Shown: piece after piece, positions 1 to 64,000 of the stretch | How positions within the stretch are numbered: the stretch's first letter is position 1 | Layout of the letters: each line of letters starts with the position of its first letter | Assembly: GCA_965112735.1 (NCBI GenBank) | Contig: OZ218956.1 | Span: 186,001-250,000, forward strand | Origin: Phaeosaccion multiseriatum | Lineage: Eukaryota > Protista > Ochrophyta, other classes | Direction: 5' to 3' | Length of the DNA stretch: 64,000 nt | The notes under the pieces: model-generated | Told to the model about the DNA's origin: nothing | Seen by the model: only the letters and a program-made list of their open reading frames with translations | Databases searched by the model: none | Translations under genes and position numbers: made by a program

Positions 1-307
1 GTTGTACTAGCAGGGCTCGTCGCTGTTGGGCAGTGGTGATACATAAAGGAAACAGGGAAAGAAAGGATAGAAATTGAGTTTTAGTTTATGATCCCTCTTC
101 CCTTTACCAATAGCTACTTGTATCCGATGAAGACTTTAAGGGCTGTGAGAGAGCAAAGGTGACGAAGCTGGGCAGCGGCTGAGGACCAAAATGACGTGCA
201 GCAGGAAGAGTAGAAGAAGTTGGTGAGGCAAAGCTCGAGCAAGACAGGAAAGAGAGCGAGGGGAGAACAACAGCGCCAGCCTCCTCCCTCCTCTTCCTCC
301 CGCAACC

Positions 308-1316
308 ATGTCTCCTCTGTGTGTGAGGAAGAGCTTGGAGAGCCACCGCTCGGTGGAGACCATCCTCATTCCTTTGGGAGGGGTGCCGCCTCCCATCTAC
401 AAACGCTATTGCCAGACGATTAGCAGGTGTGTTGGGCGCGAAGTGGAGAGTGACAAGGAGGCTGCCATTGCTTGCTACTTGAGGCGGAGTGCACCTGCTC
501 CTGTGGTTCTGTTCAGTCCTTTCAAAGCATTGGACGGGACCGTCTTTGCTGTGCTCTGAGCGCAGGAGGGGAGAAAGAGGGGGGGGGGAGGTTGTCAGGG
601 TGGGGAGGGCGCAACGCGGGTTCGCTCAGACCTTGCGTATTTCCCAGCGAGCGTTACCAAGCCCCGAGTCACTGCTGACCACTGCATGCGAAAGCCAGGC
701 CCAGCAGCGCAAGACCCATGCTCTATCCTATCTGCACAGCCTGACATGATGACATGGCATGGCCTTCCTTCCCACCCTCCCTCCCTCCCCTGGTCATGCT
801 GCTATTACTCATGTTGGCGATGAATAACAGATTCTCCACCGTGAGCATGGACAACCTCACCGTCCCGGGCGACTGGAAGGAGAAGAGCCGCGCCACCTTC
901 CAGCACTTCCGCTGGGGGGAGGGCTGCTACAAGCTCAACTTCGTGGATGGCGCCTCTGCCGACGCTGCCGAGTGCGTGAGCGAGTGGGAGGACCTCGACG
1001 CCTACAGGAGGGTGCACTGCGTCATTGGGGTGGTGCATTTCCCCTCCGTGGCCCCCGGGATCACCTTCTCTGACCTAGAAAAGGTAGGTGGGTGGTGTCA
1101 GCCGTCGAGCTGTCGAGGACCTGTCGAAGAGCTGTCGAGCTGGTGGTGGTGGCATGACGGGAGGGAGCCTTGTGGGTGCTGCCATCCCGACCCGCCGACC
1201 CGCAGCAGGGCAGGAGACTCTTGCCTCCGCTCCTCTCCTTTCATGCCCTGTCCCTCTTGGTGAGAGTGAGAAGAAGCCCTTCTTGCTGACTGTCGCAGAT
1301 CCCCGGTCCATCCACC

Positions 1317-1355
<39 letters not shown>

Positions 1356-1671
1356 ATTGTGTGTGTGCGTGCGTGCGTATAGGAGTTCCAAGAGGCGTGT
1401 GCGGTGTACCAACACGCCAAGGTCCACCGCATCTTCGCTTTCGGTCACGACTTCGAGAAGGGCGAATACCCGAGTATCAAGGACCCCGAGAGAGACATCG
1501 TCTTTCCTCCCGAGCAGGCAAGGCCAGGAGGGGGGTATTTGTTGACTTAGGGGCCGAGGAGGGGTTGAGGAGGGGTGGGGGTCAGCGGTACTCGGCGTCA
1601 GGACGCCCTTGCTTTGACAGGGACAGGCGACTCTTTGTGTAGCCCAGCGGGAGTGTCAGCCGTGTGCAGAC

Positions 1672-1754
<83 letters not shown>

Positions 1755-1834
1755 TGAACAGATAGACAGACAGACTGACTTAGACAGACAGATCGACAGA
1801 CTGAACAGATAAACAGACGGACAGACAGACTGAC

Positions 1835-1868
<34 letters not shown>

Positions 1869-1884
1869 GAAGACAGTGAAAGAT

Positions 1885-1949
<65 letters not shown>

Positions 1950-2021
1950 GGAAGACAGACAGACAAGACACACAGACAGACAAACAGGCAGACAGACAGA
2001 CAGACAGACAGACAGACAGGA

Positions 2022-2068
<47 letters not shown>

Positions 2069-2142
2069 TAGACAGACAGACAGACAGACAGACAAACAAA
2101 CAGACAGGCAGACTGACAGACAAACAGACAGACAGGCAGACT

Positions 2143-2174
<32 letters not shown>

Positions 2175-2211
2175 TACAGACAGACGGACAGACAGACAGA
2201 CAGAAAGACAC

Positions 2212-2244
<33 letters not shown>

Positions 2245-5200
2245 AAGACACACAGACAGACCCTTATTTATTCCTGTCCTCGGCAGGGGGGGGGCAGCTG
2301 AACGAGGCCTTCCTCGAAACTCAGTGAGGCCTTACTCAAACGAACAACTAACGGCTCTACCGTACGCTCCGCTGCCCCCTTCTTACTTTTGTGCCTACGT
2401 ATGTGCCTACGTAACTACTTCAACCACAGGAGTTCGAGGACGGCGGCTCCACGACGGAGCTGCACATGGGCGTGAGTCTGTACAACGTGTGTGTGGCCCT
2501 CATCAGCGCCATGGAGAAGCAGGTGGGCTGGCTTGGCAACGCACGCAACCGTGCATTGACTGCCCTCTACTCACCGTGGACTGACTGACTGCCTTCTGCT
2601 GCCTTCCCTCCGTCGTTTCTTCTCTTCTTCCTTGCTTCTCTTCCTTCCTTTCTTCTCTGCCTTCCTTCCTTCCTTCCTTCCTTCCCTCCCTTCCTCCCTT
2701 CTTTCCTTCCCTCCTCCCTTCCCTCCCTTCCTTCCTTCCCTTCCTTTCCTTCCTTCCTTCCTTCCTGCCTTCCTTCCTTCCTTCCTTCCTTCCTTCCTTC
2801 CTTTCTCCCTTCCTTCCTCCCTTCCCTTCTTCCTTCTTTCCCTCCTTCCTTCCCTCCCTTCCTTCCTTCCCTTCCTTTCCTTCCTTCCTTCCTTCCTTCC
2901 TTCCTTCCCTTCCTTCCTTCCTTCCCTTCCTTCCTCTCTTCCTTCGCTCCTCCCTCCCTTCCTTCCTAAGGTCCGTGGCTGGAGCACAGTCCTGGCAGCG
3001 AGTGGCTCGGGCGTGGCTGCCCTCTCTGCACGCATGGCCTCTGTCGCCACCAAGGGAGAGCCCCTTCCTCCTTTAAGCTCTCCCTACGACGCCAAGGGCA
3101 GGAAGGGCGATGAGCTGTCCGAGGCCAAGCTGCACAAGCGGCGCCAGTCCAGGCTGCGCAAATGGGTGGCTGACATTTGCCTGCTCGCAGGTACGCAGAA
3201 TCTTGGCCCCGGTGATACTGAATCGATTACCCTCTCCTGCTTATGTGCTCTATCTCTTGTGCCAACCCACCCCCCCCCCTCTCTTGTGTGCTGTCTCCCT
3301 CCCTCCCCCCTCTCCTCTCTCCTCTCTCAGGCTCTCCCAAGGACGCATTGGAACAGTACGGGACCGTTCTCGCCGAGATGAAGTCCATTGACATGCTGTG
3401 GTACGCAAGTGCTCTCCAGGGATATGCCGCCTGTCTGGTGGCCATGAACGACGCCGACTTCCCCACCATCCACACCATTCACGGGGACATGACCCTGCTT
3501 AAGGGCATCACAAAGGATAGAGACGCGTCCGTAAGGGCGGGGCAGGTGGGTGTGTGGCTTGGGGGAGGGAGGGAGGGAGGGGTGGACTGACTGCCTTTGG
3601 ATGTAGAGGGAGAGAGGAGGGGTCTATTCAAAGGGAGGAAGGAGGGGCTCCAGTCAAGGCCCTGCAACGCATGCGCTTTTGTCTGCAGGGACATGTACAC
3701 ACACGCAACCACCCACCCACCCCTCTCACTTTCTCTCCCTCCCTCCCTCCCTCCCTCACCCCCCAGAGCTCTGCTTCTACATGGACGTTCCTTATGGAGG
3801 AAGTTGTGGCGGAGAAGTGTGGAGAAGCGCTCTCCCTCCTCTGCCGCTCGCCGCAACTCGCACCCCTGGAGGTAGAGCTGTGCTTCAAGCTGGCACGCTT
3901 CCATGCCAAGGCGGAGCCCCCTCGGCACGGAGACACGCTCGAGTGCCTGCTTCGGGCTCTCAGCGTGCCTGATCTGCAGAATCAGGACCAAATAGAGAGG
4001 TGGGTGGGTGTCAGGTGTCAGGTATCAGGTATCAGGTGTCAGGTGTCAGGTGTCATGTGTCAGGTGTCAGGTGTCAGGTGTCAGGTGTCAGGTGTCAGGA
4101 CGAAAGAGAGATAAGCAGAGAGAGAGAGGTGGGGGGGGGGCTTTCGGCCAGCCTTGGGGGGGGGTCTAATAAACTGAAACTGAGTCTGCTTAGTGGGGTG
4201 TGGTGTGCGTGTGTCGCCACCCCCCTCCCCAATCCTCCTTCATTTTCCCTGTCCTCATCACCACCACCTCCGCCTCCCCCTCCTCCTCCTCCTCCTCCTC
4301 CTCCTCCTCCTCCTCCTCCTCCTCCTCCTCCTCCTCCGCCTCCCCCTCCTCCTCCTCCTCCTCCTCCTCCTCCTCCTCCTCCTCCTCCTCCTCCTCCTCC
4401 TCCTCCTCCTCCTCCTCCTCCTCCTCCTCCTCCTCCTCCTCCTCCTCCTCCTCCTCCTCCTCCTCTCCTCCAATTAGATCCATTGAGGCGGCTATTGTTT
4501 GTGAGGGTATGCAACTGAGCCGCAAGGCCTCTCTCTTCGCTCACCTTGCGGCCCTTCAGTGCTCTGAGCTGGGCAGCTGCCACACCGCACACAGCCTCGC
4601 CAGGATAGCCGCAGAGGGGTACGGCTTGATCTGCCAAGACGCGCAGCAGCAGCAGTTGGCGATACAGCAGCAGGAGAAGGAGGAGGAGCAGGAGAAGCAG
4701 CAGGGCGGGCAGAGGTGAGGGGCGGAAGAGAGAGGAGAGAGGAGAGAGGAAAGAGGAGAGAGAGGGGGGGTGGGGAGAGGCAGGGGGAGAGGAGAGAGGA
4801 GAGAGGGGGTGTGGGGTGGGGTTGACTGCTGCGCGTGCGTGCGTGCGTGCGTGCGTGCGTGTGTGTTCGAATCATCATGCCCTCTCGGTGGTGTAAGAGG
4901 TAAGAGGCCTACCTCGAGGCAGGCAGGTCCTGACACCCCTCCCCTCCACTGCCATCCACTGCCATCCCTCCTGACAGCGGCAAGGGCAAGGGCAAGGGCA
5001 AGGGTAAGGGGTGGGTGGTGCTCCGCAAGCTGATGCTGCAGTCGCTGCTCGAGATCAGCGCCCACTGCGGCGACTCTTCCAGCGCTGCACAGTACTTCGC
5101 TGCCCTGCTCAGGGTCATGGCAGCGCTACAGGTGAGCAGCGAGTCAGTGGGGGTGGGCGCAAACATACGTATATATATATATGTGTATATATATTGTAAT

Positions 5201-8200
5201 TGTACTTCGTAGTAGAATACTGTAGGGTTTGTAGCACTCTCCGGCACAAGTGTCTGTTCACAGAGGGAGGGAGTGTGTCTATCAATTGTATATGACTGTA
5301 GCTTTGGCTGTAAACTTTGGCTGGTTAGCTGCCAGCCTCCAACCGCTTTGCTCTGCTGTGCTCTGCTCTGCTGTGCCCTGCCCATCTGCCTTGCCTCTTG
5401 CTTCATCAGGAGGAGCAGCAAAAAGCCGCGCTGGATTCGTACACCCTCCCCTCCGCCGACCCGCCAGGGGGGGGCAGCACAGCCACCACCAGGGCCCCCA
5501 AAACCCCGGGGGGGAGAGCCCTTTTTATGGAGGCGCTGCAAGGAAGCTTGGCGGAGTACACGGACGACCACGACGGTGGCGCTGGAGGCGCTGGAGGCAT
5601 GTATCACAGCAGTAGCGGCAACAGGCCCACCACTTGGACAGACCGCATGCTCAAGCGAGGCGGGGAGGGAGGCCCGGGAGGGAGGGATGGCACCTCGAGT
5701 GCCTCTCTTTCGCCGCAGAGGGCCGGGAACGTGCCTCTTGGCAGCATGGGCAGTCTGTCTAGCCCTGTGGACAAGGCTGACAATAAGGCGGAGAGGGAGC
5801 CCTTCGGGACTGAGTTGCCGTCTCCAAGCGCAGCAGAGGGCAAGGGAGGAGGAGGAGGGGGAGGAGGAGCGGGAGGAGGAGGAGGAGGAGGAGGAGGAGG
5901 AGGAGGAGGAGGAGGAGGAGGAGGAGGAGCGAGGGGGGGGGGCCGGGGGGCGGGGGGCGAGGCAGTGGGGAAGAGGGGCGGGGGGGGGGCTGCTGACAAG
6001 CGTGGTACTAGCAGGGGGGGACGGCGCATCGCTCTGCCCAAGGCGCTGATGGGACACAGCAGGAAGCTGCGCAGTGGTAGCGGGAGCAGTATTAACCTCC
6101 GCAAGGGGTTTTCCGGGCTGGGCAAGAGCAGCGGTGCATTGGCCAACACCGGGGGGGGGCATGGAGCCTTTGATGGAGAGGGGGACGACGACGGTGCGGC
6201 AGCAGGTGCGACATTGGGATGCTTTGGGATGCTTCACTGTCCACACACCAAGCTTGAAAGTGACACTTGCCTGTCTCCTCTCTGCCACCCCCCCCCCTCC
6301 CCCCTCAGCGAGCGGCAGCACGTCCACTGTGGCTCACTTGGCAGCCTCTTCCCGCCAAGACCAGCTCGACCTCCTCAGAGAGATGGCACTCTGCAGCGCT
6401 AGACTAGCCCCCTCGGGGAGCAGACAAGCCCCCTCGGGTCCCGGTCTCTCTGACCAGCCCCCCCTGGGAATCCCCAGGCTGCTGTGGGCACGCCCTGTCC
6501 CGCTGCAAGGTGCCGATCTTCCTGTCAAGCACCTGAGGAGGGGCAGGCCCAGTCATATGGGCGGGGAGGCGACGGACGCCCTCACGCCTCGCAGCGGAGG
6601 CTTCTTCAACCCCTACGACAAGGGGCCGGCACAAGGCCAGGGGGGAGGAGGAGGGAAGGCAGTGGATGGGCAGGGGGGCGTGCTGCCGGTGCGATGGGTG
6701 GCTGGAGAGGCGGCAAGAGTGACGGTGAGGCTGAGCAACCCCCTTGCCGTGCCGCTGGAGGTGCAGGCGGCCACTCTGGTGTGCAGAGGAGACGCCAAGG
6801 TGCTGACGTACCCTGCCAGTGTGACTTTGCCGCCCCACTCCAAGGCCGTGGATGTGTTGTTGCTGGCCAAGCCGCTCGAGCCTGGGCCCCTCGACATCGC
6901 GGGGGTGAAGCTCAAGGTGTTGCATGTTGAGAGCACTTGGCCGGTGGACGAGAGGGGAAGGGCCAAGCTCTTGCAGAGGGAGGTGGCGAGGCCCAAGGGC
7001 TTCTGTGGGCTCTATGAGGAGGGAGAGGAGGAGAGGGAGGGGTGGCAACAGGGCGGGGCGGGGAAGGGGCTGGACGACGGGGGCGCGTGCACAAACCGCG
7101 TGGAGGTGGTGGAGGAGTTACCGAGGCTGCTGCTGCGAGGCCAAGGCATTGACCTTCGCACTCTTCTGCCTGGGGAGAAGCGCCTCGAGCAGCTTACCTT
7201 GGAGAACGTCAGCAGTAGCCGGCCGGTGACGAGCGTCAGCGTGGAGTGGGTGCGCTACTTCAAGCCGCAACCGCAGCAGTTGGTGGTACAGCAGGGGCAG
7301 GGCGGCGGCGGCGGCGGCGGCGGTGGTGGTGGTGGTGGTGGTGGTGGTGGTGGTGGTGGTAGCGGTAGCGGTGGCGGTGGTAGCAAGCAGGGGAAAACGG
7401 TCAAGACGCTGCTCTTCAACAGCGAGTTCGAGTCCGACTCCTCCGCCTCTGTCTCTGTCTCTGTCCCTGCAGGGGATGTCCCTGTGAGGCTGCCGGGGGA
7501 AGCGCGTGGTAGTGGCGGTGTGGACGAAGGGAGGATGGGCGGTGGGGGTGGAGCGGCGGCGAAAGTGCCTCCGCTCCTCTCCTGTCCCGGCCCTGCAGTT
7601 AGAGGAGTGGGCGGAGGGGGCGACGACGGTGGGCGTATCACCAACGGCCTCATTCCGCCGCGCAGCACCCTGACCATTCCGCTGCAGCTCGACGGCTCAG
7701 AGCTCGTGCTCGCTGCCCCGGGCGAGGAGGTGACCGGCGACATCGTTGTCAACTATTCTTGCAAAGAGAGCAGAGAGAGCAGAGGGGCGTCGCTCGTGGA
7801 TGTGTCCCCTCCGGCGTCTCCGCGGGGGGGGGCTGCCCAGGGGGGAAGCAGCAATGACTTGTCCAATGGCGGTTTGTTTGAGAGGAGGCTGTCGCTACCG
7901 GTGCGGGCCGTTGTGGGCCTTGGTGTGAGCATCTTGTCCGTCAGAGTGGCTCAGTGCGCGGGCGAGGAGGGAGGCGGGGACGGGGGGGCGCGCAGCTGGG
8001 ATGTTCTCGGGGCGAGCAGCGACTGCCGCCAGTGCCGCTTGCTCCTCGACGTGTGCAACGGAATGGACCGACCCGTTACCCTCCGCGGCAGGGCAGACCC
8101 GGGGGGGGCAGACCCAGGGGGGGCAGGCCCAGGGGGGGCAGAGCCAGAGCAGACCCCCTGGGGGCAGCCCGCCTGGGAGAAGCCCCCCTGGGTGCTACAA

Positions 8201-8974
8201 CCCCGCTCGCACCGCTGCATCAGCCTGTTGCTCGACCGCCTCCCCGTGGGGGCGACGGAGGGGATGGCGTTGGAAGGGGGCGAGGGGGAGGGGGAAGGGG
8301 TGGCGCCCCTGTACCCTTTGCTGTCGGCGCGCCCCTTGCGTCGATGGGAGGCCGCCCTTCTGCGCTACGTGGAGGGGGCCGTGCAGCTTGACTGGAGCAC
8401 CAAGGGGGGGGATGGCAGTGGACGGGCGGGCGGCGGAGGGGTGCTGCGTTTGGCGCTGTCCGAGCTTGGCGACGACGGGTATGTGCAGGTGGAGAAGGTG
8501 GAGGGAGGTGGGGCGGGATTGGGTATGGCCATCTCTGGCAGCGGCAGAGGCATGAGCGGCGGCGGGAGTGTGAGTGGGTCCCACCCCCACCCAAACAGCC
8601 CTAGGAAGCGCGTGCAGCCCAATTCGGGGGGGGCGGTGCCCGGCGTTGGAGGCGCAGTGAGTGCAGTCACAGGGTCTCTCACACCCTCCGCGGCGGTGCA
8701 GGAGGAGAGCCGAGTGCCCTTGTGCCTGCTCGGCGTGTTGCTGCCCAAGGTCAGCATCTCTTGTCTTCCGTGCCGCACGCCACAGCTCCGCCTGGCGCCA
8801 GCAGGAGCAGCAGGAGCAGCAGGAGCCGGAGGGGAAGCGGTTGGTGATAGCAGTGGTAGCCAACTGCAGGCCTTCCCCCTGCTCTCGGAGCTGCCTGAGG
8901 GGGACGCGTCCTGGAGCGTCAAGGCAGGGCTCTTCGCCATGGTGCCTCTCACTGTGGTGGTTTCCGACGGGCAT

Positions 8975-9005
<31 letters not shown>

Positions 9006-9490
9006 GAGGAGGAGGAGAAGGAGATGGTGGAGGTGGTGGTAGTACACGAGTTGGTGATACAGGGGCGGCCTCGGCTCCCGTCGCCAATATGCGGCTCCAA
9101 GTGTTTGCCCAGCGCCGCACGGACAAGGGATGGCAGGAGGCCCCCGCCTGGCACGTGACGTGGGCCGGTGTGCTGGACGTGGAGTACCAACACGAAGAGG
9201 GTCGTCGCCAAAGCACCTTCACCCACTGCGCCGTGGCGACCCTGCACGAGACGGGAGAGTACCGCCTCTCCTGCCGCTGCACTGGGGACAACCCCGGGGG
9301 GGGGGAAGGGGGCATGTCCCCCTGGGGCGGCGGAGGAGGCAGTGTGCAGAGCTCGAGGCCGCTGACGGTGGTGGTGACGGAGGGCGGCCAGGGGCAGCGG
9401 TTGGTGATACAGCGCCAGGGGAAGCCGTTGGTGATACAGCGGCAGCAGCAGCCGAGCACAGCGACAGGGAGCGACGCCGGGCATGAATGA
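308..9490 (+). CDS. TRAPPC9: TRAPP II complex subunit TRAPPC9/Trs120 homolog, 11 exons, ~1870 aa (inflated by low-complexity inserts)
   Basis: Phase-consistent exons 308-426, 831-1083, 1383-1517 (GC donor), 2430-2522, 2971-3190, 3331-3530, 3767-3999, 4478-4714, 4978-5131, 5410-6205, 6309-9490. Trs120-like motifs: WEDLDAYRRVHCVIGV, RLRKWVADICLLAGSP.DAL..Y, DMLWYASALQGYA, FFNPY...WVAGEAARVTVRLSNPLAVPLEV. Confidence 0.85.
1667..2260. repeat. (GACA)n intronic microsatellite
   Basis: Direct reading; TRAPPC9 intron 3. Confidence 0.95.
2600..2967. repeat. (CCTT)n/(CCCT)n intronic pyrimidine tract
   Basis: Direct reading; TRAPPC9 intron 4. Confidence 0.9.
4010..4465. repeat. (GTCAGGT)n and (CCT)n intronic repeats
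   Basis: 7-mer at ~4010-4098 and CCT run at ~4270-4465, in TRAPPC9 intron 7. Confidence 0.9.
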
Positions 9491-9650
9491 CATGAATCAG
9501 TGGCAACTTTATGACAAGCTTTGCCCTGTGCAAATGGATTCGAATTAGTCAAGTCTCTATTGCCACCCTCCCGAGTGCTCATCGATTCAAAATAGCACTC
9601 CTACCAAACCCCATCTATCGGATATATCTACAGACTGCCATATATACACA

Positions 9651-10392
9651 TTAGCTGTACGTGCCCCCCTCCTCCCTCTGCCCCACCCACCCCTCCTCCT
9701 CCTCCTCCTCCTCCTCCTCCTCCTCCTCCTCCTCCTGTTCGTCCACTGTATGTTCGCGCGTGACGTGCGTGCCCCATGCCCGTGCGTGTGCGTGTGCGTG
9801 CTCCACCCGGAGGTGCGTCTCCGACAGCGTCTCCAGGGGGCCCATGGAGGCGTGGCGGGCCCTGAGATCAACAGATGGCAGCAGATGGCAGCAGATGGCA
9901 GCAGACGGAGTCAGACAAGAGGACAGAAAGAGAGACACAAAAGGAAAGTCAAACTTCGATGCCTTTGGTCCTTTCGCTCCTGCCGCACGCACTCACTCAC
10001 TCACGCACTCACTCACCTCCTCCTCCGGTCGATCTTGGTGGCCTCTCCTCCCCTCGTGGACGCGTCGACTCCCTCGGTAACCTTGGACATTGCCCCCAGC
10101 GCGCCCGCCACCGGCGCCGCCACCACCCCGACAAGCCCCTTGGCCACCCCCGTCAAGAAGCCACCCACCCCCTCCTCCTTGGCACCCTCCAGCGGCATCT
10201 CGACCATGCCCACGAGGCCCTGTCGCATGGAAGAGAAGAGAAGCCTCCCTCCCTCCGCCAGGCCGTCTCCGACGTGGTGGATGGGGCGGGCCTTGCTGCT
10301 GCTGCTGCTGCTGCTGCCGTCCTCCCTCCTCCGCCCCTCGCTCCTCCTCCTGAGCGGCAGGGACATACCCTCCTGTTGCTGCTGTATCACCA

Positions 10393-10424
<32 letters not shown>

Positions 10425-12071
10425 GCCTTCCACTCCTCCTCCTCCTGCGACCCCCGTGCCTGCTGCCCCTGCTGCTGCTGTATCACCAACTGCTGCTGCT
10501 GCTGCTGCCCCGCGTACTCCTCGCCCTTGGCCCCTGTCCAGCCCCCCCCCATACCGTGCCGCTGCTGCTCGTGTATATCGTGCTGGTCGTGGTCCTCGTC
10601 GTCCGAGGCTGAGCCGGAGCCGGAGCCGAAGTAGTCATCCGGCAGCTCAGTGCCGGACAGGGCTCGAATCACTCCCTCCAGAGAGCTGGTGATCTTGGCT
10701 GCACTGCCGAAGCTGCAGCAGGAAAAGGGGGAGGGAGGGAGGGAGGGAGGGAGGGAGGGAGGAGGGAGGGAGGGAGGGAGGAGGGAGGAGGGAGGGAAGG
10801 AGGAGGGAAGGAGGGAAGAGACGAAGGAAGGAAGGAAGGAAGGAAGGAGGGAAGGAAGGAGACTCAGTGCTTTCAAACGAAGGTGAAATGCCCCTTCACC
10901 AAGGGCACCCGCCCCAAGAGACACTTCCCCTCGGCACTCCCCTAACGTCGGGCCACCCCCCCCCCCCTTGACTCACGTGCCGCCCACCACGCCCCTCACG
11001 AGATGCTTGGCGCCCTCCCCCTTGGTGCTCGCCTCGCCCAACACTTCAGCGTGTGTCTTTTGGAAGAACTGCACGACGGAGTCACCCAGGCCCCCCAACA
11101 GAGAGAGGGGGTCTCCCAGCAGCTCCATCGAGCTGAGGAGAGGAGGAAGGGTGCGGGGGGGGGGGGGTGCACACGCACGCACGCACACACGCGGAGGGAG
11201 GGGATGGGCAGGCCAAGGGGAGTAGGGGGTTAAGCTCGTGCATGAATTTGTTCACTGCGAGGGAAACAGCCTCCCCATGTATGCCTGCAGTTGTTCCACT
11301 CCACTTCAATACTATCCACTCCAAACCAATACCTGCTCTCCCTCCCTCTGTATCACCAACTCCCTCACCCGATAATCTTGTATCCCTGCTTCACCCCCTG
11401 CTGCACGAGTGACTGCTTCACCATGTGGCCCAGCCCCCTGGCACTGCCGAAGAAGTGCTGCACCACAAGCTCGTCAAACACAAAGGTGGGGTGCACGTGA
11501 GCAAAGTGACTTCCCACAACCCCGAGCGCCGCCAGCAGGTTCCAACCCACCAGCGCCGAGGGAAGCAATCCCCCCCCTCCCCCCCCCGCCATCTGTGAGT
11601 CGCCCACCCCCCCCTCGAGGTCTTCAGAGGCGAGCGTGTCCTCATCAAGTGCCCTGGGGCTGACGAGTAGTTCCACCCTCACTACGAGGGTGCTGAGGTG
11701 GAACAGCTCCAGGTACATGAGGGCGGAGCGCGAGTCTGTGGGGGGCTCGAGCACCGGACGGATGCTCGCCTTGGCGGACTTGCGCCACATCTTCGCCACG
11801 GCTTCGCTGTCTGCTGACTCAGGCAAGATCTGGCCAAGAGGGGGGGCAGGGGAGGGGTTGAAGAGGGAGGTGAAGAGAGAGGTGAAGAGAGAGGTGCGAT
11901 GGGAGGTAGTTGAGGGGGCAAGCATGGTGCGATGGGACGTACACGCACATAGGCAACACATACACGAACACACAACACAACACAAGGCAACACAACACAC
12001 ACATACATACACACACACACACAACACACACACACATACACACACATACACACACACACACACACATACAA

Positions 12072-12110
<39 letters not shown>

Positions 12111-14247
12111 GGACACACTAAAATCTCTCACTTACCCCCGTGACGAGGGCGAGCAAGTAGAGGAGAAAGTCGACATCGACATGCATATCGAGCTCCATCA
12201 GAGCAACATCGAATCGCTTGAGATGCGTCACGTTGCCCTGCGGCGCCCTCTCCCGCTCGTACAGGAGCCTGAGCACTGGCACTGAAACTCCCCCTCCCCT
12301 GAGGTGCGAGTTGAAACCGCTGTTGGAGGGCTGCAGCAGCACGGGCAGCTGCGAGCGGGGCCGCATATCATCGACCTGCACGTGATACACACTCAGCTCT
12401 AGGAGTCACAGTTGGCGGATAGGCAGGGAGGGGAGGGGAGGGACATGTGAGTTCAGTTCATCCTCAGTATCAGTCACTCAGTCCAAGGACGAGGCAAGGC
12501 AGAGGTAGGCACATGGGCAGGAAGGGTGGCAAGACGAAGAAACAAGCCCAGGCCTAGACAAAGGCACTCGCCTCGCCACTCACTCACTGACTTACTGACC
12601 TGCCAGGTTGGTGCCGCTGGGCTTGACGGCACATACCCCGTCTACACTCAGTGACACCACCTCTTGCGAGCCGTGGGGGAGGGAGCCCACTAAGGAAACG
12701 ATGAGGCCCGCCAGAGACACTCGCAGGTCAGCGAGGGTGAAGAGGCGGCGGTACTCTGTTAAGGCGTTGCGAGTGCCCGACAGAGACAGAGCCTCGCTGA
12801 CAGTGACAGGGACAGGGAGAGAGGAGAGAGGAGGGGGGAGGAGGGTGAGAGAGGGGGAGAGGGAGGGAGACGGAGACGGAGAGGGAGAGGGAGAGAGAGA
12901 GGGAGAGAGAGAGAGGAGCGGGAAGGGAGAGGGAGAGGGAGAGGGAGAGGGAGAAGAGGGATTGGAGAGGGATGGGAGAGAGAGAGGGAGAGGGAGACGG
13001 AGAGGGAGAGGAGGGGCGGGAGCGGCAGGGGAAACTTGGAGTGTTTTCATCCGTCTCGCGCAAGGGCGGGGCAGGCCACAATACATAAGGCCTCTCCCTG
13101 TGTGCATCCTTTTAACACGCACACACCACACACCTGTGCTGCACATTGCCGAGGGAGATGACACGTGTGCGTCCCTCCGCCCTCACATTCCCCCACAGCG
13201 TGAGTCTGCCGCCTCCTATTCCTCGACTCCCCTCCACCCCCCACACGCTCTTACTCCCCTCCAGCTGCAGCGGCTCAACTTCTCCAATCTTGTCCAGACG
13301 GTACAGCTGCGTCACTCCGTCCGCTACCATCCTCTGCCCTCCCCCGCCATCCACTGCCATCCTCCCCACCCCTACCCGAAGCCGCCGTGAGGTGCCATAG
13401 TCCCACAGGAAGGAGCGCCACTCCAGGGGGGGAAGCTCTGCCCAGGGGGGCTGGTCCTGCTCCGCCACCCCCTGCACCTCCTGGCGGTACAGAACGGTTT
13501 CCGAGCTGGCTCTGTTCTCCAGGCGGAAGGGCGGGTATAGAGATGCGTCCGAGAGAGTCACGAAGACGGTGGAGCCGCGCAGGCTGAGGTATGCAGCCAC
13601 GATGTAGCACCGTCTGGGAGAGAGAGAGAGAAGGAAGCACGGAGGCGAAGGAGAGGAGCAAGAGTGCGGATGGGGTGGCGGCGGTCAGATGATGAGGCCT
13701 CCTTCCTTCCTTCCTGCCTTCCTTCCTTCCTTCCTTCCTTCCTTGTTTGGCTTGCTTGCTAGCTTACCCTATCCCCCAGACCACTCACTTCCCCATCCAC
13801 CCACCCATTGACATGCTACTTACCCGTCGCCATCTGTGACCCACATATGGCTCTCTCCGATGTCCTCCACAAACACAGGGTGCATGTGCTGGCCCTGCCC
13901 ATATGCCTGCCCATATGCCTGCCCATATGCCTGCCCGTGCTGCTCTGGCCCGCTGGAGGCAGCGGCTGACACGTCTCCCTCCCCCCCTACAAACACACAC
14001 TTGCTCTCTTTGTGCTGCCCGGCCCCTACGCTGTCACTGCCCAGCAGAGGCATGAGGCCCCGCAGCTGGGATGATGTGCCGGCATCCCCGCCCTTCCCTC
14101 CTCCGTCGGAACATGCCCTCCTCTGTGCCAGTCAAGTGCAAAAGTAAACAAGCACGTTAGCATGATGACAAGACAAGCGTAGCGGGGCAGAGACCGTTCC
14201 GTGAAGGTTCTGCACTCCTCGTGAAGCAAAGGACATGAGAAAGCGCG

Positions 14248-14317
<70 letters not shown>

Positions 14318-16464
14318 CTACACCACTGCTCTACTTGCTGGGCACTCACCCCACACTCAGCGGCCATGAAGGCCGACGCGGAGGGGAAATTATACACCAC
14401 TGCCGCGCTGCCGGGAAGGAGGGACTACAGGGGCATACATTTAGAGGCACATGGGCGTACATTTAGAGACATATGGGCATACATTTAGAGGCATATGGGC
14501 AGAGCAAGACAGATGTAGATGGGGAGGATATGTAAGGGGTATATGGGCAGGGCAGAGAGAGAGCCACCACGTCAGTCGAGCCTCAGAGGAAGGAGGAGCG
14601 CCCTTGGCTAGACTGGTGGAGAGAGTAAGCAGGCCATGCAGTCCCCCCCCCCCCCTCTCTCTCCTTCCCTTCGTGCACCCACCATTGCGATGCTGTCACT
14701 CTCTTCCTCCTCCTGCTGCTCTTCCTCTTCCTCCTCCTCCTCCTCCTCCTCCTCCTCCTCCTCCTCCTCCTCCTGCTCCTCGCCCCCCTCCCGCTCCGAA
14801 GGCCCCTTGCTGCCCTCCTTCTTACCCTCATCGCCCCCCTCTTCCTTCTGCGTGCGCCCTTTCTGTCGCCCCCTGCGCCCCCCTTCGCTTGCCGCCCTCT
14901 GCCGCTGCCCCTGTCGCCATCCCTCCTCTCCCGCAAAGAGTCGGAAGCGCTGCACGGCCTCTCTTTTCTTGCTCACTGACACAGCCACGAGGCTTAGCGC
15001 CACTCTGCTGAGGCGGTTGCGCACCACGAAGCGAGGGCTGATGGTAATTACCTGGAAGGGTCATGGTCATGGTCATGGTGGGGGTGAGGGAGTGAGTGAG
15101 TGAGTGAGGGAGTGAGGGAGTGGGCGAGGGTGAGTGAGGAGTGAGGGAGGGATGAGGGAGGGGTGAGGGAGGGGAGGGGTGATCAAGTGGGTGAGTGGGT
15201 GAGTGAGTGGTGGCTGTGAGTGAATGGAAGGGAGGGAAGGGGAGAGGAGAGGAGATGAGTAAGTAAGTCAATGAAGGCTAGTAAGCCAATGAAGGCTAGT
15301 AAGTCAATGAAGGCGACGGTGATGACCTTAGTCCGACGAAACATGCCCGGCAAGGAAGTGATGGACACTCCGAAGGTGGCCAGGGGCGTGTGTAACTGCC
15401 CGGACGTGTTGACCGCGTCAACGTTGAAACGGCGACTCCATTGACGCCCTCCGTTGTCCAGGCACACAGGGAGAGAAGAGAGGGGGCCGTGGGACTGAGA
15501 CAGCCACTCGGGCAGGACGAAACCCAGCCTGAAGTGGGAGGAGGAGGGGGGGGAGTAGGAGGAGGGGGAGGAGGAGGAGGAGGAGGAGGAGGAGGAGGAG
15601 GAGGAGGAGGAAGAGGAGAGAAATGATGAGTGGGCAATGTTCGGGCGGCATGCTCCCATCCACTGTCATCCCTGTATCCCTGCGGCTCCTTGCAAAGGAC
15701 CCCCATCCACTGCCATCCCAACACATCATACTTACCCGTTGCCCCCTTTGTCCTCCCCGCCCCCTGCGCGTCCCGACGTCTCCTCCTCCTTCTTCTTCCC
15801 TCCCTCCTCCCCCCCCAGCTGCTGCTGCTGCTGCTGCTGCTGGTGGTGGTCGGAGCAAGGGCCGATGCTGCTGTAAGGAGTGCTCGTGGGCGCGTGCGCG
15901 AGGATAAAGTAGTTCCTCTTGGCTCCGTTGGCGCGGTTTCCGCCGGTCCACACCAACCCCGGGGGGCACACCTTTCGGAACACCTGATACTCAAAGGGCT
16001 GGCGGTAGTTGGAGCCGGCCATCTGTTACATTACGTAAGTTATGTAAGTCAGCAGTCATCAAGCACCGGGGGGAGGGGGGAGGGTGTCAGAGCACGGCAC
16101 CGCAATGGAGCTATCCTGACACCACCTATCTTGACACCAGCTATCCTGACACCAGCTATCCTGACACCAGCCATCCTGACACCAGCTATCCTGACACCAG
16201 CCATCCTGACACCAGCTATCCTGACACCAGCTATCCTGACACCAGCTATCCTGACACCAGCCATCCTGACACCACCTATCCTGACACCAGCCATCTTGAC
16301 ACCAGCTATCCTGACACCAGCCACCGAAGGCCTGCCCTTTCTAAGGGAGCGGAAGAAAGAAGCACGCCTCCTCAGCCCCCGTTTCAGTTTGAGTTCGAGT
16401 TGGAATTCCAGTTCCAGGAACCAACTGTCTGCCTGTCTGCCAGCCTGTCTGCCTGTCTGCCTGT

Positions 16465-16515
<51 letters not shown>

Positions 16516-16887
16516 CCGTAGCAACGTACCCTTAGCTCGGGCCTCCTCTCCCAGCCGCCCTTTGCCAGCCAGGACGGCCCGCCACCCCACCCCTCTTGAC
16601 CCCTCTGATTGAGGCCCCTCTTGTCATAGCACACCAGCACCACGGTGCGCTGCAGTACAGTGAAGTGGACAAAGGTACCCTCCCCCGCGCGTTTGTCGTC
16701 CTGCGCCGTCTGCACGCAGGCCAAACGTAAGCCGCGGAGGCCGGCCTGGGCAAGGGCAAGGGGGGGGGGTTACATTGACTTATGGGAAGGAGGGGCTTAC
16801 ATTGACTTGCGGGAAGAGGGGAAGGGAAGGTGGGCAGAGGTAGGTGCCGGCTGTCGGAACACAGAGACACAGAGAAACAAACACACC

Positions 16888-16954
<67 letters not shown>

Positions 16955-16972
16955 GGACAGACAGACAGACAG

Positions 16973-17005
<33 letters not shown>

Positions 17006-17012
17006 TAGACAA

Positions 17013-17054
<42 letters not shown>

Positions 17055-17082
17055 GGGAAGACAGACAGACAGACAGACTGAC

Positions 17083-17164
<82 letters not shown>

Positions 17165-20100
17165 TCAGACAGACAGACCGACCGACGGACAGACCGACCG
17201 ACAGACAGACAGACAGACGGATAGACAAACAGACAAACACATCGAGACAGACCCACAGAGACGCAGCGAGACAGGTGGAGCAAGGGGAGCAAAGACAGCA
17301 CAAGGAGGGCAATTTCTGTAACAGTATTATTGACTGAGGAAGACAATTTCTGTAACAGTATTACTGACTATGGAGGACGAGGAGAGCACAAGGAGGGCTC
17401 TGCTCCTCTTCCTTACATACTTACCGGCAGCGTGGGTAACGTGTAGTCCCTGTCCACATAGGGCCGATCTCCCTCCCGAAAGTCGAACAAGAGGCGGTAC
17501 TTTGAGCGGCACAGGATGGAGTCCGCAGGAGAGCGGCTCACCACCTGGGCGGGTTAGTCACAGATGGCAACGGATGGGGCACGGGGTTTGCCGAGGGGGG
17601 GGGGGGGTGCCGTTGAGAGAGTGCACACACACACATACATACACGCATACACACGCACGCACACACACACGTACACACGCACACATACACACACACACAC
17701 GTAATGTTACGTACAAGGTCTCTGAGGTCGATGTGTGCGCCGATAAGTCCACTCGGCACCGGCCTCTGCCCCACGCAATACCCCTGCCCATATGCCTGCC
17801 CATATGCCTGCCCATATGCCTGAGGTTGGGGTTGCGCCAGCAGGATGACGTTGTGCAGCAACCCCTTGCCGTCGGAGCTGGAACTTGCCCTCTTAGCGCC
17901 ACCCACACGCACCAGAGCGCCCCCACGGAAGAATCGCCCGTACACCACGAAGGTGGGGCTCTTCCCAGGGGGGGCAGTTCCCGGGGGGGCAGTCCCCCGG
18001 GGCTTGTGTGTCCCCGAGGGGGCGGCGGTGAGTAGCAGAGACAGAGACGGAGAACCCCCCTCCCTCCCTTGTTGCTGCTCCTCTTGCAGTGGCCTGAAGC
18101 CGTCTCTCAGCAGCCAGGAGGGCAGCAAGTCCGAAGGGGTGCGGCTGTCCACGCACACAAACACGAAACAGTCGGTGGAGGGCCAGAAGGAGAGCAGCAC
18201 CTTCTTGTTACTGTCATCTGCTGCCATCCTCTCCTCCATTCCCTCCACCCCCCCCATCCCCTCATCGCCCTTTCCCCCCCTGTCCAGTCCACTCGAGCCG
18301 CCCGAGAGAGGCCCAGCGGCAGAGGAGGAGGAGGCGGCGGAGGAGGAGGAGGGGAGAGGCACCAAAGAGGTCTTGACGAGACGGGTGTGGGGGCTCGAGG
18401 GGCCGACGATGTGTGAGAGCGTTTCAGAACGGACCAAGGCCCGCAGAGAGGAAGGAAGCGCGCCCAGCACCAGCTCCAGGTCGGCGAACAGCCTAATTTG
18501 TAAGGGGAATGAAGCGGGCGGGCAAGTAGTACGCCTCATAAGTCAGTGAAGCAACGCCTCATAAGTCAGCAATCTGTAGAGCCTTACTCAAGCCACACCC
18601 TTTGCCCAACCTACCCCACCCGCCTGACGGGTGCACGCACGCACACACGCACGCACGCACGCACGCACCTGCTTCCCTGCTTGAGGCTTGAGCGGAAGCG
18701 GTAGGAGTGCTTCAAGTCTTCGTTGAACACGCTCAAAGAGCCCACGTACAGCCCCTGCCCATATGACTGCCCATATGACTGCCCATGTGACTGCCCTTGC
18801 CCCACGCAATGCCCCAGCGCGTAGGGAAGCACCTGCAGCTTCTGCGCCGGGCAGCTAAGCATCACGGGCGGCGGCGGCGGTGGCGGTGGCGGCTCCTTCG
18901 CTGACTTACTACTGAGACTGGTTTGGCCTTGGCTTTGCTGCCTGCCTGCTTGTGTACCGCCTGCTGTGCCTGCCGTGCCGTCTCTCTCTCTGTCTCTGAA
19001 GAAGGCCGCGTGCATGCCGTCAGAGAGTAGCGTCGCGTCGGCGCGGAGGGTGGCACGGAGGCGACTCACTGCAGAGCACACAACGGAGTCTTCGGGGGAG
19101 GGCAGGCCGGAGCCAAGAGGGGAGAGCAGGGAGGGGAGCACGCCCTCGCTGAGGCACGCCGGCAGGGCTGTAGGAAGAAGGGGGGGGGGGGCAGGGGAGG
19201 GGAGGGAGGAGTCAAGATTGGAGACAGACTGACACATTAACACACCGCCATCTGTGATTGGTCGATTGGCTGCCTTGCTGACCCGTCCCCTCCCAACTGA
19301 TTTGACTGAGTGACTGAGTGAGTGAGTGACTGAGTGACGGAGTGACTGAGTGACTGAGTGACTGAGTGACTGAGTGACTGAGTGACTGAGTGACTGAGTG
19401 ACTGACCGACCTTCCTTGCTGCTCTTGCCCCTGCCCCTGAGCTTGGGCTCCTTCCTCTTGTCCGTCAGCGCCTTGTACCACAAGGCCATCCCCGTTCGAT
19501 TCACGACCCAATAGCGCGCAAACAGAGTCAATCGCCGTGCCCCCTTGACGCTCCAGCTGCGGCCCAACAAGAACTGCGGATGGGAGAGTGCTCGTTCCTC
19601 TGCCTCAAGTCTCCGCAGCCACGACACTTGTCTCGGAGGTAGCGCATTGAACGTCTGTCGATCGCACCTTGCAGTGGGAGGGGTGGCCAGCACGTCAGAC
19701 CAGCTCCCCGAGCCTGTGCCAAAGCGCACGCGCAGGTAAAGAGGGCGATGTATGTCCAACGCGCCCACTTTGATCTCCTTGCCGCTCTCCACAGTGCCCC
19801 GCCACACTTGCCGGAGCCGCAGGGGAGGACGGCCGGTCCCAGTCCCGCTTGGGCCAGTGGGAGGCCTCCCAGTCTCCTTCTGGTCAGGGTCAGGGTCAGG
19901 GTCAGGGTCAGTATCAGCCCGATGAGAGCCGAGCTCCTCAGGAGAGGCGAGAAGAACGGCGCTCACTCGTATCTCCATTTGGCTCTCCAAGTCTCTCTCC
20001 TCGTCCTCCCCCTCACCTCCGCCCCCACCCCCCCCTCCCCCTCCCCCCTGCCGCGAGACTCGGCGCCGATACTGACGGGCCTCCTCCTCCTCCTCCTGCT

Positions 20101-23100
20101 GTTGCTGCTGCTGTATCACCAACTGCTGCTCCTCCTCTTGCTCCACCTCCGATTCCTGCTGCCCGCCGCTGCCCCCCCTGGGCATGGGCAGTCCCCCTCC
20201 CCCCGTCTTTCCCTTGTTGACGAAGCTGTGCTGGTGGCGGGTAGCCTCTCGTGGGAGGAAGAACAGTGCCGACGCCGGGTCAGCCTTCGGACTGGCGTTT
20301 CCCCGCTGCTGGCTCTGCGCCCAGTCCTGGCCACGCTGAAGCGCCTCCCGCCTTGCCTCCCCCTCTCCCTCCCCCCATCCCTCCGCCTCCCCCCTCCCCT
20401 CTCCTCCTCCTCCCCCCCCCACATCCCCCCTACCCCCCTCCACGCACTGCACAAGCTGCACCTCTATGGAGCAGGGCAGCACATTCTGCAGCACGTAGGA
20501 AGGGTGCACCACTAGCAGCCACTGGGCCCCCTCGCCCCCCTCCTCCAGCACTGAGCCCACCCCCCCCCCGCCCTCGCCCCCCTCAGCCAGGCCCTTGGAG
20601 GAAGTGCGCCTCGGTGGTGAGGAAGGGCTCGTCAAAGGGGTGATAGGCGCTCTTGCCTTGGGAGACGCACGGCCGTGAAGGTGACCATCACCAACCCGTA
20701 TTGAGTCTCGCTCTCCCCCTCCTCCTCCCGACACGGTCCGCTCTGGCTGCTGCTGCTGTTGGTTGTCCGTATAGCCGCCAGCAGTGCCCCCACCCATACT
20801 GCCCGAGAAAGTCCCTGCGTAGCTGCTCAAGTGGCTGCTCCTCCTCCTCTGCCTGCCTGTCTGCCTGCCTGCCTGCCTGCTCGCCTTGCCCCTGCCCCTG
20901 CCCCCCTTGCCCTGCTGAGTGCCCACCGCTCCGAAGTGATCTCCGAGCCCAACGCTGTGACCCGCCCCTCCCGACGCATCCCTCCTCCTGTGCAAGTACA
21001 GCGAGTTTGCCTCCATCTGCTCCGTCCTCCGGAGCCGCATAGGGATGGCAGTGGATGACGGGTCGAAGAGCGCAGGGGAGAGCCGTAGAGACAGACCCTC
21101 ACCCCGCACGCCGCACCTGCCACAGTTACAATACAGTTACAATACAGTTCCAATACAGTTCCAATACAGTTCCAATACAGGTACAGCAGAGTGGCCCTTG
21201 ATCATATGATGGGAAGCCCATACATCGACATGCTCGATACGGAAATCGAGATCAGCAAACTGAAACTGCATGGCCCCTTACCTGGTGGCGTCGCCTTTGA
21301 GGCTGAGGCGATGACTCTCCAGGAGAGGCAGGGGAAGGGGAAGTACCTCCTCCACCGCCAGGGCCAAAGGAAGCTCTCTCTCTCTTCCTCCTCTTGACAT
21401 GGGCGGTGGTGACTGGGGAGAAGAGTCGAACCCCAATCCCGAGAGATCGACCTGAGGGCGAGGAGGTGGGGCGAGGAGGGGGCGGGCCGGGCCGGGGCGG
21501 TGGGAGTGAAGCGCTGCAAGCTTGGAAGCATCGAGGCTTTGTAGGCACTCGCAGCAAGCACTCAGTAACCACTCACTCACCTCCACGGGCGAAGTCGACT
21601 TGTTGCTGAGGGCGACGTTCGAATACAGGTCCAGCACGAGCCCATCTGTGACTCCTCCGTGTGGGCCCTGTTGGCCAGCGGCGAGCCCCTGCCCTCCTCT
21701 GCCTGACGATACGCTTGACGACAAGGCCGCTCGGGTTACCTTCACCACGAGCCCCTGTCAGCAGATGAGGGAATAGAGGCGTACAGGGAGGGAGGGGGTT
21801 ACGAGGCATAAGAGGCATTGGGGTGGGCGTCGGCTCATCCCGTGAGTGTAGCAATGGGATGGACAGCCGCAATGAGCAGGACAGACAGCCGCAAGCGATG
21901 GAGTACTGTACCGCCGTGTGAGTGTGACGTGCGAGGTGTGTGGCCCTCCCTCCCTCCCTCCCTCCCTCCCTCCCTCCCTCCCTCCCTCCCTCCCTCCCTC
22001 CGTCCGTCCCTCTCCCTCCCTCCGTCCCTCTCCCTCCCTCGCTAGCTCGCTCCCTCCGTCCTTCCCTCCCTCCCTCCCTCCCCTCCCTCCCCTCCTTCCC
22101 TCCCTCCCCTCCTTCCTTCCCTCCCTCCCTCTCTCCCTCCCGAACAGCAAAGACACTTACAAATCCCGATGCCCCCCCTGCTGTACAACCAACTGCTGTA
22201 GCCGGTGTCCCCGTCCCGAAACCCGTGGGGGCTCCGCTGCTGCCTCTCCGGATCGGGGAAGGCGGCCCCTGCCAAAAGCCGCCCCCCAGCGCCCCTCCCC
22301 CCGCCCCGCCCCTGTCGCCCTCCTGTTTGGCTTTGGATGCATACCACAGAGGGAAGACCGCGGTGTGCGGCTCCGGCCTAAGCAGCGCGAGCACCGGGCG
22401 ATAGCCCTCCACCACCAGCGTCAAAGGGTATCTGACACTGTTGCCACCGTACTCGGTGGACGAGTGAGTGTCACGAAGAGCGCTAACAGGCACCGCACAC
22501 ACCACACTCCTTCCGTGTCGTACCGCCACGCTGCTGTGGGGTGTCAGGACGGGCATGCCCAGGGGTGTACGGCCTGGCTCTGTGCCCTCTGCCACCCCGA
22601 TCTCCTCCTCCTCCTCCTCCTCCTCCTCCTCCTCCTCCTCCTCCTCCTCCTCCTCCTCCTTGCCCCCCTCCTCTTCTTCCTCATGCTCCTCCTCCTCCTC
22701 GTCGTCCTCCTCCTCTTCCTCCTCCTCCTCCTCCTCCTCCCCCCCGCCCCCCGCCTCCTCTGTCTCCCCGCAGTCCCCTAGCGACAGCCCCTCGAAGAGC
22801 GCCACTTCAAGCCCTTCCCCTGTCACACTCACGACCCTTCCCAGTCGGTTGCGTAGTGTCAGCCTCAGCAGTTGGTGATCTGGGTCAGCCCCCACACCCC
22901 TCGAGGGGTCCAGCCCAGAGAGGGTCCCCTGCCCATACTCATCGCAGTAGCTGCTCGGTCAGGTACGGGGAGTGCATACACCCAGGCATATGGGCAGGCA
23001 TATGGGCAGGCAGGCGTATGGGCAGAGTAAGCGAGGGGACCATACGCCTCAGATGCGCTGTGATGCGGAGGGGAGAGCGTCTAGAGTGCCGAAAGAGATT

Positions 23101-24260
23101 GTCCTTCGCCAGGCTTCTTCCTCCCTTCCTCACTACCTCGCTCCCTCCCCACCCACCCATTGACTTACTACCCACCTGGCCTCCCAGTGCCTGACCACAC
23201 TCCGCACGACCTTTTTGACGGTTTCGCCAAGCGCCGTGGTGACGTTAAGCACGAGGTGGGTCGGGCTCTCGAGACGGAGTGTCAGGGAGTCTCTCCTGCC
23301 GAGGGCACTCTCTACGGCAAGGGAAAGGCTCCATGGCTCGAGGAAGTGCTCACACAGACCGGCCACCTTGTTGAGGTAGCGGCCTGAGGCAGGCATAGGG
23401 GCAGAGGCATATGGGCAGAGGCATAGGGGCAGAGGCATATGGGCAGAGGCATATGGGCAGAGGCATAGGGGCAGAGGCATAGGGGCAGAGGCATATGGGC
23501 AGAGGCATAGGGGCAGAGGCATAGGGGAAGAAGCATATGGGCAGAGGCATAGGGGAGGTATGCGGTGTGTGAAGAGCTTCGAGAGCTTGGTCACGATGAC
23601 ACAGAAGAGAAGTCGAGAGTTTCGACAGCGTGGTGGGCCCTTCCCTCGTGAACTTCTAGTCAAGTCCACTCACCTTCCACGACGCAGCTGAGGCAGGCCT
23701 GCAGCCCGTCCTTCCTACCCAACCACGGCTCATGGCTGGCGTGCACAAGGCTCAGCGAGAGCAAGGCGCTGGGCACACAGAGCTGCGCCAGAGGCTCCTC
23801 CTCCGTTGACTTACTGTAGGCCCCACCCTCGCCGTACCCTTGAGGCCGTAGCGCTGAGCGATGGTCCACCTCCACCAGAGAGAGTAGCAGAGAGCCTGTA
23901 TCCACGCGCACGTCGTACGCGTACATGACCACGGCCTCGCCTCCCTCCTCGCCCTCCGCTGCCATCCCTCCCATCCCCTCCCCGTCATTGGCCGATGGGA
24001 TGAAGAGGGCGCCTCCCTTGGCCACGGCGACGAGGTGCTCCATGCGGCGGGTCCTCTGGGGATGGCGGTAGATGGATCGCAGTGGATGGATGGCAGTACA
24101 CGAGGAGGGGTGTCAAGGGTCCGGCTCGATTCTCTGCCTCCGCCTCACGCGCGCACACCCACGCACAAATAAGACACACAGAGCCGCAAGGACACAGACA
24201 CACACACGTACACGCTCACACACACACACACGTACACGCTCATACACACACACACACACT

Positions 24261-24293
<33 letters not shown>

Positions 24294-24326
24294 TCACACA
24301 CACACACACACCCACACACACACACA

Positions 24327-24357
<31 letters not shown>

Positions 24358-26192
24358 GTACACGCTCACACACACACACACACTCACACACACACACTCA
24401 CACACACACACACACTCACACACACACACACACTCACACACACACACACACTCACACACACTCACACACACACACACACCCACACACACACACTCACACA
24501 CACACACACACACACACGCACACACACACACGCACACACACACACACACACTTTCATTGACATACTCACCCTCCTTAGGGCGTGCTCCTCGACGAGGCTC
24601 TGGACGGCTCGAGAGAGGCTGACCTTGCCACCGGCCAGGCACTCCGGGCCGAGCAGCCAGCGGGGGGAGGACAGGCCAGAGGATGAGCGGCCGGAGGACG
24701 GGCGGGGGGACAGCCCCGAGAGAGGGGAGGGGGACGAGAGGGGCGAGAGACTACTGGGGCTACTGTCTCTCTCTGTGTCTCTATCTCGGTGTCCGAGGTG
24801 TCGGTGTTGCCCAGCCCCATCCGTGTCGTCACCTTCTACTCCCCCCTCCTCCTCTCCCAGTGCCTGGAGCAGCACGAAGTAGTTGGCACAGCCCTTCCTC
24901 GTGCCCTCGTTGCAGCCCAGACGCACAACGCCCGCACCATAGCGCTTGCTCAGCACCTGACAGATGGCAGTGGATGGTGGTGGATAGCGGTGGATGGATG
25001 GGGGGGGCAACGAAGAGGGGGCGTTTTTATTGCTTCCTTGGGTCGATACTCGCTTGGGTCAAGGCCGGGGAGGCCACACCAGCGGCCCATGCCCATGACC
25101 TGCCATCCTCCTTCCACCCGAAACTGAAACTAACCTCGAAGACGCACTCCGACGTGTGCAGCTGCATGTGCGTGCGCGTAAAGTACATGAGCCAGATGGG
25201 AAGTTTGAGTTTGACCTTCATACTCCCCTTGGTGCTCTTCTTGGGCAGCAGCAGGCGGCGGTCGTAGCACACATACACGGTGGCGGGGGCCTTGAGTGAG
25301 AAGGAGAGGAAGGCTCGCGTGCCGCTGTGGCTGCGGTCCTTGCGAAACGTTCGGATGCCTGTCAGGTATGCGCTTCGCAGGCGGGGAGGGAGTGACGTCA
25401 CCACTGCATCGCATGTGTGTCAAGGGTCAAGGTTCGAGGATCGACAGCAAGAGGCGGTTGTTAGGGTCAGGGTCAGGGTCAGGGTCAAGGTCAGGGCCCA
25501 GGGTCAGGGTCAGGGTCAGGGTCAGGGTCAGGGACAGGGTCAGGGTCAGGGTCAGGGCCCAGGGTCCAGGGTCCAGGGTCCAGGGTTCGCCCTTGCGCTG
25601 ATGTGCGGTGTGTCCGCATGCACGAGGGCAAGTAACCAGAGCGAATCTTAAGTAACCTTAAGTAACAGAGCTACTAAGCAGAGGTACTAAGCAGAGCTAA
25701 TAAGCAGAGCTAACCCCTCGTCCTTCGCCCCTCGCCCACTCACCATACGCCGGCTTGTCGCTGTAGTAGCTGTGCCCTACCGCCACCGGGGCGTCCATCA
25801 TGACATACTGGCGGTCCCTTAGCGCCACTCGGATGTTAAAGGGCAGCGCCAGCCCCAGCAGGGAGGGCGCCATGACGTCACGCCAGACCTCTTTGGCGAA
25901 GGCGAAGTTCTTCAGAGCTCTCACCAACCGGATCTGCAGAGATTGGGCGGACATCATCAACATCGGAGTTGTTGGGAACAGAGAGGGGGGAGGAGGGAGG
26001 GAGAAGGAGAAGAGGGGGAGAGAGAACAAGAGCGAGAGAGAAAGGGAGGACGGAGAGAGACAAGAAGGAGAGAGTGGAGTGGAGAGGTAGACGGATACAA
26101 CAGAGAGAGTGAGAAGAGAGAGCGACAAGCCAGGGAGGAGAACAAACGCACACACACACGCACACACACACACACTGACACGCACACACACA

Positions 26193-26289
<97 letters not shown>

Positions 26290-29200
26290 CTGCAGTGTCC
26301 GGACGCTCTGGTCACTAACTCGTGTCGGTGTGGCGCCAGTCTCGCGAGTAATAACTCTCCACAGCAGAGCCAGCCCATCCTCCTCCGCCGCCCCTGCTGT
26401 ATCACCAACTGCTGCCCCTGCCGCATGGTCCTGGCCGGTCCTGCCCAGCCATGGGAGGTCCGTCTGTTTGGCGAGCATGACGCGGAGGCTTGGGAAGCTT
26501 CCGAGCACCTTGGCCATGACTTTGTCGCTGGCGAACTCACCGCACCTGGGGGAAGAGAGGAGACCGGGGGGAGAGAGAGAGGAAATGAAAGAGCGTGGAG
26601 TGTGAGTGCGTGCGTGAGTGCTGTCCCCCCCCCCCCCCCCTCTCCCTTCTTCACCCTACCTTGCCTTGACCCCCCCATCGTGTGGCTCCTCATCGAGAAA
26701 GGCCTGCAATGCCTCAATGAAACTCTCTACGGTAATGCTCATGGCGTCCAGTGCCCACTGAGACTCTTCCGCCGACTCAGCAGGAGGGCAAGCAGGAGGG
26801 TGGACCCTGCTGACCATGCCTTTGTGACTGCCCATATGACTGGTCGTACTGACCACAGCCTCGGTCGCTTCCCCCTTGTCTCCCTCTGCCCCTCCCGTTG
26901 GCTGCCATCTGCCCCCCCCGCCTTGCCCCTGCTGGTGCGACACAAAGAAGTGTGCCAGCAGCGCGTCCTGGCCTCCCAAGTCTCTCCTGCACTGCGGGCA
27001 GATGAAGCCCTCTCCTCCGCTCCCCCCTCCCCTCCCCCCTCCCCTCCCCTCCACCCCCCCTCGGCTCGGGCTGGGACTGACTCCTCTCGGGTTGACTCCT
27101 CTGGGGCTGCTCCTCCTGCCCCCCCCTCCATCCACTGCCATCCCCCTCCCCCCTCTCCGGCGACTCTGCGCAATGACCTCAGTAACGAACGCCTCCACCT
27201 CCTGATCGATCTCGCTCTCCGTCAGGGCCTTCCTCCTCTGCAACGCACGCAACAGCTCCGCCACTACACGCAAGTCCAGCGTCTCTTCCTCGCCCCCCTC
27301 GGGTCCCTCTCCCCCCCCCCCGGGTCCGCCCCCCCGGAACAGCTCTCTGAGCTCGTTGAGTCGCTCCTTGCGCTTCACCTCGGCGGCGCTCAGCAGCTCG
27401 GCCGCCACGTCAACGGGCTGAGGCAGGGCCCGCACGCACGCACGCACGTACAGTCACACGCACGTACAGACATCGGGGTAGTGGGGGATGAAGGAAGCCA
27501 GAGGGGACATGTTAGTTAGAACTTCGTGAAACACGACAAGTAGAGGGGACATGTTAGTTAGTAGTTCGTGAAACACGACAAGTAGAGGGGACATGTTAGA
27601 TAGTACGACAAGTAGAGGGGACATGTTAGTTAGTACGACAAGTAGAAGGGACATGTTAGTTAGTACGACAAGTAGAGGGGACATGTTAGTTAGTACGACA
27701 AGTAGAGGGGACATGTTAGTTAGTACGACAAGTAGAGGAGACATGTTAGTTAGTACGACAACTAGAGACGAGGAAGGGCCAAGGGAATGTGCGTCCGTCC
27801 CTGCCGAATTACAGTGTGTGTATATACCATGTACTGCTCGCCTCTCTCGCTGTGTGTGCGTGTACATGTGTGTGTGTGCATGTGTGTGCGTGCGTGCGCT
27901 CTCACCTGGCCATCCTGCGCGCCGCCCCCGCCCCCCCTTGCGGCGAACATAGCCCCCCCCTTCGCCAGCTGTAACTGGTGCACCAACTGGTGAAGCACGG
28001 CCACATCGAGGCTGCTCAGCCGCACCTCTGCCCCGGAGCCTTCTAATGTGAGCCACCGCCCCAGCGTCACCGTCCGATCATCCACTACACTGTCCCTCTC
28101 CCCCTCCCCCCCCCCCTCCCCCTCCCCGTCTCCGTCCCCGTCCTCGTTCCGTTCCTTCTCCTCCTCCTCGACTCGGAGTCCATTACTGTTCTTGCCGTCG
28201 TTACTCCCCTGGGTGGGCGTGGGCGTGGGCGTGTGCGTGTGTGGGCGCGTGTGCGCGTAAGTGGTCCAGTCGATACTGACCTCCACTTTGCCGGCAGGCA
28301 CCACGGAACCCTTGGCCTTGATGAGTGTCAATGGGTACCACGCTCGACCCATTCTACCCACTCCCCCCCCCCCAGCCTCACACTGGTCGGTATGCCCACC
28401 ACCACCACCCTGCGCTCTCTGCTCCCGAGCCTCTCTGTGGGTCCGGCCTGGATCAAAGTCGCTCCAGTCACCAACAAGAAGGGGCCTCAGAAGGGGCACG
28501 ACAGCGGCGCCCAGTCGTATTCCTTCCTGCCCTTCCTGCCCTTCCTCGCCCTCGCCCTCACCCTCACCCTCTCGTCGCACAGACACAGATACAGACAGTG
28601 TCGCACACGCGCTTTCCACGGATCTTTCCACGGACCTTTCCGCGGATCTTTCCGCCTCCCCCTTGACCTCTTGCTCTTGCTCGTTCCCTCCCGCCGGCAG
28701 AGAGAGGGAGAGGGGGCCCGAGAGGTGCTCGGGCCGGAGGTGGAGGAGGAAGACATGGTCCGGAGCCTCCAAGACGTACGCAGCACTCTCCCCCTCCTCC
28801 TCCTTCACCGTCCTTGTTTTGTCCGCTTCTAGGCGCTCCCCTCCCTTCCCACCTTCTTCTCCGCCTTCCCTCACAAGCCGAGCAGCACTACCGCTGCCTC
28901 TGCCGCCCCCCCATCCACTGCCATCCCCTCCGCCTCCCCATCCACCGCCATTTGTAAGCCCCACATGCACTGCCAGTTGGGACGGCCCTTGCTGCTGCCG
29001 CTCCGCCCCACCCGGGATGACGACTTGTGGCCCGTGTGGCCCGTTGCTTCGGCCGCCTGCGGACACGGCATGCTGATCCTGCACACGCACGCGCCCACGT
29101 GTACTTGTCGACACCCAATGCCTGACCAGGCAGCGATGCACCACCACGCGCACCTCACACGGCACACGCCGAACGCGTAGACGCAGCACTCCGCCCATCC

Positions 29201-32200
29201 ATCTGCTGCCTTCTCCTTCCTGGGCAGGGGCAGCAGCAGTCCTCCCCTCCTGCTGTGGTGCCGACAGGACCAGGGCCAGCGTCTCCCCGCGGCCCGAGCA
29301 CTCACACTCATACTGACGCTCACATTGACACTCGCATTGAAACTCACACTCGCGCCGTCCCTCCAGCAGCACTCGATCCGCCCGACCCTTCACTCGTACC
29401 TCAAGCCCCACCCCCGGGGGACCCATTCCAGCCCCCACCTCCACCCCTGGAGGGGCAGCTTCCACCGCCGACGCCTGCAAGAGGGCGTAGCTGCGGCAAT
29501 GGCTTGTGCTGCCACCCTCGGGACGCTCCACCTGCTCCTGCTGCTCCTGCTGCTGCTGCTGCTCCTGCTGCTGCTCTGACTGCTGCTCTGACTGCTGCCC
29601 CACCGTCGCCGGAGTCTCTGCCCCGCTTCGGTCGTCATCGTCGTCGTCGCCGTCGATTTGCCCTGCCAGCGGGAAGCACAGCGTCTGCCCACACAAGGAG
29701 ATGTGCAGCATGGTGGGCATGTCCCCCTCCTCCTCCCCGCCAGCCCGCTCCACTCCCTCCAGCTCGAGCGTGTACAGCTCGAGCTGCACGAGACCACCCC
29801 CCCCAGCGATGCCGAGACCACCCCCCCCAATGACACCGTCCCCCACGCCCAGCGGCTGGCCTGGTGGCTGGTTGCGGCTGAGCGCCTGGCTGCTGGGCGT
29901 TGAAGCAGCCTCTCTCTGTCTATGCCTCTGCTCGCCAATGGAGGTCCCCTCGCCGCCCACGTCAACAACACCCCCGCCCCCGCCCCTCTCGCTCTCGCTC
30001 TCGCTCTCCCTGCCTCTCCTCCTTCTGCGGCCCCGCCCCGCTCCTTGGCGTTGGTGCGGTCCCCACTTGACGCTGGAGCCGGCGTCGAAGCTGAGCTTGC
30101 ACGGCAGGACAAGCGCTTTGGATTCTGCGGCGCGGAGGCGGTGGCCCAGCCAGGTGCGCGACAGGGCCTCTGAGGAGCACGTTGGTGATACGAGGCTCAC
30201 AAATGGTGACGAATCCAGCTCGTCCCCGTCCATGCCGCTGCTATCAATACCGCTGCCCAGGCCGTTCCTCACGCTCTCTGTCTCCGCCTCCTCTGCTGCT
30301 GTGCTGCTGCCTTCGCGTCTGCTTCCGTCTGCGTGCAGAGAGAAAGAAGAGGAGCGGCCGCCTTCCCTCTCCGGGGCTCCTCTGCTGCTGCCGCCGATGC
30401 TGCTGGCGCCTCTCTCGGCTTTGCTCCGCTCCATCGACGCCTGCCGAGAGCGGCGCCTTCGGACGACAGCCCCCCCACGGGGAGGAGAGCGGTGGTGGGG
30501 ATGAAGGTGGGGGTGTGCGTGCTTGTCGAACAGACAGGGCACCACAGCAAGGCGCTTGAGGTCAATCATCGCGCTCTCCAGGGAGGGGGTGGAGGAGGCT
30601 GCCAAGCTGCCCGAGCTCTGCAGGGCGAGCACGTTCCAGTCACTGCTCTCAAGCCCTTCTACTGTCCTGACACCAGGCCCTTGCCGCTGTGGCTGCGCAA
30701 CGGCTGCTTGGGGGGGTTGCTTGCTGGACACCTGCATGCGGGAGGCAAGCAAAGCAGTTAGTAAAGCAGATGGTCGTTCGTTCGGTCAGTGAGTGCTATC
30801 CCTTCACAGAGAGGACAGACGAAGGAGAGGCAGGGGGTCAACACCTCTGCACCATGCAGAGAGCAGCCACAAGATACGCTGCCCCTCACCATCCACTGCC
30901 ATCCCCTCCCCTGCCCCTCACCATGCACTGCCATCCCCTCCCCTGCCCCTCACCATCCACTGCCATGCCCTCCCCTGCCCCTCACCATCCACTACCATCC
31001 CCTCCCCTGCCCCTCACCATCCACTGCCATCCCCTCCCCTGCCCCTCACCATCCACTGCCATCCCCTCCCCTGCCCCTCACATCCACTGCCATCCCCTCC
31101 CCTGCCCCTCACCATCCACTGCCATCCCCTCCCCTGCCCCTCACCATCCACTGCCATCCCCTCCCCTGCCCCTCACCATCCACTACCATCCCCTCCCCTG
31201 CCCCTCACCATCCACTGCCATCCCCTCCCCTGCCCCTCACCATCCACTACCATCCCCTCCCCTCCCCCTCCATCCACTGCCATCCCCCACCTGGCTCACG
31301 ACAACGAACTCCGCCCTCATGAGCTGTACCCTGACGGAGAGCCTCCGCCCCTTGAGGAACAGGAAGTTGCAAGTGTCCACGCTCGAGCGCACCCGTGCCG
31401 TCTCTCTCCTCTCTCTCTCCAGCGCGTCCATCCCGGGCCCTGCGACTGTACCGCTCGAGCCTCTATCCGTAGCCGCTGCCCCCGGCTCTCCTTCTGCCAC
31501 TGCCCCCACTACCCCCAGCTGCGCCTGCTCCTTTGCCTGCTCGCCCCGCCGTTCGGACTCCCGCTCCTCCTCCAACCTACCCTCCCGCTCCTCCTCCAAC
31601 CTACCCTCCCGCTGCTCCTCGAGCTCTTGAGTGCCCCCCAATGACGCTGCGCTTAGACTATCGCTGCGCACGCTTTGCACGCTCCCGCCCTCCAAGTTGG
31701 CCTGGTTGGGCGTCTGGTTGGGAGTGTAAGCAGCCGTCGGCTGAGTAGGACCCCCCCCCGAGGCGCGCCGCCGCAGCAAGGGAGTCCCGTCCCTCTGAGC
31801 CTCCACCCTCCCCCCCTTCCCCTTCCCCTTCCCCTTCCCCTCCTCCTCCTTCTCTTCCTCCAACAGCACGTCATTGCTCAGCCCCTCAAGCACCGCTGAC
31901 AGACGTGCAGACGGCTCCTTCCCTGGCCCGGCAACATCATGGCAAGGTGGTGCTTCAGCAGCCGCGGCATCTGTGAGTGCTTCCTCCCGTTCCTCCTGTT
32001 GCTCTAGTTCACCTCTGCCCTCCCCCGGAGCTTGTGTGCCTTCCCTGCCACCTGGCCCATGCCCCGCCCGTTCGCAGCCGGGGTCCTCAATAGCCACGCC
32101 ATGTGGTGACTCAGTAGCCACCGCATCCGTGAGTGCTGAAGCTCCGTCCCCTGGTGGAGGAGAAGGTGCTGGATGGAGCAACGCCCCTGTCCCTACCGTG

Positions 32201-32330
32201 GAGGCATCTCTCTCCCTCTCCCTATCCCTCTTGTCTTGGTCCACCTTGTGCACTTTGGGCCACTGGAAAGTTGGGTATTCGCCTCCCGCCGCCCAGCGAC
32301 GCCTTCGGGAGGGGGAAGAAGTCACGCACG

Positions 32331-32365
<35 letters not shown>

Positions 32366-33593
32366 ATACATATACACAAATACATATACATGCACAAATA
32401 CACATATAAATACACACATATAGACACACATACACAAATACACACATACATACACACATATACGACAAGAACAAGGAGCTGAGGACCGGAAAAAGACAAG
32501 GCACAGGAGAGGTGGATGTACGCACGCACGCACGCACGCACGCAGGTACGCACGCATAGCCACACACACATAAATACTCACTTACTGACTCCCTGACTGA
32601 CTGACTGACCGACTGACTGACTGACATACCTGAAGCTGTCTGCGATGATTCCGGCGAGGCGCAGCGTCTCAGCAGCGTGCAAGGAGGTGCGCACGTCCGT
32701 GAGGCCGAGGGAGAGCGCCATGGAGTAGTCGCTCCACAGAGAGAAGCAACCCTGCAGCAAGGCGTCTTCCTCCTCCTCCTCTTCCTCCTCCTCCCCCTCC
32801 TCCCTTCCGTCCTTGTTGCCGCCCTCGCCGCCCCTGCCCGACTGCTGCTGCGGCAGCAAGAGGAGGGAGACGGGAGAAGGAAAGTGGAAGGCAGGCAGAA
32901 GTGGGATCAGGAAGTGCAGGCAGAAGTGGAATCAGGAAGTAGTAGCAGTAGTTGCGGCTGCAAGGATGGGTGTTCAGACGGCCAAACATTCAACATTGAC
33001 ATATCTCTCCTCCTCCTCCTCCTCTGGGAGCTTCTTTCTCTGCATGCGAAGCACTCAACGACAGCTCCATCCACTGCCATCCACTGCCATCCACTGCCAT
33101 CCACTGCCATCCACTGCCATGCTTCTTACTTGCGGGGCGGGGCCGGGGCCGCTGCGGCGATGGCACTGGACGGGGTCTATGAGACACGATATGGCGGGCC
33201 CCTGTCCCTGCCCCTGCCCCAAGCAATGTCCTCCATGGCCTTCCAACAGGAGGATGGGGTGGGACATCGCCAGCTTGCTCTGAGACAGACAGATGGCAGT
33301 GGATGGGCAGGGGGGATGGCAATGGATGGGGGGTGGTGAGGGCCTGTGTTGCGATGCTTGCGTACTTGCTTACACCCCCCCCACTTGCCTGCATCCAGGG
33401 CAGCGTTGGCTCCCCCTCCATGCCGGTAGCGGAAACACTCCACTTCCTCTGAGAGGCCGCTGAGCGGGAGATGAAGAGGCGGTAGCTGCCCACCCAGCGG
33501 GACGACAGCAGAGTCGCCTGAAGGATGGCAATGGACAGACGACAAGGAACGAGGGGAGATGGACGAGGTGAGGCGGGCGTGGGAGGGGTGCAG

Positions 33594-33679
<86 letters not shown>

Positions 33680-34692
33680 ATACGTTATGATCATGTCAAA
33701 GGGTGGGGGGTAGCAGCGACGACGGCGCACAACACAAAGCGGGATGCAGGACCACCGAAGCACCGACCCGCCTTCCTCACTGCCGTATCACCAACTGCCG
33801 CACCGTACCTCCAGTGGAGCGCGGAAGGCGTGGGCCTGCTCCTGCTGCGACTGGTTGGGTCCCGCCCCCCTCCCAAACAGCTGCACCTGCAGCCCTTCCA
33901 GCACCACCTCCTGAATGAAAATCTCCCTGAGGTGCGTGCTCTTCTCCCACGCAGACAGCCGCAATCTCATGACGTGTCTGGCGAAGTCGAGGCCTGCAAG
34001 GAAGGCCGGAGAGGCCGGGGACAGCCCCTCCAGCACCGACATGTCGATGACGTCATCCTTCATCCCCATCCCGCCATCGGAAACCTCTGATGAGGATGGT
34101 GCCTCCACCCTCGGGAAGTGCCAGCCCCTTGCTTGCTTGCGGAGGAGAATCATCTCGCCGAAGGTCATGTTCTGGGCAGAAACCGGAGAGGGGGGGGGTG
34201 GGCGCGTTGGTGAGTGAGTGAGTGAGTGAGTGAGGGAGGGAAGGAAAGAGGGAGGGAGGGAGGGAGGGAAGGAAAGAGGGAGGGAGGGAGGGAGGGAGGG
34301 AGGGAGGGAGGGAGGGAGGGAGGGAGGGAGGGAGAAAGGGAGGGAGGGAGGGAGGGAGGGAGGGAGGGAGGGAAGGAGGGAGGGAAGGAGGGAGGGAAGG
34401 AGGGAGGGAAGGAGGGAGGGAAGGAGGGAAGGAGATCTCATCCGGCCCGCCCAATCCTCTCATGTGCCTGTCACGGCGGTACGCCTGCCATGCCCATACA
34501 CCTCTCACCTCCTCCAGCTCGTCCAACACGTCCTTCCTCCTGCGCAGGGCCGCCCTCCGCATGCTTGACACCTCACGCCGGCTGCCGAAGGCCTGCACAT
34601 ACCTGAGTGGGGGAAGGGGGGGGGATGAAGGTCGGTCTATACCAGAAATCCACTAGGGGGGGTAACAAGCATCGCCACGGAAAGAGACAGAG

Positions 34693-34724
<32 letters not shown>

Positions 34725-35150
34725 GACAGCCCCTCCTGCTTGTCCCTCGCTCCCTTCCCATGAGCCCCCCTCCCCCTCCCTCCCTCCCTCCCTCCCTCCC
34801 TCCACGCACTGCCGCCCCGAAGCCCCACCTCTCTACCCCCCGACACAGGAGGTCCTACTGACACACTGAAACTGAAACTGACCTGGCCCTCTGGCTGGTG
34901 GTGAGTGGCCTCGTCCTTGACTGCGAGAGGTCTCTGAGCTTAGCCTTCCACATGGAGTACTTTCCCGGGCAGAAGGTGCCCAGGCAGCTGAACAGGAAGC
35001 TCCGCATCTGGTTGGCTTGCACGCGGAAGCGCACCTATAGCAGCGTTGGTGATCCATCAGCAGAAGGAGCAAAAGTAGTGACGCCCAGTTAGCAGTTAGC
35101 AAGAAAAACATGTTAGTGAGCACAAGTCCCTAGGCAACAAGTAATTACGA

Positions 35151-35195
<45 letters not shown>

Positions 35196-35326
35196 TGTAA
35201 GTAGGGTGGGCGTCGGTGATCCATCGCAGAAGGAGCAGCGATAGTGTGTGACAACGTTAGCAGCAGCAAGTATGAGGTAAGTGAGAGTAAAGAAGTATAC
35301 GAAGTTAGGAAGTAAGAAAGAAGTAC

Positions 35327-35357
<31 letters not shown>

Positions 35358-35690
35358 GAGTGGACGACTCTCTATGAGTCCCTCTGCCCCGCGCGTACGT
35401 ACACACCACCCACCTGACCGAAGTGCCCCCTCGTCCTCAGGCGCTTGCCCCTGCCCCCAGGCGTCACTATTGTGTTGAGCAGGAGCGTGCGGAATATGTC
35501 AGGGAACTCGAACACGAATCTTCCCTCCGCAACCGTCAGGGCTGGGAACTGCGGACTCCGGCTCCCCTCCTCCTCCTCCTCCTCCTCCTCCTCCTCCTCC
35601 TGCTGCTGCTGCTGCTGCTGCTGCTCCCCCTCCTGCTGCTGCCCCTCCTGCTGCTGCCCCTTCTCCTCCTCCTCCCCCTCCTCCTCCTCA

Positions 35691-35731
<41 letters not shown>

Positions 35732-36843
35732 GGCCGAAGGCGTGGCCGTGCGCGTGCGTGGGAGCAGCGGGTCCACGTAGAAGCAGAGTCCTTCGATGCT
35801 CACCACGTGCGGAGTGGCCCCGAGGCTGTCCTTATCCCTCATGGCCAGGTCAGACCGGCACGACACCGCCGCCAACACGAGGCCGAAGCTGTGGCCGAAG
35901 ACGCGGTCCTCCACTCGCCAGTGCAGGTCTGTGACTGTGAAGACAAGGTGGTTGATGAGGCTATCCACAATGAAGCCCCACCTCTTGAGGCGCCGTCCGT
36001 AGGTGCCTTCGATGAGGTGCGTCACGTAGTCTGCGTCCCAACGCCGGAACATGGATGCCTTCTTGTAGTAGCGGCTTCAGTCAGAGAGAGAGAGAGAGAG
36101 AGAGAGGCGCAAGAGATAGGAGGCAAGGGGGCAGGGAGGGCGACACGAATGGACGGGATGGGCGATGCAAGTAAACGTGAGACATGAGTCGGATTCCCCT
36201 CAAGAGCTGAGTACCAAGGAAAGGAGTGGCAGTTGGCAGCAGGGCCCGTCCTATCCCGTTCCCATCCCATCTATAGCGCCCACACTCACTCCTCGTTCCA
36301 CTCGTCCTCGTGCGTGCGTCTCCCGCTGAGCATGACTCCATCGAGCGTGGCGATGAAAGAGCCCTGCCTCCATAGCCGGAAGGGGCTCAGCACCGCGCAC
36401 ACGCTGCGCACCGTGCAGCGCTCCACTTTGAGCGGGATACCCCTGTGCATGTACTCGTTCACCAGGGACTCCTGGACCCAGTCGGACACCACCACATCTC
36501 GCAGAAGCAGCTCCGGCCATGAGAAAGACAAGTAGCTCCTCCACGCTGGGCCTGCTGCATCCGTCCCAGGCCACAGCAGCTCCAGCGTGAGCCCCTCGTC
36601 CATACATAACAGCCTCGACTTACGCACCACCCACAGCAAGGCGGCACAGAGCCGTTGCTGAGCCGCAGCCGGACGGAGTTTAAAGAACAGAGCCAGTCCA
36701 AGCAAGATCAAAAGGGGAAAGAGGAGGAGGAGCAGGCCTGCCAGCCGCCACAGAGAGCGCGGCCCAGAGATCAGGGGCAGCACACACGCCGCAGCAGCCA
36801 CAGCCACGCTGGCTGCTGCTTCTCTCCTCGGCAAGCCCGTCAT
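9651..36843 (-). CDS. VPS13: VPS13-family (bridge-like lipid transfer) protein, many exons; exon structure only partly resolved
   Basis: 5' exons 36290-36843, 35414-36074, 34883-35034, 34509-34602, 33809-34171 are phase-consistent and chorein-like ([28 protein letters not shown]). Also [17 protein letters not shown]-like repeats ([64 protein letters not shown]), [16 protein letters not shown], and C-terminal [21 protein letters not shown] and [50 protein letters not shown] (ATG2_C-like). Last exon is inferred to end at 9651. Confidence 0.88.
16111..16322. repeat. 15-bp minisatellite (ctatcctgacaccag) x ~14
   Basis: Direct reading; VPS13 intron. Confidence 0.95.
16888..17236. repeat. (GACA)n intronic microsatellite
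   Basis: Direct reading; VPS13 intron. Confidence 0.95.
23390..23555. repeat. ~15-bp GGCATA(T/G)GGGCAGA tandem repeat
   Basis: Direct reading; VPS13 intron. Confidence 0.9.
24195..24551. repeat. (CA)n-type intronic microsatellite
   Basis: Direct reading. Similar tracts at ~1320, ~11990, ~26150, ~33595 and ~48175. Confidence 0.95.
27500..27768. repeat. 30/42-bp minisatellite (agtagaggggacatgttagttagtacgaca) x ~8
   Basis: Two 42-bp units followed by ~six 30-bp units, in a VPS13 intron. Confidence 0.9.
30880..31290. repeat. ~32-bp minisatellite built on CCATCCACTGCCATCCCCTCCCCTGCCCCTCA
   Basis: Direct reading; VPS13 intron. Confidence 0.9.
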
Positions 36844-36984
36844 TGCATGGACTTTGGGACGCCTAATTACAAAAATAAGAAGAGGGCTGGATACGACACA
36901 GCTTTCCACTGCCATCGCAGCCTTTAACAACCAAAGCACGATACCTTCCTCTTCTCTCTCCTTGGTTCTTGGTTCCTCAATACC
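36844..36984. promoter_or_regulatory. Putative bidirectional promoter/5' UTR region between divergent ATGs (VPS13 and dead GT90 copy)
   Basis: Only ~140 bp separate the minus-strand ATG (36843) and plus-strand ATG (36985). The paralogous spacer is 46551-46678. Confidence 0.55.
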
Positions 36985-37142
36985 ATGTCGACAGCTCTTT
37001 CCTCCTGCCCCGCCGCTGTGCTTGCGAGGCCTCTATGACAAAGAGGCCTCAGATCCCGAGCTGCTTGGAAAGGAGCTGGACAACTCCATGTTCTCAGACC
37101 CGACCTTCGACATAAGGACGACTGCGTGGAGTTCGTCAAGAG
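36985..37142 (+). pseudogene. Dead copy of GT90 exon 1
   Basis: Compared with 46679-46860 it has a +1 T at codon 5 (gctctttcct vs gctcttcct) and a ~24-bp deletion removing LPQKGFLR. No downstream exons follow. Confidence 0.9.
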
Positions 37143-39206
37143 GTGAGTGCCATTGGGCCTCGGTGCGTGTTGCCTAAGTACTGCTGCTGCTGCTGCGGCG
37201 GCGGCTGGTGGTGGTACTGCTTTCTCTTCCTTGTTGATTTCTTGCACTTGCTTGCACGCCCCACAGGCAGCGAGCGGAAGCTTGTTTCTCACACCGGCCG
37301 GCGACGGATCTTTGTTGTGCCCATGCAGGGTGACCCGGCGGGACAAGCTTCTGGCTGGGCTTACTTCCAGCGGGCATGGAGTCAGAGCCTTGAGGGGCTC
37401 GCGGTATGAACACGCAGTGGGCTGGCTGGCTCCCCTTCGCTTCAACACTCGAGCAGGGGCCGCGAGGGACTCCAGACATGTTCGGCTTTCAGCTTCCTTC
37501 CCAGCCCGGCGGCGGTGACAGGCGAGCGACTAGGAGGGGACTGAGGATTTGCCTCCCTTGCCATTCATGGGCGAAGTTTTAAAGGCAGTAAGAAGCAGGT
37601 TTTGTTGTGCCTTAGCTACTTTGCTCCACCTCGGTGTGTCATCCTGCCCAAGAGGGGGAGATGTAGACTGCCGTCCGGCAGCTAGCCCTAAGCCACCAAG
37701 GAACAGCCAAGCTGTGCACAAGGCCACACGCGTCACTGCATCTAGAGGTGTGAAGCGTTACGGAGTGTCATGATGATGCTGAGCCAAGACGGGGAGGCAG
37801 GGACCGCCCCTGAGCGTTCGGCAGCCTGTGGGGCGCTCGAAGATGGGAAGTAGCGAGGAGGGAGGAGGGAGACTCCGGCTCGAGCGACGACATGAGCTCG
37901 ACTGGCTGCACCTCGCCCAGCCAATTCACGCATTCCCACGAAGGCAGGGAAGGGCCTCTCCATTCTGCCGCTCCTCCCAGGAGACAACAGAAGGCAGCCA
38001 GGATGGGGAGGAGGAGCGAGCTGGGGACAGGAGGGACAGGATGGGGAGGAGATGCCCAGTCAAACCGAGCAAGGGACAGGAGGCATATGGGCAAGCCGCT
38101 GCCCGGATTGAGGCGGCTGTACAAGTAGAAGGGACACCAAGCCTCTAGGCCGGCCGGGGCTGCTTCCGACTGGCTGGAGCGGAGCGCCCTGTGGAGCCCT
38201 CACTGGCCACGAGGAAGCTGGGCGGAGGGGGCGGATGGTCACGCGCTCGACACCGCTACAGCCGAGAACGATGGGAGATTGCAGTAGCCCCCCCCCAGGC
38301 AGGCCACAGCTCTTAACTGAAATTTCATTTGGATAAGACATGCTGCATTATGTGGTTTGCTCACCACTCCCACGTTGCTGTCTGTCTACTCTGCCCTATC
38401 CGCACCTACTCCCTAAAACTATTCATTTTTAATTATCAATTAATTACTTCCTTACCGTACCATGAATACGAGATACGCTTGGGCAGCTGCACCTCATCCC
38501 CCGCCCTCTTGTTGGTGGCACGACAGCGGCTGGCTGGGCTGCTCCTCCCCTTGCCCTTCCTCTGCCCACGTGCAGCGGCGGCAGGGCGCGAGGCGGTGTG
38601 CCTGCCTCTGAAGACAGCGAGTGAAGGCAACACTTGCACTGCCCCCCTACGGGCAAGGGGTGGCAGAAAGAGTAGAGCAGGGCATAGCTAGGAGAGAGGT
38701 GCAGGGCACGGCAGGGCAGAGCAGGGCAGAACAGACAGCGGTACATACGAGGCCGAGCACGCACCGCGCCTGCTCGACTCGCTCATTCCCTGGACTCACC
38801 AACTTACTCACCTGCTCGCTCGGCCTGCGAAGTTGCCTGCCGCGTTGATGACGAGGGAGGGGGGAGGTGTGAAGAGTCCAGTCCCGCCGTCGACTGCCAT
38901 CCCCCTGCCCCTCTCTGCCGCCCTCCTCCTCCTCCTCCTCCTCCTCCTCCTCCTCCTCCTCCTCCTCCTCCTCCTCCTCCTCCTCCTCGCTCCTCGCTCC
39001 TCCCCCTCTCCTTAACTCCGCCACCACGCAAGATCGTTGCTCCATGGTGGGGAGAGTGGTAGGGGGCGCCGAGCGTGGGTGTGCTGTAGGCTATAACCAA
39101 AGGGCCTGCTGGCACCGAGGTCTCTTCTACTTCTGCTCACCTAATACTCCAGAAGGGCAGAGCAGAGCACAAGATCGTTGCTCCATGCTGGTGGGGAACT
39201 GTAGTG

Positions 39207-40386
39207 TCGGCTCCAGACTGGCCTAGAAGCCTATGCCCTAGGCCGGCCATTTTCTCTCCCTCTAGGCCGGCGGTTCTAGGCCTAGGCCTCGACCCTGGAT
39301 AAGAATATCTGATTACTGATTACGGCCGGCGCAGCCGGCCTGATCACTGATTATGACCAGCGCCAGCCGGCCTGATTACTGATGATGCGCCAGCCGGGGG
39401 CTGATTACTCATTACGGCCGGGGGGCACACCGGAATCTTGTCCAGGGTCGAAGGGAGGGAGGGAGGGAGGGAGGGAGGGAGGGAGGGAGGGAGGGAGGGA
39501 GGGAAGGAGGGAGAGAGGGAGGGAGGGAGGGAGGGAGGGAGGGAGGGAGGGAGGGAGGGAGAAAGGGAGGGAGGGAGGGAGGGAGGGAGGGAGAAGGGAG
39601 GGAGGGAGGGAGGGAGGGAGGGAGGGAGGGAGGGAGGGAGGAAAGGAGGGAGGGAGCGAGGGAGCGAGGGAGGGAGGGAGGGAGGGACGGAGGGACGGAG
39701 GGAGGGAGGGAGGGAGGGAGGGAGGGAGGGAGGGAGGGCGGGAAGGAGGGAGGGAGGAGGGAGGGAGGGAGGGCAGGAGAGAAGGAGGGAGGGAGGGAGA
39801 AAGGGAGGGAGGGAGGGGAGGGAGGGAGGGAGGGAGGGACGGAGGGAGGGAGGGAGGGAGGGAGGGAGGGAGGGAGGGAGGGAGGGAGGGAGGGAGGGAG
39901 GGAGGGAGGGAGGGAGGGAGGGAGGGAGGGAGGGAGGGAGGGAGGGAGGGAGGGAGGGAGGGAGGGAGGGAGGGAGGGAGGGAGGGAGGGAGGGAGGGAG
40001 GGAGGGAGGGAGGGAGGGAGGGAGGGAGGGAGGCAGGGAGGCAGGGAGGGAGGGAGGGAGGGAGGGAGGGAGGGAGGGAGGGAGGGAGGGAGGGAGGGAG
40101 GGAGGGAGGGAGGGAGGGAGGGAGGGAGGGAGGGAGGGAGGGAGGGAGGGAGGGAGGGAGGGAGGGAGGGAGGGAGGGAGGGAGGGAGGAAGGGAGGGAG
40201 GGAGGTGCGCCAGCCGGGGGCTGATTACTGATTACGGCCGGCGCACACCGTAATCTTGTCCAGGGTCGAAAGGCCTAGGCCGGGGGGGCTGCGCCAAAAA
40301 TAGGCCTAGGCCGTGGGCCTCCGGCCCCCTCTAGGCCGGCCGAATTTCGTCTCTAGGCCTAGGCTTCTAGGCCAGTCTGGGGCCGA
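39207..40386. mobile_element. Non-autonomous TIR DNA transposon (MITE-like), 27-bp TIRs, 6-bp TSD GTAGTG
   Basis: Left TIR tcggctccagactggcctagaagccta (39207-39233) is the reverse complement of 40360-40386 with 1 mismatch. GTAGTG lies at 39201-39206 and 40387-40392. Subterminal CTAGGCC and CTGATTACTGATTACGGCCGG repeats; no transposase ORF. Confidence 0.85.
39453..40204. repeat. (GGGA)n tract of ~750 bp inside the TIR element
   Basis: Direct reading; flanked by ~65-bp direct repeats at ~39386-39452 and ~40207-40270. Confidence 0.95.
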
Positions 40387-41192
40387 GTAGTGTGCAACCA
40401 CCGCTCAGCGCCTCCACCAAGAGGGCCTGGCGCCGAGTATTCTAGTAGATCAGGGCAGAGTAGAGCAGAGCAGGGCAGAGCAGAGCAGAGCAGGGCAGAG
40501 CAGGGCAGGGCAGAGGGCGGAGCAGAGCAAATAGCTACTATACCAAGCTAAACCTTTGCTTCCTCTTTGCTTCCTCCCCCTTCTCCGCTTACCTTCAGGC
40601 GACTCCTGCACTGCCGGTGAGACTTCTCCGGATCCCGCCACAATGGCGCGGCCCCGCCTCAGGACAGAGCACCGCAGGGCAGAGCAAAGCAAGACCGCTT
40701 CGTCCCACTACTCCGCTCACCTTCAGGAGGCTCCGGCACTGCCGGCGAGATTGCTCTCTATCCCACCACAATGGCTCAAGAGCGAGAAGTGCGCAACTCA
40801 GCCTTCCCCCCCCCCCCTCTTTCTCCTTTATGATGCGCCTTCATTCCTTCAGCAGCAGCGCCAACATCGTCAATTCCTGCGCCTCTGCTGTCGTCCCTCG
40901 CCGCCTTCTCCACCTGCTTTTGTCGCTGCCCTCCGTGCATCCCCGGAAGGAGCATGGCAAGGAGGGGGTGGTGCCACTGATACCCGAGTAGTAGCAGCAT
41001 TACCTTATCAAGGAGAAATGATATTATAGAAAAGGGGAAGGAGAAGCGCCTCTCTCCACATTGGGAAAGTGGTTGTCCAGCTTTCCGGCTTGGCAGCAGC
41101 TGTTCCCGCGAGAAGGGAGATCACGCGAGATTGTATCTGCTTCCCCAAAGTCACTTCAGTAGCAGCCTCAGCAAGAAGAAAAGCGGTGGGTG

Positions 41193-44100
41193 ATGGCCGA
41201 CGTACTCGAGCAGCAGCAGCGCAGGACACTCTCCGCCTTCTTCCGCGCCACAGGCGGCCCGACATCCTGGGAAAGGAAGAGCGGATGGAATACCCCAGCA
41301 CCTTTGAAGGACTGGCATGGGGTGACCGTGGAGAATGGCTATGTGGTTGGGCTTGACCTGGGTGATTATTGCAACGGTAATGGGCTCGTAGGTAAGAAGA
41401 TGGTGTGTGAGGAGGGAGGGGGCTGCAAGTCGTCGCTTTCTCCCAAATTGCTTATCACGCTTCTCTGAACTGTTGGCGCGAAGCTGATACCCGGCAATGG
41501 AGGGGTCGAGGCATATGCGAGACGCCTTGCGCCACCGAGAAGAGAAGGGGGGGGAAAGTGCCTTTTACGCCAGGCCCTGGTGTCGTCTGCTGCCCCAGTG
41601 TCGAGTGGCACGCACGAACTAAAAGAACTTTCCTCTCCTCTCTTCGCAGGAAACATTCCGCCGGAGCTTGGCCAGCTCTCCAATCTGAAGGAACTGGGTC
41701 TCAGCAACAACCAGCTCTCTGGTAAGTGGCAGCAACCCTCGGGGCCCACTTGGCTCGATATTGGCGTGACCAAACATCTTTCCTCTCCTCTCTTCGCAGG
41801 AAATATTCCGCCGGAGCTTGGCCAGCTCTCCAATCTGAAGGAACTGGGTCTCAGCAACAACCAGCTCTCTGGTAAGTGGCAGCAACCCTCGGGGCCCACT
41901 TGGCTCGATATTGGCGTGACCAAACATCTTTCCTCTCCTCTTCGCAGGAAACATTCCGCCGGAGCTTGGCCAGCTCTCCAATCTGAAGGAACTGGCTCTC
42001 TACAACAACCAGCTCTCTGGTAAGTGGCAGCAACCCTCGGGGCCCACTTGGCTGGATATTAGCGTGACCAAACATCTTTCCTCTCCTCTCTTCGCAGGAA
42101 ACATTCCGCCGGAGCTTGGCCAGCTCCCCAATCTGACGACACTGTGGCTCAGCTACAACCAGCTCTCTGGTAAGTGGCAGCAACCCTCGGGGCCCACTTG
42201 GCTCGATATTGGCGTGACCAAACATCTTTCCTCTCCTCTCTTCGCAGGAAATATTCCGCCGGAGCTTGGCCAGCTCTCCAATCTGGAGGTACTGGATCTC
42301 GACAACAACCAGCTCTCTGGTAAGTGGCAGCAACCCTCGGGGCCCACTTGGCTGGATATTGCCGTGACCAAGGAAAGATCTTACCTCTCCTCAGCAGGCT
42401 GCATTTGCATGGAGCGGGCAGATGTTTGACTGGGCCCATAGTTGAAAGACGTGTTCCCGGCAACTCAAATCCCTCCTCCCCCCCTCGCTTCTTCTGGGCA
42501 TTGCACGTCTTGGGGCTGGTGCTGGCCTGGCTGTGTGGTTTGGGTGGGGGGGGGGGCTACTTGATCGATTTTGACGTCTTGTCCTGCATGCTTGCCCTAC
42601 CGCTCCCCCCAATTACTCCACTCTCTCTGCCCTTATTATAAAAATACCCATCTGGCTGTCTTCGGGGATCTGACGTAATCTGACTTGAGGAATGTCCTGC
42701 CTCCTCTCCCATGCCGAACGTGCACACCTGCAGAGAAGGAGCCTTCGATAACGGAGCTACGGGCGAGGTGGCAAGCGCGCGTCGCCACGGAGGTAAGGGC
42801 GAGGGTGCATGCAAACAGTCACGGAGTGAGGTGTCGAAGCGCAATGCGCACTGTCGGCGTTCATGGGAGGCGATGGAGGGGGGTATGCCGACAACGACAG
42901 CCAGGCTTACCATTCGAGTGGCAGAAGTTTCTTTAGCACTGACGCGTCCTTCGCGCCTCCTGCCCCTCCTCTTCCTCCTTCACCGCACCGCCCCTGCACC
43001 TCCTCTGAAAGAGTGCCTCACAGGCGGCTGCGAGAGTCTCAAGAGGCTCAGCAGCATGCTCATCTCCAGGAAGAAGACATGAGACGGAGCTCAGAGCTTT
43101 ACGAGCGGCACTGGAAGGGAGAGATGGTGAGCTGGGGGGGCTGAGAGCGGCGCTGGAAGGGAGAGACGGTGAGCTGGGGGGGCTGAGAGCGGCGCTGGAG
43201 GGGAGAGATGGTGAGCTGAGAGCTTTAAGAGGAACGCTTCAAGAACGCAATGACGAAGTGGAAGCGAGAGATGCTGAGCTGGAAGCTTCGAGGTCAAGGC
43301 TGCAAGAGAGAGACGGTGAGGTGGAAGAGAGAGATGGTGAGCTGAGTGCTTTAAGAGCAACGCTTCAAGAAAGAGACGACGAAGTGGAAGCGAGAGATGC
43401 TGAGCTGGAAGCTTCGAGGTCAAGGCTGCAAGAAAGAGACGACGAAGTGGAAGCTCTGAGAGCAAGAGTCGCTGAGCTTGAGGAGCAGGAGGAGCTTCGC
43501 CTTGCTGGAGAGCGCCCACCACCCCCTCCCCAGCAAGAGGGGCGGGACTTTCGCCTCTTCTACACTTCACAGCTGGCGGAGGCGTGTGCTGACTTTGCGG
43601 ATACGGACCTGCTGCTGGGCAGGGGGGGCTTCGGGGCGGTGTATCGAGGACGTGGCGCGGCCTTGGGGCTGGGGAGCGCGCAGGAGGTGGCCGTGAAGAA
43701 GCTCGACGCGGACAGTATGCAGACACTGGCCAACTTCCGGAAAGAGGTGAGGGTGTTGACGCTGTGTCTGCATGCGAACCTCCTGCCGCTGCTGGGCGTC
43801 TGCCTAGACCCGTGCTGCCTGGTGTATCCCCTCATGAGGGGAGGCAGCTTGGACGCGTATCTGCCCGTCCGCGCAACGCTGCAGGGAGGCTCGGAGCGAG
43901 GGCCGCTGTCCGCCCCGAGACGGTTGGGTGTAGCGCTCGGCGTTGCCAGAGCCCTGATGTACCTGCACAGCGAGATGGGCGAGAAGCCCCGAATCATCCA
44001 CCGGGATGTCAAGCCCCACAACATCCTCTTGGAGGAGGCGAGTGAGGGGGACGCCTCCCTGGGAGTGCGTCTGGGGGACGTGGGAATTGCTCGGGTCTCC

Positions 44101-44706
44101 GATACGACGGCAACTGCAGGAACGATGACTGGCATCGCAGGGACTTTCTTGTACATGGACCGGGATTACTTGGGCGGCGCTGAGCCCAGGTGTGAGCATG
44201 ATGTGTACTCTCTGGGCGTGGTGATGCTGGAGCTCGTCATGGGTAGGCTTGTGCGCGGAGAAGATCTGCGCCATGGTGCCAGGCAGCGGCTGTTGTCGGA
44301 CGACGGAGCGACAGCGGTGGCCGATTCAGCCATCTCTTGGACTGGAGGGGCCACGGGTCTGCTTCAGTTGCTCGCAAGCATGGCGTACCGCTGTACCCAG
44401 GACGATCCCGAGGCCAGGCCCGCACTGGATGAGATTGCACGGACCCTGGCCGCCGCATTGGGGGGAGGGGGGGGACGGTCGGCCGCGCGAGTAGAGCCCG
44501 AGCGCGAGCGGCTGTGCATCATATGCATGGACGCAGCCCCCCACACCCGATTCTTGCCATGCCTCCATTCCTGCACCTGCGGAGCCTGTGGAATGAGGTT
44601 GCAGAACGAGCGGCGGCCTTGTCCTCTTTGCAACACGAATATCGAGGCTGTGGAGGAGGGGCGCTTCGATTCAACTTTCGTGCAAGATGGGGGCACGAGG
44701 GGATAG
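41193..44706 (+). CDS. LRR - coiled coil - IRAK/Pelle-like kinase - C3HC4 RING protein, predicted 766 aa
   Basis: Exons 41193-41391 (LRR N-cap TLSAFFRATGGPTSW..W..WHGVTVENGYVVGLDL), five 72-nt phase-1 LRR exons (41650-41721, 41800-41871, 41948-42019, 42098-42169, 42248-42319), 42734-42792 and 43024-44706 join in frame with GT-AG sites (2301 nt). Kinase motifs LGRGGFGAVY, VAVKKL, HRDVKPHNILL, DVGIAR, DVYSLGVVMLEL; RING CIICMD..FLPCLHSCTCGAC..CPLC. The LRR-to-kinase junction is inferred. Confidence 0.75.
41625..42370 (+). repeat. Five tandem 150-bp exon+intron LRR cassettes
   Basis: Unit = 72-nt exon + 78-nt intron (one is 76 nt). Introns are nearly identical (gtaagtggcagcaaccctcggggcccacttggct...ctcttcgcag). 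Confidence 0.97.
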
Positions 44707-45308
44707 GAGGGGAGGAGGCAGGGCTGGTGGTGGTGGTGGTGGTGGTCCCCCTCAGGACGGTTCGTCCCCATCTCCATACATTAATAGTCTTGTTGGATCC
44801 AACCTACGATATAAGGACGAGCCCCGTACACCTGTACACCGATGTTATATCGGGATGTGCGTTGTGCCTTGTAGGGCCCTCACAGCGTCAGGTAAGCGCT
44901 TGGTGTGCTTTGGTGTGCGAAGGGGAGGAGTCTTCCGACGTCACTGGTCTGACGATGAGAGAGAGAGAGAGAGAGAGAGAGGAGGGCTTGTGAGTCAAGT
45001 GCACTGCAGAGGGCCTGCGCTGATTAGGCAGGTTGGATAAGAAGGAGGGAGCACACTCGGGGATTCATTGACATGGGCTGAAATGTCTCCTCTCTCTCTC
45101 TTGTACATCGCTCACTAGGGTCACTCGGCATCGTTTATAAATGTATATACAGTTACTATCTCTGTTCGCCCTCCCGCTGAAAATGTACAGCACAAAACTT
45201 GCAGATGAGCACCACATAAACTTGAGCTTGCCGGGAGGCAGGCCAGCGCTCGCGAGGGCACAGCCCTCAGTGAGCCAAAGCCCTGGGGGGAAGAGGCAGT
45301 GAGTTGAG

Positions 45309-45755
45309 CCCTCAATTGATCCTCACTTCTCAGAGTCAAAACCCTCAATTGATCCTCAGTTCTCAGAGTCAAAACCCTCAATTGATCCTCAGTTCTCAGA
45401 GTCAAAACCCTCAATTGATCCTCAGTCCTCAGAGTCAAAACCCTCAATTGATCCTCAGTTCTCAGAGTCAAAACCCTCAATTGATCCTCAGTTCTCACAG
45501 TCAAAACCCTCAATTGATCCTCAGTTCTCAGAGTCAAAACCCTCAATTGATCCTCAGTTCTCAGAGTCAAAACCCTCAATTGATCCTCAGTCCTCAGAGT
45601 CAAAACCCTCAAGTGATCCTCAGTCCTCATAGGCAAAACCCTCAATTGATCCTCAGTTCTCAGAGTCAAAACCCTCAATTGATCCTCAGTTCTCAGAGTC
45701 AAAACCCTCAATTGATCCTCAGTTCTCAGAGTCAAAGCCCTCAATTGATCCTCAG
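45309..45755. repeat. 33-bp minisatellite, ~13-14 copies
   Basis: Unit ccctcaattgatcctcagttctcagagtcaaaa, near-identical head-to-tail copies with no spacers. Confidence 0.95.
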
Positions 45756-45892
45756 CCAGTCCTCATAGCCAAAGCCCTCAGCTCTCCGCCCTCCGTGAGT
45801 CAAAGCCCTCGTGCTGCGCCCTCTCGCTGCATCGTCGAGTCAATCGCATCGAGGCAGCCCTGTTGCTGCCAGTGAGCTTCGTTTCGCCCACC

Positions 45893-46937
45893 AGACGTGA
45901 GTTCCCGAGAGTTGACTACCAAGGGAAAAACGAGAGGCAGTAGGCAGCAGCCCCCGTCCTATCCCGCTCCCACCCCATCGAGAGCACACACACTCACTCC
46001 TCGTTCCACTCGTCCTCGTGCGTGCGTCTCCCGCTGAGCATGACTCCATCGAGCGTGGCGATGAAAGAGCCCTGCCTCCACAGCCGGAAGGGGCTCAGCA
46101 CCGCGCACACGCTGCGCACCGTGCAGCGCTCCACCTTGAGCGGGATGCCCCTGTGCATGTACTTATTCACCAGGGACTCCTGGACCCAGTCGGACACCAC
46201 CACATCTCGCAGAAGCAGCTCCGGCCATGAGAAAGACAAGTAGCTCCTCCACGCTGCGCGTGCTGCATCCGTCCCAGGCCAAAGCAGCTCCAGCGTGAGC
46301 CCCTCGTCCATACATAACAGCCTCGACTTACGCACCACCCACAGCAAGGCGGCACAGAGCCGTTGCTGAGCCGCAGCCGGACGGAGTTTAAAGAACAGAG
46401 CCAGCCCAAGCAAGATCAAAGCGGGGAGGAGGAGGAGGAGCAGGCCTGCCAGTCGCCACAGAGAGTGCAGCCCGAGATCAGGGGCAGCACACACACTGCA
46501 GCAGCCACAGCCACGCTGGCTGCTGCTTCTCTCCTCGGCAAGCCCGTCATTGCATGGACTTTGGGACGCCTAATTACAAAAACAATGAATGTGGATACAT
46601 GGCTTTCCAGTGCCATCGCAGCCTTTAACAACCAAAGCACGATACCTTCCTCTTCTCACAGCTTGGTTCCTCAATACCATGTCGACAGCTCTTCCTCCTG
46701 CCCCGCCACCGTGCTTGCGAGGCCTCTATGACAAAGAGGCCTCAGATCCCGAGCTACTTGGGAAGGAGCTGGACAACTCCATGTTCTCAGACCCGAGCTT
46801 GCCGCAGAAGGGTTTCCTGCGCTTCGACAACAAGGACGACTGCGTGGAGTTCGTCAAGAGGTGAGTATGCCATTGGGCCTCGGTGCGTGTAGCCTAAGTA
46901 CTGCTGCTGCTGCTGTGGCTGGTGGTGGTACTGCTTT
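45893..46937. repeat. Right copy of ~1 kb direct segmental duplication
   Basis: Matches 36180-37223. Confidence 0.95.
45998..46550 (-). pseudogene. Dead copy of VPS13 exon 1
   Basis: Same [13 protein letters not shown] start, but a 1-nt deletion near 46472 (gcagcccgaga vs gcggcccagaga) shifts the frame to a stop after ~44 codons. No exon 2 downstream. Confidence 0.88.
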
Positions 46938-48209
46938 GGCTTGCAAGGCTTAGTTCCCTCGTATTAGTAATCGCTGCCCTCCCCCCCCCCTCCCACAGAC
47001 ACTGCGTGCGCTCGTCCAACCCGTCCTACCCGTGGCTGCAGCAAATCTTCACCACTCTGCTGGACTGGCGCCAGGTGCAGACCCACCTGGTGGAAAAGAT
47101 GCAGTACCTCAACAAGAAGTATCCTCCTCGCCCCACGCCGCAAATCGACGAGAGCCAAAACGTGTACATGTGTGGTGAGTTTATCAGTCAGTCAGGCGAC
47201 TTCGCTCTGTCGTGTGTGGTGAGTCAAGTCAGCCAGGTCAGGTGGCTTCCGCTCTCCAGCAAAGGAGAGCGGGGAGCGAAAAGCACCCAGGGCAGCCTCC
47301 AGCCTCGTCCACGCTGCTCCTGTCGGAGGTCACCGAGAGCCCATGAATACGGTCCTACAACTCGTGGGAATCTCATCTCGTCCCAATCATTCTCCCTCCC
47401 CTCGCTACACAGGCGGCAAGGCGGGCGACAAGAGCTCTCAGGCGGTGCGAGAGGGGGTCAAGCGGCGACTGTCCCTTCCCTTTCATCGCTGCCTGACGCA
47501 GGAGAGCAGTATGAACACCCTGCGCTACCTGTTCTTTCACATGCGCTGCGGCATCTTCGTGATGATCCGCAACAACAAGCTCGTCATGTTCGTGTCCTTC
47601 GCCAACAAGGACTACAAGAACAACTGGGGCAAGAGGTGTGTGTGTGTGTGTGTGTTTGTCTCCACCTCCTTTGTTTCCCCCTCTCTTTCTTCCTTCCTTC
47701 CTTCCCACCTGGGCAAGGACCGACCCCCCCCAACCTTCCTTCCTTCCTTCCTTCCTTCCTTCCTTCCTTCCTTCCTTCCTTCCTTCTCTTTCTTTCTTTC
47801 TTCCTCTCTGCCGCCCATCCTCCACTCTCTGTGCTCGTGTGCAGACTGCGTGTCCCTGCGGATCTGGACCGCTACTACGCCGACAAGCGGGGGTCAGGTT
47901 ATCGTAAGGAGACCATCATCGGCGATGTGGATCAATGGTGGGCCAACGGGAACATCATCTGCAACGAGCACCAGCGCCCAGGTCAGTCGTTCAGTCAGTG
48001 ATTCGGTCAGTCGGTCGGTCAGTCATTCAGTCAGTCGGTCAGTCCTTCAGGCAGGCAGACAGTCATTCTGTCAGTCTGTCAGCTCGTCTTTCAGTCAGTC
48101 AGTCATTCAGTCAGTCAGTCAGTCAGTCAGCCACTTGCTGCACTTGCGCTACTGCCTCACTCGCTCTTCATACACACTCACACACACACACACATACACA
48201 CACATACAT

Positions 48210-48249
<40 letters not shown>

Positions 48250-51082
48250 GCCAGGCGAGACCCGCAGCCAGTATTGGGGCGACCAATTCGTGAGCCCTCT
48301 GCGTGACCTGCTGGAGCAAGCTTGTGAGTCCAGGCAGATGGCGGACTGCGAGTTCTTCATCAACAAGAGGGACTACCCGCATCTCAAGTTCAACCCCGAG
48401 TCTCTGGAGCCCGTGGAGCCCTACGGCTTCATCTATGACAAGGACGACCGCCTGCCCGAGGTATGTGCGTGTGTGTGTGCTGTGTGTGTGTGTGTGTGTG
48501 TGCGCGTGTGTGTGTGTCATTTGTGGATTCGTGTTGGTTGTGGTGCAAAAGGTTTTTCGTTCCTTCTTCGAAGAGTTTGGGTTCATTGCCAAAGCTTGAT
48601 TCGCGAGGTAGTGAGAGAGAACGAGAGAGAGAGAGAGCTAGAGCGGGAGGGAGGAAGGCCCGAAGGGGCTTCTTGAACCCGCGGCACCCACCCACTCACC
48701 CACCCATCCACCCATCCACCCACCCCTCAGGAGGACGTGCCGCTGGGACAGTACAAGTACAAAGCATACACGCCCATTGTAAGCTTCTACTGCAGCGAGC
48801 GCTTCTCTGACATCCCCTTCCCCACCTCCGAGGATTGGGAGGCTGCCACTGGCAAGGTATACCCCAAGACCTTTAAGCATCGCTACGAGAGAGTCTTCTC
48901 CAAACCGCCTGCCGAGGGGGGGGCTGCGAAGGCGGGATCGGAGCAGCAGGGCGAGGGAGCAGGGAAGGGGGAAGGGGCAGGGGAGGAGAATTCCCCTGAG
49001 CAGCAGCAGCCGGGCCCACCCAAGCGAGAGCTGGTGGTGGATGCCCCCCGGGATCTGTTCACAGATGAGAACTTTCGCAAGTTCAAGTGCGCGTGGGAGG
49101 ACAAGGTGGGCAGGCAAGGACGGAGGGAGGGAAGGACGGAGGGAGGGAGGGGATGGGAGGGGGGGAGGGAGGGAGGGAAGGACAGAGGGAGGGAGGGGAT
49201 GGAAGAGAGGGAGGGAGGGAGGGAGGGAGGGAGGGAGGGAGGGAGGGAGAAAAGGGAAGGAAGGAAGGGAAAGAAGAAAGCAAGATCGAGTCAGTCCCCT
49301 TTGAGGCATACCTGAGGCACAGACCGATGACGTCATTCACTGAGAATCGATACTGAACATCGGTATCGACATTTGATGCTTATCATCGTTATCTATCATT
49401 CCACACCGGGTTCGTCTTTTAACATAAGCCCCCTCTTTCGACCCCTTCCTTCCCCCTCCTCGACCCCTCTCAGGTCAACACGGCGTTCTTCCGGGGCACT
49501 GCAACTGGCGGCGGCGTGACGGAGGAGGACAACCAACGGCTCAAGCTGGCGGCTCTGTCGCACCAGTGGAAGGACGACCCCCACCACCACAGCGTGGACA
49601 GTAGGACGGGTGCCCGCGTGCCCTTCCTTGACGCGGCCATCACGGGTTGGAACAAGCGCGACAAGAAGACGGCAAGGGAGCCCATGAAGTGTTTGCATCA
49701 GAGCGCGTTTCCCTTTCAAGGCGGTAAGGAGAATTTCACACCCATCTACGAGCAGGTGAGCGCCTAACTCCGCTGAGGTAGGGAGGAGGGGAGGGAGGGA
49801 GGGAGGGAGGGAGAGAGGGAGAGAGAGCGAGGGAGGGAGGGAGAGGGGGTGAGAGAGGGGGAGAGAGGGGGAGAGAGGTAGCCGCCCCCCGGGGATGGGA
49901 TGGGGGTGGGGTGGGGCTGACCACTAAAGCGTTTCATCGCCTCAGCACAATGCAACTGCACCTTTATTGGAACTTGAACTGCCGCGCTGCACTGCTGTCT
50001 GCTCGTGTGACGTCATCGTCCGCCATCCATCCACCCTTCAGAGCAAGTTCAAGTACGTCATTTATGCAGAGGGACACTGCGCGGCGTGTCGTTACGGCTT
50101 CATGATGCGCCTGGGGAGCGTCATCCTCAAGGCAAGTAGACTCTTCAGAGTGTGAAGAGGAGGCAGAGAAAACAGAGCACAGGAGAGGGCCAGGCTCTGT
50201 CGGCCGTCGTCACACTCTTGCTGGCCTGTATGCCTGCCTGTCTGACTGATTAACTGACTTACTCGCTGTCGAACTGAGTGTCTGACTGTCTGTCTGCCTG
50301 CCTCCCTCCCCACCTGCCAGGTTGAGTCTCGCTGCGTAGCCGACCTGATGTGGTACTTCCCCCTGCTGGAGCCGTGGGTGGACCATGTGCCCGTCAAAGC
50401 CGATTGCTCAGACCTGTCCGAGCGGCTGCAATGGTGCCATGAGAACGACGACAAGTGCAAGGAGATGGCAAGGAGGGCAGGGGAGCTCTATGACAAGTTT
50501 GTGGCCAAGGAGGCGGCACTGGACTACGTGCAGATGGTCAGCCTCGAGATTAGCGAAAAGTAAGTCAGTGAAAAAGTTATGTGTGTCAGTGAATTTGTTG
50601 GCTTCTCCCCCAGTTTCTTCCTCACTGTCTAGTCTAACCCCCCTTCTCATTCCTACTCGGTTCCCGCTTGCCTCCCTCCCTCCAGCTACCGACACCCTCC
50701 GATCTGGTGGGAGCCTCCTCCCCCACAGCAGAGTCAGCCCCTTCCGCCGAAGAACTACAATGGCCCTGCGCACTGCTTCCTAGACCGAGCCACTCGAAAG
50801 ACCAGCCTGTGTTCGAGGTGCAAGGCCGAACAGCTCGAGACGGAGGAGGCCAAGAGGCAAGCGAGCGAGAGGGCCGCGGCAGCAGCAGTGTCGACGGACT
50901 CGGGGACTTTGAACAAGCAGGCCAGGGAGAGGCTCTTGAAGCGGGGTCAAAAGAGGAAGGCGGCGAAGGAGGAGGAGGAGGCTGCGGGGAAGCAGTGGAA
51001 GCGGGAGGGGGGGCAGGGGAAGGAGGAGCAAGCCCCGCAAGCAAGCTCCGGTGGGGGAGCAGCATCACCGGCAGCGGCAGCG

Positions 51083-51113
<31 letters not shown>

Positions 51114-51463
51114 CGGGAGGGGCGGCAACAGAAATGAACGCGGAGAAGGATGAGGACATGACAGGAGAAGATTCCGGCACCACACGGGAGGAAGAGCGGC
51201 AGCAGCAGGGGCAGCAGCAGCGGCAGCAGCAGCAGCAGGAGGAGGAGGAGGAGGAGGAGGAGGAGGAGGAGGAGGAGGAGGAGGAGGAGGAGCGCGAATC
51301 AGTGGAGTCTGAATCGGAGGAAGAGGAGGAGTTTGCCCACATGTCCGACGACGAGGCCTACGGCAGCGATAGGGAGCTTTTCACCACGGACCCTTCCGCG
51401 GGGATGGAGGAGCCCGAACAGCCCAGGGAACACAAGCCCAAGGAGCGGAGCGAAGGCTGGTGA
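46679..51463 (+). CDS. Glycosyltransferase family 90 / CAP10-like protein, 10 exons, acidic C-terminal tail
   Basis: Phase-consistent exons 46679-46860, 46999-47174, 47413-47635, 47845-47981, 48255-48460, 48731-49105, 49474-49755, 50042-50131 (GC donor), 50321-50559, 50686-51463. Motifs DCEFFINKRDYP, DIPFPTSEDW, WEDKVNTAFFRGTATG, KFKYVIYAEGHCAACRY..M..GSVILK, WYFPLLEPWVDHVPVK.D.SDL.E.LQWC.END. Confidence 0.85.
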
Positions 51464-52330
51464 CGTCATTGGTCTCGTATGTCATTGGTGACTTACGTCT
51501 TTGCTGGAGCTAAGCTGTGGCGCTGAGCGGGGCTGACACTCGGCAGTCGTCCCCTTCTTGCGGCACGTCATGCCGCACGCTGGAGCGAGCGCAGAGGGAT
51601 CCATGCCGTGGGAGGTGGAGGAGGTAGTGGTATGTACGTCTGTCGTCATTTGCTGGCGCTTGACGCTGTATACCCGTACTGGCTGGCCCGGGCAACTCCC
51701 ACACACAGCGCACTGCACTACATTGCCGGGCAACATCTGGCACCGGAAACGGACAAGGCAATGCTAAGCAGAAGCAGTCCGTACCGTGAAGGCTGGGGCG
51801 ATGCGAGTGTTACCGAGTCGATGCTTGTCAGTATGCTTGCCAGTACCGTGAAGCCTGAGTCTTCACACTATGCGTTCCTCCGAGAGGAGGGAGCATTCTC
51901 AGGTGCTACCCGCCCTCAGGGACCCCCTCAGGGACCCCCTCAGGGGCCACCAATTTATATACAAAAAACAAATAATAGTTGGTGGTCGAATCGAAGGAAG
52001 AAAGAAGCAGTTGGTGGTCGAATCACAGTTGGCGAAACCGTAACGCCTCTCTTTCCTTCTGGTTTTCTCTCTCCGTCTGTCGCTCTCTCGCTCAGCCGGT
52101 GCCTCTGTCCTCAGGTTCGCACAGTCGTGAAACGTAGGGGGGGGGGTGGGAGTTGAGGAGGAATCGTGGGGTCCAATGAAAAGAGAGCTAAGCCAACCAA
52201 CCCCCCTCCTTCTCCCCCGATTGCACTCTGCGCAGGAAAGAGGAGATAAGTGCCTCCAGACTACCACACCTCGTGAGCTTGAAGAGGATTTAGCAGCAGA
52301 AGCGTAGCGGGCCGCAAGGGGGCTGGCATC

Positions 52331-52675
52331 ATGGCCGGGCAAGGCGAGAAAAATGTGGTTGGCGACCAAAAGAATTGGGAGGACCGAGTCAGGACAGAGC
52401 TGGAGTCGTCCAAGGCGTGGGCAGAGAACTGGGGCTCCCTTTACGAAGGGGCCAAGAGCATTGACGAGCAGATTATTTCGCTGGAGGAGAAGGTAGCCAA
52501 CATGCCAGGGCAACCGGGCATGAAGACCAACTCGCAGCTCAGCTACGAGGGGAAGGAGCCCTTTGCAGAGCACCCCGTGGGCAATCAGGTCAAGCGCTCC
52601 TTACGGATGGAGGAAGTAGAGCAGCTGGCAGACGAGATGCTGGCGCGACAAGCAGCCGGTGCGGTGCTGCGGTAG
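52331..52675 (+). CDS. Small single-exon protein (114 aa) resembling the C20orf85/LLC1 (ciliary microtubule inner protein) family
   Basis: Clean non-repetitive ORF. N-terminal NVVGDQKNWEDRVRTELESSKAWAENWGSL resembles, from memory, the V.QD.IW..R...E.....W..NWGFL signature of that family. Confidence 0.55.
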   Translation: MAGQGEKNVVGDQKNWEDRVRTELESSKAWAENWGSLYEGAKSIDEQIISLEEKVANMPGQPGMKTNSQLSYEGKEPFAEHPVGNQVKRSLRMEEVEQLADEMLARQAAGAVLR

Positions 52676-52931
52676 AGGCGGTGGCAGCGTACCACAAGAG
52701 TTTAGATGCTCAGATCTGGGAGCAACGGCGTGGGCCTGGTGACCCTTCTACTGTTCTCCTGTGAAGCTGCAAGTCTTACTGTACATAAACTTCCACCGAG
52801 TGAGGTGGTGAGGGAGCAACTAGTCGATACCGATAGCAATGGGCGCCCCCCCCCCCAAGGGCTTTAAGAAATACTTTGTAGTATCATTTACTCGCATACT
52901 CAGTCAGGGCGGACCGATAGGCAGACGGCTA

Positions 52932-53571
52932 CTACCGCTCCTCGTCCGTGTTGGAGCACAAGAGCAGCAACTGCTCTCCAACCACCCCCTGCAATACGTC
53001 GCGCACCTTCTCCCGTACGGCCTTGTCGGAAACGACGATGAGGTCTGTGAGCAGAGGGTATACATACCCTACGACCTTCCTTAGTCCCTGCCCCTGCCCC
53101 TGCCCCAGGCTTTCCACCGCTGCCAGCACCATCATCACATCCGTCCCAATGTACTCCATCTCGGCCCGGCATGTGGCCAGCAGCACAGCCACAGGCACCG
53201 GGGGTTGAAGAGGAGAGGCCTTGCCTCCCTTGCCATCCTTGCCATCCTTGCTATCCTTGCCAAGCCCCCGCTGCCCCTGCTGCAGGAGAGCCGTCTCCTC
53301 CACCTCCCTGTCGAGGGCAAGGTAGCGGTGAACGATACCCTCCACAGCTACCTGCAGATGCGCCGCCGCGAAACCCGAGCGGTCCCACTCCACAGGCACA
53401 CGCACTCGTACGCCCGCGCCAGTGGCAGCGGCCTCTCCGGGAGACTCATCTGACCCCGGTGCAACCGTGTGCGTCGCCTCTTGGGGGGCGACAGCGGCAG
53501 CACAAGTTGGTGATACAGGAGCAGCAGCGGCGGCCTCTCCTTCTCCCTCCCCTTGTCTGCTTCTACTACTA

Positions 53572-53610
<39 letters not shown>

Positions 53611-56600
53611 TTGCTGGTCCGACCGCTAAGGCCGTGGGACACCGAGCTACTAACTACCTTGTCGAGCGCCCTCTGCACCCAGCAATGCTCGCACCAACCC
53701 GGCTCGAAGCCGTTGAGGAGCTGCCCCACGCCATCTATGGCCAGGACGGGGTGCGCCCCCACCTTCCTGTCCTGCTGGCCGCCTTGCTTGCTACCTTCCG
53801 CGCCTCCCCCAGAGGACGGGTGCGTGTGACCGTTGGCGGTGCCAACCCCCAAACTGAGCCCCCAACTGCCACTTCCGCTGCCGCTGCCGCCTCGGGCCCG
53901 CTTCCTGCCCGTTGCTGCCCCCCCTTCGCGCCGCTGCTGCTGCTCAGACGTCTGCAAAGTTTCTGAGTCGTCGTCCCCGACAGAGCCGCTGCTACCCGTA
54001 CCACTGCTGCTGCCCCCGCCGTCAGCCGCCCCACTGCTGCTACGCCCCTTGCCCTGCCCGCAGGAGCAGAGCAGATGTGCTCCGCTCAAGTGCAGCGCGA
54101 GGGCCAGCAAGAAGCCGCGACAGCACATCTCCTGCCCCAGCATGTGAGGCAGCACCAACGGGTCCTTGCCGTACCCCTTGCACTGCCCCTTGCCTACATG
54201 CGAGAGGTACCCGTCCTTCTGCATTGCCCTCCGAACCCTGTCATTGCGACGGTCGTTGAAGTCCCTCGCGTGGGCCAAACCCTCCCTCAGAGTGGCCAGG
54301 AGGGCCTCCGTGTGGGGTCTGCCCAAGCTAGAGCTGTTGAGGCGCAGCGTGGCGAAGGCGAGGTGCTGCAGGCGCGGGGCGCAAACCATGAGGGACATTG
54401 CTGCCGCGGGTTCGAAGGCCTTCTTTGTGCTGCCCTCCTTCTTACTCTCCTTCTTTTTCTTCTTCGTCTTTTTGGAATTCTTGACAACCGGGGGCGGCAT
54501 CGCTGCTGCTGCCGCTGCTGCCGCCGCTGTTGCTGCTACTGCTGCTGCTGTTGCTGCTGCTGTTGCTGATGCTGCGGCAGGTGATGGTGGTGCTCTATCA
54601 TCAACTGCTTCGTGGCTGCTCTCGGTGCCAGCTCCATCTCCCAAGGAAGGCCCTCCTCCTGTTGCCTTCACCTTTACAGCTCCGTTCGCTGCTCCCTCCC
54701 CCCCTCCTGCTGCCGCTGCCGCTGCCGCTAACTCTCCCTCTCCCCCTCCAACATCCTCCTCTTCTACCCCCTCTTCCTCTTCCTCCTCCTCCTCCCCCGG
54801 GGCCAGCTCGGAGGCATACCGCTCCACCCTGCCCCACTTTCCAAAGTCCCTGACGAGGCAGCTGCGGTGAAGGTAATCAATGCCCGCCACCCATGTGCTC
54901 CACAGGGCCTCGTCCTTCCTCCTCTCCTCCCCTTCCTCTCCCTCCCCGCCCCCTTCCCCACCCTTCGCCTCACCCTCTTTCTCTCCCCCTCCCTCTCCCT
55001 GCCCCTGCGCGTATGCCTGCCTGTGCAGCCTGGTGAGACCCTCCAGCAGTTCATGCAACGCCTCCAAGGCCATGCGTGCCAGGACCTCCACAGGCTAAGG
55101 GGGTGCAAATGGCAGTGGACGGATACAAGAGGATGGCAGTGGATGGATAAGAGAATGGCAGTGGACGGGGAAGAAGAGGATCGTGAGTACCCCCCTTCCC
55201 GACCTCACGGGCACGTACGTACGATAAGAAACAACGCACCTGGCACACATAGTAACCGAAGAACTCGAGCAGGCTTGGCAGGCAGTCCCTGCAGCCTTCG
55301 AAGCGCTGCAGATACACTTCCACGCAAGTCTGGAACAGCTGCGGGGTCGTGGTGGAGATCCATGAGTCCATGTACAGGGGAAAGGCGAGGGAGTCGCCTG
55401 ACTGAGTGGGCAGGGAGGAGCTGAAGCGGGAGGTGGCCGTGCCATCGCTAGACACATGCACCATGCCGGGGAAGAGTATCTGCCACGGGCACGGAGGGGG
55501 GTACAGGGGTATAGGGGTATAGGGGTATAGGGGTATAGGGGTTTAGGGGTACAGGGATGGGTATGGGGTGGTGAGCGAGCAGAGGGGCATAAAGGGCATG
55601 GGGAAACACAATTTGCAGACACAATTTGAAATGAGGGTCGGAGCGAAAGCGGCGTGAAACCGATGCCAAATGTCCCATGACGCTCGCTACATCTTTTCTG
55701 TACTCCTGCACTTGTGCACGGGCTACTGCCCACCCCACAGGGACCCCACAAACCCCTTATAAAGACTGGACGGAGCGGAAGAAGGACCCGCCAAGCCGTG
55801 TGAAGTGTATAGACTGGAGGGCTACGCACAGAGCGGAGGGAGCGGGAGAAGGAAACGGCCGATCGACTCAGCTCGCTCACTCGCTCATTGCTCCGCTCCT
55901 CGTCTTTTCTCTTTTCTCTCCGCTCGACCCTTACCCTAAGACAACACCATCTTCATCCGCGTCCGATCAACGCACACACACACACAACACGCACGCACGC
56001 ACGCACGCACCCACGCACTTACCGTTTCGAAGAGACACCTGGTGGTGGCGCCATCAAACACGTCTCCGAGACGAGGGTCCACCAGGGCCTCCCTCAGGGT
56101 GGAGATGGCAGCCGAGCGCACGTCCAGGCGAGCGTCGCCCATACATCGGGCGAGCCCCTGCAGCAGCGGCCACCACAGCCGCCGCGCCTTGCTGAACAAG
56201 TCCTCCTCCCCGTGTTGGTGATTCAGCAGCTCCTCGGGCACCCGCCCCAGCCCCAGTCGAGACCCGGCCAGCTTGGCTGAGCTGCTGAGGCTGCTGCTGC
56301 CGCCACTGCTGCTGCTGCTGCTGCTGCTCCCTGTTGTTGCCGGGTCTGGAAAGCTGCTGCCGCTGCTGGTGCTAAAGCTGAGGCTTCTCTCTGTGGCAAG
56401 GGTTGGGACACCATCACCCAAAGTCTTTGAGGCCGGAGCGGCGCCTCTCTCCTCAGCGCCGGCACCATCACCCCCTGCAGCAGCTGACAATGGCGAATCA
56501 CCAACAGGAGCAGTTGGGGATACGGCAGTGATGGTGACCGCGCCGCTGGTCTCACTGCTGCTGGTCATGCTGTCGGTGACAAAGTGGCGCTGCAAGCTAA

Positions 56601-59600
56601 TGTCCACCTCTCCGCTGGCCAAGTGGCGGGCACACAGCCTCAGCAGGCCGACGCCAGAGAGGGCCAGGTCGGCGTGTGGGCAGCGAGCCATGGCCACGAG
56701 GCAGTGCGTAAGCGACACAAAGTCGAACTGGAGCAAGTCGAAGTGTGCCCCGACCAGTCGCTCCAGCACCCCGGACGCCAAACTCGCAATGTCCTCCTTC
56801 TCGTCCCCCGCGGCCAGCTCGAGTACTTGCAGCAGAGTGGCCCAACCCGAGCGGATCTGTGAGGCCCTGGCCAGGGTCAGGGCATCCACACACCGCACGC
56901 AAAGCTCTCGGGTGACTGCGCTCTCGCTGTGCATCATAATCTCCACAAAGGGCCCGAGGAACACTCGCTGAAAGTTAAAGTCCCTGAGCTCCTCCTTGTT
57001 GAGGAACTTGAGTGCGAGTTGGCGAAGGCAGTCTATGGTGTACATGCCCACCCCGGCGTGTCCGCGGATACAGCCCACGGTGTTGACGTGTGTGGTGAGG
57101 AGCTGCCAGAGCCGTGCCCACTCCATCCTCCCCCTCACGTCCATGTTGTACTCGGCCACCTCCACTAGCTTCTGCAGAGAGAACAGCCTGATACATGCAG
57201 CCGTGCAGCAGCGCAGCAGTTGGTGATACCGCAGCAGGGGCAGCAGCACTTCGGTCAGCAAGGTGCGGGTCCCAGCACACGAAGGAAAGACACAACACAG
57301 AAACCCAACCCGAAACCTCTCCCGTCCTCTGTCTCCCTCCCTCCCTCCCTCCCTCCCTCCCTCCCTTCGCCCCTCCTTCCCTCCCTCCTCCCCAACCCAC
57401 CTGGCAGAAGGTGCGTCCGCGCCCCCTGCCGCCGCCTCCCCGCCCGCCGTAACTGCCGTAACTGTGAGGTTGAGATCAACCGCCGACGATTTCTTCTCCC
57501 CTAGCGAGCCGAAGAGCTGAGGGATCTCACTCTTACTCACGAGCACCAACTGTTTGACGAAGTCCTGGATGGCATCCGTGCTCAGCTTGCTGCTCTCGAT
57601 GAACACCCGGTCTGCGAGCTGCGTGTCCACCCCCTCCGCCACAGCAAGGGCGTTGGTCTCCTCGACGGCTCGAGCAAGGTCTCGCTTGGATCCTCCCATG
57701 AAAAACTGCAGTGGGGTGGGGGCGGGGTGTAGGAAAGTATACACAGGCGGCACGAGAGCGGGAGAGAGAGAAGGAAGAGAATAATAGAGAGGAGGGAAGA
57801 GACAACGGAGAGAGAGAGAGAAGGGAGAGAGGGAGGGAGGGACAAGGGGGGGAAGTGCATGCTTTAGATTCAGAACAGCCCACAGCACCTCCCTCTGCGT
57901 GTGTGTGTGTGCGTGCGTGTCGGCAGGAGATGGCAGGGGATGGCAAGGGATGGCAAGGGATGGCTCGGGATGGCTCGCGGCGCCCACCCACCTTTGCGAA
58001 GTCGCTCTTGCCGTCCTTGTCCTTCCTACGCTTCGCCCGCTCCTTGCGGAAGTCGTCCATCTCGCTGCAGAAACCGGTGCACACAGTGGAGGCGTACGGG
58101 CACCAGGGTGGATTTTGTGTTGTGAGCGCACAGACTGGCTTAACGACTGACTGACTGACTGACTGACTGACTGACTGACCGACTGACTGACTGACTGGCT
58201 GACTGACTGACAGACTGACAGACTGACTGACTGACTGACTGGCTGACTGGCTGACTGGCTGACTGACTGACAGACAGACTGACAGACGGACAGATAGACT
58301 GACTGACTGACTGACTGACTGACTGACTGACTGACCTGTCCCACTGGTGAGTGAGCTGCCCCCCCTTCCCTCGGCCTCCCTTCCTTGTGGGAGACATGAG
58401 AAGGGCCTTGTGCAGGAAGGACAGATCGAAGCCGCTGCCCTTGCTGCCCTCCTCCTCGGGTTCAGGGTCCGCTTCGAACAACTCCTGTCCGCAGAGGTAC
58501 CGGTACGTTAGGGGGGTCACACGCACACACACGCACGCACAAACACACGCACACACACACGCACACACGCACACACACACACATGACCGGCACAATGCAA
58601 GCTCCACTCGATAGTATCACCGCTTGCCCGAAGTGAGCCTTCCCATATGCCTCTAGGCTCTCAAGCGTCCCCAACCCATATGCCTGCCTCTAGACTGCCC
58701 TCTGCAGTCACCATACCTCGTCTGTCTGCATGCCGGAGCCCATGAGCTGCAGCCTCGCCAGCTGTGAAATGCAGCGAAGCACCAACCCCCAGCTGTCCCT
58801 GAGCAGGTTCCCCTCGGTGAGACCGAGCTTGACCACTGCGTTGATACACTCAACGTTCTTTGGCGCCATCTCCCGCCCGCCGCCGGAGTCCAGCAGCGTG
58901 AATTGCGTCTGCTCATGGACGCACGCACGCACACACGCACGCACACACCCACGCACACACCCACGCACGCACACGCAGACAGATGGCAGTGAGCGGCAGT
59001 GGGTAAGTGAAACGCGGAAACCCGACCACCCCGAGGCCGGCCCAATCGTATGCAGTACAAGACCCTAGCCCGGCATCTCCCTTCCCCCCCCCCCTCTCAC
59101 CAAGCTGTTCATGAGCGTCTTGCGTGCGGTGACGATGTCGAGCCCTCCCGCCACTCGAATGGCGTATTTGAAGCCCTCCAAGGCGAGCTCCACGAGAACG
59201 GGGGAGGAGTCCATCTCCAGCACCTACAGAAGAGGCATATGGGCACAAGAGAGGGGAAAAGCAGATGCGTATGGGCGGGGCAGCGAGCTTAAGAGGCGAC
59301 AGAGAGAGAGCCTGCATACCTGAGCAAAGACGGCCAATGCCGGCCCCCACGCGATGTCAAACATGGGCTCCACGTGCGGAGCCATTTCCCCGCTTTCCAC
59401 CGCCCGAAACAGCTTCCGCTCGGCTTTCTGTGTCTGAAACTGCTCCTGCTTACGCCGCAGCAGCGCGCTGGAAGCAGCAAGCATCTCCAGTCTCTCGGCT
59501 GTGGCTGCCTCCCTCTCCCTCCGACTCGTAGCCGCAGTCTTGAAGGGCAGCAGCTCTTGGAGAGCAAGGTGGTGCGTTTGATTCTCCGCCCGAGCCTTCC

Positions 59601-62600
59601 TCAGCTTATCGTCCTCCTTGAGAGAGATTGGCTTCGCGAGGATGCGATCGTAAATCCCACCAAGCAGCTCGTCGCTCAGGTTACGGCCCTGAGGATGGAT
59701 GGCAGTGAATGGGATGGATGGATGGATGGAGGGAGGGAGGGAGGAGGGGATCAGACTCCCTCGGCATGGAGAACAATCAGCTGAAACTGAAACTCAAGCC
59801 GAAACCGAACTCCTCCGCCCCCCCGCAAGGAAGGGGGGCACGCACGCACACACACACGGACACACGCACGTACCTCGCTGATACCCCTATTGTTCTTCAT
59901 GAAACCGTCCTTGGTCATTCGTCTGTCCTCCCTGATGGAAGGATTGTGCAGATCCGTGTTGAGCATGATGACGCTGAAGGCCAGCACGAAGGCCGTGTCG
60001 GGGTTGGGGAACACCAAAGGATTCTGTAACCGTCACCGAATCGACCAATATGTGCCATCCCACAGGGAGGGGCGAGGGACGGGAGGGAGGGAGGGGGGAG
60101 GGAAAGAGAGGAGAGAGAGAGATGGAAGGAACGCAGAGAGGGCGGGAAGAGGGAGAGCACAGAGACTGAGATGAGAGAGAGGGGTCCCTCCGGACTCCTT
60201 GTTGCTTTCTCCTCACTCATTCCTACCTCTCACCTGCGCGCAGAATCTCTTTCCTCATTCAGACCTACCCCTCTCTATCAATCTCTTTCCTCACTCATTG
60301 TCACTGTGTCTCTTTCCTCACTCATTGCAACTCCCCCCTCTCTCTTTCCTCACTCATTGCAACTCCCACTCTTACTCTCTTTCCTCACTCATTGTCACTG
60401 TGTCTCTTTACTCGTTCAGCGCTGCCCCTCTCTCTCAATCTCTTTCCTCACTCAGAGCTACCCCTAACCCATTGCGACCCTTTCTCTTAACAACACTACC
60501 CTCACTCTCTCTCACTCACTCACTCACTCACTCACTCACTCACTCACTCACCTGCAGGCAGTACCTCTCTGCGAACTTCTCCATGATACGGTCTATCTTC
60601 TGCGCCTCTCCAGGCAGGCGGAAGCCCGACAGGAAGTGGCGAATGGCCTCGTCCAGTGCCATCCCCGTGAGGGAGATACTGTCCACGTACTCGTGGAGCA
60701 CCTTCACACAGAACCTTAACACATGCACACACGTACACGCACGCACACACACGCGCGATAAGAGAGGGAGGGTTGAGCATCATGCGGTCATATGGGGAGA
60801 GGGAGAGATTGGAGGCATATGGGGAGAGGGAGAGATTGGAGGCATATGGGGGACAGGAGGGACATGTACACACGAATGTACACAAAGGCCAGGCAGCTAA
60901 GGTAGGGCGTCGCCAAGCACCGCTGAAGTCTACTTCTCCACACCAGCACGCGCACGCACACACACACGACCATGCCCATACTCTCCTTCTCTCTCACACA
61001 CACATACACATCCGCAAGCCTCGCCGCCCCTGCTTCGACACCGCTCCACTCCTGACTGATCATCCTCCCTGGCAGTGCCTCTCCCTCCCCACTCACCCTC
61101 CTTGGTACTGCCTCTCCCTGCCGAGGTACTCCCCCACCATGGTCTTGTTCAGCTGATCGCCGTTGGTGAGCAGGAACTCAGCCACCTGACAGTGCGAGAC
61201 CAGAGAGTGACGGGGAGCAAGCGCAGCTCAGCTCAGAGAGGCTCCATCTCGTGTCCCTTCAAATGGCGACGCCCCCGCTGAGAGAGAGGCAGAGCCCCAA
61301 AAACCCATACCCAAGTTGGGATACATGGAAAGATATATGACTAGAATAGAAAGATGGATAGATGGATAGATGGATAGATGGAAAGATGGAGAAATAGAAG
61401 GACAGACACACAGATACATACCCCAGCCTCCACACACCTGCTTGGCGTCGTCTGGCCTGAGGTGTCCCTTCTCTCGAAGATAGTCGATGCCCTGCCTGGG
61501 CGCTGCGTTGAACTTGGCAACCCCCGTCGCGAGCACCTTCTGCATGGACCGCTTGAGGTCAAACTGCTCCCTACTCCGCTGCTCAGCAGCATCACCATTC
61601 CCCGACCCAGCCCCGCCCGCGCCCTCTGCCCCTGCCGTCACCGTGGGGAGAGAGATGGGAACGCTGCCTCCCCCCCCACCCCCACCCCCACCTACTCCGC
61701 CCTCCCTCTCCGATGGCAGCCCTGGTCCAATCCCCTCCAGACTGGAGGCCGAGGCGGTGCGACTGATGGGGTCTCCGAGAGAGGCAGACGCTGAGCCCGT
61801 TCCAGAGGCGGAAGGAGCCCTGTCTCTGAGTCGGGGAGAGACAAGCTGCATCATGGCAAGGGAGTCGGCGCGTAGGACTGACGGGCGGGGGGGGGCAGTC
61901 GCCAACAGACCGAAGGGGAGAGCCAACTCTTGCGCTGCGTGGGAGGCAGCAGAGGGGGTGTTGCTGCTGCTGCTGCTGCTTGGGGCAGGGCCCTCTGTTG
62001 CGGTAATCGATGGGAAGGTGTCGAGGTTGGCAGCCACAACGAGTGACCTCAAGAGCGACACGAGACCCTGAGTGAGTGAGTCAGGGGAGGCGTGGATGGC
62101 AGCAGAGGGAGGGAGGTGAGTGTGCGATGCTCGGCCGTTTCATCGGCAGAGGGGAGGGGCGGACCACTGAATTGATGGAGTCAAGCAGAGGAGAGGGGCA
62201 CTGAGCAAGAGGGGAAGGACGTCCACGCGCAATTTGCAGAGCTTCGACTCTTTTTCGGGCAGGTGCAAGCAATCAACTGCGTCGGACCAATCGACCACAC
62301 ATAATTGTAGCAATCAGTGACACCAAGTACTGGGCCAGTCAGAGCGGCGATGGTTCCCAATGACAAACAGTAGTGTAACGCATGTAACGTCCGGTAACGT
62401 GCGCACTCACCTCCAGCGCGCCAGTCCTGAGCTCCGTTTCCTCCGCCTGTGCCTTCTTGGAGGAGGAGGAGGAGGAGGAGGATCCACCCTCCCCAGGGGG
62501 GCGCCCCTTGGCGACTTTGGCCATGGCTGTGAGGATGCGCTTGTACAAGTCAATGGCCTGGCCACAAGCAAGGAGGCAGGGCGCGAGGGTCAGTGCAACA

Positions 62601-64000
62601 GCAGATGAAACGGCACATGAAGCGGCAGATGAGGGGGGGACACACAAACACGGCCACGGGAAAGAGCCGGGCTGAGCAGAGCAGCGTAGCCCAGGGGATG
62701 AGGGAACGAGGGACTCCGAGTCTGACTAGTGCATAGTGAGAAGTGACTAGATGGCCACCCACCCACCCCCCCACCTCGAGGTCGCAGTCGTAGTTGATGA
62801 AGGTCTCCACGAGGGCCTGTGGGGCGGCGCATAGATCTCCAAATACCTCCAACACAAGCATCTTCTGCTCGTGCAGCCCGGTGTCGCTCTCCAGCAGGCG
62901 CAGGAACACACTGGTGATGAACACCTCCATCTCGCTCTTGAAGTGGTCTCGGTGCTTGCGCATGATGAATACGAAGATGCGCAGGCTGACAGACACTAGA
63001 GGTGTGTAGGTGGAGCTGCAGTTGAGGAGCAGGGAGGAGCAGAGCTCTCGCCGCATCGCGTCTACAAAGGTCATGGAGGCTTTAAAGGCCGGCCCGGAAA
63101 CCTCCAGCAGAGCCAAAATCATCTCCAGAGACAGCTGCTTGCATTGGTTCTCCACGGCCTGCACGGTGCCGCCACCCTGTTGGGAGGAGGACGACAAGTG
63201 GTGGGGGAGGGAGTGACGGGTCATGGTGGGGGAGGGAGGAGATGTGCGACCCGTCCTTCCTTCCTTGCTTAAGTCACGCACGTAAAGCAGAGCAAGCTTC
63301 TCAACTGGGGCAGAGCCCGCGACATGATGAGAGGGGCAAGGGGCCGGCCAGAGTGAGCGATGGCATCCCAGCGCTGCACACTCAATCACACTCACTCACT
63401 GATCCACTCACTCACTCCCCCCCTACCTCAATCACTCACTCAATCACTCGCTCAGTTACTCACGCAGTCACTCACTCATGGATCCATCCACTCACCCACT
63501 CACCAACTCACTCACACATTCACCCACTCACCCGCCCATTCCTTACTCAGTTACTCACTCATAGTCACTCACAGTAACTCACTCACGCATCCACCCACTC
63601 ACCCACTCACTAACTCACTCACTCACTCAGTTACTCACTCACAGTCACTCACTCACCCACCCACCCACCCACCCACTCACTCCCTCACTCACTCACTCCC
63701 TCACTCACTCTCTTACTCACTCACTCACTCATTCACTCCCTCACTCACTCTCTCACTCACTCACTCTCTCACTCACTCACTCACTCACTCACTGACTGAC
63801 CCATCCACCCACTCACTCACTCACTCACTCACTCACTCACTCACTCACTCACTCACTCACTCACTCACTGACCTGCATGGGCAGCTCGAACACGTTTGTA
63901 TCGGCCACTGACACCCTGCACAGCGTGAAGAAGCATTCGTGGGCATCGCGGTGGTGCACTGTTGGAAGCTCCCCCTCGCTCTCCCCCTCGCTCTCCCCCT
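52932..64000 (-). CDS. BIG/Sec7-type ARF guanine nucleotide exchange factor (5' end beyond the window)
   Basis: Phase-consistent exons 63873->64000, 62775-63176, 62411-62557, 61438-62067, 61097-61185, 60552-60714, 59874-60023, 59320-59688, 59101-59223, 58717-58908, 58336-58484, 57992-58064, 57401-57705, 56023-57187, 55240-55479, 52932-55094. HUS box FINYDCD, Sec7 [21 protein letters not shown] and [35 protein letters not shown] and [13 protein letters not shown]. Confidence 0.95.
58146..58335. repeat. (ACTG)n intronic microsatellite
   Basis: Direct reading; BIG intron. Confidence 0.9.
63380..63870. repeat. (CACT)n intronic microsatellite
   Basis: Direct reading; BIG intron. Confidence 0.9.

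Follow-up and report, generated by a model that had tools for sequence, protein, structure and literature searches.

A gene-bearing island between two copies of a head-to-head first-exon module in Phaeosaccion multiseriatum, and its probable origin in break repair

How can a gene become lodged between the promoter-proximal parts of two neighboring genes and leave both of them working? The question is raised by a locus of Phaeosaccion multiseriatum (GCA_965112735.1, contig OZ218956.1), which was analyzed within a window of 64,000 nt (positions 186,001–250,000 of the forward strand); all coordinates below are window positions. Genome-wide searches covered the 67-Mb genome, and spliced gene models were searched exon by exon. 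From left to right, the locus consists of the body of a large minus-strand gene (V), one copy of a duplicated module (R1), an island of 8.7 kb (37224–45892), the second module copy (R2), and the body of a GT90 gene (Table 1). The locus is probably a clean natural example of an already known kind of break-repair scar and represents neither a new mobile island nor a new mechanism. The original prediction for this DNA holds as far as the duplication and the head-to-head origin are concerned, and is corrected here with respect to the site of the breakpoints, reciprocal pseudogenization, a circular intermediate, and the name VPS13.

Table 1. Features of the locus (window positions).
Feature	Position	Strand	Basis
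R1, the left module copy (1,044 bp), with parts of both first introns, V exon 1, spacer, and broken GT90 exon 1	36180–37223		blastn, MAFFT, three-way comparison
Functional V exon 1 (in R1); start at 36843 or Met at 36603; intron 1 to 36075; exon 2 from 36074	36290–36843	-	splicing, ORF, GC3
Broken GT90 exon 1 (in R1): +1 T, 25-bp deletion, GTGAGT donor kept	36985–37142	+	copy comparison
Left part of the island shell, collinear with G000:C6:4017385-4018303; homology from the R1 junction	37224–38256	+	genome search
Inner 6.8-kb segment, absent from contig 6 (85 bp there instead)	38257–45054	+	comparison with contig 6
MITE, 1,180 bp: 31-bp terminal inverted repeats, internal (AGGG)n array, 6-bp target duplication GTAGTG	39207–40386		repeat analysis
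LRR-kinase-RING gene: LRR repeats, coiled-coil repeats, protein kinase, C3HC4 RING	41194–44706	+	only island gene
Right part of the island shell, start approximate, collinear with C6:4018388-4018836; stops exactly at the R2 junction	45055–45892	+	genome search
R2, the right module copy, with orphan V exon 1, spacer, and functional GT90 exon 1 plus part of the intron that follows	45893–46937		blastn, MAFFT, three-way comparison
Orphan V exon copy (in R2); ORF open from the second Met, donor kept	45998–46311	-	copy comparison
Functional GT90/CAP10 exon 1 (in R2); exon 2 at 46999–47174; gene extends to at least 50560	46679–46860	+	orthologue match, Pfam

The duplicated module and its two genes

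Analysis with blastn and MAFFT recovered a single direct repeat at the very coordinates that had been read from the sequence alone. A check of divergence, which had been proposed earlier, revealed a diverged two-copy repeat: R1 and R2 are 90.7% identical across 1,051 alignment columns (gaps counted) and differ by 7% substitutions plus eight indels. The differences amount to 15–17% in the intronic edges and to 2.2% in the core of the orphan V exon. In a whole-genome search, the copy number of the module was two, the remaining matches being to a 40-bp microsatellite; the window contains no N bases, and both copies lie in gap-free sequence. The duplication is old, is confined to two copies, and does not reflect doubling during assembly.

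The gene to the right of R2 is predicted, from Pfam and from full-length orthologues, to encode a glycosyltransferase of family 90 (GT90/CAP10). Its first exon in R2 aligns with the N-terminus of orthologue P0001 (E 4e-9), exon 2, just beyond R2, aligns with the next residues of P0001 (E 4e-20), and from the first residues onward the gene is orthologous to full-length CAP10 proteins. Downstream, at 50354–50533, Pfam family PF05686 is matched above its curated cut-off (32.6 bits). An HMMER search with one GT90 exon yielded 218 proteins (E up to 0.001), the top one 64% identical across 95 residues; those with names are either CAP10-domain proteins or assigned to glycosyl transferase family 90. 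The R1 copy of exon 1 carries two frame-breaking indels, an additional T after or near codon 5 and the 25-bp deletion, which takes out the conserved SLPQKGFLRF stretch. Thus, as originally read, the right GT90 copy is intact and the left one is broken.

For the minus-strand gene, the intact copy is the left one, again as read before. V exon 1 in R1 is followed by a GTGAGT donor at 36289–36284 and joins the exon-2 ORF in frame, and the GC3 of its core is 0.8–0.95. Neither candidate start codon, 36843 or 36603, is favored by the GC3 profile or by the codon positions of substitutions. In R2, 1 bp is deleted opposite A36766 of R1, between the two candidate starts. The frameshift that had been ascribed to this copy is therefore conditional: the deletion is real, but it disrupts the reading frame only on the assumption that the upstream Met is the start, and the ORF is intact from the second Met. 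Relative to R1, the orphan V exon has three non-synonymous and five synonymous differences, and no exon 2 follows it.

The name VPS13, which had been given to V, can be retained at most tentatively. A six-frame search for PF12624 (chorein/VPS13 N-terminal) detected nothing in the window and three other loci in the genome, and one for PF25036 gave no significant match in the window. V exons 1 and 2 have no matches to Pfam or PDB sequences even at E 10. In BLASTP comparisons with the N-terminus of the canonical VPS13 of the same genome, exon 1 had no match and exon 2 a non-significant one (E 1.6). The resemblance of V exon 1 to VPS13 is a motif likeness seen by eye. At a distance of 16 kb from V exon 1, a separate ORF (18614–21136) scores 15.9 bits for VAB, below the cut-off of 22.6, and is missed by the six-frame search; the best Atlas matches there are VAB clusters (at 0.84), a weak lead.

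Homology between R1 and R2 is bounded by 37223, the last base of R1, and by 45893, the first base of R2; at both points the homology of the insert takes over, and no target bases were lost or gained where the copies adjoin the insert. The breakpoints lie within both first introns, 110 and 81 bp past the exons. The island had been placed in the bidirectional promoter itself; instead, the breaks are intronic and the promoter was duplicated whole. Because the duplicated unit itself holds both first exons head to head, the V and GT90 first exons were adjacent when the copying took place, in agreement with the ancestral head-to-head pair of the original prediction. As to synteny in relatives, a word search with the V exon-1 ORF was negative; 54 metagenome GT90 loci, from relatives too distant to bear on this point, gave no significant tblastn match to the V exon peptides, and upstream ORFs at 23 of these loci belong, among those listed, to unrelated neighbor genes. 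Its claim that the pair was split without harm stands as well, each gene having retained a module copy joined to its own body.

A composite island whose shell has a homologue on contig 6

The island is composite and consists of a contig-6-like shell, an inner 6.8-kb segment, and a MITE that was added later. The shell gives five to six collinear matches to C6:4017385-4018836, with E values down to 4e-27 genome-wide, and matches no other locus. The outer limits of this homology, 37224 and 45892, coincide exactly with the R1 and R2 junctions. The contig-6 locus has neither the module nor a flanking duplication. The right part of the shell contains a 33-bp minisatellite (45309–45755, 13.5 units) that is hardly expanded on contig 6. 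By its sequence, the shell appears to have been copied from the contig-6 locus or to be common to both places. Its divergence from contig 6 (K2P 0.34–0.41) is about twice that of the module edges from each other (K2P 0.17–0.19), and the direct donor may therefore have been another than the present contig-6 locus, or the module copies may have been partly homogenized. Possible microhomology at the junctions amounts to nothing or to a few bases at most (CTTT/TCT at the first, no more than two bases at the second); the approximately 30% divergence between donor and copy makes this reading unreliable.

The inner segment comprises an old dispersed-repeat fragment, a (CCT)30 tract, the MITE, and the LRR-kinase-RING gene, whose domains were found where the original prediction had placed such a gene, in the approximately 8.7 kb between the copies. 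Older paralogues of this gene are present on contigs 6 and 2. Outside it, the island has no coding signal and no transposase, and no Rfam families were detected in 34000–49000. The GT90-side promoter of R1 faces into the island, toward the LRR-kinase-RING gene, and is followed by the exon donor at 37143 and a candidate acceptor at 37265. The idea that the inner segment has a target duplication of its own was dropped, the three-way alignment being ambiguous.

The element within the inner segment is a MITE by its terminal inverted repeats (31 nt, 94% complementary), target duplication, copy number, and lack of coding capacity. At least 40 copies of the family are present in the genome (81–95% identity), and eight of the other copies have target duplications of 6–7 bp. 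The island as a whole was rejected as a transposable element: its ends match nothing but the contig-6 homologue, and the duplication is 1,044 bp long. It resembles a transposon insertion in that the inserted segment has a direct target duplication on both sides, but its ends are devoid of terminal repeats, transposase, and recombinase. An inverted-repeat scan returned only low-complexity matches, and the MITE sits internally, so that the earlier observation of no TIRs or transposase at the island ends holds. Transposons leave short target duplications of fixed length; the module duplication exceeds these about 100-fold, the MITE family inside the island makes duplications of 6–7 bp, and the contig-6 copy of the shell has no flanking duplication at all.

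A probable break-repair origin

We consider it probable that ectopic DNA was inserted here together with a 1,044-bp target duplication, through either staggered-break fill-in or template switching. At the outset, V and GT90 would have stood head to head, with their first exons separated by a short common promoter. The module would have been bracketed by a pair of single-strand breaks or replication switch points that lay 1,044 bp from each other, each first intron being hit once; contig-6-related DNA, the present shell, would have become joined to the locus, and the intervening 1,044 bp copied on both sides, yielding the order V body, R1, shell, R2, and GT90 body. Along one route, a long staggered break would have been filled in and a captured fragment end-joined. 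Along the other, which is equally expected, a replication template switch would have copied the shell and re-entered the locus 1 kb behind. V and GT90 were unharmed because each body stayed joined to one full copy of the promoter and first exon.

The spare first exons would have lacked a gene body ever since they arose and would have drifted thereafter. The reciprocal pseudogenization proposed originally is accordingly retained as decay of the spare exons but not as reciprocal inactivation: the exons would have been orphaned from the outset, their decay passive, and the V orphan is broken only conditionally. The low divergence of the core of that exon, below the expectation for neutral decay, calls for gene conversion or constraint as an extra assumption. 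The inner 6.8 kb with the LRR-kinase-RING gene may have arrived with the shell or entered it later, and the MITE would have inserted after that, with its usual 6-bp duplication.

As expected for a staggered-break insertion, a direct, non-repetitive target duplication abuts the insert on both sides, and a putative ectopic donor is retained, at the contig-6 locus only, from which the shell would have been copied. Under the FoSTeS/MMBIR mechanisms, one expects a duplication whose junction holds a templated insertion, an intact donor locus, and, as the hallmark, microhomology wherever two segments meet. The locus has the duplication and, on the preferred reading, would have the templated insert and the intact donor; the hallmark is not readable at approximately 30% divergence.

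Staggered-break fill-in is described by Ranz et al. 2007 (PMC1885836) as the source of duplications of 46 bp to 1.9 kb at rearrangement breakpoints, which include parts of genes and later decay by substitutions and small deletions. In both systems, non-repetitive DNA between offset breaks occurs on both sides, and 1,044 bp falls within their range; unlike those inversions with inverted duplications (PMC1885836), the P. multiseriatum locus is a foreign insertion with a direct duplication. According to the account in PMC7407515 of Vaughn and Bennetzen 2014, natural insertions in rice combine a tandem duplication with ectopic filler DNA and are explained by offset nicks and subsequent end joining, the events being 10–1000 bp in size. 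The rice insertions, as related there, share with the present locus both the target duplication and the DNA from an ectopic donor. They differ from it in scale: relative to that account, the duplication is at the top of the range, and the insert, which bears a gene, measures 1.9 kb if the shell alone is counted and 8.7 kb for the whole island. That an 8.7-kb insert exceeds the rice cases described there is a point against the reading that we prefer, as are the greater divergence of the shell from contig 6, the unreliable microhomology, and the low divergence of the orphan V exon core.

Two events could have led to an identical end product: a tandem duplication, 1 kb long, of the module with its promoter and first exons, followed by one or more unrelated insertions at the junction of R1 and R2. 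Tandem duplications are frequent repair products, and the layering of the island into shell, inner segment, and MITE implies that several insertions occurred here. However, the shell would need to have hit the precise boundary between the copies with no bases lost or gained, whereas a single event, as we infer, needs no such coincidence; we regard the two-event course as rather unlikely.

The shell and the LRR-kinase-RING gene might also have resided already in a long first intron of GT90, with a copy of the module later placed upstream of exon 2 and its new exon 1 taking over. The GT90 exon 1 of R1 retains its donor, and the greater divergence of the shell from contig 6 than of R1 from R2 looks as if the shell predated the duplication. 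Yet the contig-6 homology would have to stop by chance both at the right end of R1 and at the insertion point of R2, and the implied intron of about 9 kb compares with first introns of 138 and 215 nt here, which makes this course of events improbable.

Even less credence is given to Campbell-type integration, in which a circle carrying the island and its own copy of the module would have recombined with the chromosomal one. A single crossover of this kind produces exactly the observed order of module, insert, and module, and the reverse reaction is plausible. Nevertheless, the circle suggested in the original prediction is disfavored: the shell recurs only on contig 6, where no module adjoins it, and the module occurs nowhere else, so that no source for such a circle exists; moreover, shell homology that stops precisely at the module fits end joining and not homologous exchange within it. 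Least probable of all is an assembly artefact from stacked haplotypes or misjoined reads, for although long-read assemblies do contain false duplications, the 7% substitutions and eight indels here are non-random (one exon broken per copy, with the changes in the other synonymous-biased), the unique gene-body flanks each require one copy, and there is no alternative contig with an empty site.

The break-repair insertion that we prefer would make the locus a well-preserved record of a gene placed between two closely coupled genes without damage to either, and a stramenopile alga would display a repair signature known mainly from flies and plants. It is rather doubtful that the locus is one case of a habitual insertion route in P. 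multiseriatum; if it were, genes inserted by this route could arrive with a promoter copy already in place, as at R1, whose GT90-side promoter points toward the LRR-kinase-RING gene. The two 1-kb copies could recombine with each other, and a crossover between R1 and R2 would, as foreseen in the original prediction, reunite the V/GT90 pair and delete the immune-receptor-like gene, which offers a simple test for polymorphism.

The repeat module and its two genes

The window (C7:186001-250000) lies in a GC-rich, microsatellite-rich stramenopile alga genome (67 Mb, 22 contigs) and contains no N. A single direct repeat of ~1.04 kb, R, was detected in it by blastn and MAFFT, and a three-way comparison of the junctions placed its left (R1) and right (R2) copies exactly at the predicted coordinates. 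In the entire genome, R is present only as R1 and R2; the remaining matches fall in a triplet microsatellite of 40 bp at its right edge. R1 is joined to the body of a minus-strand gene, V, and R2 to the body of the plus-strand GT90 gene, G. Spliced gene models were searched one exon at a time.

Features of the repeat, the island between its copies, and the adjoining exons
Feature	Position	Strand	Details
R1	36180-37223		Junction from three-way comparison
R2	45893-46937		Junction from three-way comparison
Island	37224-45892		8,669 bp
V exon core	36290-36648 (R1), 45998-46356 (R2)		
Broken G exon 1 (R1)	36985-37142	+	Extra T after codon 5; 25-bp deletion
Working G exon 1 (R2)	46679-46860	+	ATG start; GTGAGT donor at end
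G exon 2	46999-47174	+	Outside R; continues alignment to orthologue P0001
Shell-matching segments, left	37318-37353, 37697-37752, 38172-38256		
Shell-matching segments, right	45118-45372, 45693-45831, 45826-45892		
Inner segment	38257 to about 45054		6.8 kb; contig 6 equivalent 85 bp
MITE	39207-40386		1,180 bp; 31-nt terminal inverted repeats; internal (AGGG)n; target duplication GTAGTG
LRR, coiled-coil, kinase and RING gene	41194-44706	+	Sole gene in island

The product of the R2 copy of G exon 1 aligns with the first residues of the GT90 orthologue P0001 (704 aa; E 4e-9), and exon 2 aligns with the residues that follow (E 4e-20). More exons extend to at least 50560, one of them above the Pfam Glyco_transf_90 cut-off, and the named relatives are oomycete CAP10-domain or glycosyl transferase family 90 proteins. 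On these relatives, the Pfam match and the P0001 alignment, the GT90 assignment of G is solid and the R2 exon is the working copy. The R1 exon carries the extra T and a deletion that takes out a conserved stretch, in agreement with the original prediction of an exon intact in R2 and broken in R1. The broken exon retains its GTGAGT donor, and a pyrimidine-rich acceptor-like site, CCCCACAG, lies 120 bp downstream within the outer part of the island (37143-37265), at a spacing that fits the introns of this region; transcripts starting at the duplicated promoter could thus splice into the island.

In R1, the V ORF ends at 36290 with a GTGAGT donor, followed by a 215-nt intron 1 (acceptor 36076-36075) and an in-frame exon-2 ORF; GC3 is high in both exons, as in coding sequence. 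The R2 copy keeps the ORF and the donor, and nothing similar to exon 2 was found beyond it. The 1-base deletion behind the claim that this copy is frameshifted is real, but it falls between two candidate start codons (36843 and 36603, R1 coordinates) and breaks the frame only if translation starts at 36843. From the second Met the ORF is intact, with three non-synonymous and five synonymous differences from R1, and the term "frameshifted" therefore depends on the start codon.

For exon 1 of V, the proposed name VPS13 was not confirmed. The VPS13 N-terminal family profile identified three other loci in the genome and none here, and comparison of V with Pfam and PDB sequences at E 10 returned nothing relevant. 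In BLASTP against the canonical VPS13 N-terminus of this genome, V exon 1 had no match and exon 2 a non-significant one (E 1.6). What remains is a sub-threshold VAB match in an ORF 16 kb from V exon 1, which a six-frame search did not recover, and weak Atlas leads.

A metagenome scan yielded 54 GT90 loci with relatives 32–64% identical at the protein level. The V exon peptides had no significant tblastn match to these loci, and the upstream neighbours among those listed for 23 loci are unrelated genes; relatives this distant say nothing about the ancestral arrangement of V and G. Several intron-less metagenomic orthologues (contigs L033-L036) share one upstream divergent neighbour ORF of ~470–570 aa that, by eye, looks like a SET-domain methyltransferase. 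GT90 would thus have a head-to-head partner there too, but a different one.

Layers of the island

The island is layered. When its ends were queried with the MITE and the gene left out, both matched a single other place in the genome, C6:4017385-4018836 on contig 6, in collinear order. Homology on the left extends in the alignment back to 37224 and the right match runs to 45892, so the limits of this shell coincide exactly with the R1 and R2 junctions. The whole-genome search found no copy of R on contig 6, and no duplication flanks the shell copy there. A 31-base word, ATGCAGGGTGACCCGGCGGGACAAGCTTCTG, is identical at 37323-37353 and C6:4017461-4017491 and occurs genome-wide at these two places only; the DNA around it is ~30% diverged between the shell copies, and no conservation is seen in the ORFs after it. 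A 33-bp minisatellite at 45309-45755 comprises 13.5 units at 96% identity, whereas only ~135 bp align at the contig 6 site (C6:4018577-4018711), indicating that the array expanded in the island.

The inner segment includes a fragment of an old dispersed repeat (38476-38601) that has at least 12 further copies (70–85% identity). Its MITE (39207-40386) belongs to a family of at least 40 copies (81–95% identity), 1.15–1.45 kb long depending on the internal (AGGG)n array, with 31-bp inverted repeats starting with TCGGCTCCAGACTGG. Target duplications of 6–7 bp flank eight further copies that were checked, so real transposons of this genome make short duplications. Dada-type elements likewise make 6–7-bp duplications. 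Paralogues of the LRR-kinase-RING gene lie on contig 6, with 81% nucleotide identity across the kinase-RING exon and 77% protein identity, and on contig 2, with 62% protein identity. Homology is limited to the gene body, so the island gene was not freshly copied from a paralogue that still exists. Its LRR region (41628-42371) consists of tandem 150-bp units, each an exon plus an intron, at 93–94% identity.

Divergence of the repeat copies

R1 and R2 differ by eight indels and by substitutions per site of 15–17% in the two intronic edges, 11% in the spacer, 7% in the GT90 exon, 5% in the upstream part of the V ORF and 2.2% in the V exon core. Judging by this divergence, the copies are old. The V core has diverged significantly less than non-coding sequence in R (Fisher p 8e-9) or than the GT90 exon (p 0.01), with 8 differences observed against ~32 expected under free drift of one copy. 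Either the middle of R may have been renewed by gene conversion, or constraint may act on the orphan copy, which could for instance serve as regulatory DNA upstream of the GT90 gene. The R edges (K2P 0.17–0.19) are about half as diverged as the shell is from contig 6 (K2P 0.34–0.41). This mismatch in age would mean either that the contig 6 locus seen today did not donate the shell directly or that the R copies were partly homogenised.

Origin of the split gene pair

Since the duplicated unit holds both first exons and the spacer, V and G were head to head at the time of copying. We consider it probable that a single event, the insertion of ectopic DNA with duplication of 1 kb of the target, split the pair and that the insert was later enlarged; such an event is expected to leave insert homology that ends, at either side, exactly at the start of the duplication. 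A break whose strand cuts lay in the two first introns, separated by 1,044 bp, would have received a foreign segment, and the gap would have been filled in on both sides. Replication that switched template to copy a foreign segment and then resumed 1 kb behind would give the same product. The junctions are blunt, or may share a few bases of microhomology, unreadable at such divergence. At Drosophila inversion breakpoints, staggered-break fill-in is documented to have duplicated stretches of 46 bp to ~1.9 kb, among them parts of genes that subsequently decayed (PMC1885836). For rice, Vaughn and Bennetzen (2014, summarised in PMC7407515) describe insertions accompanied by tandem duplication and ectopic filler. 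This repair outcome may be common in this alga, although we rate that as rather unlikely.

A tandem duplication followed by insertion would leave an identical end product, but the insert would have to strike the R1/R2 junction exactly, and we regard this order of events as unlikely. It is improbable that the shell was part of a long, old GT90 intron: two coincidences are required, and the intron would have measured nearly 9 kb, against observed first introns of 138 and 215 nt. The original interpretation is partly supported, in that an ancestral head-to-head pair was probably split without harm to either gene. Integration of a circle carrying R, also proposed, lacks a source because the genome has no further copy of R, and is even less probable than the old intron. 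The age of the copies and their indels rule out trivial assembly doubling, and the pattern of differences leaves an assembly artefact as the least probable explanation of all.

Both neighbour genes survived the proposed insertion because each retained an entire promoter together with its first exon. No gene body was ever attached to the spare exons, so that their lesions represent passive decay rather than the reciprocal pseudogenisation originally claimed. Recombination at any point between the lesions, the 420-bp core of 98% identity included, would leave one working module with the island deleted, and presence/absence variation and circular excision of the island are plausible.

Follow-up and report, generated by a model that had tools for sequence, protein, structure and literature searches.

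Introduction

To our knowledge, a Pelle/IRAK-type kinase united with a ubiquitin ligase in one chain is known, and has been functionally studied, only in land plants. Land-plant U-box kinases are targets of pathogen effectors, and Toll/IL-1 signalling follows the logic of an IRAK-family kinase that acts together with a RING ligase (Pellino or TRAF6). The plant proteins have been described as the PUB-VI/RLCK-IXb U-box kinases (bioRxiv 10.64898/2026.02.10.704836; PMC12803775), among which PUB33 was demonstrated to be an active kinase and E3 whose auto-ubiquitination decreases upon a kinase-dead mutation, and which self-associates through its helical domain (bioRxiv 10.64898/2026.02.10.704836). 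Regarding recognition modules, the type I LRR-exon genes of Ectocarpus (Zambounis et al., 2012, PMC3341825; PMC11378527) include LRR-kinases made of such exons, with decayed LRR exons located within introns (PMC3341825); a RING or ubiquitin ligase on LRR-kinases is mentioned in neither PMC3341825 nor PMC11378527. Finally, human and oyster LRSAM1, which is composed of LRRs, a coiled coil, a SAM domain and a RING, binds bacteria and ubiquitinates them (PMC8567218, PMC11863841).

Here, we report on a locus in a 64-kb stretch of DNA (hereafter the window) in which a real gene for a coiled-coil, kinase and RING ubiquitin-ligase protein lies directly 3' of LRR cassette exons. Two separate genes fit the locus slightly better than a single protein, and the sequence does not show that the LRR exons and the kinase-RING part form one protein.

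Gene models of the locus

The initial annotation had joined eight exons in frame into a single chain of 766 aa. Indeed, its eight segments (41193-41391, 41650-41721, 41800-41871, 41948-42019, 42098-42169, 42248-42319, 42734-42792 and 43024-44706; these and all other features of the locus lie on the plus strand) have GT-AG borders throughout, and their concatenation of 2301 nt translates into 766 aa with no internal stop. Three alternative models fit as well as this chain: an in-frame join of LRR5 to the acceptor at 43070 (731 aa), a stand-alone protein of 572 aa from ATG 42711 with an in-frame splice from 42792 to 43070, and an LRR-only product in which LRR5 is joined to the acceptor at 42398 with a stop at 42430. 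The in-frame joins thus stand, but not as the sole reading: a scenario with splicing at 42398 and a separate kinase-RING gene is at least as likely as a fusion, because 42398 is the strongest acceptor after LRR5, a TATA-like element is present and the 42711/42793/43070 signals yield a complete stand-alone protein. Moreover, the boundary placed at 43024 did not hold, the 46 nt of 43024-43069 scoring as non-coding in the frame of the 766-aa model, and the seventh exon (42734-42792) stands as one of two options, its codon score being equal in a second frame opened by ATG 42711. Codon-usage scoring left the two frames of 42733-42792 inseparable. A likeness between "SITELRARW" in this exon and "ETELRALRA" at the start of the coiled coil was dropped, the 8-nt match being within chance.

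The coiled-coil, kinase and RING protein

The main exon (43070..44706) encodes the coiled coil, the kinase, the RING and a tail, and its phase-1 acceptor fits the LRR donors as well as the donor at 42792. Its frame is open from 43009, with the first in-frame Met located inside the kinase (model residue 438). The coiled coil (43078..43506, ~143 residues, 21 heptads) was delineated by its heptad layout and by TRF, which found internal repeats of 42 nt and 63 nt; in Pfam, this part matches generic coiled coils only. AlphaFold2, run on the 560-aa ORF, predicts a single helix at residues 19-161, corresponding to 21 heptads without a break, followed by a kinase fold and then by the RING.

The RLK/Pelle/IRAK-type Ser/Thr kinase domain (43612..44448) is indicated by Pfam, PDB relatives and a family alignment, the PK_Tyr_Ser-Thr match in 43024-44703 reaching 6e-31 (108 bits versus a cut-off of 23). 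The closest solved kinases are BAK1 (3e-35), SYMRK, BIK1 and SOBIR1, these four spanning E 1e-35 to 1e-28, as well as PBL2, CERK1 and BRI1; IRAK1/4 come next among solved kinases (~1e-23), with MLK and TAK1 weaker. The key codons are those of the VAVK Lys (43696-43698), the HRD Asp (44005-44007) and the DVG Asp (44077-44079). The protein keeps the G-loop, the VAVK Lys, the αC Glu, HRD and the Asp and Gly of DVG, and the family alignment is invariant at G199/G201, K225, E241, H326-R327-D328, N333 and D352/G354. The Phe of DFG is replaced by Val, as in most family members, and on this comparison DVG is the family's normal motif and no lesion or defect. The activation segment ends in DRDY versus DPEY in the family, where the Pro is found in 90% or more of the relatives. 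Judged by both similarity and catalytic residues, the domain belongs to the RLK/Pelle/IRAK kinase group.

The C-terminal C3HC4 RING (44506..44649) matches Pfam zf-C3HC4_3, of IAP/MGRN1/MUL1-like type, in 43024-44703 (3e-11, 43.3 bits versus a cut-off of 27). All eight zinc ligands are present (C-x2-C...C-x-H...C-x2-C...C-x2-C), the AlphaFold2 pLDDT of the region is 84-92, and the nearest solved RINGs are those of cIAP2, XIAP, CGRRF1, MGRN1 and MUL1. It is thus a predicted E3 ligase module of the zf-C3HC4_3 type, followed by a conserved EEGxFxxTF tail up to the stop at 44706. A hydropathy scan revealed a hydrophilic N-terminus with no signal-peptide-like segment; the sole hydrophobic 19-mer lies in the kinase N-lobe, and the scan gave no membrane-span candidate outside the kinase core.

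The domains initially assigned to this part are therefore borne out: the heptad coiled coil by 21 unbroken heptads and the AlphaFold2 helix, the IRAK/Pelle-like kinase by Pfam, PDB relatives and invariant catalytic columns, and the C3HC4 RING by its Pfam score and eight zinc ligands. The same is true of the intact GxGxxG, VAVK and HRD motifs and of DFG appearing as DVG, which is moreover typical of the family, while the hydropathy scan supports the claimed lack of a signal peptide or transmembrane segment and a cytosolic location.

An algal family of kinase-RING proteins

Proteins combining a coiled coil, a kinase and a RING were found in Ectocarpus, Chrysoparadoxa, Prymnesium and marine metagenomes, members including CAM9098093.1 of Ectocarpus fasciculatus, CAM9101020.1 of Chrysoparadoxa australica, a "RING-type E3 ubiquitin transferase" of Prymnesium parvum and metagenome proteins. 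The 11 database relatives share the layout coiled coil, kinase (DxG), RING and EEGxFxxTF. Members of this little-studied family are 32-42% identical to the present protein over the kinase plus RING and have in common with it, besides DxG and the RING, a juxta-kinase L..AT..F motif and the EEGxFxxTF tail. According to the alignment and the 19-161 helix, the present protein has this layout, with DRDY for DPEY as its one deviation. At their N-termini, the relatives bear ankyrin repeats (Ectocarpus fasciculatus and Chrysoparadoxa), WD40 plus UBA (a WD40 relative being encoded on one intron-free 3.2-kb contig), propeller-like repeats, Cys-rich segments or no module, P0001 and P0267 having a short N-terminus only. 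LRRs were found in none of the 11 kinase-RING relatives recovered.

Regarding the searches, a word-index protein search with the single sequence returned three kinase-RING relatives and no self-match, the same search with the family alignment mostly bacterial kinases, and the RING-plus-tail region alone, used as word-index query, zero matches. An exhaustive representative search yielded, among the best 150 listed, mainly plant tandem multi-kinase models, and the LRR-bearing proteins among these 150 were plant Xa21-like or Capsaspora IRAK-like proteins without a RING. Scans of metagenome and viral contigs gave just a RING fragment and generic kinases. Our literature search yielded no publication on these algal kinase-RING proteins or on a version of them with LRRs. 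The architecture had been presented as not described, which agrees with this literature search, but public databases contain its coiled-coil/kinase/RING core from several algae, and biochemical work has been done on the plant U-box counterpart of this core (PUB-VI/RLCK-IXb).

The LRR cassette exons

The LRR part was assessed from its exons, one read-through ORF and the published consensus. Exon 1 (41193..41391) contains the start codon, a hydrophilic N-terminus, a cap-like segment and a first irregular LRR, and ends in a phase-1 donor (TAG|GTAAGA). It is followed by a tandem array of five 150-bp units (TRF, 41628..42371), each consisting of one 72-nt LRR exon and a 76-78-nt intron. The five LRR exons (the second to sixth segments listed above) are all 72 nt long and of phase 1-1, and 5/5 match the "type I LRR exon" pattern GxxPxxLxxxxxLxxLxLxxNxLx of Ectocarpus (consensus from PMC3341825), which supports the proposed Ectocarpus-like one-repeat-per-exon LRRs. 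Of the claimed N-cap and five LRRs, the five cassettes stand; the N-cap is not confirmed, exon 1 matching no Pfam family even at E 10. With the read-through ORF containing two LRR exons as query, the Pfam models LRR_4, LRR_8 and LRR_1 reached only E 1e-6 to 3e-5, and no single stretch was significant by itself.

Among the units, 11 of the 12 variable exon columns are non-synonymous, at unit residues 11, 14, 15, 17, 19 and 20, and introns 1-4 of the array differ at 4/82 columns only. LRR variation is concentrated on the predicted binding face. The donors of exon 1 and of the LRR exons are all strong (GTAAGT, GTAAGA), in phase 1 and compatible with the acceptor at 43070. Downstream of LRR5, a decayed sixth LRR unit (42398..42430) stands behind a pyrimidine-rich acceptor; its usage would end the LRR gene at 196 aa with QLSGCICMERADV followed by the stop. 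Among the candidate acceptors past LRR5, that at 42398 is the strongest, with a pyrimidine content of 0.76 versus 0.47-0.59 in the three distal acceptors, and a stop follows it after 10 codons. A copy of repeat family D4, 60% identical, covers 42220-42519.

Two genes or one chain

We consider the chances about even that the locus consists of two co-oriented genes, an LRR gene and then a coiled-coil/kinase/RING gene. The first (41193 to ~42430) would encode a small cytosolic LRR protein of Ectocarpus-type 72-nt cassette exons with variable binding-face codons, ending in the decayed sixth cassette. The second would use a promoter near 42635, ATG 42711, a splice from 42792 to 43070 and the stop at 44706, giving ~572 aa; it would be a stand-alone coiled-coil protein with an RLK/Pelle-type kinase and a RING E3 ligase, from an algal family parallel to PUB-VI/RLCK-IXb. 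Its candidate first coding exon (42711..42792) starts with the ATG, is 82 nt long and ends in a phase-1 donor (GAG|GTAAGG).

An AT-rich, TATA-like element at 41016..41033 (core ATTATAGAAA at 41023), 160-177 nt 5' of ATG 41193, is a candidate promoter element of the LRR gene. The core ATTATARAAA occurs with zero mismatches at two sites only in the window, the 41023 element and 42635. The latter site belongs to an AT-rich element with TATAAAAATA (42632..42647), located 202 nt past the stop at 42430 and 64-79 nt before ATG 42711, that is, inside what the initial annotation took as intron 6; it could be a promoter or a 3'-end signal. The TATAAAAATA motif has a single occurrence in the window, with zero expected in shuffles. 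Only eight AT-rich clusters, including 41016..41033 and 42632..42647, were found in the 64 kb, and none of the eight lies inside the long minus-strand multi-exon genes (15.3-36.8 kb and 52.9-63.4 kb). Another AT-rich element (45134..45149), 428 nt past the stop codon, is a candidate 3'-end signal.

In favor of two genes, the kinase, the RING and all catalytic residues are intact, and relatives with a short N-terminus exist while none has LRRs; the 572-aa ORF from ATG 42711 is uninterrupted, with a consensus donor at 42793 and the acceptor at 43070; 43024-43069 has a non-coding score, 42398 is the most pyrimidine-rich acceptor, and the TATAAAAATA element between the parts has a core in common with the one upstream of ATG 41193. 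Several observations speak against two genes: ahead of ATG 42711 stands another ATG (42692), which is out of frame, and the start contexts of the two are weak; the separation is only tens of bases; a tail of 10 residues would cap the C-terminal end of an LRR domain poorly; and AT-rich clusters are perhaps merely tolerated in introns, of which the window offers a small sample.

Somewhat less probable than even, a single gene could encode one chain, exon 1 and the LRR cassettes contributing the start codon as well as a binding domain at the N-terminus, through the join of 42319 to 43070 (731 aa) or via 42734-42792 and 43024 (766 aa). The LRRs would bind a ligand or partner, the coiled coil would dimerise, and the kinase and RING would signal or tag the bound target; this form could also coexist, as one isoform, with a shorter product of an internal promoter. 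Both routes have GT-AG borders and are in frame without a stop, which also counts against two genes, and both parts lie on one strand, 300-750 nt apart. As the first in-frame ATG of the large ORF comes only within the kinase, this ORF must borrow its first exon, and the strong phase-1 donors of exon 1 and the LRRs match the acceptor at 43070. The N-terminal repeat scaffolds (ankyrin, WD40) of relatives and the published Ectocarpus LRR-kinases of the same exon type, with decayed LRR exons in introns (PMC3341825), likewise favor one chain over two genes. LRR variation concentrated on the predicted binding face also speaks for one chain. However, LRRs are absent from all 11 relatives recovered, the nearest and strongest acceptor after LRR5 leads to a stop, the rare TATA-like element would sit in an intron by chance, a self-sufficient two-exon model is available for the kinase-RING part, and coding statistics are poor at the 43024 boundary. 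The public runs holding the locus gave unspliced DNA contigs, one of which spans 42331-43155, and no informative RNA joint, which also weighs against one chain; four runs of one sample behave as DNA, with even depth over exons, introns and flanks. A joint of 41986 to 42096, in a 71-nt contig, was rejected as a splice, being inside repeats and out of frame.

One metatranscriptome contained 5% of the sampled words, with pieces ~97% identical to the kinase (43908-44229 and 44323-44473) that carry 5 synonymous and 5 non-synonymous changes; DNA is possible in such libraries. The DNA contigs indicate that one or more close paralogues exist elsewhere, with a comparable read depth (loose ends at 43578). 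Direct repeats of ~1 kb, 95% identical, flank the segment (36220-37222 and 45928-46942); they are the only basis of the proposed "accessory island", which is not confirmed. A VPS13 N-terminal exon on these duplicated flanks was a guess without Pfam support. We regard it as very improbable that recent duplication left the kinase-RING ORF as an untranslated or decaying copy in a young 9.7-kb duplicated segment, its own first exon lost and the LRR gene alone, or neither gene, functional: the missing in-frame ATG before the kinase, the flanking repeats, DRDY in place of DPEY and the close paralogue would agree with such a relic, but 560 open codons in 60% G+C DNA with all catalytic and zinc-binding residues kept, as well as the metatranscriptome pieces, argue against it.

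Possible mechanism and significance

On the preferred reading of two genes, and by analogy with the biochemistry of PUB33 and with IAP-type C-terminal RINGs, we infer that the long helix of the kinase-RING protein would pair two chains, that the paired kinases would phosphorylate one another, that the kinase and RING activities would gate each other, and that the dimeric RING would recruit an E2 to ubiquitinate itself or bound partners. Since the LRR donors and the acceptor at 43070 are both in phase 1, a read-through transcript could in addition give an in-frame LRR/coiled-coil/kinase/RING chimera.

An immune-receptor role of the locus is speculation. In particular, we consider it unlikely that the 42319 to 43070 fusion is a cytosolic receptor whose LRR face, exon-shuffled and diversifying fast, recognises a ligand from a pathogen or from damage, and which dimerises, phosphorylates and ubiquitinates as part of a large, modular set of immune receptors, each with sensor, kinase and E3 in a single chain; if true, it would combine the jobs of LRSAM1 and of IRAK-Pellino in one polypeptide. 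A real LRR form would offer a compact candidate for an intracellular receptor in algae and cleanly exemplify the grafting of phase-1 cassette exons onto a signalling gene; otherwise, an ordinary LRR gene stands beside an ordinary family member. The locus and its database relatives show that ochrophyte and haptophyte algae have a parallel family based on a RING, with interchangeable N-terminal scaffolds (ankyrin, WD40, possibly LRR), and bear on the age of the kinase-plus-E3 module and on how algae wire recognition to signalling.

Comparison with known systems

By language-model features and predicted shape, the plant U-box kinases (PUB-VI/RLCK-IXb) are the nearest kin. PUB33-like clusters are nearest in both searches (0.93-0.97 by features), the shape match spanning the helix end, the kinase and the RING/U-box, which supports the likeness to plant coiled-coil/Pelle-kinase/U-box proteins that the initial annotation had noted. 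A green-algal "PUB33-like" protein of Tetraselmis (P0004), which also has DVG, is among the best sequence matches. The order is the same as in the plant proteins (Arabidopsis PUB32-35, 50-53): a long helix is followed by an RLK/Pelle-type kinase, which a linker joins to the E2-recruiting domain at the C-terminus, and the long helical region directly ahead of an RLCK-type kinase that characterises PUB-VI/RLCK-IXb is present. In contrast to the plant U-box, the present protein has a zinc-binding C3HC4 RING (zf-C3HC4_3) and no Pfam match to the U-box (PF04564); exon 1, the coiled-coil part and the 560-aa ORF have no Pfam Usp match, the USP domain belonging to PUB-VI/RLCK-IXb; and the N-terminus is short or, if fused, an LRR domain.

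The LRR part resembles the type I LRR-exon genes of Ectocarpus (LRR-ROCO as well as "LRR-kinase type I" genes), with the same 72-nt, 24-residue cassettes, consensus and boundaries, variation at binding-face positions including 15 and 19, decayed units beside live ones and exon skipping allowed by the repeats. Ectocarpus has LRR-kinases; here, in-frame routes may link the LRRs to the kinase, next to competing gene models. With LRSAM1, a fused chain would share a cytosolic N-terminal LRR domain, a coiled coil and a C-terminal RING, which is a likeness of layout, and we presume the two RINGs to belong to one Pfam family. Where LRSAM1 has its SAM domain, a kinase stands here, and Pfam gave no SAM match between the coiled coil and the RING. 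Finally, the kinase is closest to those of plant LRR receptor kinases and animal IRAK (BAK1, SYMRK, BIK1, IRAK). Unlike the plant receptors, the protein has no signal peptide or transmembrane helix and, compared with animal IRAK and its partners Pellino and TRAF6, it has no death domain and carries kinase and ligase in a single polypeptide.

The kinase-RING exon and its family

The last segment of the locus lies within a forward-strand open frame running from 43009 to a stop at 44706, in which the first in-frame ATG specifies a Met inside the kinase. Within 43024-44703, Pfam recognizes a PK_Tyr_Ser-Thr kinase (6e-31) and a zf-C3HC4_3 RING (3e-11), both exceeding the curated cut-offs. The nearest solved kinases are plant RLKs and RLCKs (BAK1, 3e-35; SYMRK; BIK1; SOBIR1), followed by IRAK1/4, and the nearest solved RINGs are those of cIAP2, XIAP, CGRRF1, MGRN1 and MUL1. 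Ahead of these domains, AlphaFold2 (13-sequence alignment, mean pLDDT 77) predicts a single helix at residues 19-161, whose sequence forms 21 heptads without interruption, the kinase fold and the RING following in this order. The heptad coiled coil and the Pelle/IRAK-like kinase with a RING proposed in the initial annotation are thus borne out, as is the absence of a signal peptide and of a membrane span, neither being detected by a hydropathy scan of the locus protein.

Database searches recovered eleven clusters combining a kinase and zf-C3HC4_3 (32-42% identity), originating from Ectocarpus fasciculatus, Chrysoparadoxa australica, Prymnesium parvum and marine metagenomes or Logan assemblies. 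Their alignment is characterized by a coiled coil, a juxta-kinase L..AT..F motif, the kinase, the RING and a conserved EEGxFxxTF tail. Across this alignment the Phe of DFG is mostly Val, so the DVG correctly read at the locus is the family norm; the sole deviation of this copy is DRDY, versus DPEY in its relatives. Regarding the N-termini, they vary: ankyrin repeats in the Ectocarpus and Chrysoparadoxa members, WD40 and UBA domains on one 3,210-nt contig with a single uninterrupted ORF, propeller-like repeats in the Prymnesium member, Cys-rich segments in others and almost nothing in P0001 and P0267, two members with short N-termini; none of the relatives in the eleven clusters carries LRRs. 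In the Atlas protein clusters, the nearest neighbors by language-model features are one haptophyte kinase-plus-RING cluster and several plant kinase-plus-U-box clusters, and the top matches by predicted shape are PUB33-like U-box kinases, aligned over the helix end, the kinase and the RING/U-box. The kinase-RING part belongs to an as yet unnamed algal family of coiled-coil/kinase/RING proteins. The architecture had been considered undescribed; indeed, our literature search found no paper on this family, but its coiled-coil/kinase/RING core is already visible in databases.

Gene structure and LRR cassettes

The window is eukaryotic DNA of ~60% G+C, rich in microsatellites. Eight segments within 41193-44706 (forward strand), all with GT-AG borders, join into 2301 nt encoding 766 aa with zero internal stops. 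Exon 1 (41193-41391) encodes a hydrophilic N-terminus, ends on a phase-1 donor and matches no Pfam family. It is followed by five 72-nt LRR exons of phase 1-1, inside a tandem array of five 150-bp units (41628-42371). As anticipated, these are Ectocarpus-like, with one repeat per exon: each fits the pattern GxxPxxLxxxxxLxxLxLxxNxLx, published for Ectocarpus as the "type I LRR exon" (PMC3341825). On a read-through ORF that includes two of the exons, Pfam LRR models reach E-values of 1e-6 to 3e-5, no single stretch being significant by itself.

The five exons differ at 12 columns, 11 of the changes being non-synonymous, and the variation sits at unit residues 11, 14, 15, 17, 19 and 20, all except residue 11 being x positions of LxxLxLxxN. 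In Ectocarpus LRR exons, positive selection has been reported at positions 15 and 19. Across introns 1-4 of the array, only 4 of 82 aligned columns vary, and units 1 and 4 show 7 exon differences and 0 intron differences. Judged by this pattern, the cassettes look functional.

One chain or two genes

The sequence permits at least four coherent models. Model A, that of the initial annotation, joins exon 1 and the five LRR exons to 42734-42792 and 43024-44706 (766 aa), while model B splices LRR5 (donor 42319) onto acceptor 43070, which is of phase 1 (731 aa). In model C, translation starts at ATG 42711, a phase-1 donor (GAG|GTAAGG) follows 42792 and the acceptor is again 43070, giving a stand-alone coiled-coil/kinase/RING protein of 572 aa resembling P0001 and P0267. 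In model D, LRR5 is spliced to 42398, in a decayed sixth cassette, yielding a 196-aa LRR-only protein ending at a stop at 42430.

We favor two genes (models C and D), at about even probability, based on three features. By pyrimidine content and consensus matching, acceptor 42398 is the strongest after LRR5 (pyrimidine fraction 0.76). A TATAAAAATA element, unique in the window, lies at 42637-42646, 202 nt past stop 42430 and 65 nt ahead of ATG 42711; its core ATTATARAAA occurs elsewhere in the window only at 41023, upstream of ATG 41193. Finally, of 8 AT-rich clusters of this kind in 64 kb, three punctuate the locus (41016, 42632, 45134) and none falls inside the long minus-strand multi-exon genes (15.3-36.8 kb, 52.9-63.4 kb), a small sample of introns.

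These same features argue against a fused LRR/coiled-coil/kinase/RING chain, produced through model A or B in at least one isoform, which we consider somewhat less probable but a serious contender. Indeed, the large ORF must borrow a start codon, the upstream donors are all strong and all of phase 1, the phase of acceptor 43070, and an upstream ATG (42692) weakens the stand-alone model C. Moreover, N-terminal repeat scaffolds do occur in relatives, and Ectocarpus LRR-kinases with the same exon type, as well as decayed LRR exons within introns, have been published (PMC3341825). Two points speak against model A itself: 43024-43069 scores as non-coding in its frame, and the two acceptors it uses have the lowest pyrimidine content (0.53 and 0.47). 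That the locus is a relic appears very improbable.

Transcript and read data

The runs holding the locus behave as DNA, with even depth over exons, introns and flanks; one of their contigs runs unspliced through 42331-43155. In the one metatranscriptome, only fragments of the coiled coil and kinase are present, at ~97% identity. Environmental metatranscriptome contigs (run X1) ~97% identical to the kinase at 43908-44229 and 44323-44473, from a library type that may contain DNA according to the tool's warning, differ from the window by 5 synonymous and 5 non-synonymous changes; their source is a related strain or a paralogue. A 41986>42096 joint was rejected as a splice: this 71-nt metatranscriptome contig leaves one LRR exon midway and enters another at its start, out of frame; assembly across the repeats, or a different paralogue, is its probable origin.

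DNA contigs from the runs holding the locus carry a second sequence variant at 43578-43705 and 43901-43953, about as deeply covered as the window's own sequence, and one contig diverges upstream of 43578 into a different, still kinase-like coding sequence, which points to at least one close kinase paralogue elsewhere in the genome.

Surroundings of the locus

A direct repeat of ~1 kb (36220-37222 and 45928-46942; blocks 84-97% identical, offset ~9.7 kb) brackets the segment, each copy holding a minus-strand ORF (217 and 166 aa) without Pfam match. Just downstream of the locus, 45309-45755 is a 33-bp tandem repeat (13.5 copies, 96% matches) open on both strands. Long GGGA/GGGAGGGA-type microsatellite tracts (39388-40205, 34113-34536, 49124-49869) create spurious Gly/Arg/Glu-rich ORFs, and GTCA-type tracts (47958-48157) likewise yield spurious ORFs. 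On the minus strand, 55936-63395 contains ORFs of a BIG/Sec7-family exchange factor; with 62550-63395 as query, the Atlas feature search retrieved HUS-domain clusters at 0.96.

Proposed mechanism and comparison with known systems

IAP-type C-terminal RINGs work as dimers. Arabidopsis PUB33, which we infer to be the best guide to the working of the kinase-RING protein, is reported to be active both as kinase and as ligase; its kinase-dead mutant shows much lower auto-ubiquitination, both activities are held back by its N-terminal and helical regions, and self-association of its helical domain has been predicted and tested (bioRxiv 10.64898/2026.02.10.704836). By analogy with both, the kinase-RING protein would dimerize via its coiled coil and trans-autophosphorylate, and phosphorylation might gate ubiquitination, by the RING, of the protein itself or of partners bound to it. 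The LRR domain, if attached, would select the partner or release the protein from auto-inhibition. The initially suggested immune role is speculative; it is based on the diversification of the LRR face and on parallels to LRSAM1, plant RLCKs and the IRAK/Pellino pair.

The Ectocarpus LRR papers (including PMC3341825) make no mention of RING or ubiquitin, and an LRR-bearing form, if real, would be a further variant of the family. The locus falls outside the plant LRR-RLKs for want of a signal peptide and membrane span, outside LRSAM1 for want of a SAM domain, and outside the plant U-box kinases PUB-VI/RLCK-IXb for want of a U-box and a USP domain. Among these three systems, it is nevertheless PUB-VI/RLCK-IXb that the locus protein would most closely resemble in its working.

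What the first reader, a model, noticed from the sequence alone, without database searches (positions are those of the whole stretch)
41625..42370. LRR exon+intron cassettes with near-frozen introns but hypervariable ligand-facing codons
Seen: five 150-bp units. The beta-strand segments read KELGLSN, KELGLSN, KELALYN, TTLWLSY and EVLDLDN. Leucine codons (ctg, ctc) are invariant, the only synonymous exon difference I see is aac/aat, and one S/P change lies outside the strand. Introns differ by just a few SNPs and one 2-nt deletion. Variable codons differ by multi-base changes (ggt/gct/tgg/gat; agc/tac/gac). So the exposed codons are more variable than the adjacent introns. Inference: near-identical introns act as recombination or conversion handles, letting symmetric phase-1 cassettes be gained, lost or swapped from a genome-wide pool (a VLR-like diversifying logic). 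Exon skipping could add combinatorial isoforms.
Basis: partly seen in the sequence, partly recalled or inferred. Interest (0 to 1): 0.85.

Follow-up and report, generated by a model that had tools for sequence, protein, structure and literature searches.

The report
One-repeat-per-exon LRR kinase gene
An alga has a spliced gene whose sensor part is five near-identical exon-plus-intron units that differ almost only at the binding-face residues; brown algae already have this design, so it is a tidy new example rather than a new immune system.

Summary
There are five 72-nt phase-1 LRR exons with introns of 78, 76, 78 and 78 nt. Ten of 15 nt vary in the five exposed β-strand codons, against 2 of 57 in the exon scaffold and 3 of 78 in the introns (Fisher p about 1e-7; the sites are not independent). 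Spliced GT..AG joints occur in a public run. The array is the sensor end of a predicted cytosolic N-cap–LRR–coiled coil–Pelle/RLK-like kinase–RING gene in an ochrophyte alga. Exon size, intron position, consensus and variable sites (15, 17, 19, 20) match the published brown-algal type I LRR exon. The introns are not specially frozen: they vary about as much as silent exon sites (p=0.49). Read depth suggests about five copies of this intron, so it is probably locus-specific. Unit 5 looks like a unit-2/unit-3 chimaera joined inside the exon. Best reading: germline unequal crossing-over or conversion homogenises whole units while selection diversifies the binding face. VLR hallmarks, exon skipping and a genome-wide intron pool are not shown. 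This scan has already reported the design at many other loci of this genome.

The parts
41193..41391 (+). Exon 1: start codon and LRR N-terminal cap (66 aa), no signal peptide
   Evidence: In-frame stop upstream; run X5 contig covers 41115-41389 and joins by GT..AG to an LRR exon; 3107 relatives, 139 of the top 150 carrying GxIP-type LRRs; maximum 19-aa hydropathy 0.25
41650..41721 (+). LRR exon 1 (strand KELGLSN)
   Evidence: Pfam LRR_4 E=0.0025; spliced contig in X5
41722..41799 (+). Repeat intron 1 (78 nt, identical to intron 4)
41800..41871 (+). LRR exon 2 (KELGLSN; differs from exon 1 only by AAC/AAT)
41872..41947 (+). Repeat intron 2 (76 nt; 2-nt deletion in the pyrimidine tract)
41948..42019 (+). 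LRR exon 3 (KELALYN)
42020..42097 (+). Repeat intron 3 (78 nt, 2 SNPs)
42098..42169 (+). LRR exon 4 (TTLWLSY; S-to-P outside the strand)
42170..42247 (+). Repeat intron 4 (78 nt)
42248..42319 (+). LRR exon 5 (EVLDLDN); 5' side like unit 2, 3' side like unit 3
   Evidence: 131-nt identical run with unit 2, 59-nt run with unit 3
42320..42397 (+). Fifth, partly diverged intron copy ending in a possible acceptor; if used, a stop follows after 10 aa
   Evidence: no X5 coverage beyond it
42734..42792 (+). Predicted linker exon (phase 1 to phase 0)
   Evidence: Splice signals and open frame; a paralog DNA contig matches 42683-42727; not covered by the spliced run, so inferred
43012..44706 (+). Last exon: tandem-repeat coiled coil, Pelle/RLK-like kinase with catalytic motifs present (GxGxxG, VAVKK, HRDxKxxN, DVG), C3HC4 RING
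   Evidence: Pfam PK_Tyr_Ser-Thr 6e-31 and zf-C3HC4_3 3e-11; motifs; best hits plant RLK/Pelle and environmental kinase-RING proteins at about 31-41%; largely covered by X5; the 5' boundary is inferred

Best explanation
The array encodes the ligand-binding solenoid of a cytosolic LRR–coiled coil–kinase–RING protein, probably a non-self or stress sensor (function inferred). Each repeat is one symmetric 72-nt exon, so any gain, loss or swap of a 150-nt exon+intron unit keeps the frame. Ordinary unequal crossing-over and gene conversion between adjacent units, using the whole unit as homology, keep introns, silent sites and scaffold nearly identical. Diversifying selection keeps changes at the five exposed β-strand codons from being erased. 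Shown: anatomy, splicing of exon 1 to an LRR exon and of LRR to LRR, and the excess of change at x codons. Suggested by three informative sites: intra-array recombination. Inferred: selection as the cause, the LRR-to-kinase splice junctions, an evolutionary rather than within-individual timescale, and the immune role.
For: pN at x codons is 0.39, against 0.013 in introns and 0.04 at silent scaffold sites. The variable positions coincide with the positively selected sites 15, 17, 19 and 20 of Ectocarpus type I exons (PMC3341825). The four-gamete test fails between exon nt 5 and both exon nt 55 and intron nt 35. Introns are no more uniform than silent sites (p=0.49). Intron copy number is about 5. 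Leu codons between the variable codons are invariant here but differ in paralog fragments. The kinase exon has no in-frame Met before its N-lobe, so it needs upstream exons. The same mechanism is documented for Podospora het-d/het-e WD40 repeats (PMC1805685) and for homogenised repeat introns in Argiope MaSp2 (PMC9779670).
Against: Only five units and four distinct strands. The four-gamete signal could be one recurrent C>T change. No population or long-read data. Junctions from LRR exon 5 to the kinase exon are not seen in the spliced run for this gene. Multi-base codon changes (ACA, TGG) with no silent change are fast for point mutation alone.
Confidence: 0.7

Rival explanations
1. Inter-locus supply in the germline: β-strand patches or whole units are imported by ectopic conversion from other LRR arrays of this genome, then spread locally. 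This is the het-e-like or Ectocarpus ROCO-like reservoir model.
For: Three block imports would explain all 10 codon variants. Many similar arrays exist in this genome (unchecked notes). One paralog DNA contig matches into the first 20 nt of the intron. Intergenic LRR recombination is published for Ectocarpus ROCO genes.
Against: No silent hitch-hikers at the interleaved Leu codons, although paralog fragments differ there. Intron depth is about 5 copies. Intermediate states (GGT/GCT/GAT; AGC/TAC/GAC) are one or two steps apart.
Confidence: 0.18
2. Programmed somatic diversification (VLR-like) or regulated exon skipping generates a receptor repertoire within one clone, with the intron as recombination handle.
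For: Symmetric exons allow in-frame skipping. Splice variants with different LRR content are reported for Ectocarpus ROCO genes (PMC11378527).
Against: Complete intron-containing gene; no silent or inverted donor LRRs in 64 kb. The apparent skips in X5 are a 102-nt (72+30) loop contig at 1.7x the depth of exon 1, which fits exons 1 and 2 both being included. No notable intron structure (-13.5 kcal/mol, no shuffle control). Somatic recombinants have not been reported even in brown algae.
Confidence: 0.05
3. Very recent tandem duplication with relaxed constraint or local hypermutability at the strand codons, with no selection for diversity.
For: Small sample; exposed residues tolerate change; units 1 and 2 are still identical at the x codons.
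Against: Relaxed constraint cannot exceed the neutral rate: 0.65-1.1 variable sites are expected in 15 nt and 10 are seen. The interleaved Leu codons, including their third positions, are untouched, which argues against a regional mutation hotspot.
Confidence: 0.07

Closest known systems
Brown-algal type I LRR exon arrays (Ectocarpus ROCO genes and five LRR-kinases; PMC3341825, PMC11378527)
   Same: One LRR per 72-nt exon, with nt 3-71 coding 23 aa; consensus GxxPxxLxxxxxLxxLxLxxNxLx; LRRNT-like N-cap; variable sites 15, 17, 19, 20 on the concave face; kinase partners known; VLR analogy and skipping already proposed.
   Different: Here the introns are tiny and about 99% identical, which I did not find described in those papers. 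No silent or inverted intronic LRR exons. The partner is coiled coil + Pelle/RLK-like kinase + RING with no membrane anchor. Ectocarpus LRR-kinases showed no sign of shuffling, whereas this one shows recent repeat turnover. The host is an unidentified ochrophyte.
Podospora HNWD (het-d/het-e) WD40 repeats (PMC1805685)
   Same: Concerted evolution of repeat scaffolds with a few positively selected interface residues.
   Different: WD40 repeats rather than an exon+intron LRR unit; exchange between loci and repeat-number polymorphism are shown there and untested here.
Argiope MaSp2 spidroin repetitive introns (PMC9779670)
   Same: Small introns about 97.6% identical within a gene, diverging between genes, proposed to aid homogenisation.
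   Different: A structural protein with no hypervariable binding face.
[quoted passage not shown]
   Same: One LRR per symmetric exon; young genes with repeated exon/intron units; some fused to kinases; unequal crossing-over.
   Different: 90-nt exons, phase-2 introns, association with a retrotransposon.
Lamprey/hagfish VLR (PMC3308329)
   Same: LRR solenoid with a variable concave face.
   Different: VLR is an incomplete germline gene assembled somatically from hundreds of flanking cassettes, with CDA1/2 implicated and no introns between repeats.

Membership tests
Brown-algal-type 'type I LRR exon' gene | Each LRR on one 72-nt exon, with 2 nt at the start and 1 nt at the end in the junction codon | tested here: met
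   published layout
Brown-algal-type 'type I LRR exon' gene | Consensus GxxPxxLxxxxxLxxLxLxxNxLx | tested here: met
Brown-algal-type 'type I LRR exon' gene | LRRNT-like N-terminal cap before the array | tested here: met
   (no Pfam hit)
Brown-algal-type 'type I LRR exon' gene | Diversifying change at residues 15, 17, 19, 20 | tested here: met
   8/12 nt vary vs 3/42 in the free intron, p=6e-5; five units only, no formal site model
Brown-algal-type 'type I LRR exon' gene | Exons spliced together in RNA | tested here: met
   GT..AG joints and empty introns in run X5, which is labelled 'DNA?' but behaves as RNA
Actively shuffling Ectocarpus ROCO-type locus | Roc-COR GTPase downstream | tested here: not met
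   kinase and RING instead
Actively shuffling Ectocarpus ROCO-type locus | Silent or inverted LRR exons inside introns | tested here: not met
   only the five + strand LRRs in six frames of the window
Concertedly evolving repeat receptor (het-e-like) | Recombination among repeats within the gene | tested here: inconclusive
   four-gamete failure on 3 informative sites; one recurrent mutation would also explain it
Concertedly evolving repeat receptor (het-e-like) | Repeat exchange between loci and repeat-number polymorphism among strains | not testable with these tools
   no genome-wide search; contigs collapse the array; metagenome scans found no relative with an array
VLR-type somatic assembly | Incomplete germline gene flanked by many donor LRR cassettes | tested here: not met
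   complete reading model, no donors in 64 kb; definition
VLR-type somatic assembly | Cell-to-cell differences in the assembled gene; deaminase dependence | not testable with these tools
   only assembled contigs were available
Membrane LRR receptor kinase | Signal peptide and a transmembrane helix between LRR and kinase | tested here: not met
   hydropathy scan of exon 1 and the last exon finds no such segment before the kinase; the predicted 20-aa linker is polar

The most novel reading that the evidence does not exclude
In this alga the 150-nt LRR exon+intron unit turns over so fast, within and between many loci with different effector domains, that a clonal culture carries a mix of arrays or skipped isoforms on which infection can select. 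That would be the within-lifetime receptor diversification proposed but never shown for brown algae, in a compact form that one PCR or long read can span.
Probability: 0.06. Interest if true: 0.85.

Novelty: new member of a known kind. Interest (0 to 1): 0.3.

Why it matters
It is a clean, compact example of a published design. The tiny homogenised introns give an internal neutral clock, showing the binding face changing roughly 10-30 times faster than baseline. The 0.75-kb array fits in one amplicon, so the open question from 2012 (do algal LRR arrays reshuffle within a lifetime?) is cheap to test here. It also shows recent repeat turnover in an LRR-kinase, a class where none was seen in Ectocarpus. 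It does not by itself show a new mechanism, and longer arrays elsewhere in this genome would be better test subjects.

Tried and rejected
An exact intron pattern in metagenome contigs found nothing. The kinase-RING query in metagenome contigs gave one weak, AT-rich, unrelated locus with no LRR array. The N-cap word search found no candidates; the profile search returned long multi-module LRR proteins that I did not trace to genomes, so I could not measure intron homogenisation in other ochrophytes. The findings search by sequence was blank, which is uninformative here. Intron retention was considered because three introns are 78 nt with open frames; it was rejected because intron 2 would shift the frame and X5 shows splicing. 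The skipping joints 41389>42096 and 41720>42097 were rejected as evidence, since the 29 exon bases used are identical in exons 1, 3 and 4. An assembly artefact is unlikely: the units differ from one another, flanking contigs match at 100%, and summed depth fits five units.

Full report
Observation. The window is GC-rich, microsatellite-rich eukaryotic DNA. Tandem Repeats Finder reports a 150-nt unit in 5.0 copies at 41628-42371. Each unit is a 72-nt exon bounded by CAG and GTAAGT, with the intron after the first base of a Gly codon, followed by an intron of 78, 76, 78 or 78 nt. A fifth intron copy diverges after 52 nt. The exons encode the 24-aa GxIP-type LRR: Pfam gives weak LRR hits, and solved relatives are Leptospira LRR proteins and plant receptor kinases.

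Is it more than chance? The x positions of LxxLxLxxN (residues 14, 15, 17, 19, 20) are defined independently of these data, and 15, 17, 19 and 20 are the published selected sites in Ectocarpus. Ten of their 15 nt segregate, against 2 of 57 in the rest of the exon and 3 of 78 in the introns (p=3e-7 and 9e-8). pN at x codons is 0.39, against 0.013 intron diversity and 0.04 at silent scaffold sites. With only the four published codons and only the unconstrained intron middle, the contrast remains (p=6e-5). These p-values treat sites as independent, which overstates them: only four distinct strands exist, and three block events could produce them. Introns are not more conserved than silent exon sites (p=0.49). 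The anomaly is therefore the fast codons, not frozen introns.

The gene. Exon 1 (41193-41391) encodes an N-cap. Its relatives are followed by the same kind of LRR in 139 of the top 150 hits, and it has no signal peptide. Downstream lie a predicted linker exon (42734-42792) and a long last exon (43012-44706) with a repeat-built coiled coil, a Pelle/RLK-like kinase with its catalytic motifs, and a C3HC4 RING. The model is about 770 aa. The last exon has no in-frame Met before the kinase N-lobe, and paralog contigs in both a DNA run and the spliced run link LRR-like sequence to the same downstream segments. The fusion is therefore likely, but the junctions of this gene were not observed. A possible acceptor at 42397 would give an LRR-only product. 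A neighbouring Sec7 exon is closest to Phaeothamnion and Ectocarpus among 7 hits, so the host is probably an ochrophyte alga; the species was not identified.

Reads. Run X5, a second sample of the same organism, is labelled 'DNA?' but covers exons and not introns, and it has GT..AG joints from exon 1 to an LRR exon and from LRR to LRR. The joints are drawn to unit 4, but the 29 bases used are shared by exons 1, 3 and 4. The LRR contig is a 72+30-nt loop at depth 37.6, against 22.4 for exon 1. That fits exons 1 and 2 collapsed together and is no evidence of skipping. In the DNA run X3, depth summed over the array is 1.1 times single copy, and the peak at the intron 3' end is 4.7 times. This fits five local copies and no large pool at 85% identity or more. 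The evidence is moderate, because contig depths are coarse and some records are filtered out. Paralog fragments differ at silent Leu, Asn and Gln codons that are invariant in this array, and one matches only the first 20 nt of the intron.

Mechanism. Three informative sites exist. Exon nt 5 is incompatible with exon nt 55 and intron nt 35, which agree with each other. Unit 5 shares a 131-nt identical run with unit 2 on its 5' side and a 59-nt run with unit 3 on its 3' side. The simplest recombination reading puts the exchange inside the exon, so homology is the whole unit and not the intron; one recurrent C>T change would also explain it. I favour unequal crossing-over or conversion among adjacent units plus diversifying selection on the concave face (0.70). 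Import from other loci is the main rival (0.18), then relaxed constraint (0.07) and somatic or splicing diversification (0.05). The immune role is inferred from architecture and analogy only.

Comparison with what is known. Zambounis et al. (PMC3341825) describe the same 72-nt type I exon in Ectocarpus ROCO genes, five LRR-kinases and 46 other loci. They report selection at 15, 17, 19 and 20, intra- and intergenic recombination, and the VLR hypothesis. Teng et al. (PMC11378527) add alternative splicing and note that somatic recombinants have not been reported. Homogenised scaffolds with a few selected residues are known from Podospora het-d/het-e, homogenised repeat introns from Argiope MaSp2, and one-LRR-per-exon arrays from Tetrahymena. 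VLR membership fails on the tested feature: the gene is complete and has no donor cassettes. What differs from Ectocarpus is the tiny near-identical intron, the absence of silent exons, recent turnover in a kinase gene, and the coiled coil-kinase-RING partner. I found no paper on that partner in limited searches.

Earlier notes of this scan report the same design at many other loci of this genome, on ROCO, KAP NTPase and kinase-RBR genes. They are unchecked. My reading was recorded before I saw them, and I do not count them as support.

Verdict. A real feature, correctly observed; a new member of a known kind; interest 0.3.

Noticed in passing
window 36203-37223 and 45908-46937: A 1-kb direct duplication (90% identical) of host sequence flanks the 8.7-kb block that holds the LRR-kinase gene, as if the block had been inserted or carried by a local duplication.
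   Followed up: partly
window 43103-43454: The coiled coil in the last exon is itself built from recent 42-nt and 63/126-nt tandem repeats, so linker length may also vary by unequal crossing-over.
   Followed up: no
window 42320-42432: The fifth intron copy ends in a possible acceptor exactly 78 nt in; its use would give a short LRR-only protein ending 10 aa later.
   Followed up: partly
window 41722-42247: Three of the four repeat introns are 78 nt and open in the coding frame; only the 76-nt intron 2 would shift the frame if retained.
   Followed up: yes
window 39200-39451 and 40206-40420: Related short direct and inverted repeats rich in CCTAGG/GGCCGGCC flank a 750-nt AGGG microsatellite upstream of the gene; possibly a decayed small transposon.
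   Followed up: partly
window 45309-45755: A 33-nt minisatellite in 13.5 copies (96% matches) lies between the gene's 3' end and the right-hand duplicated segment.
   Followed up: no
window 43400-44650: Several single-copy-depth DNA contigs about 85-90% like the kinase exon show close paralogs in the same genome; one also carries N-cap-like and LRR pieces.
   Followed up: partly
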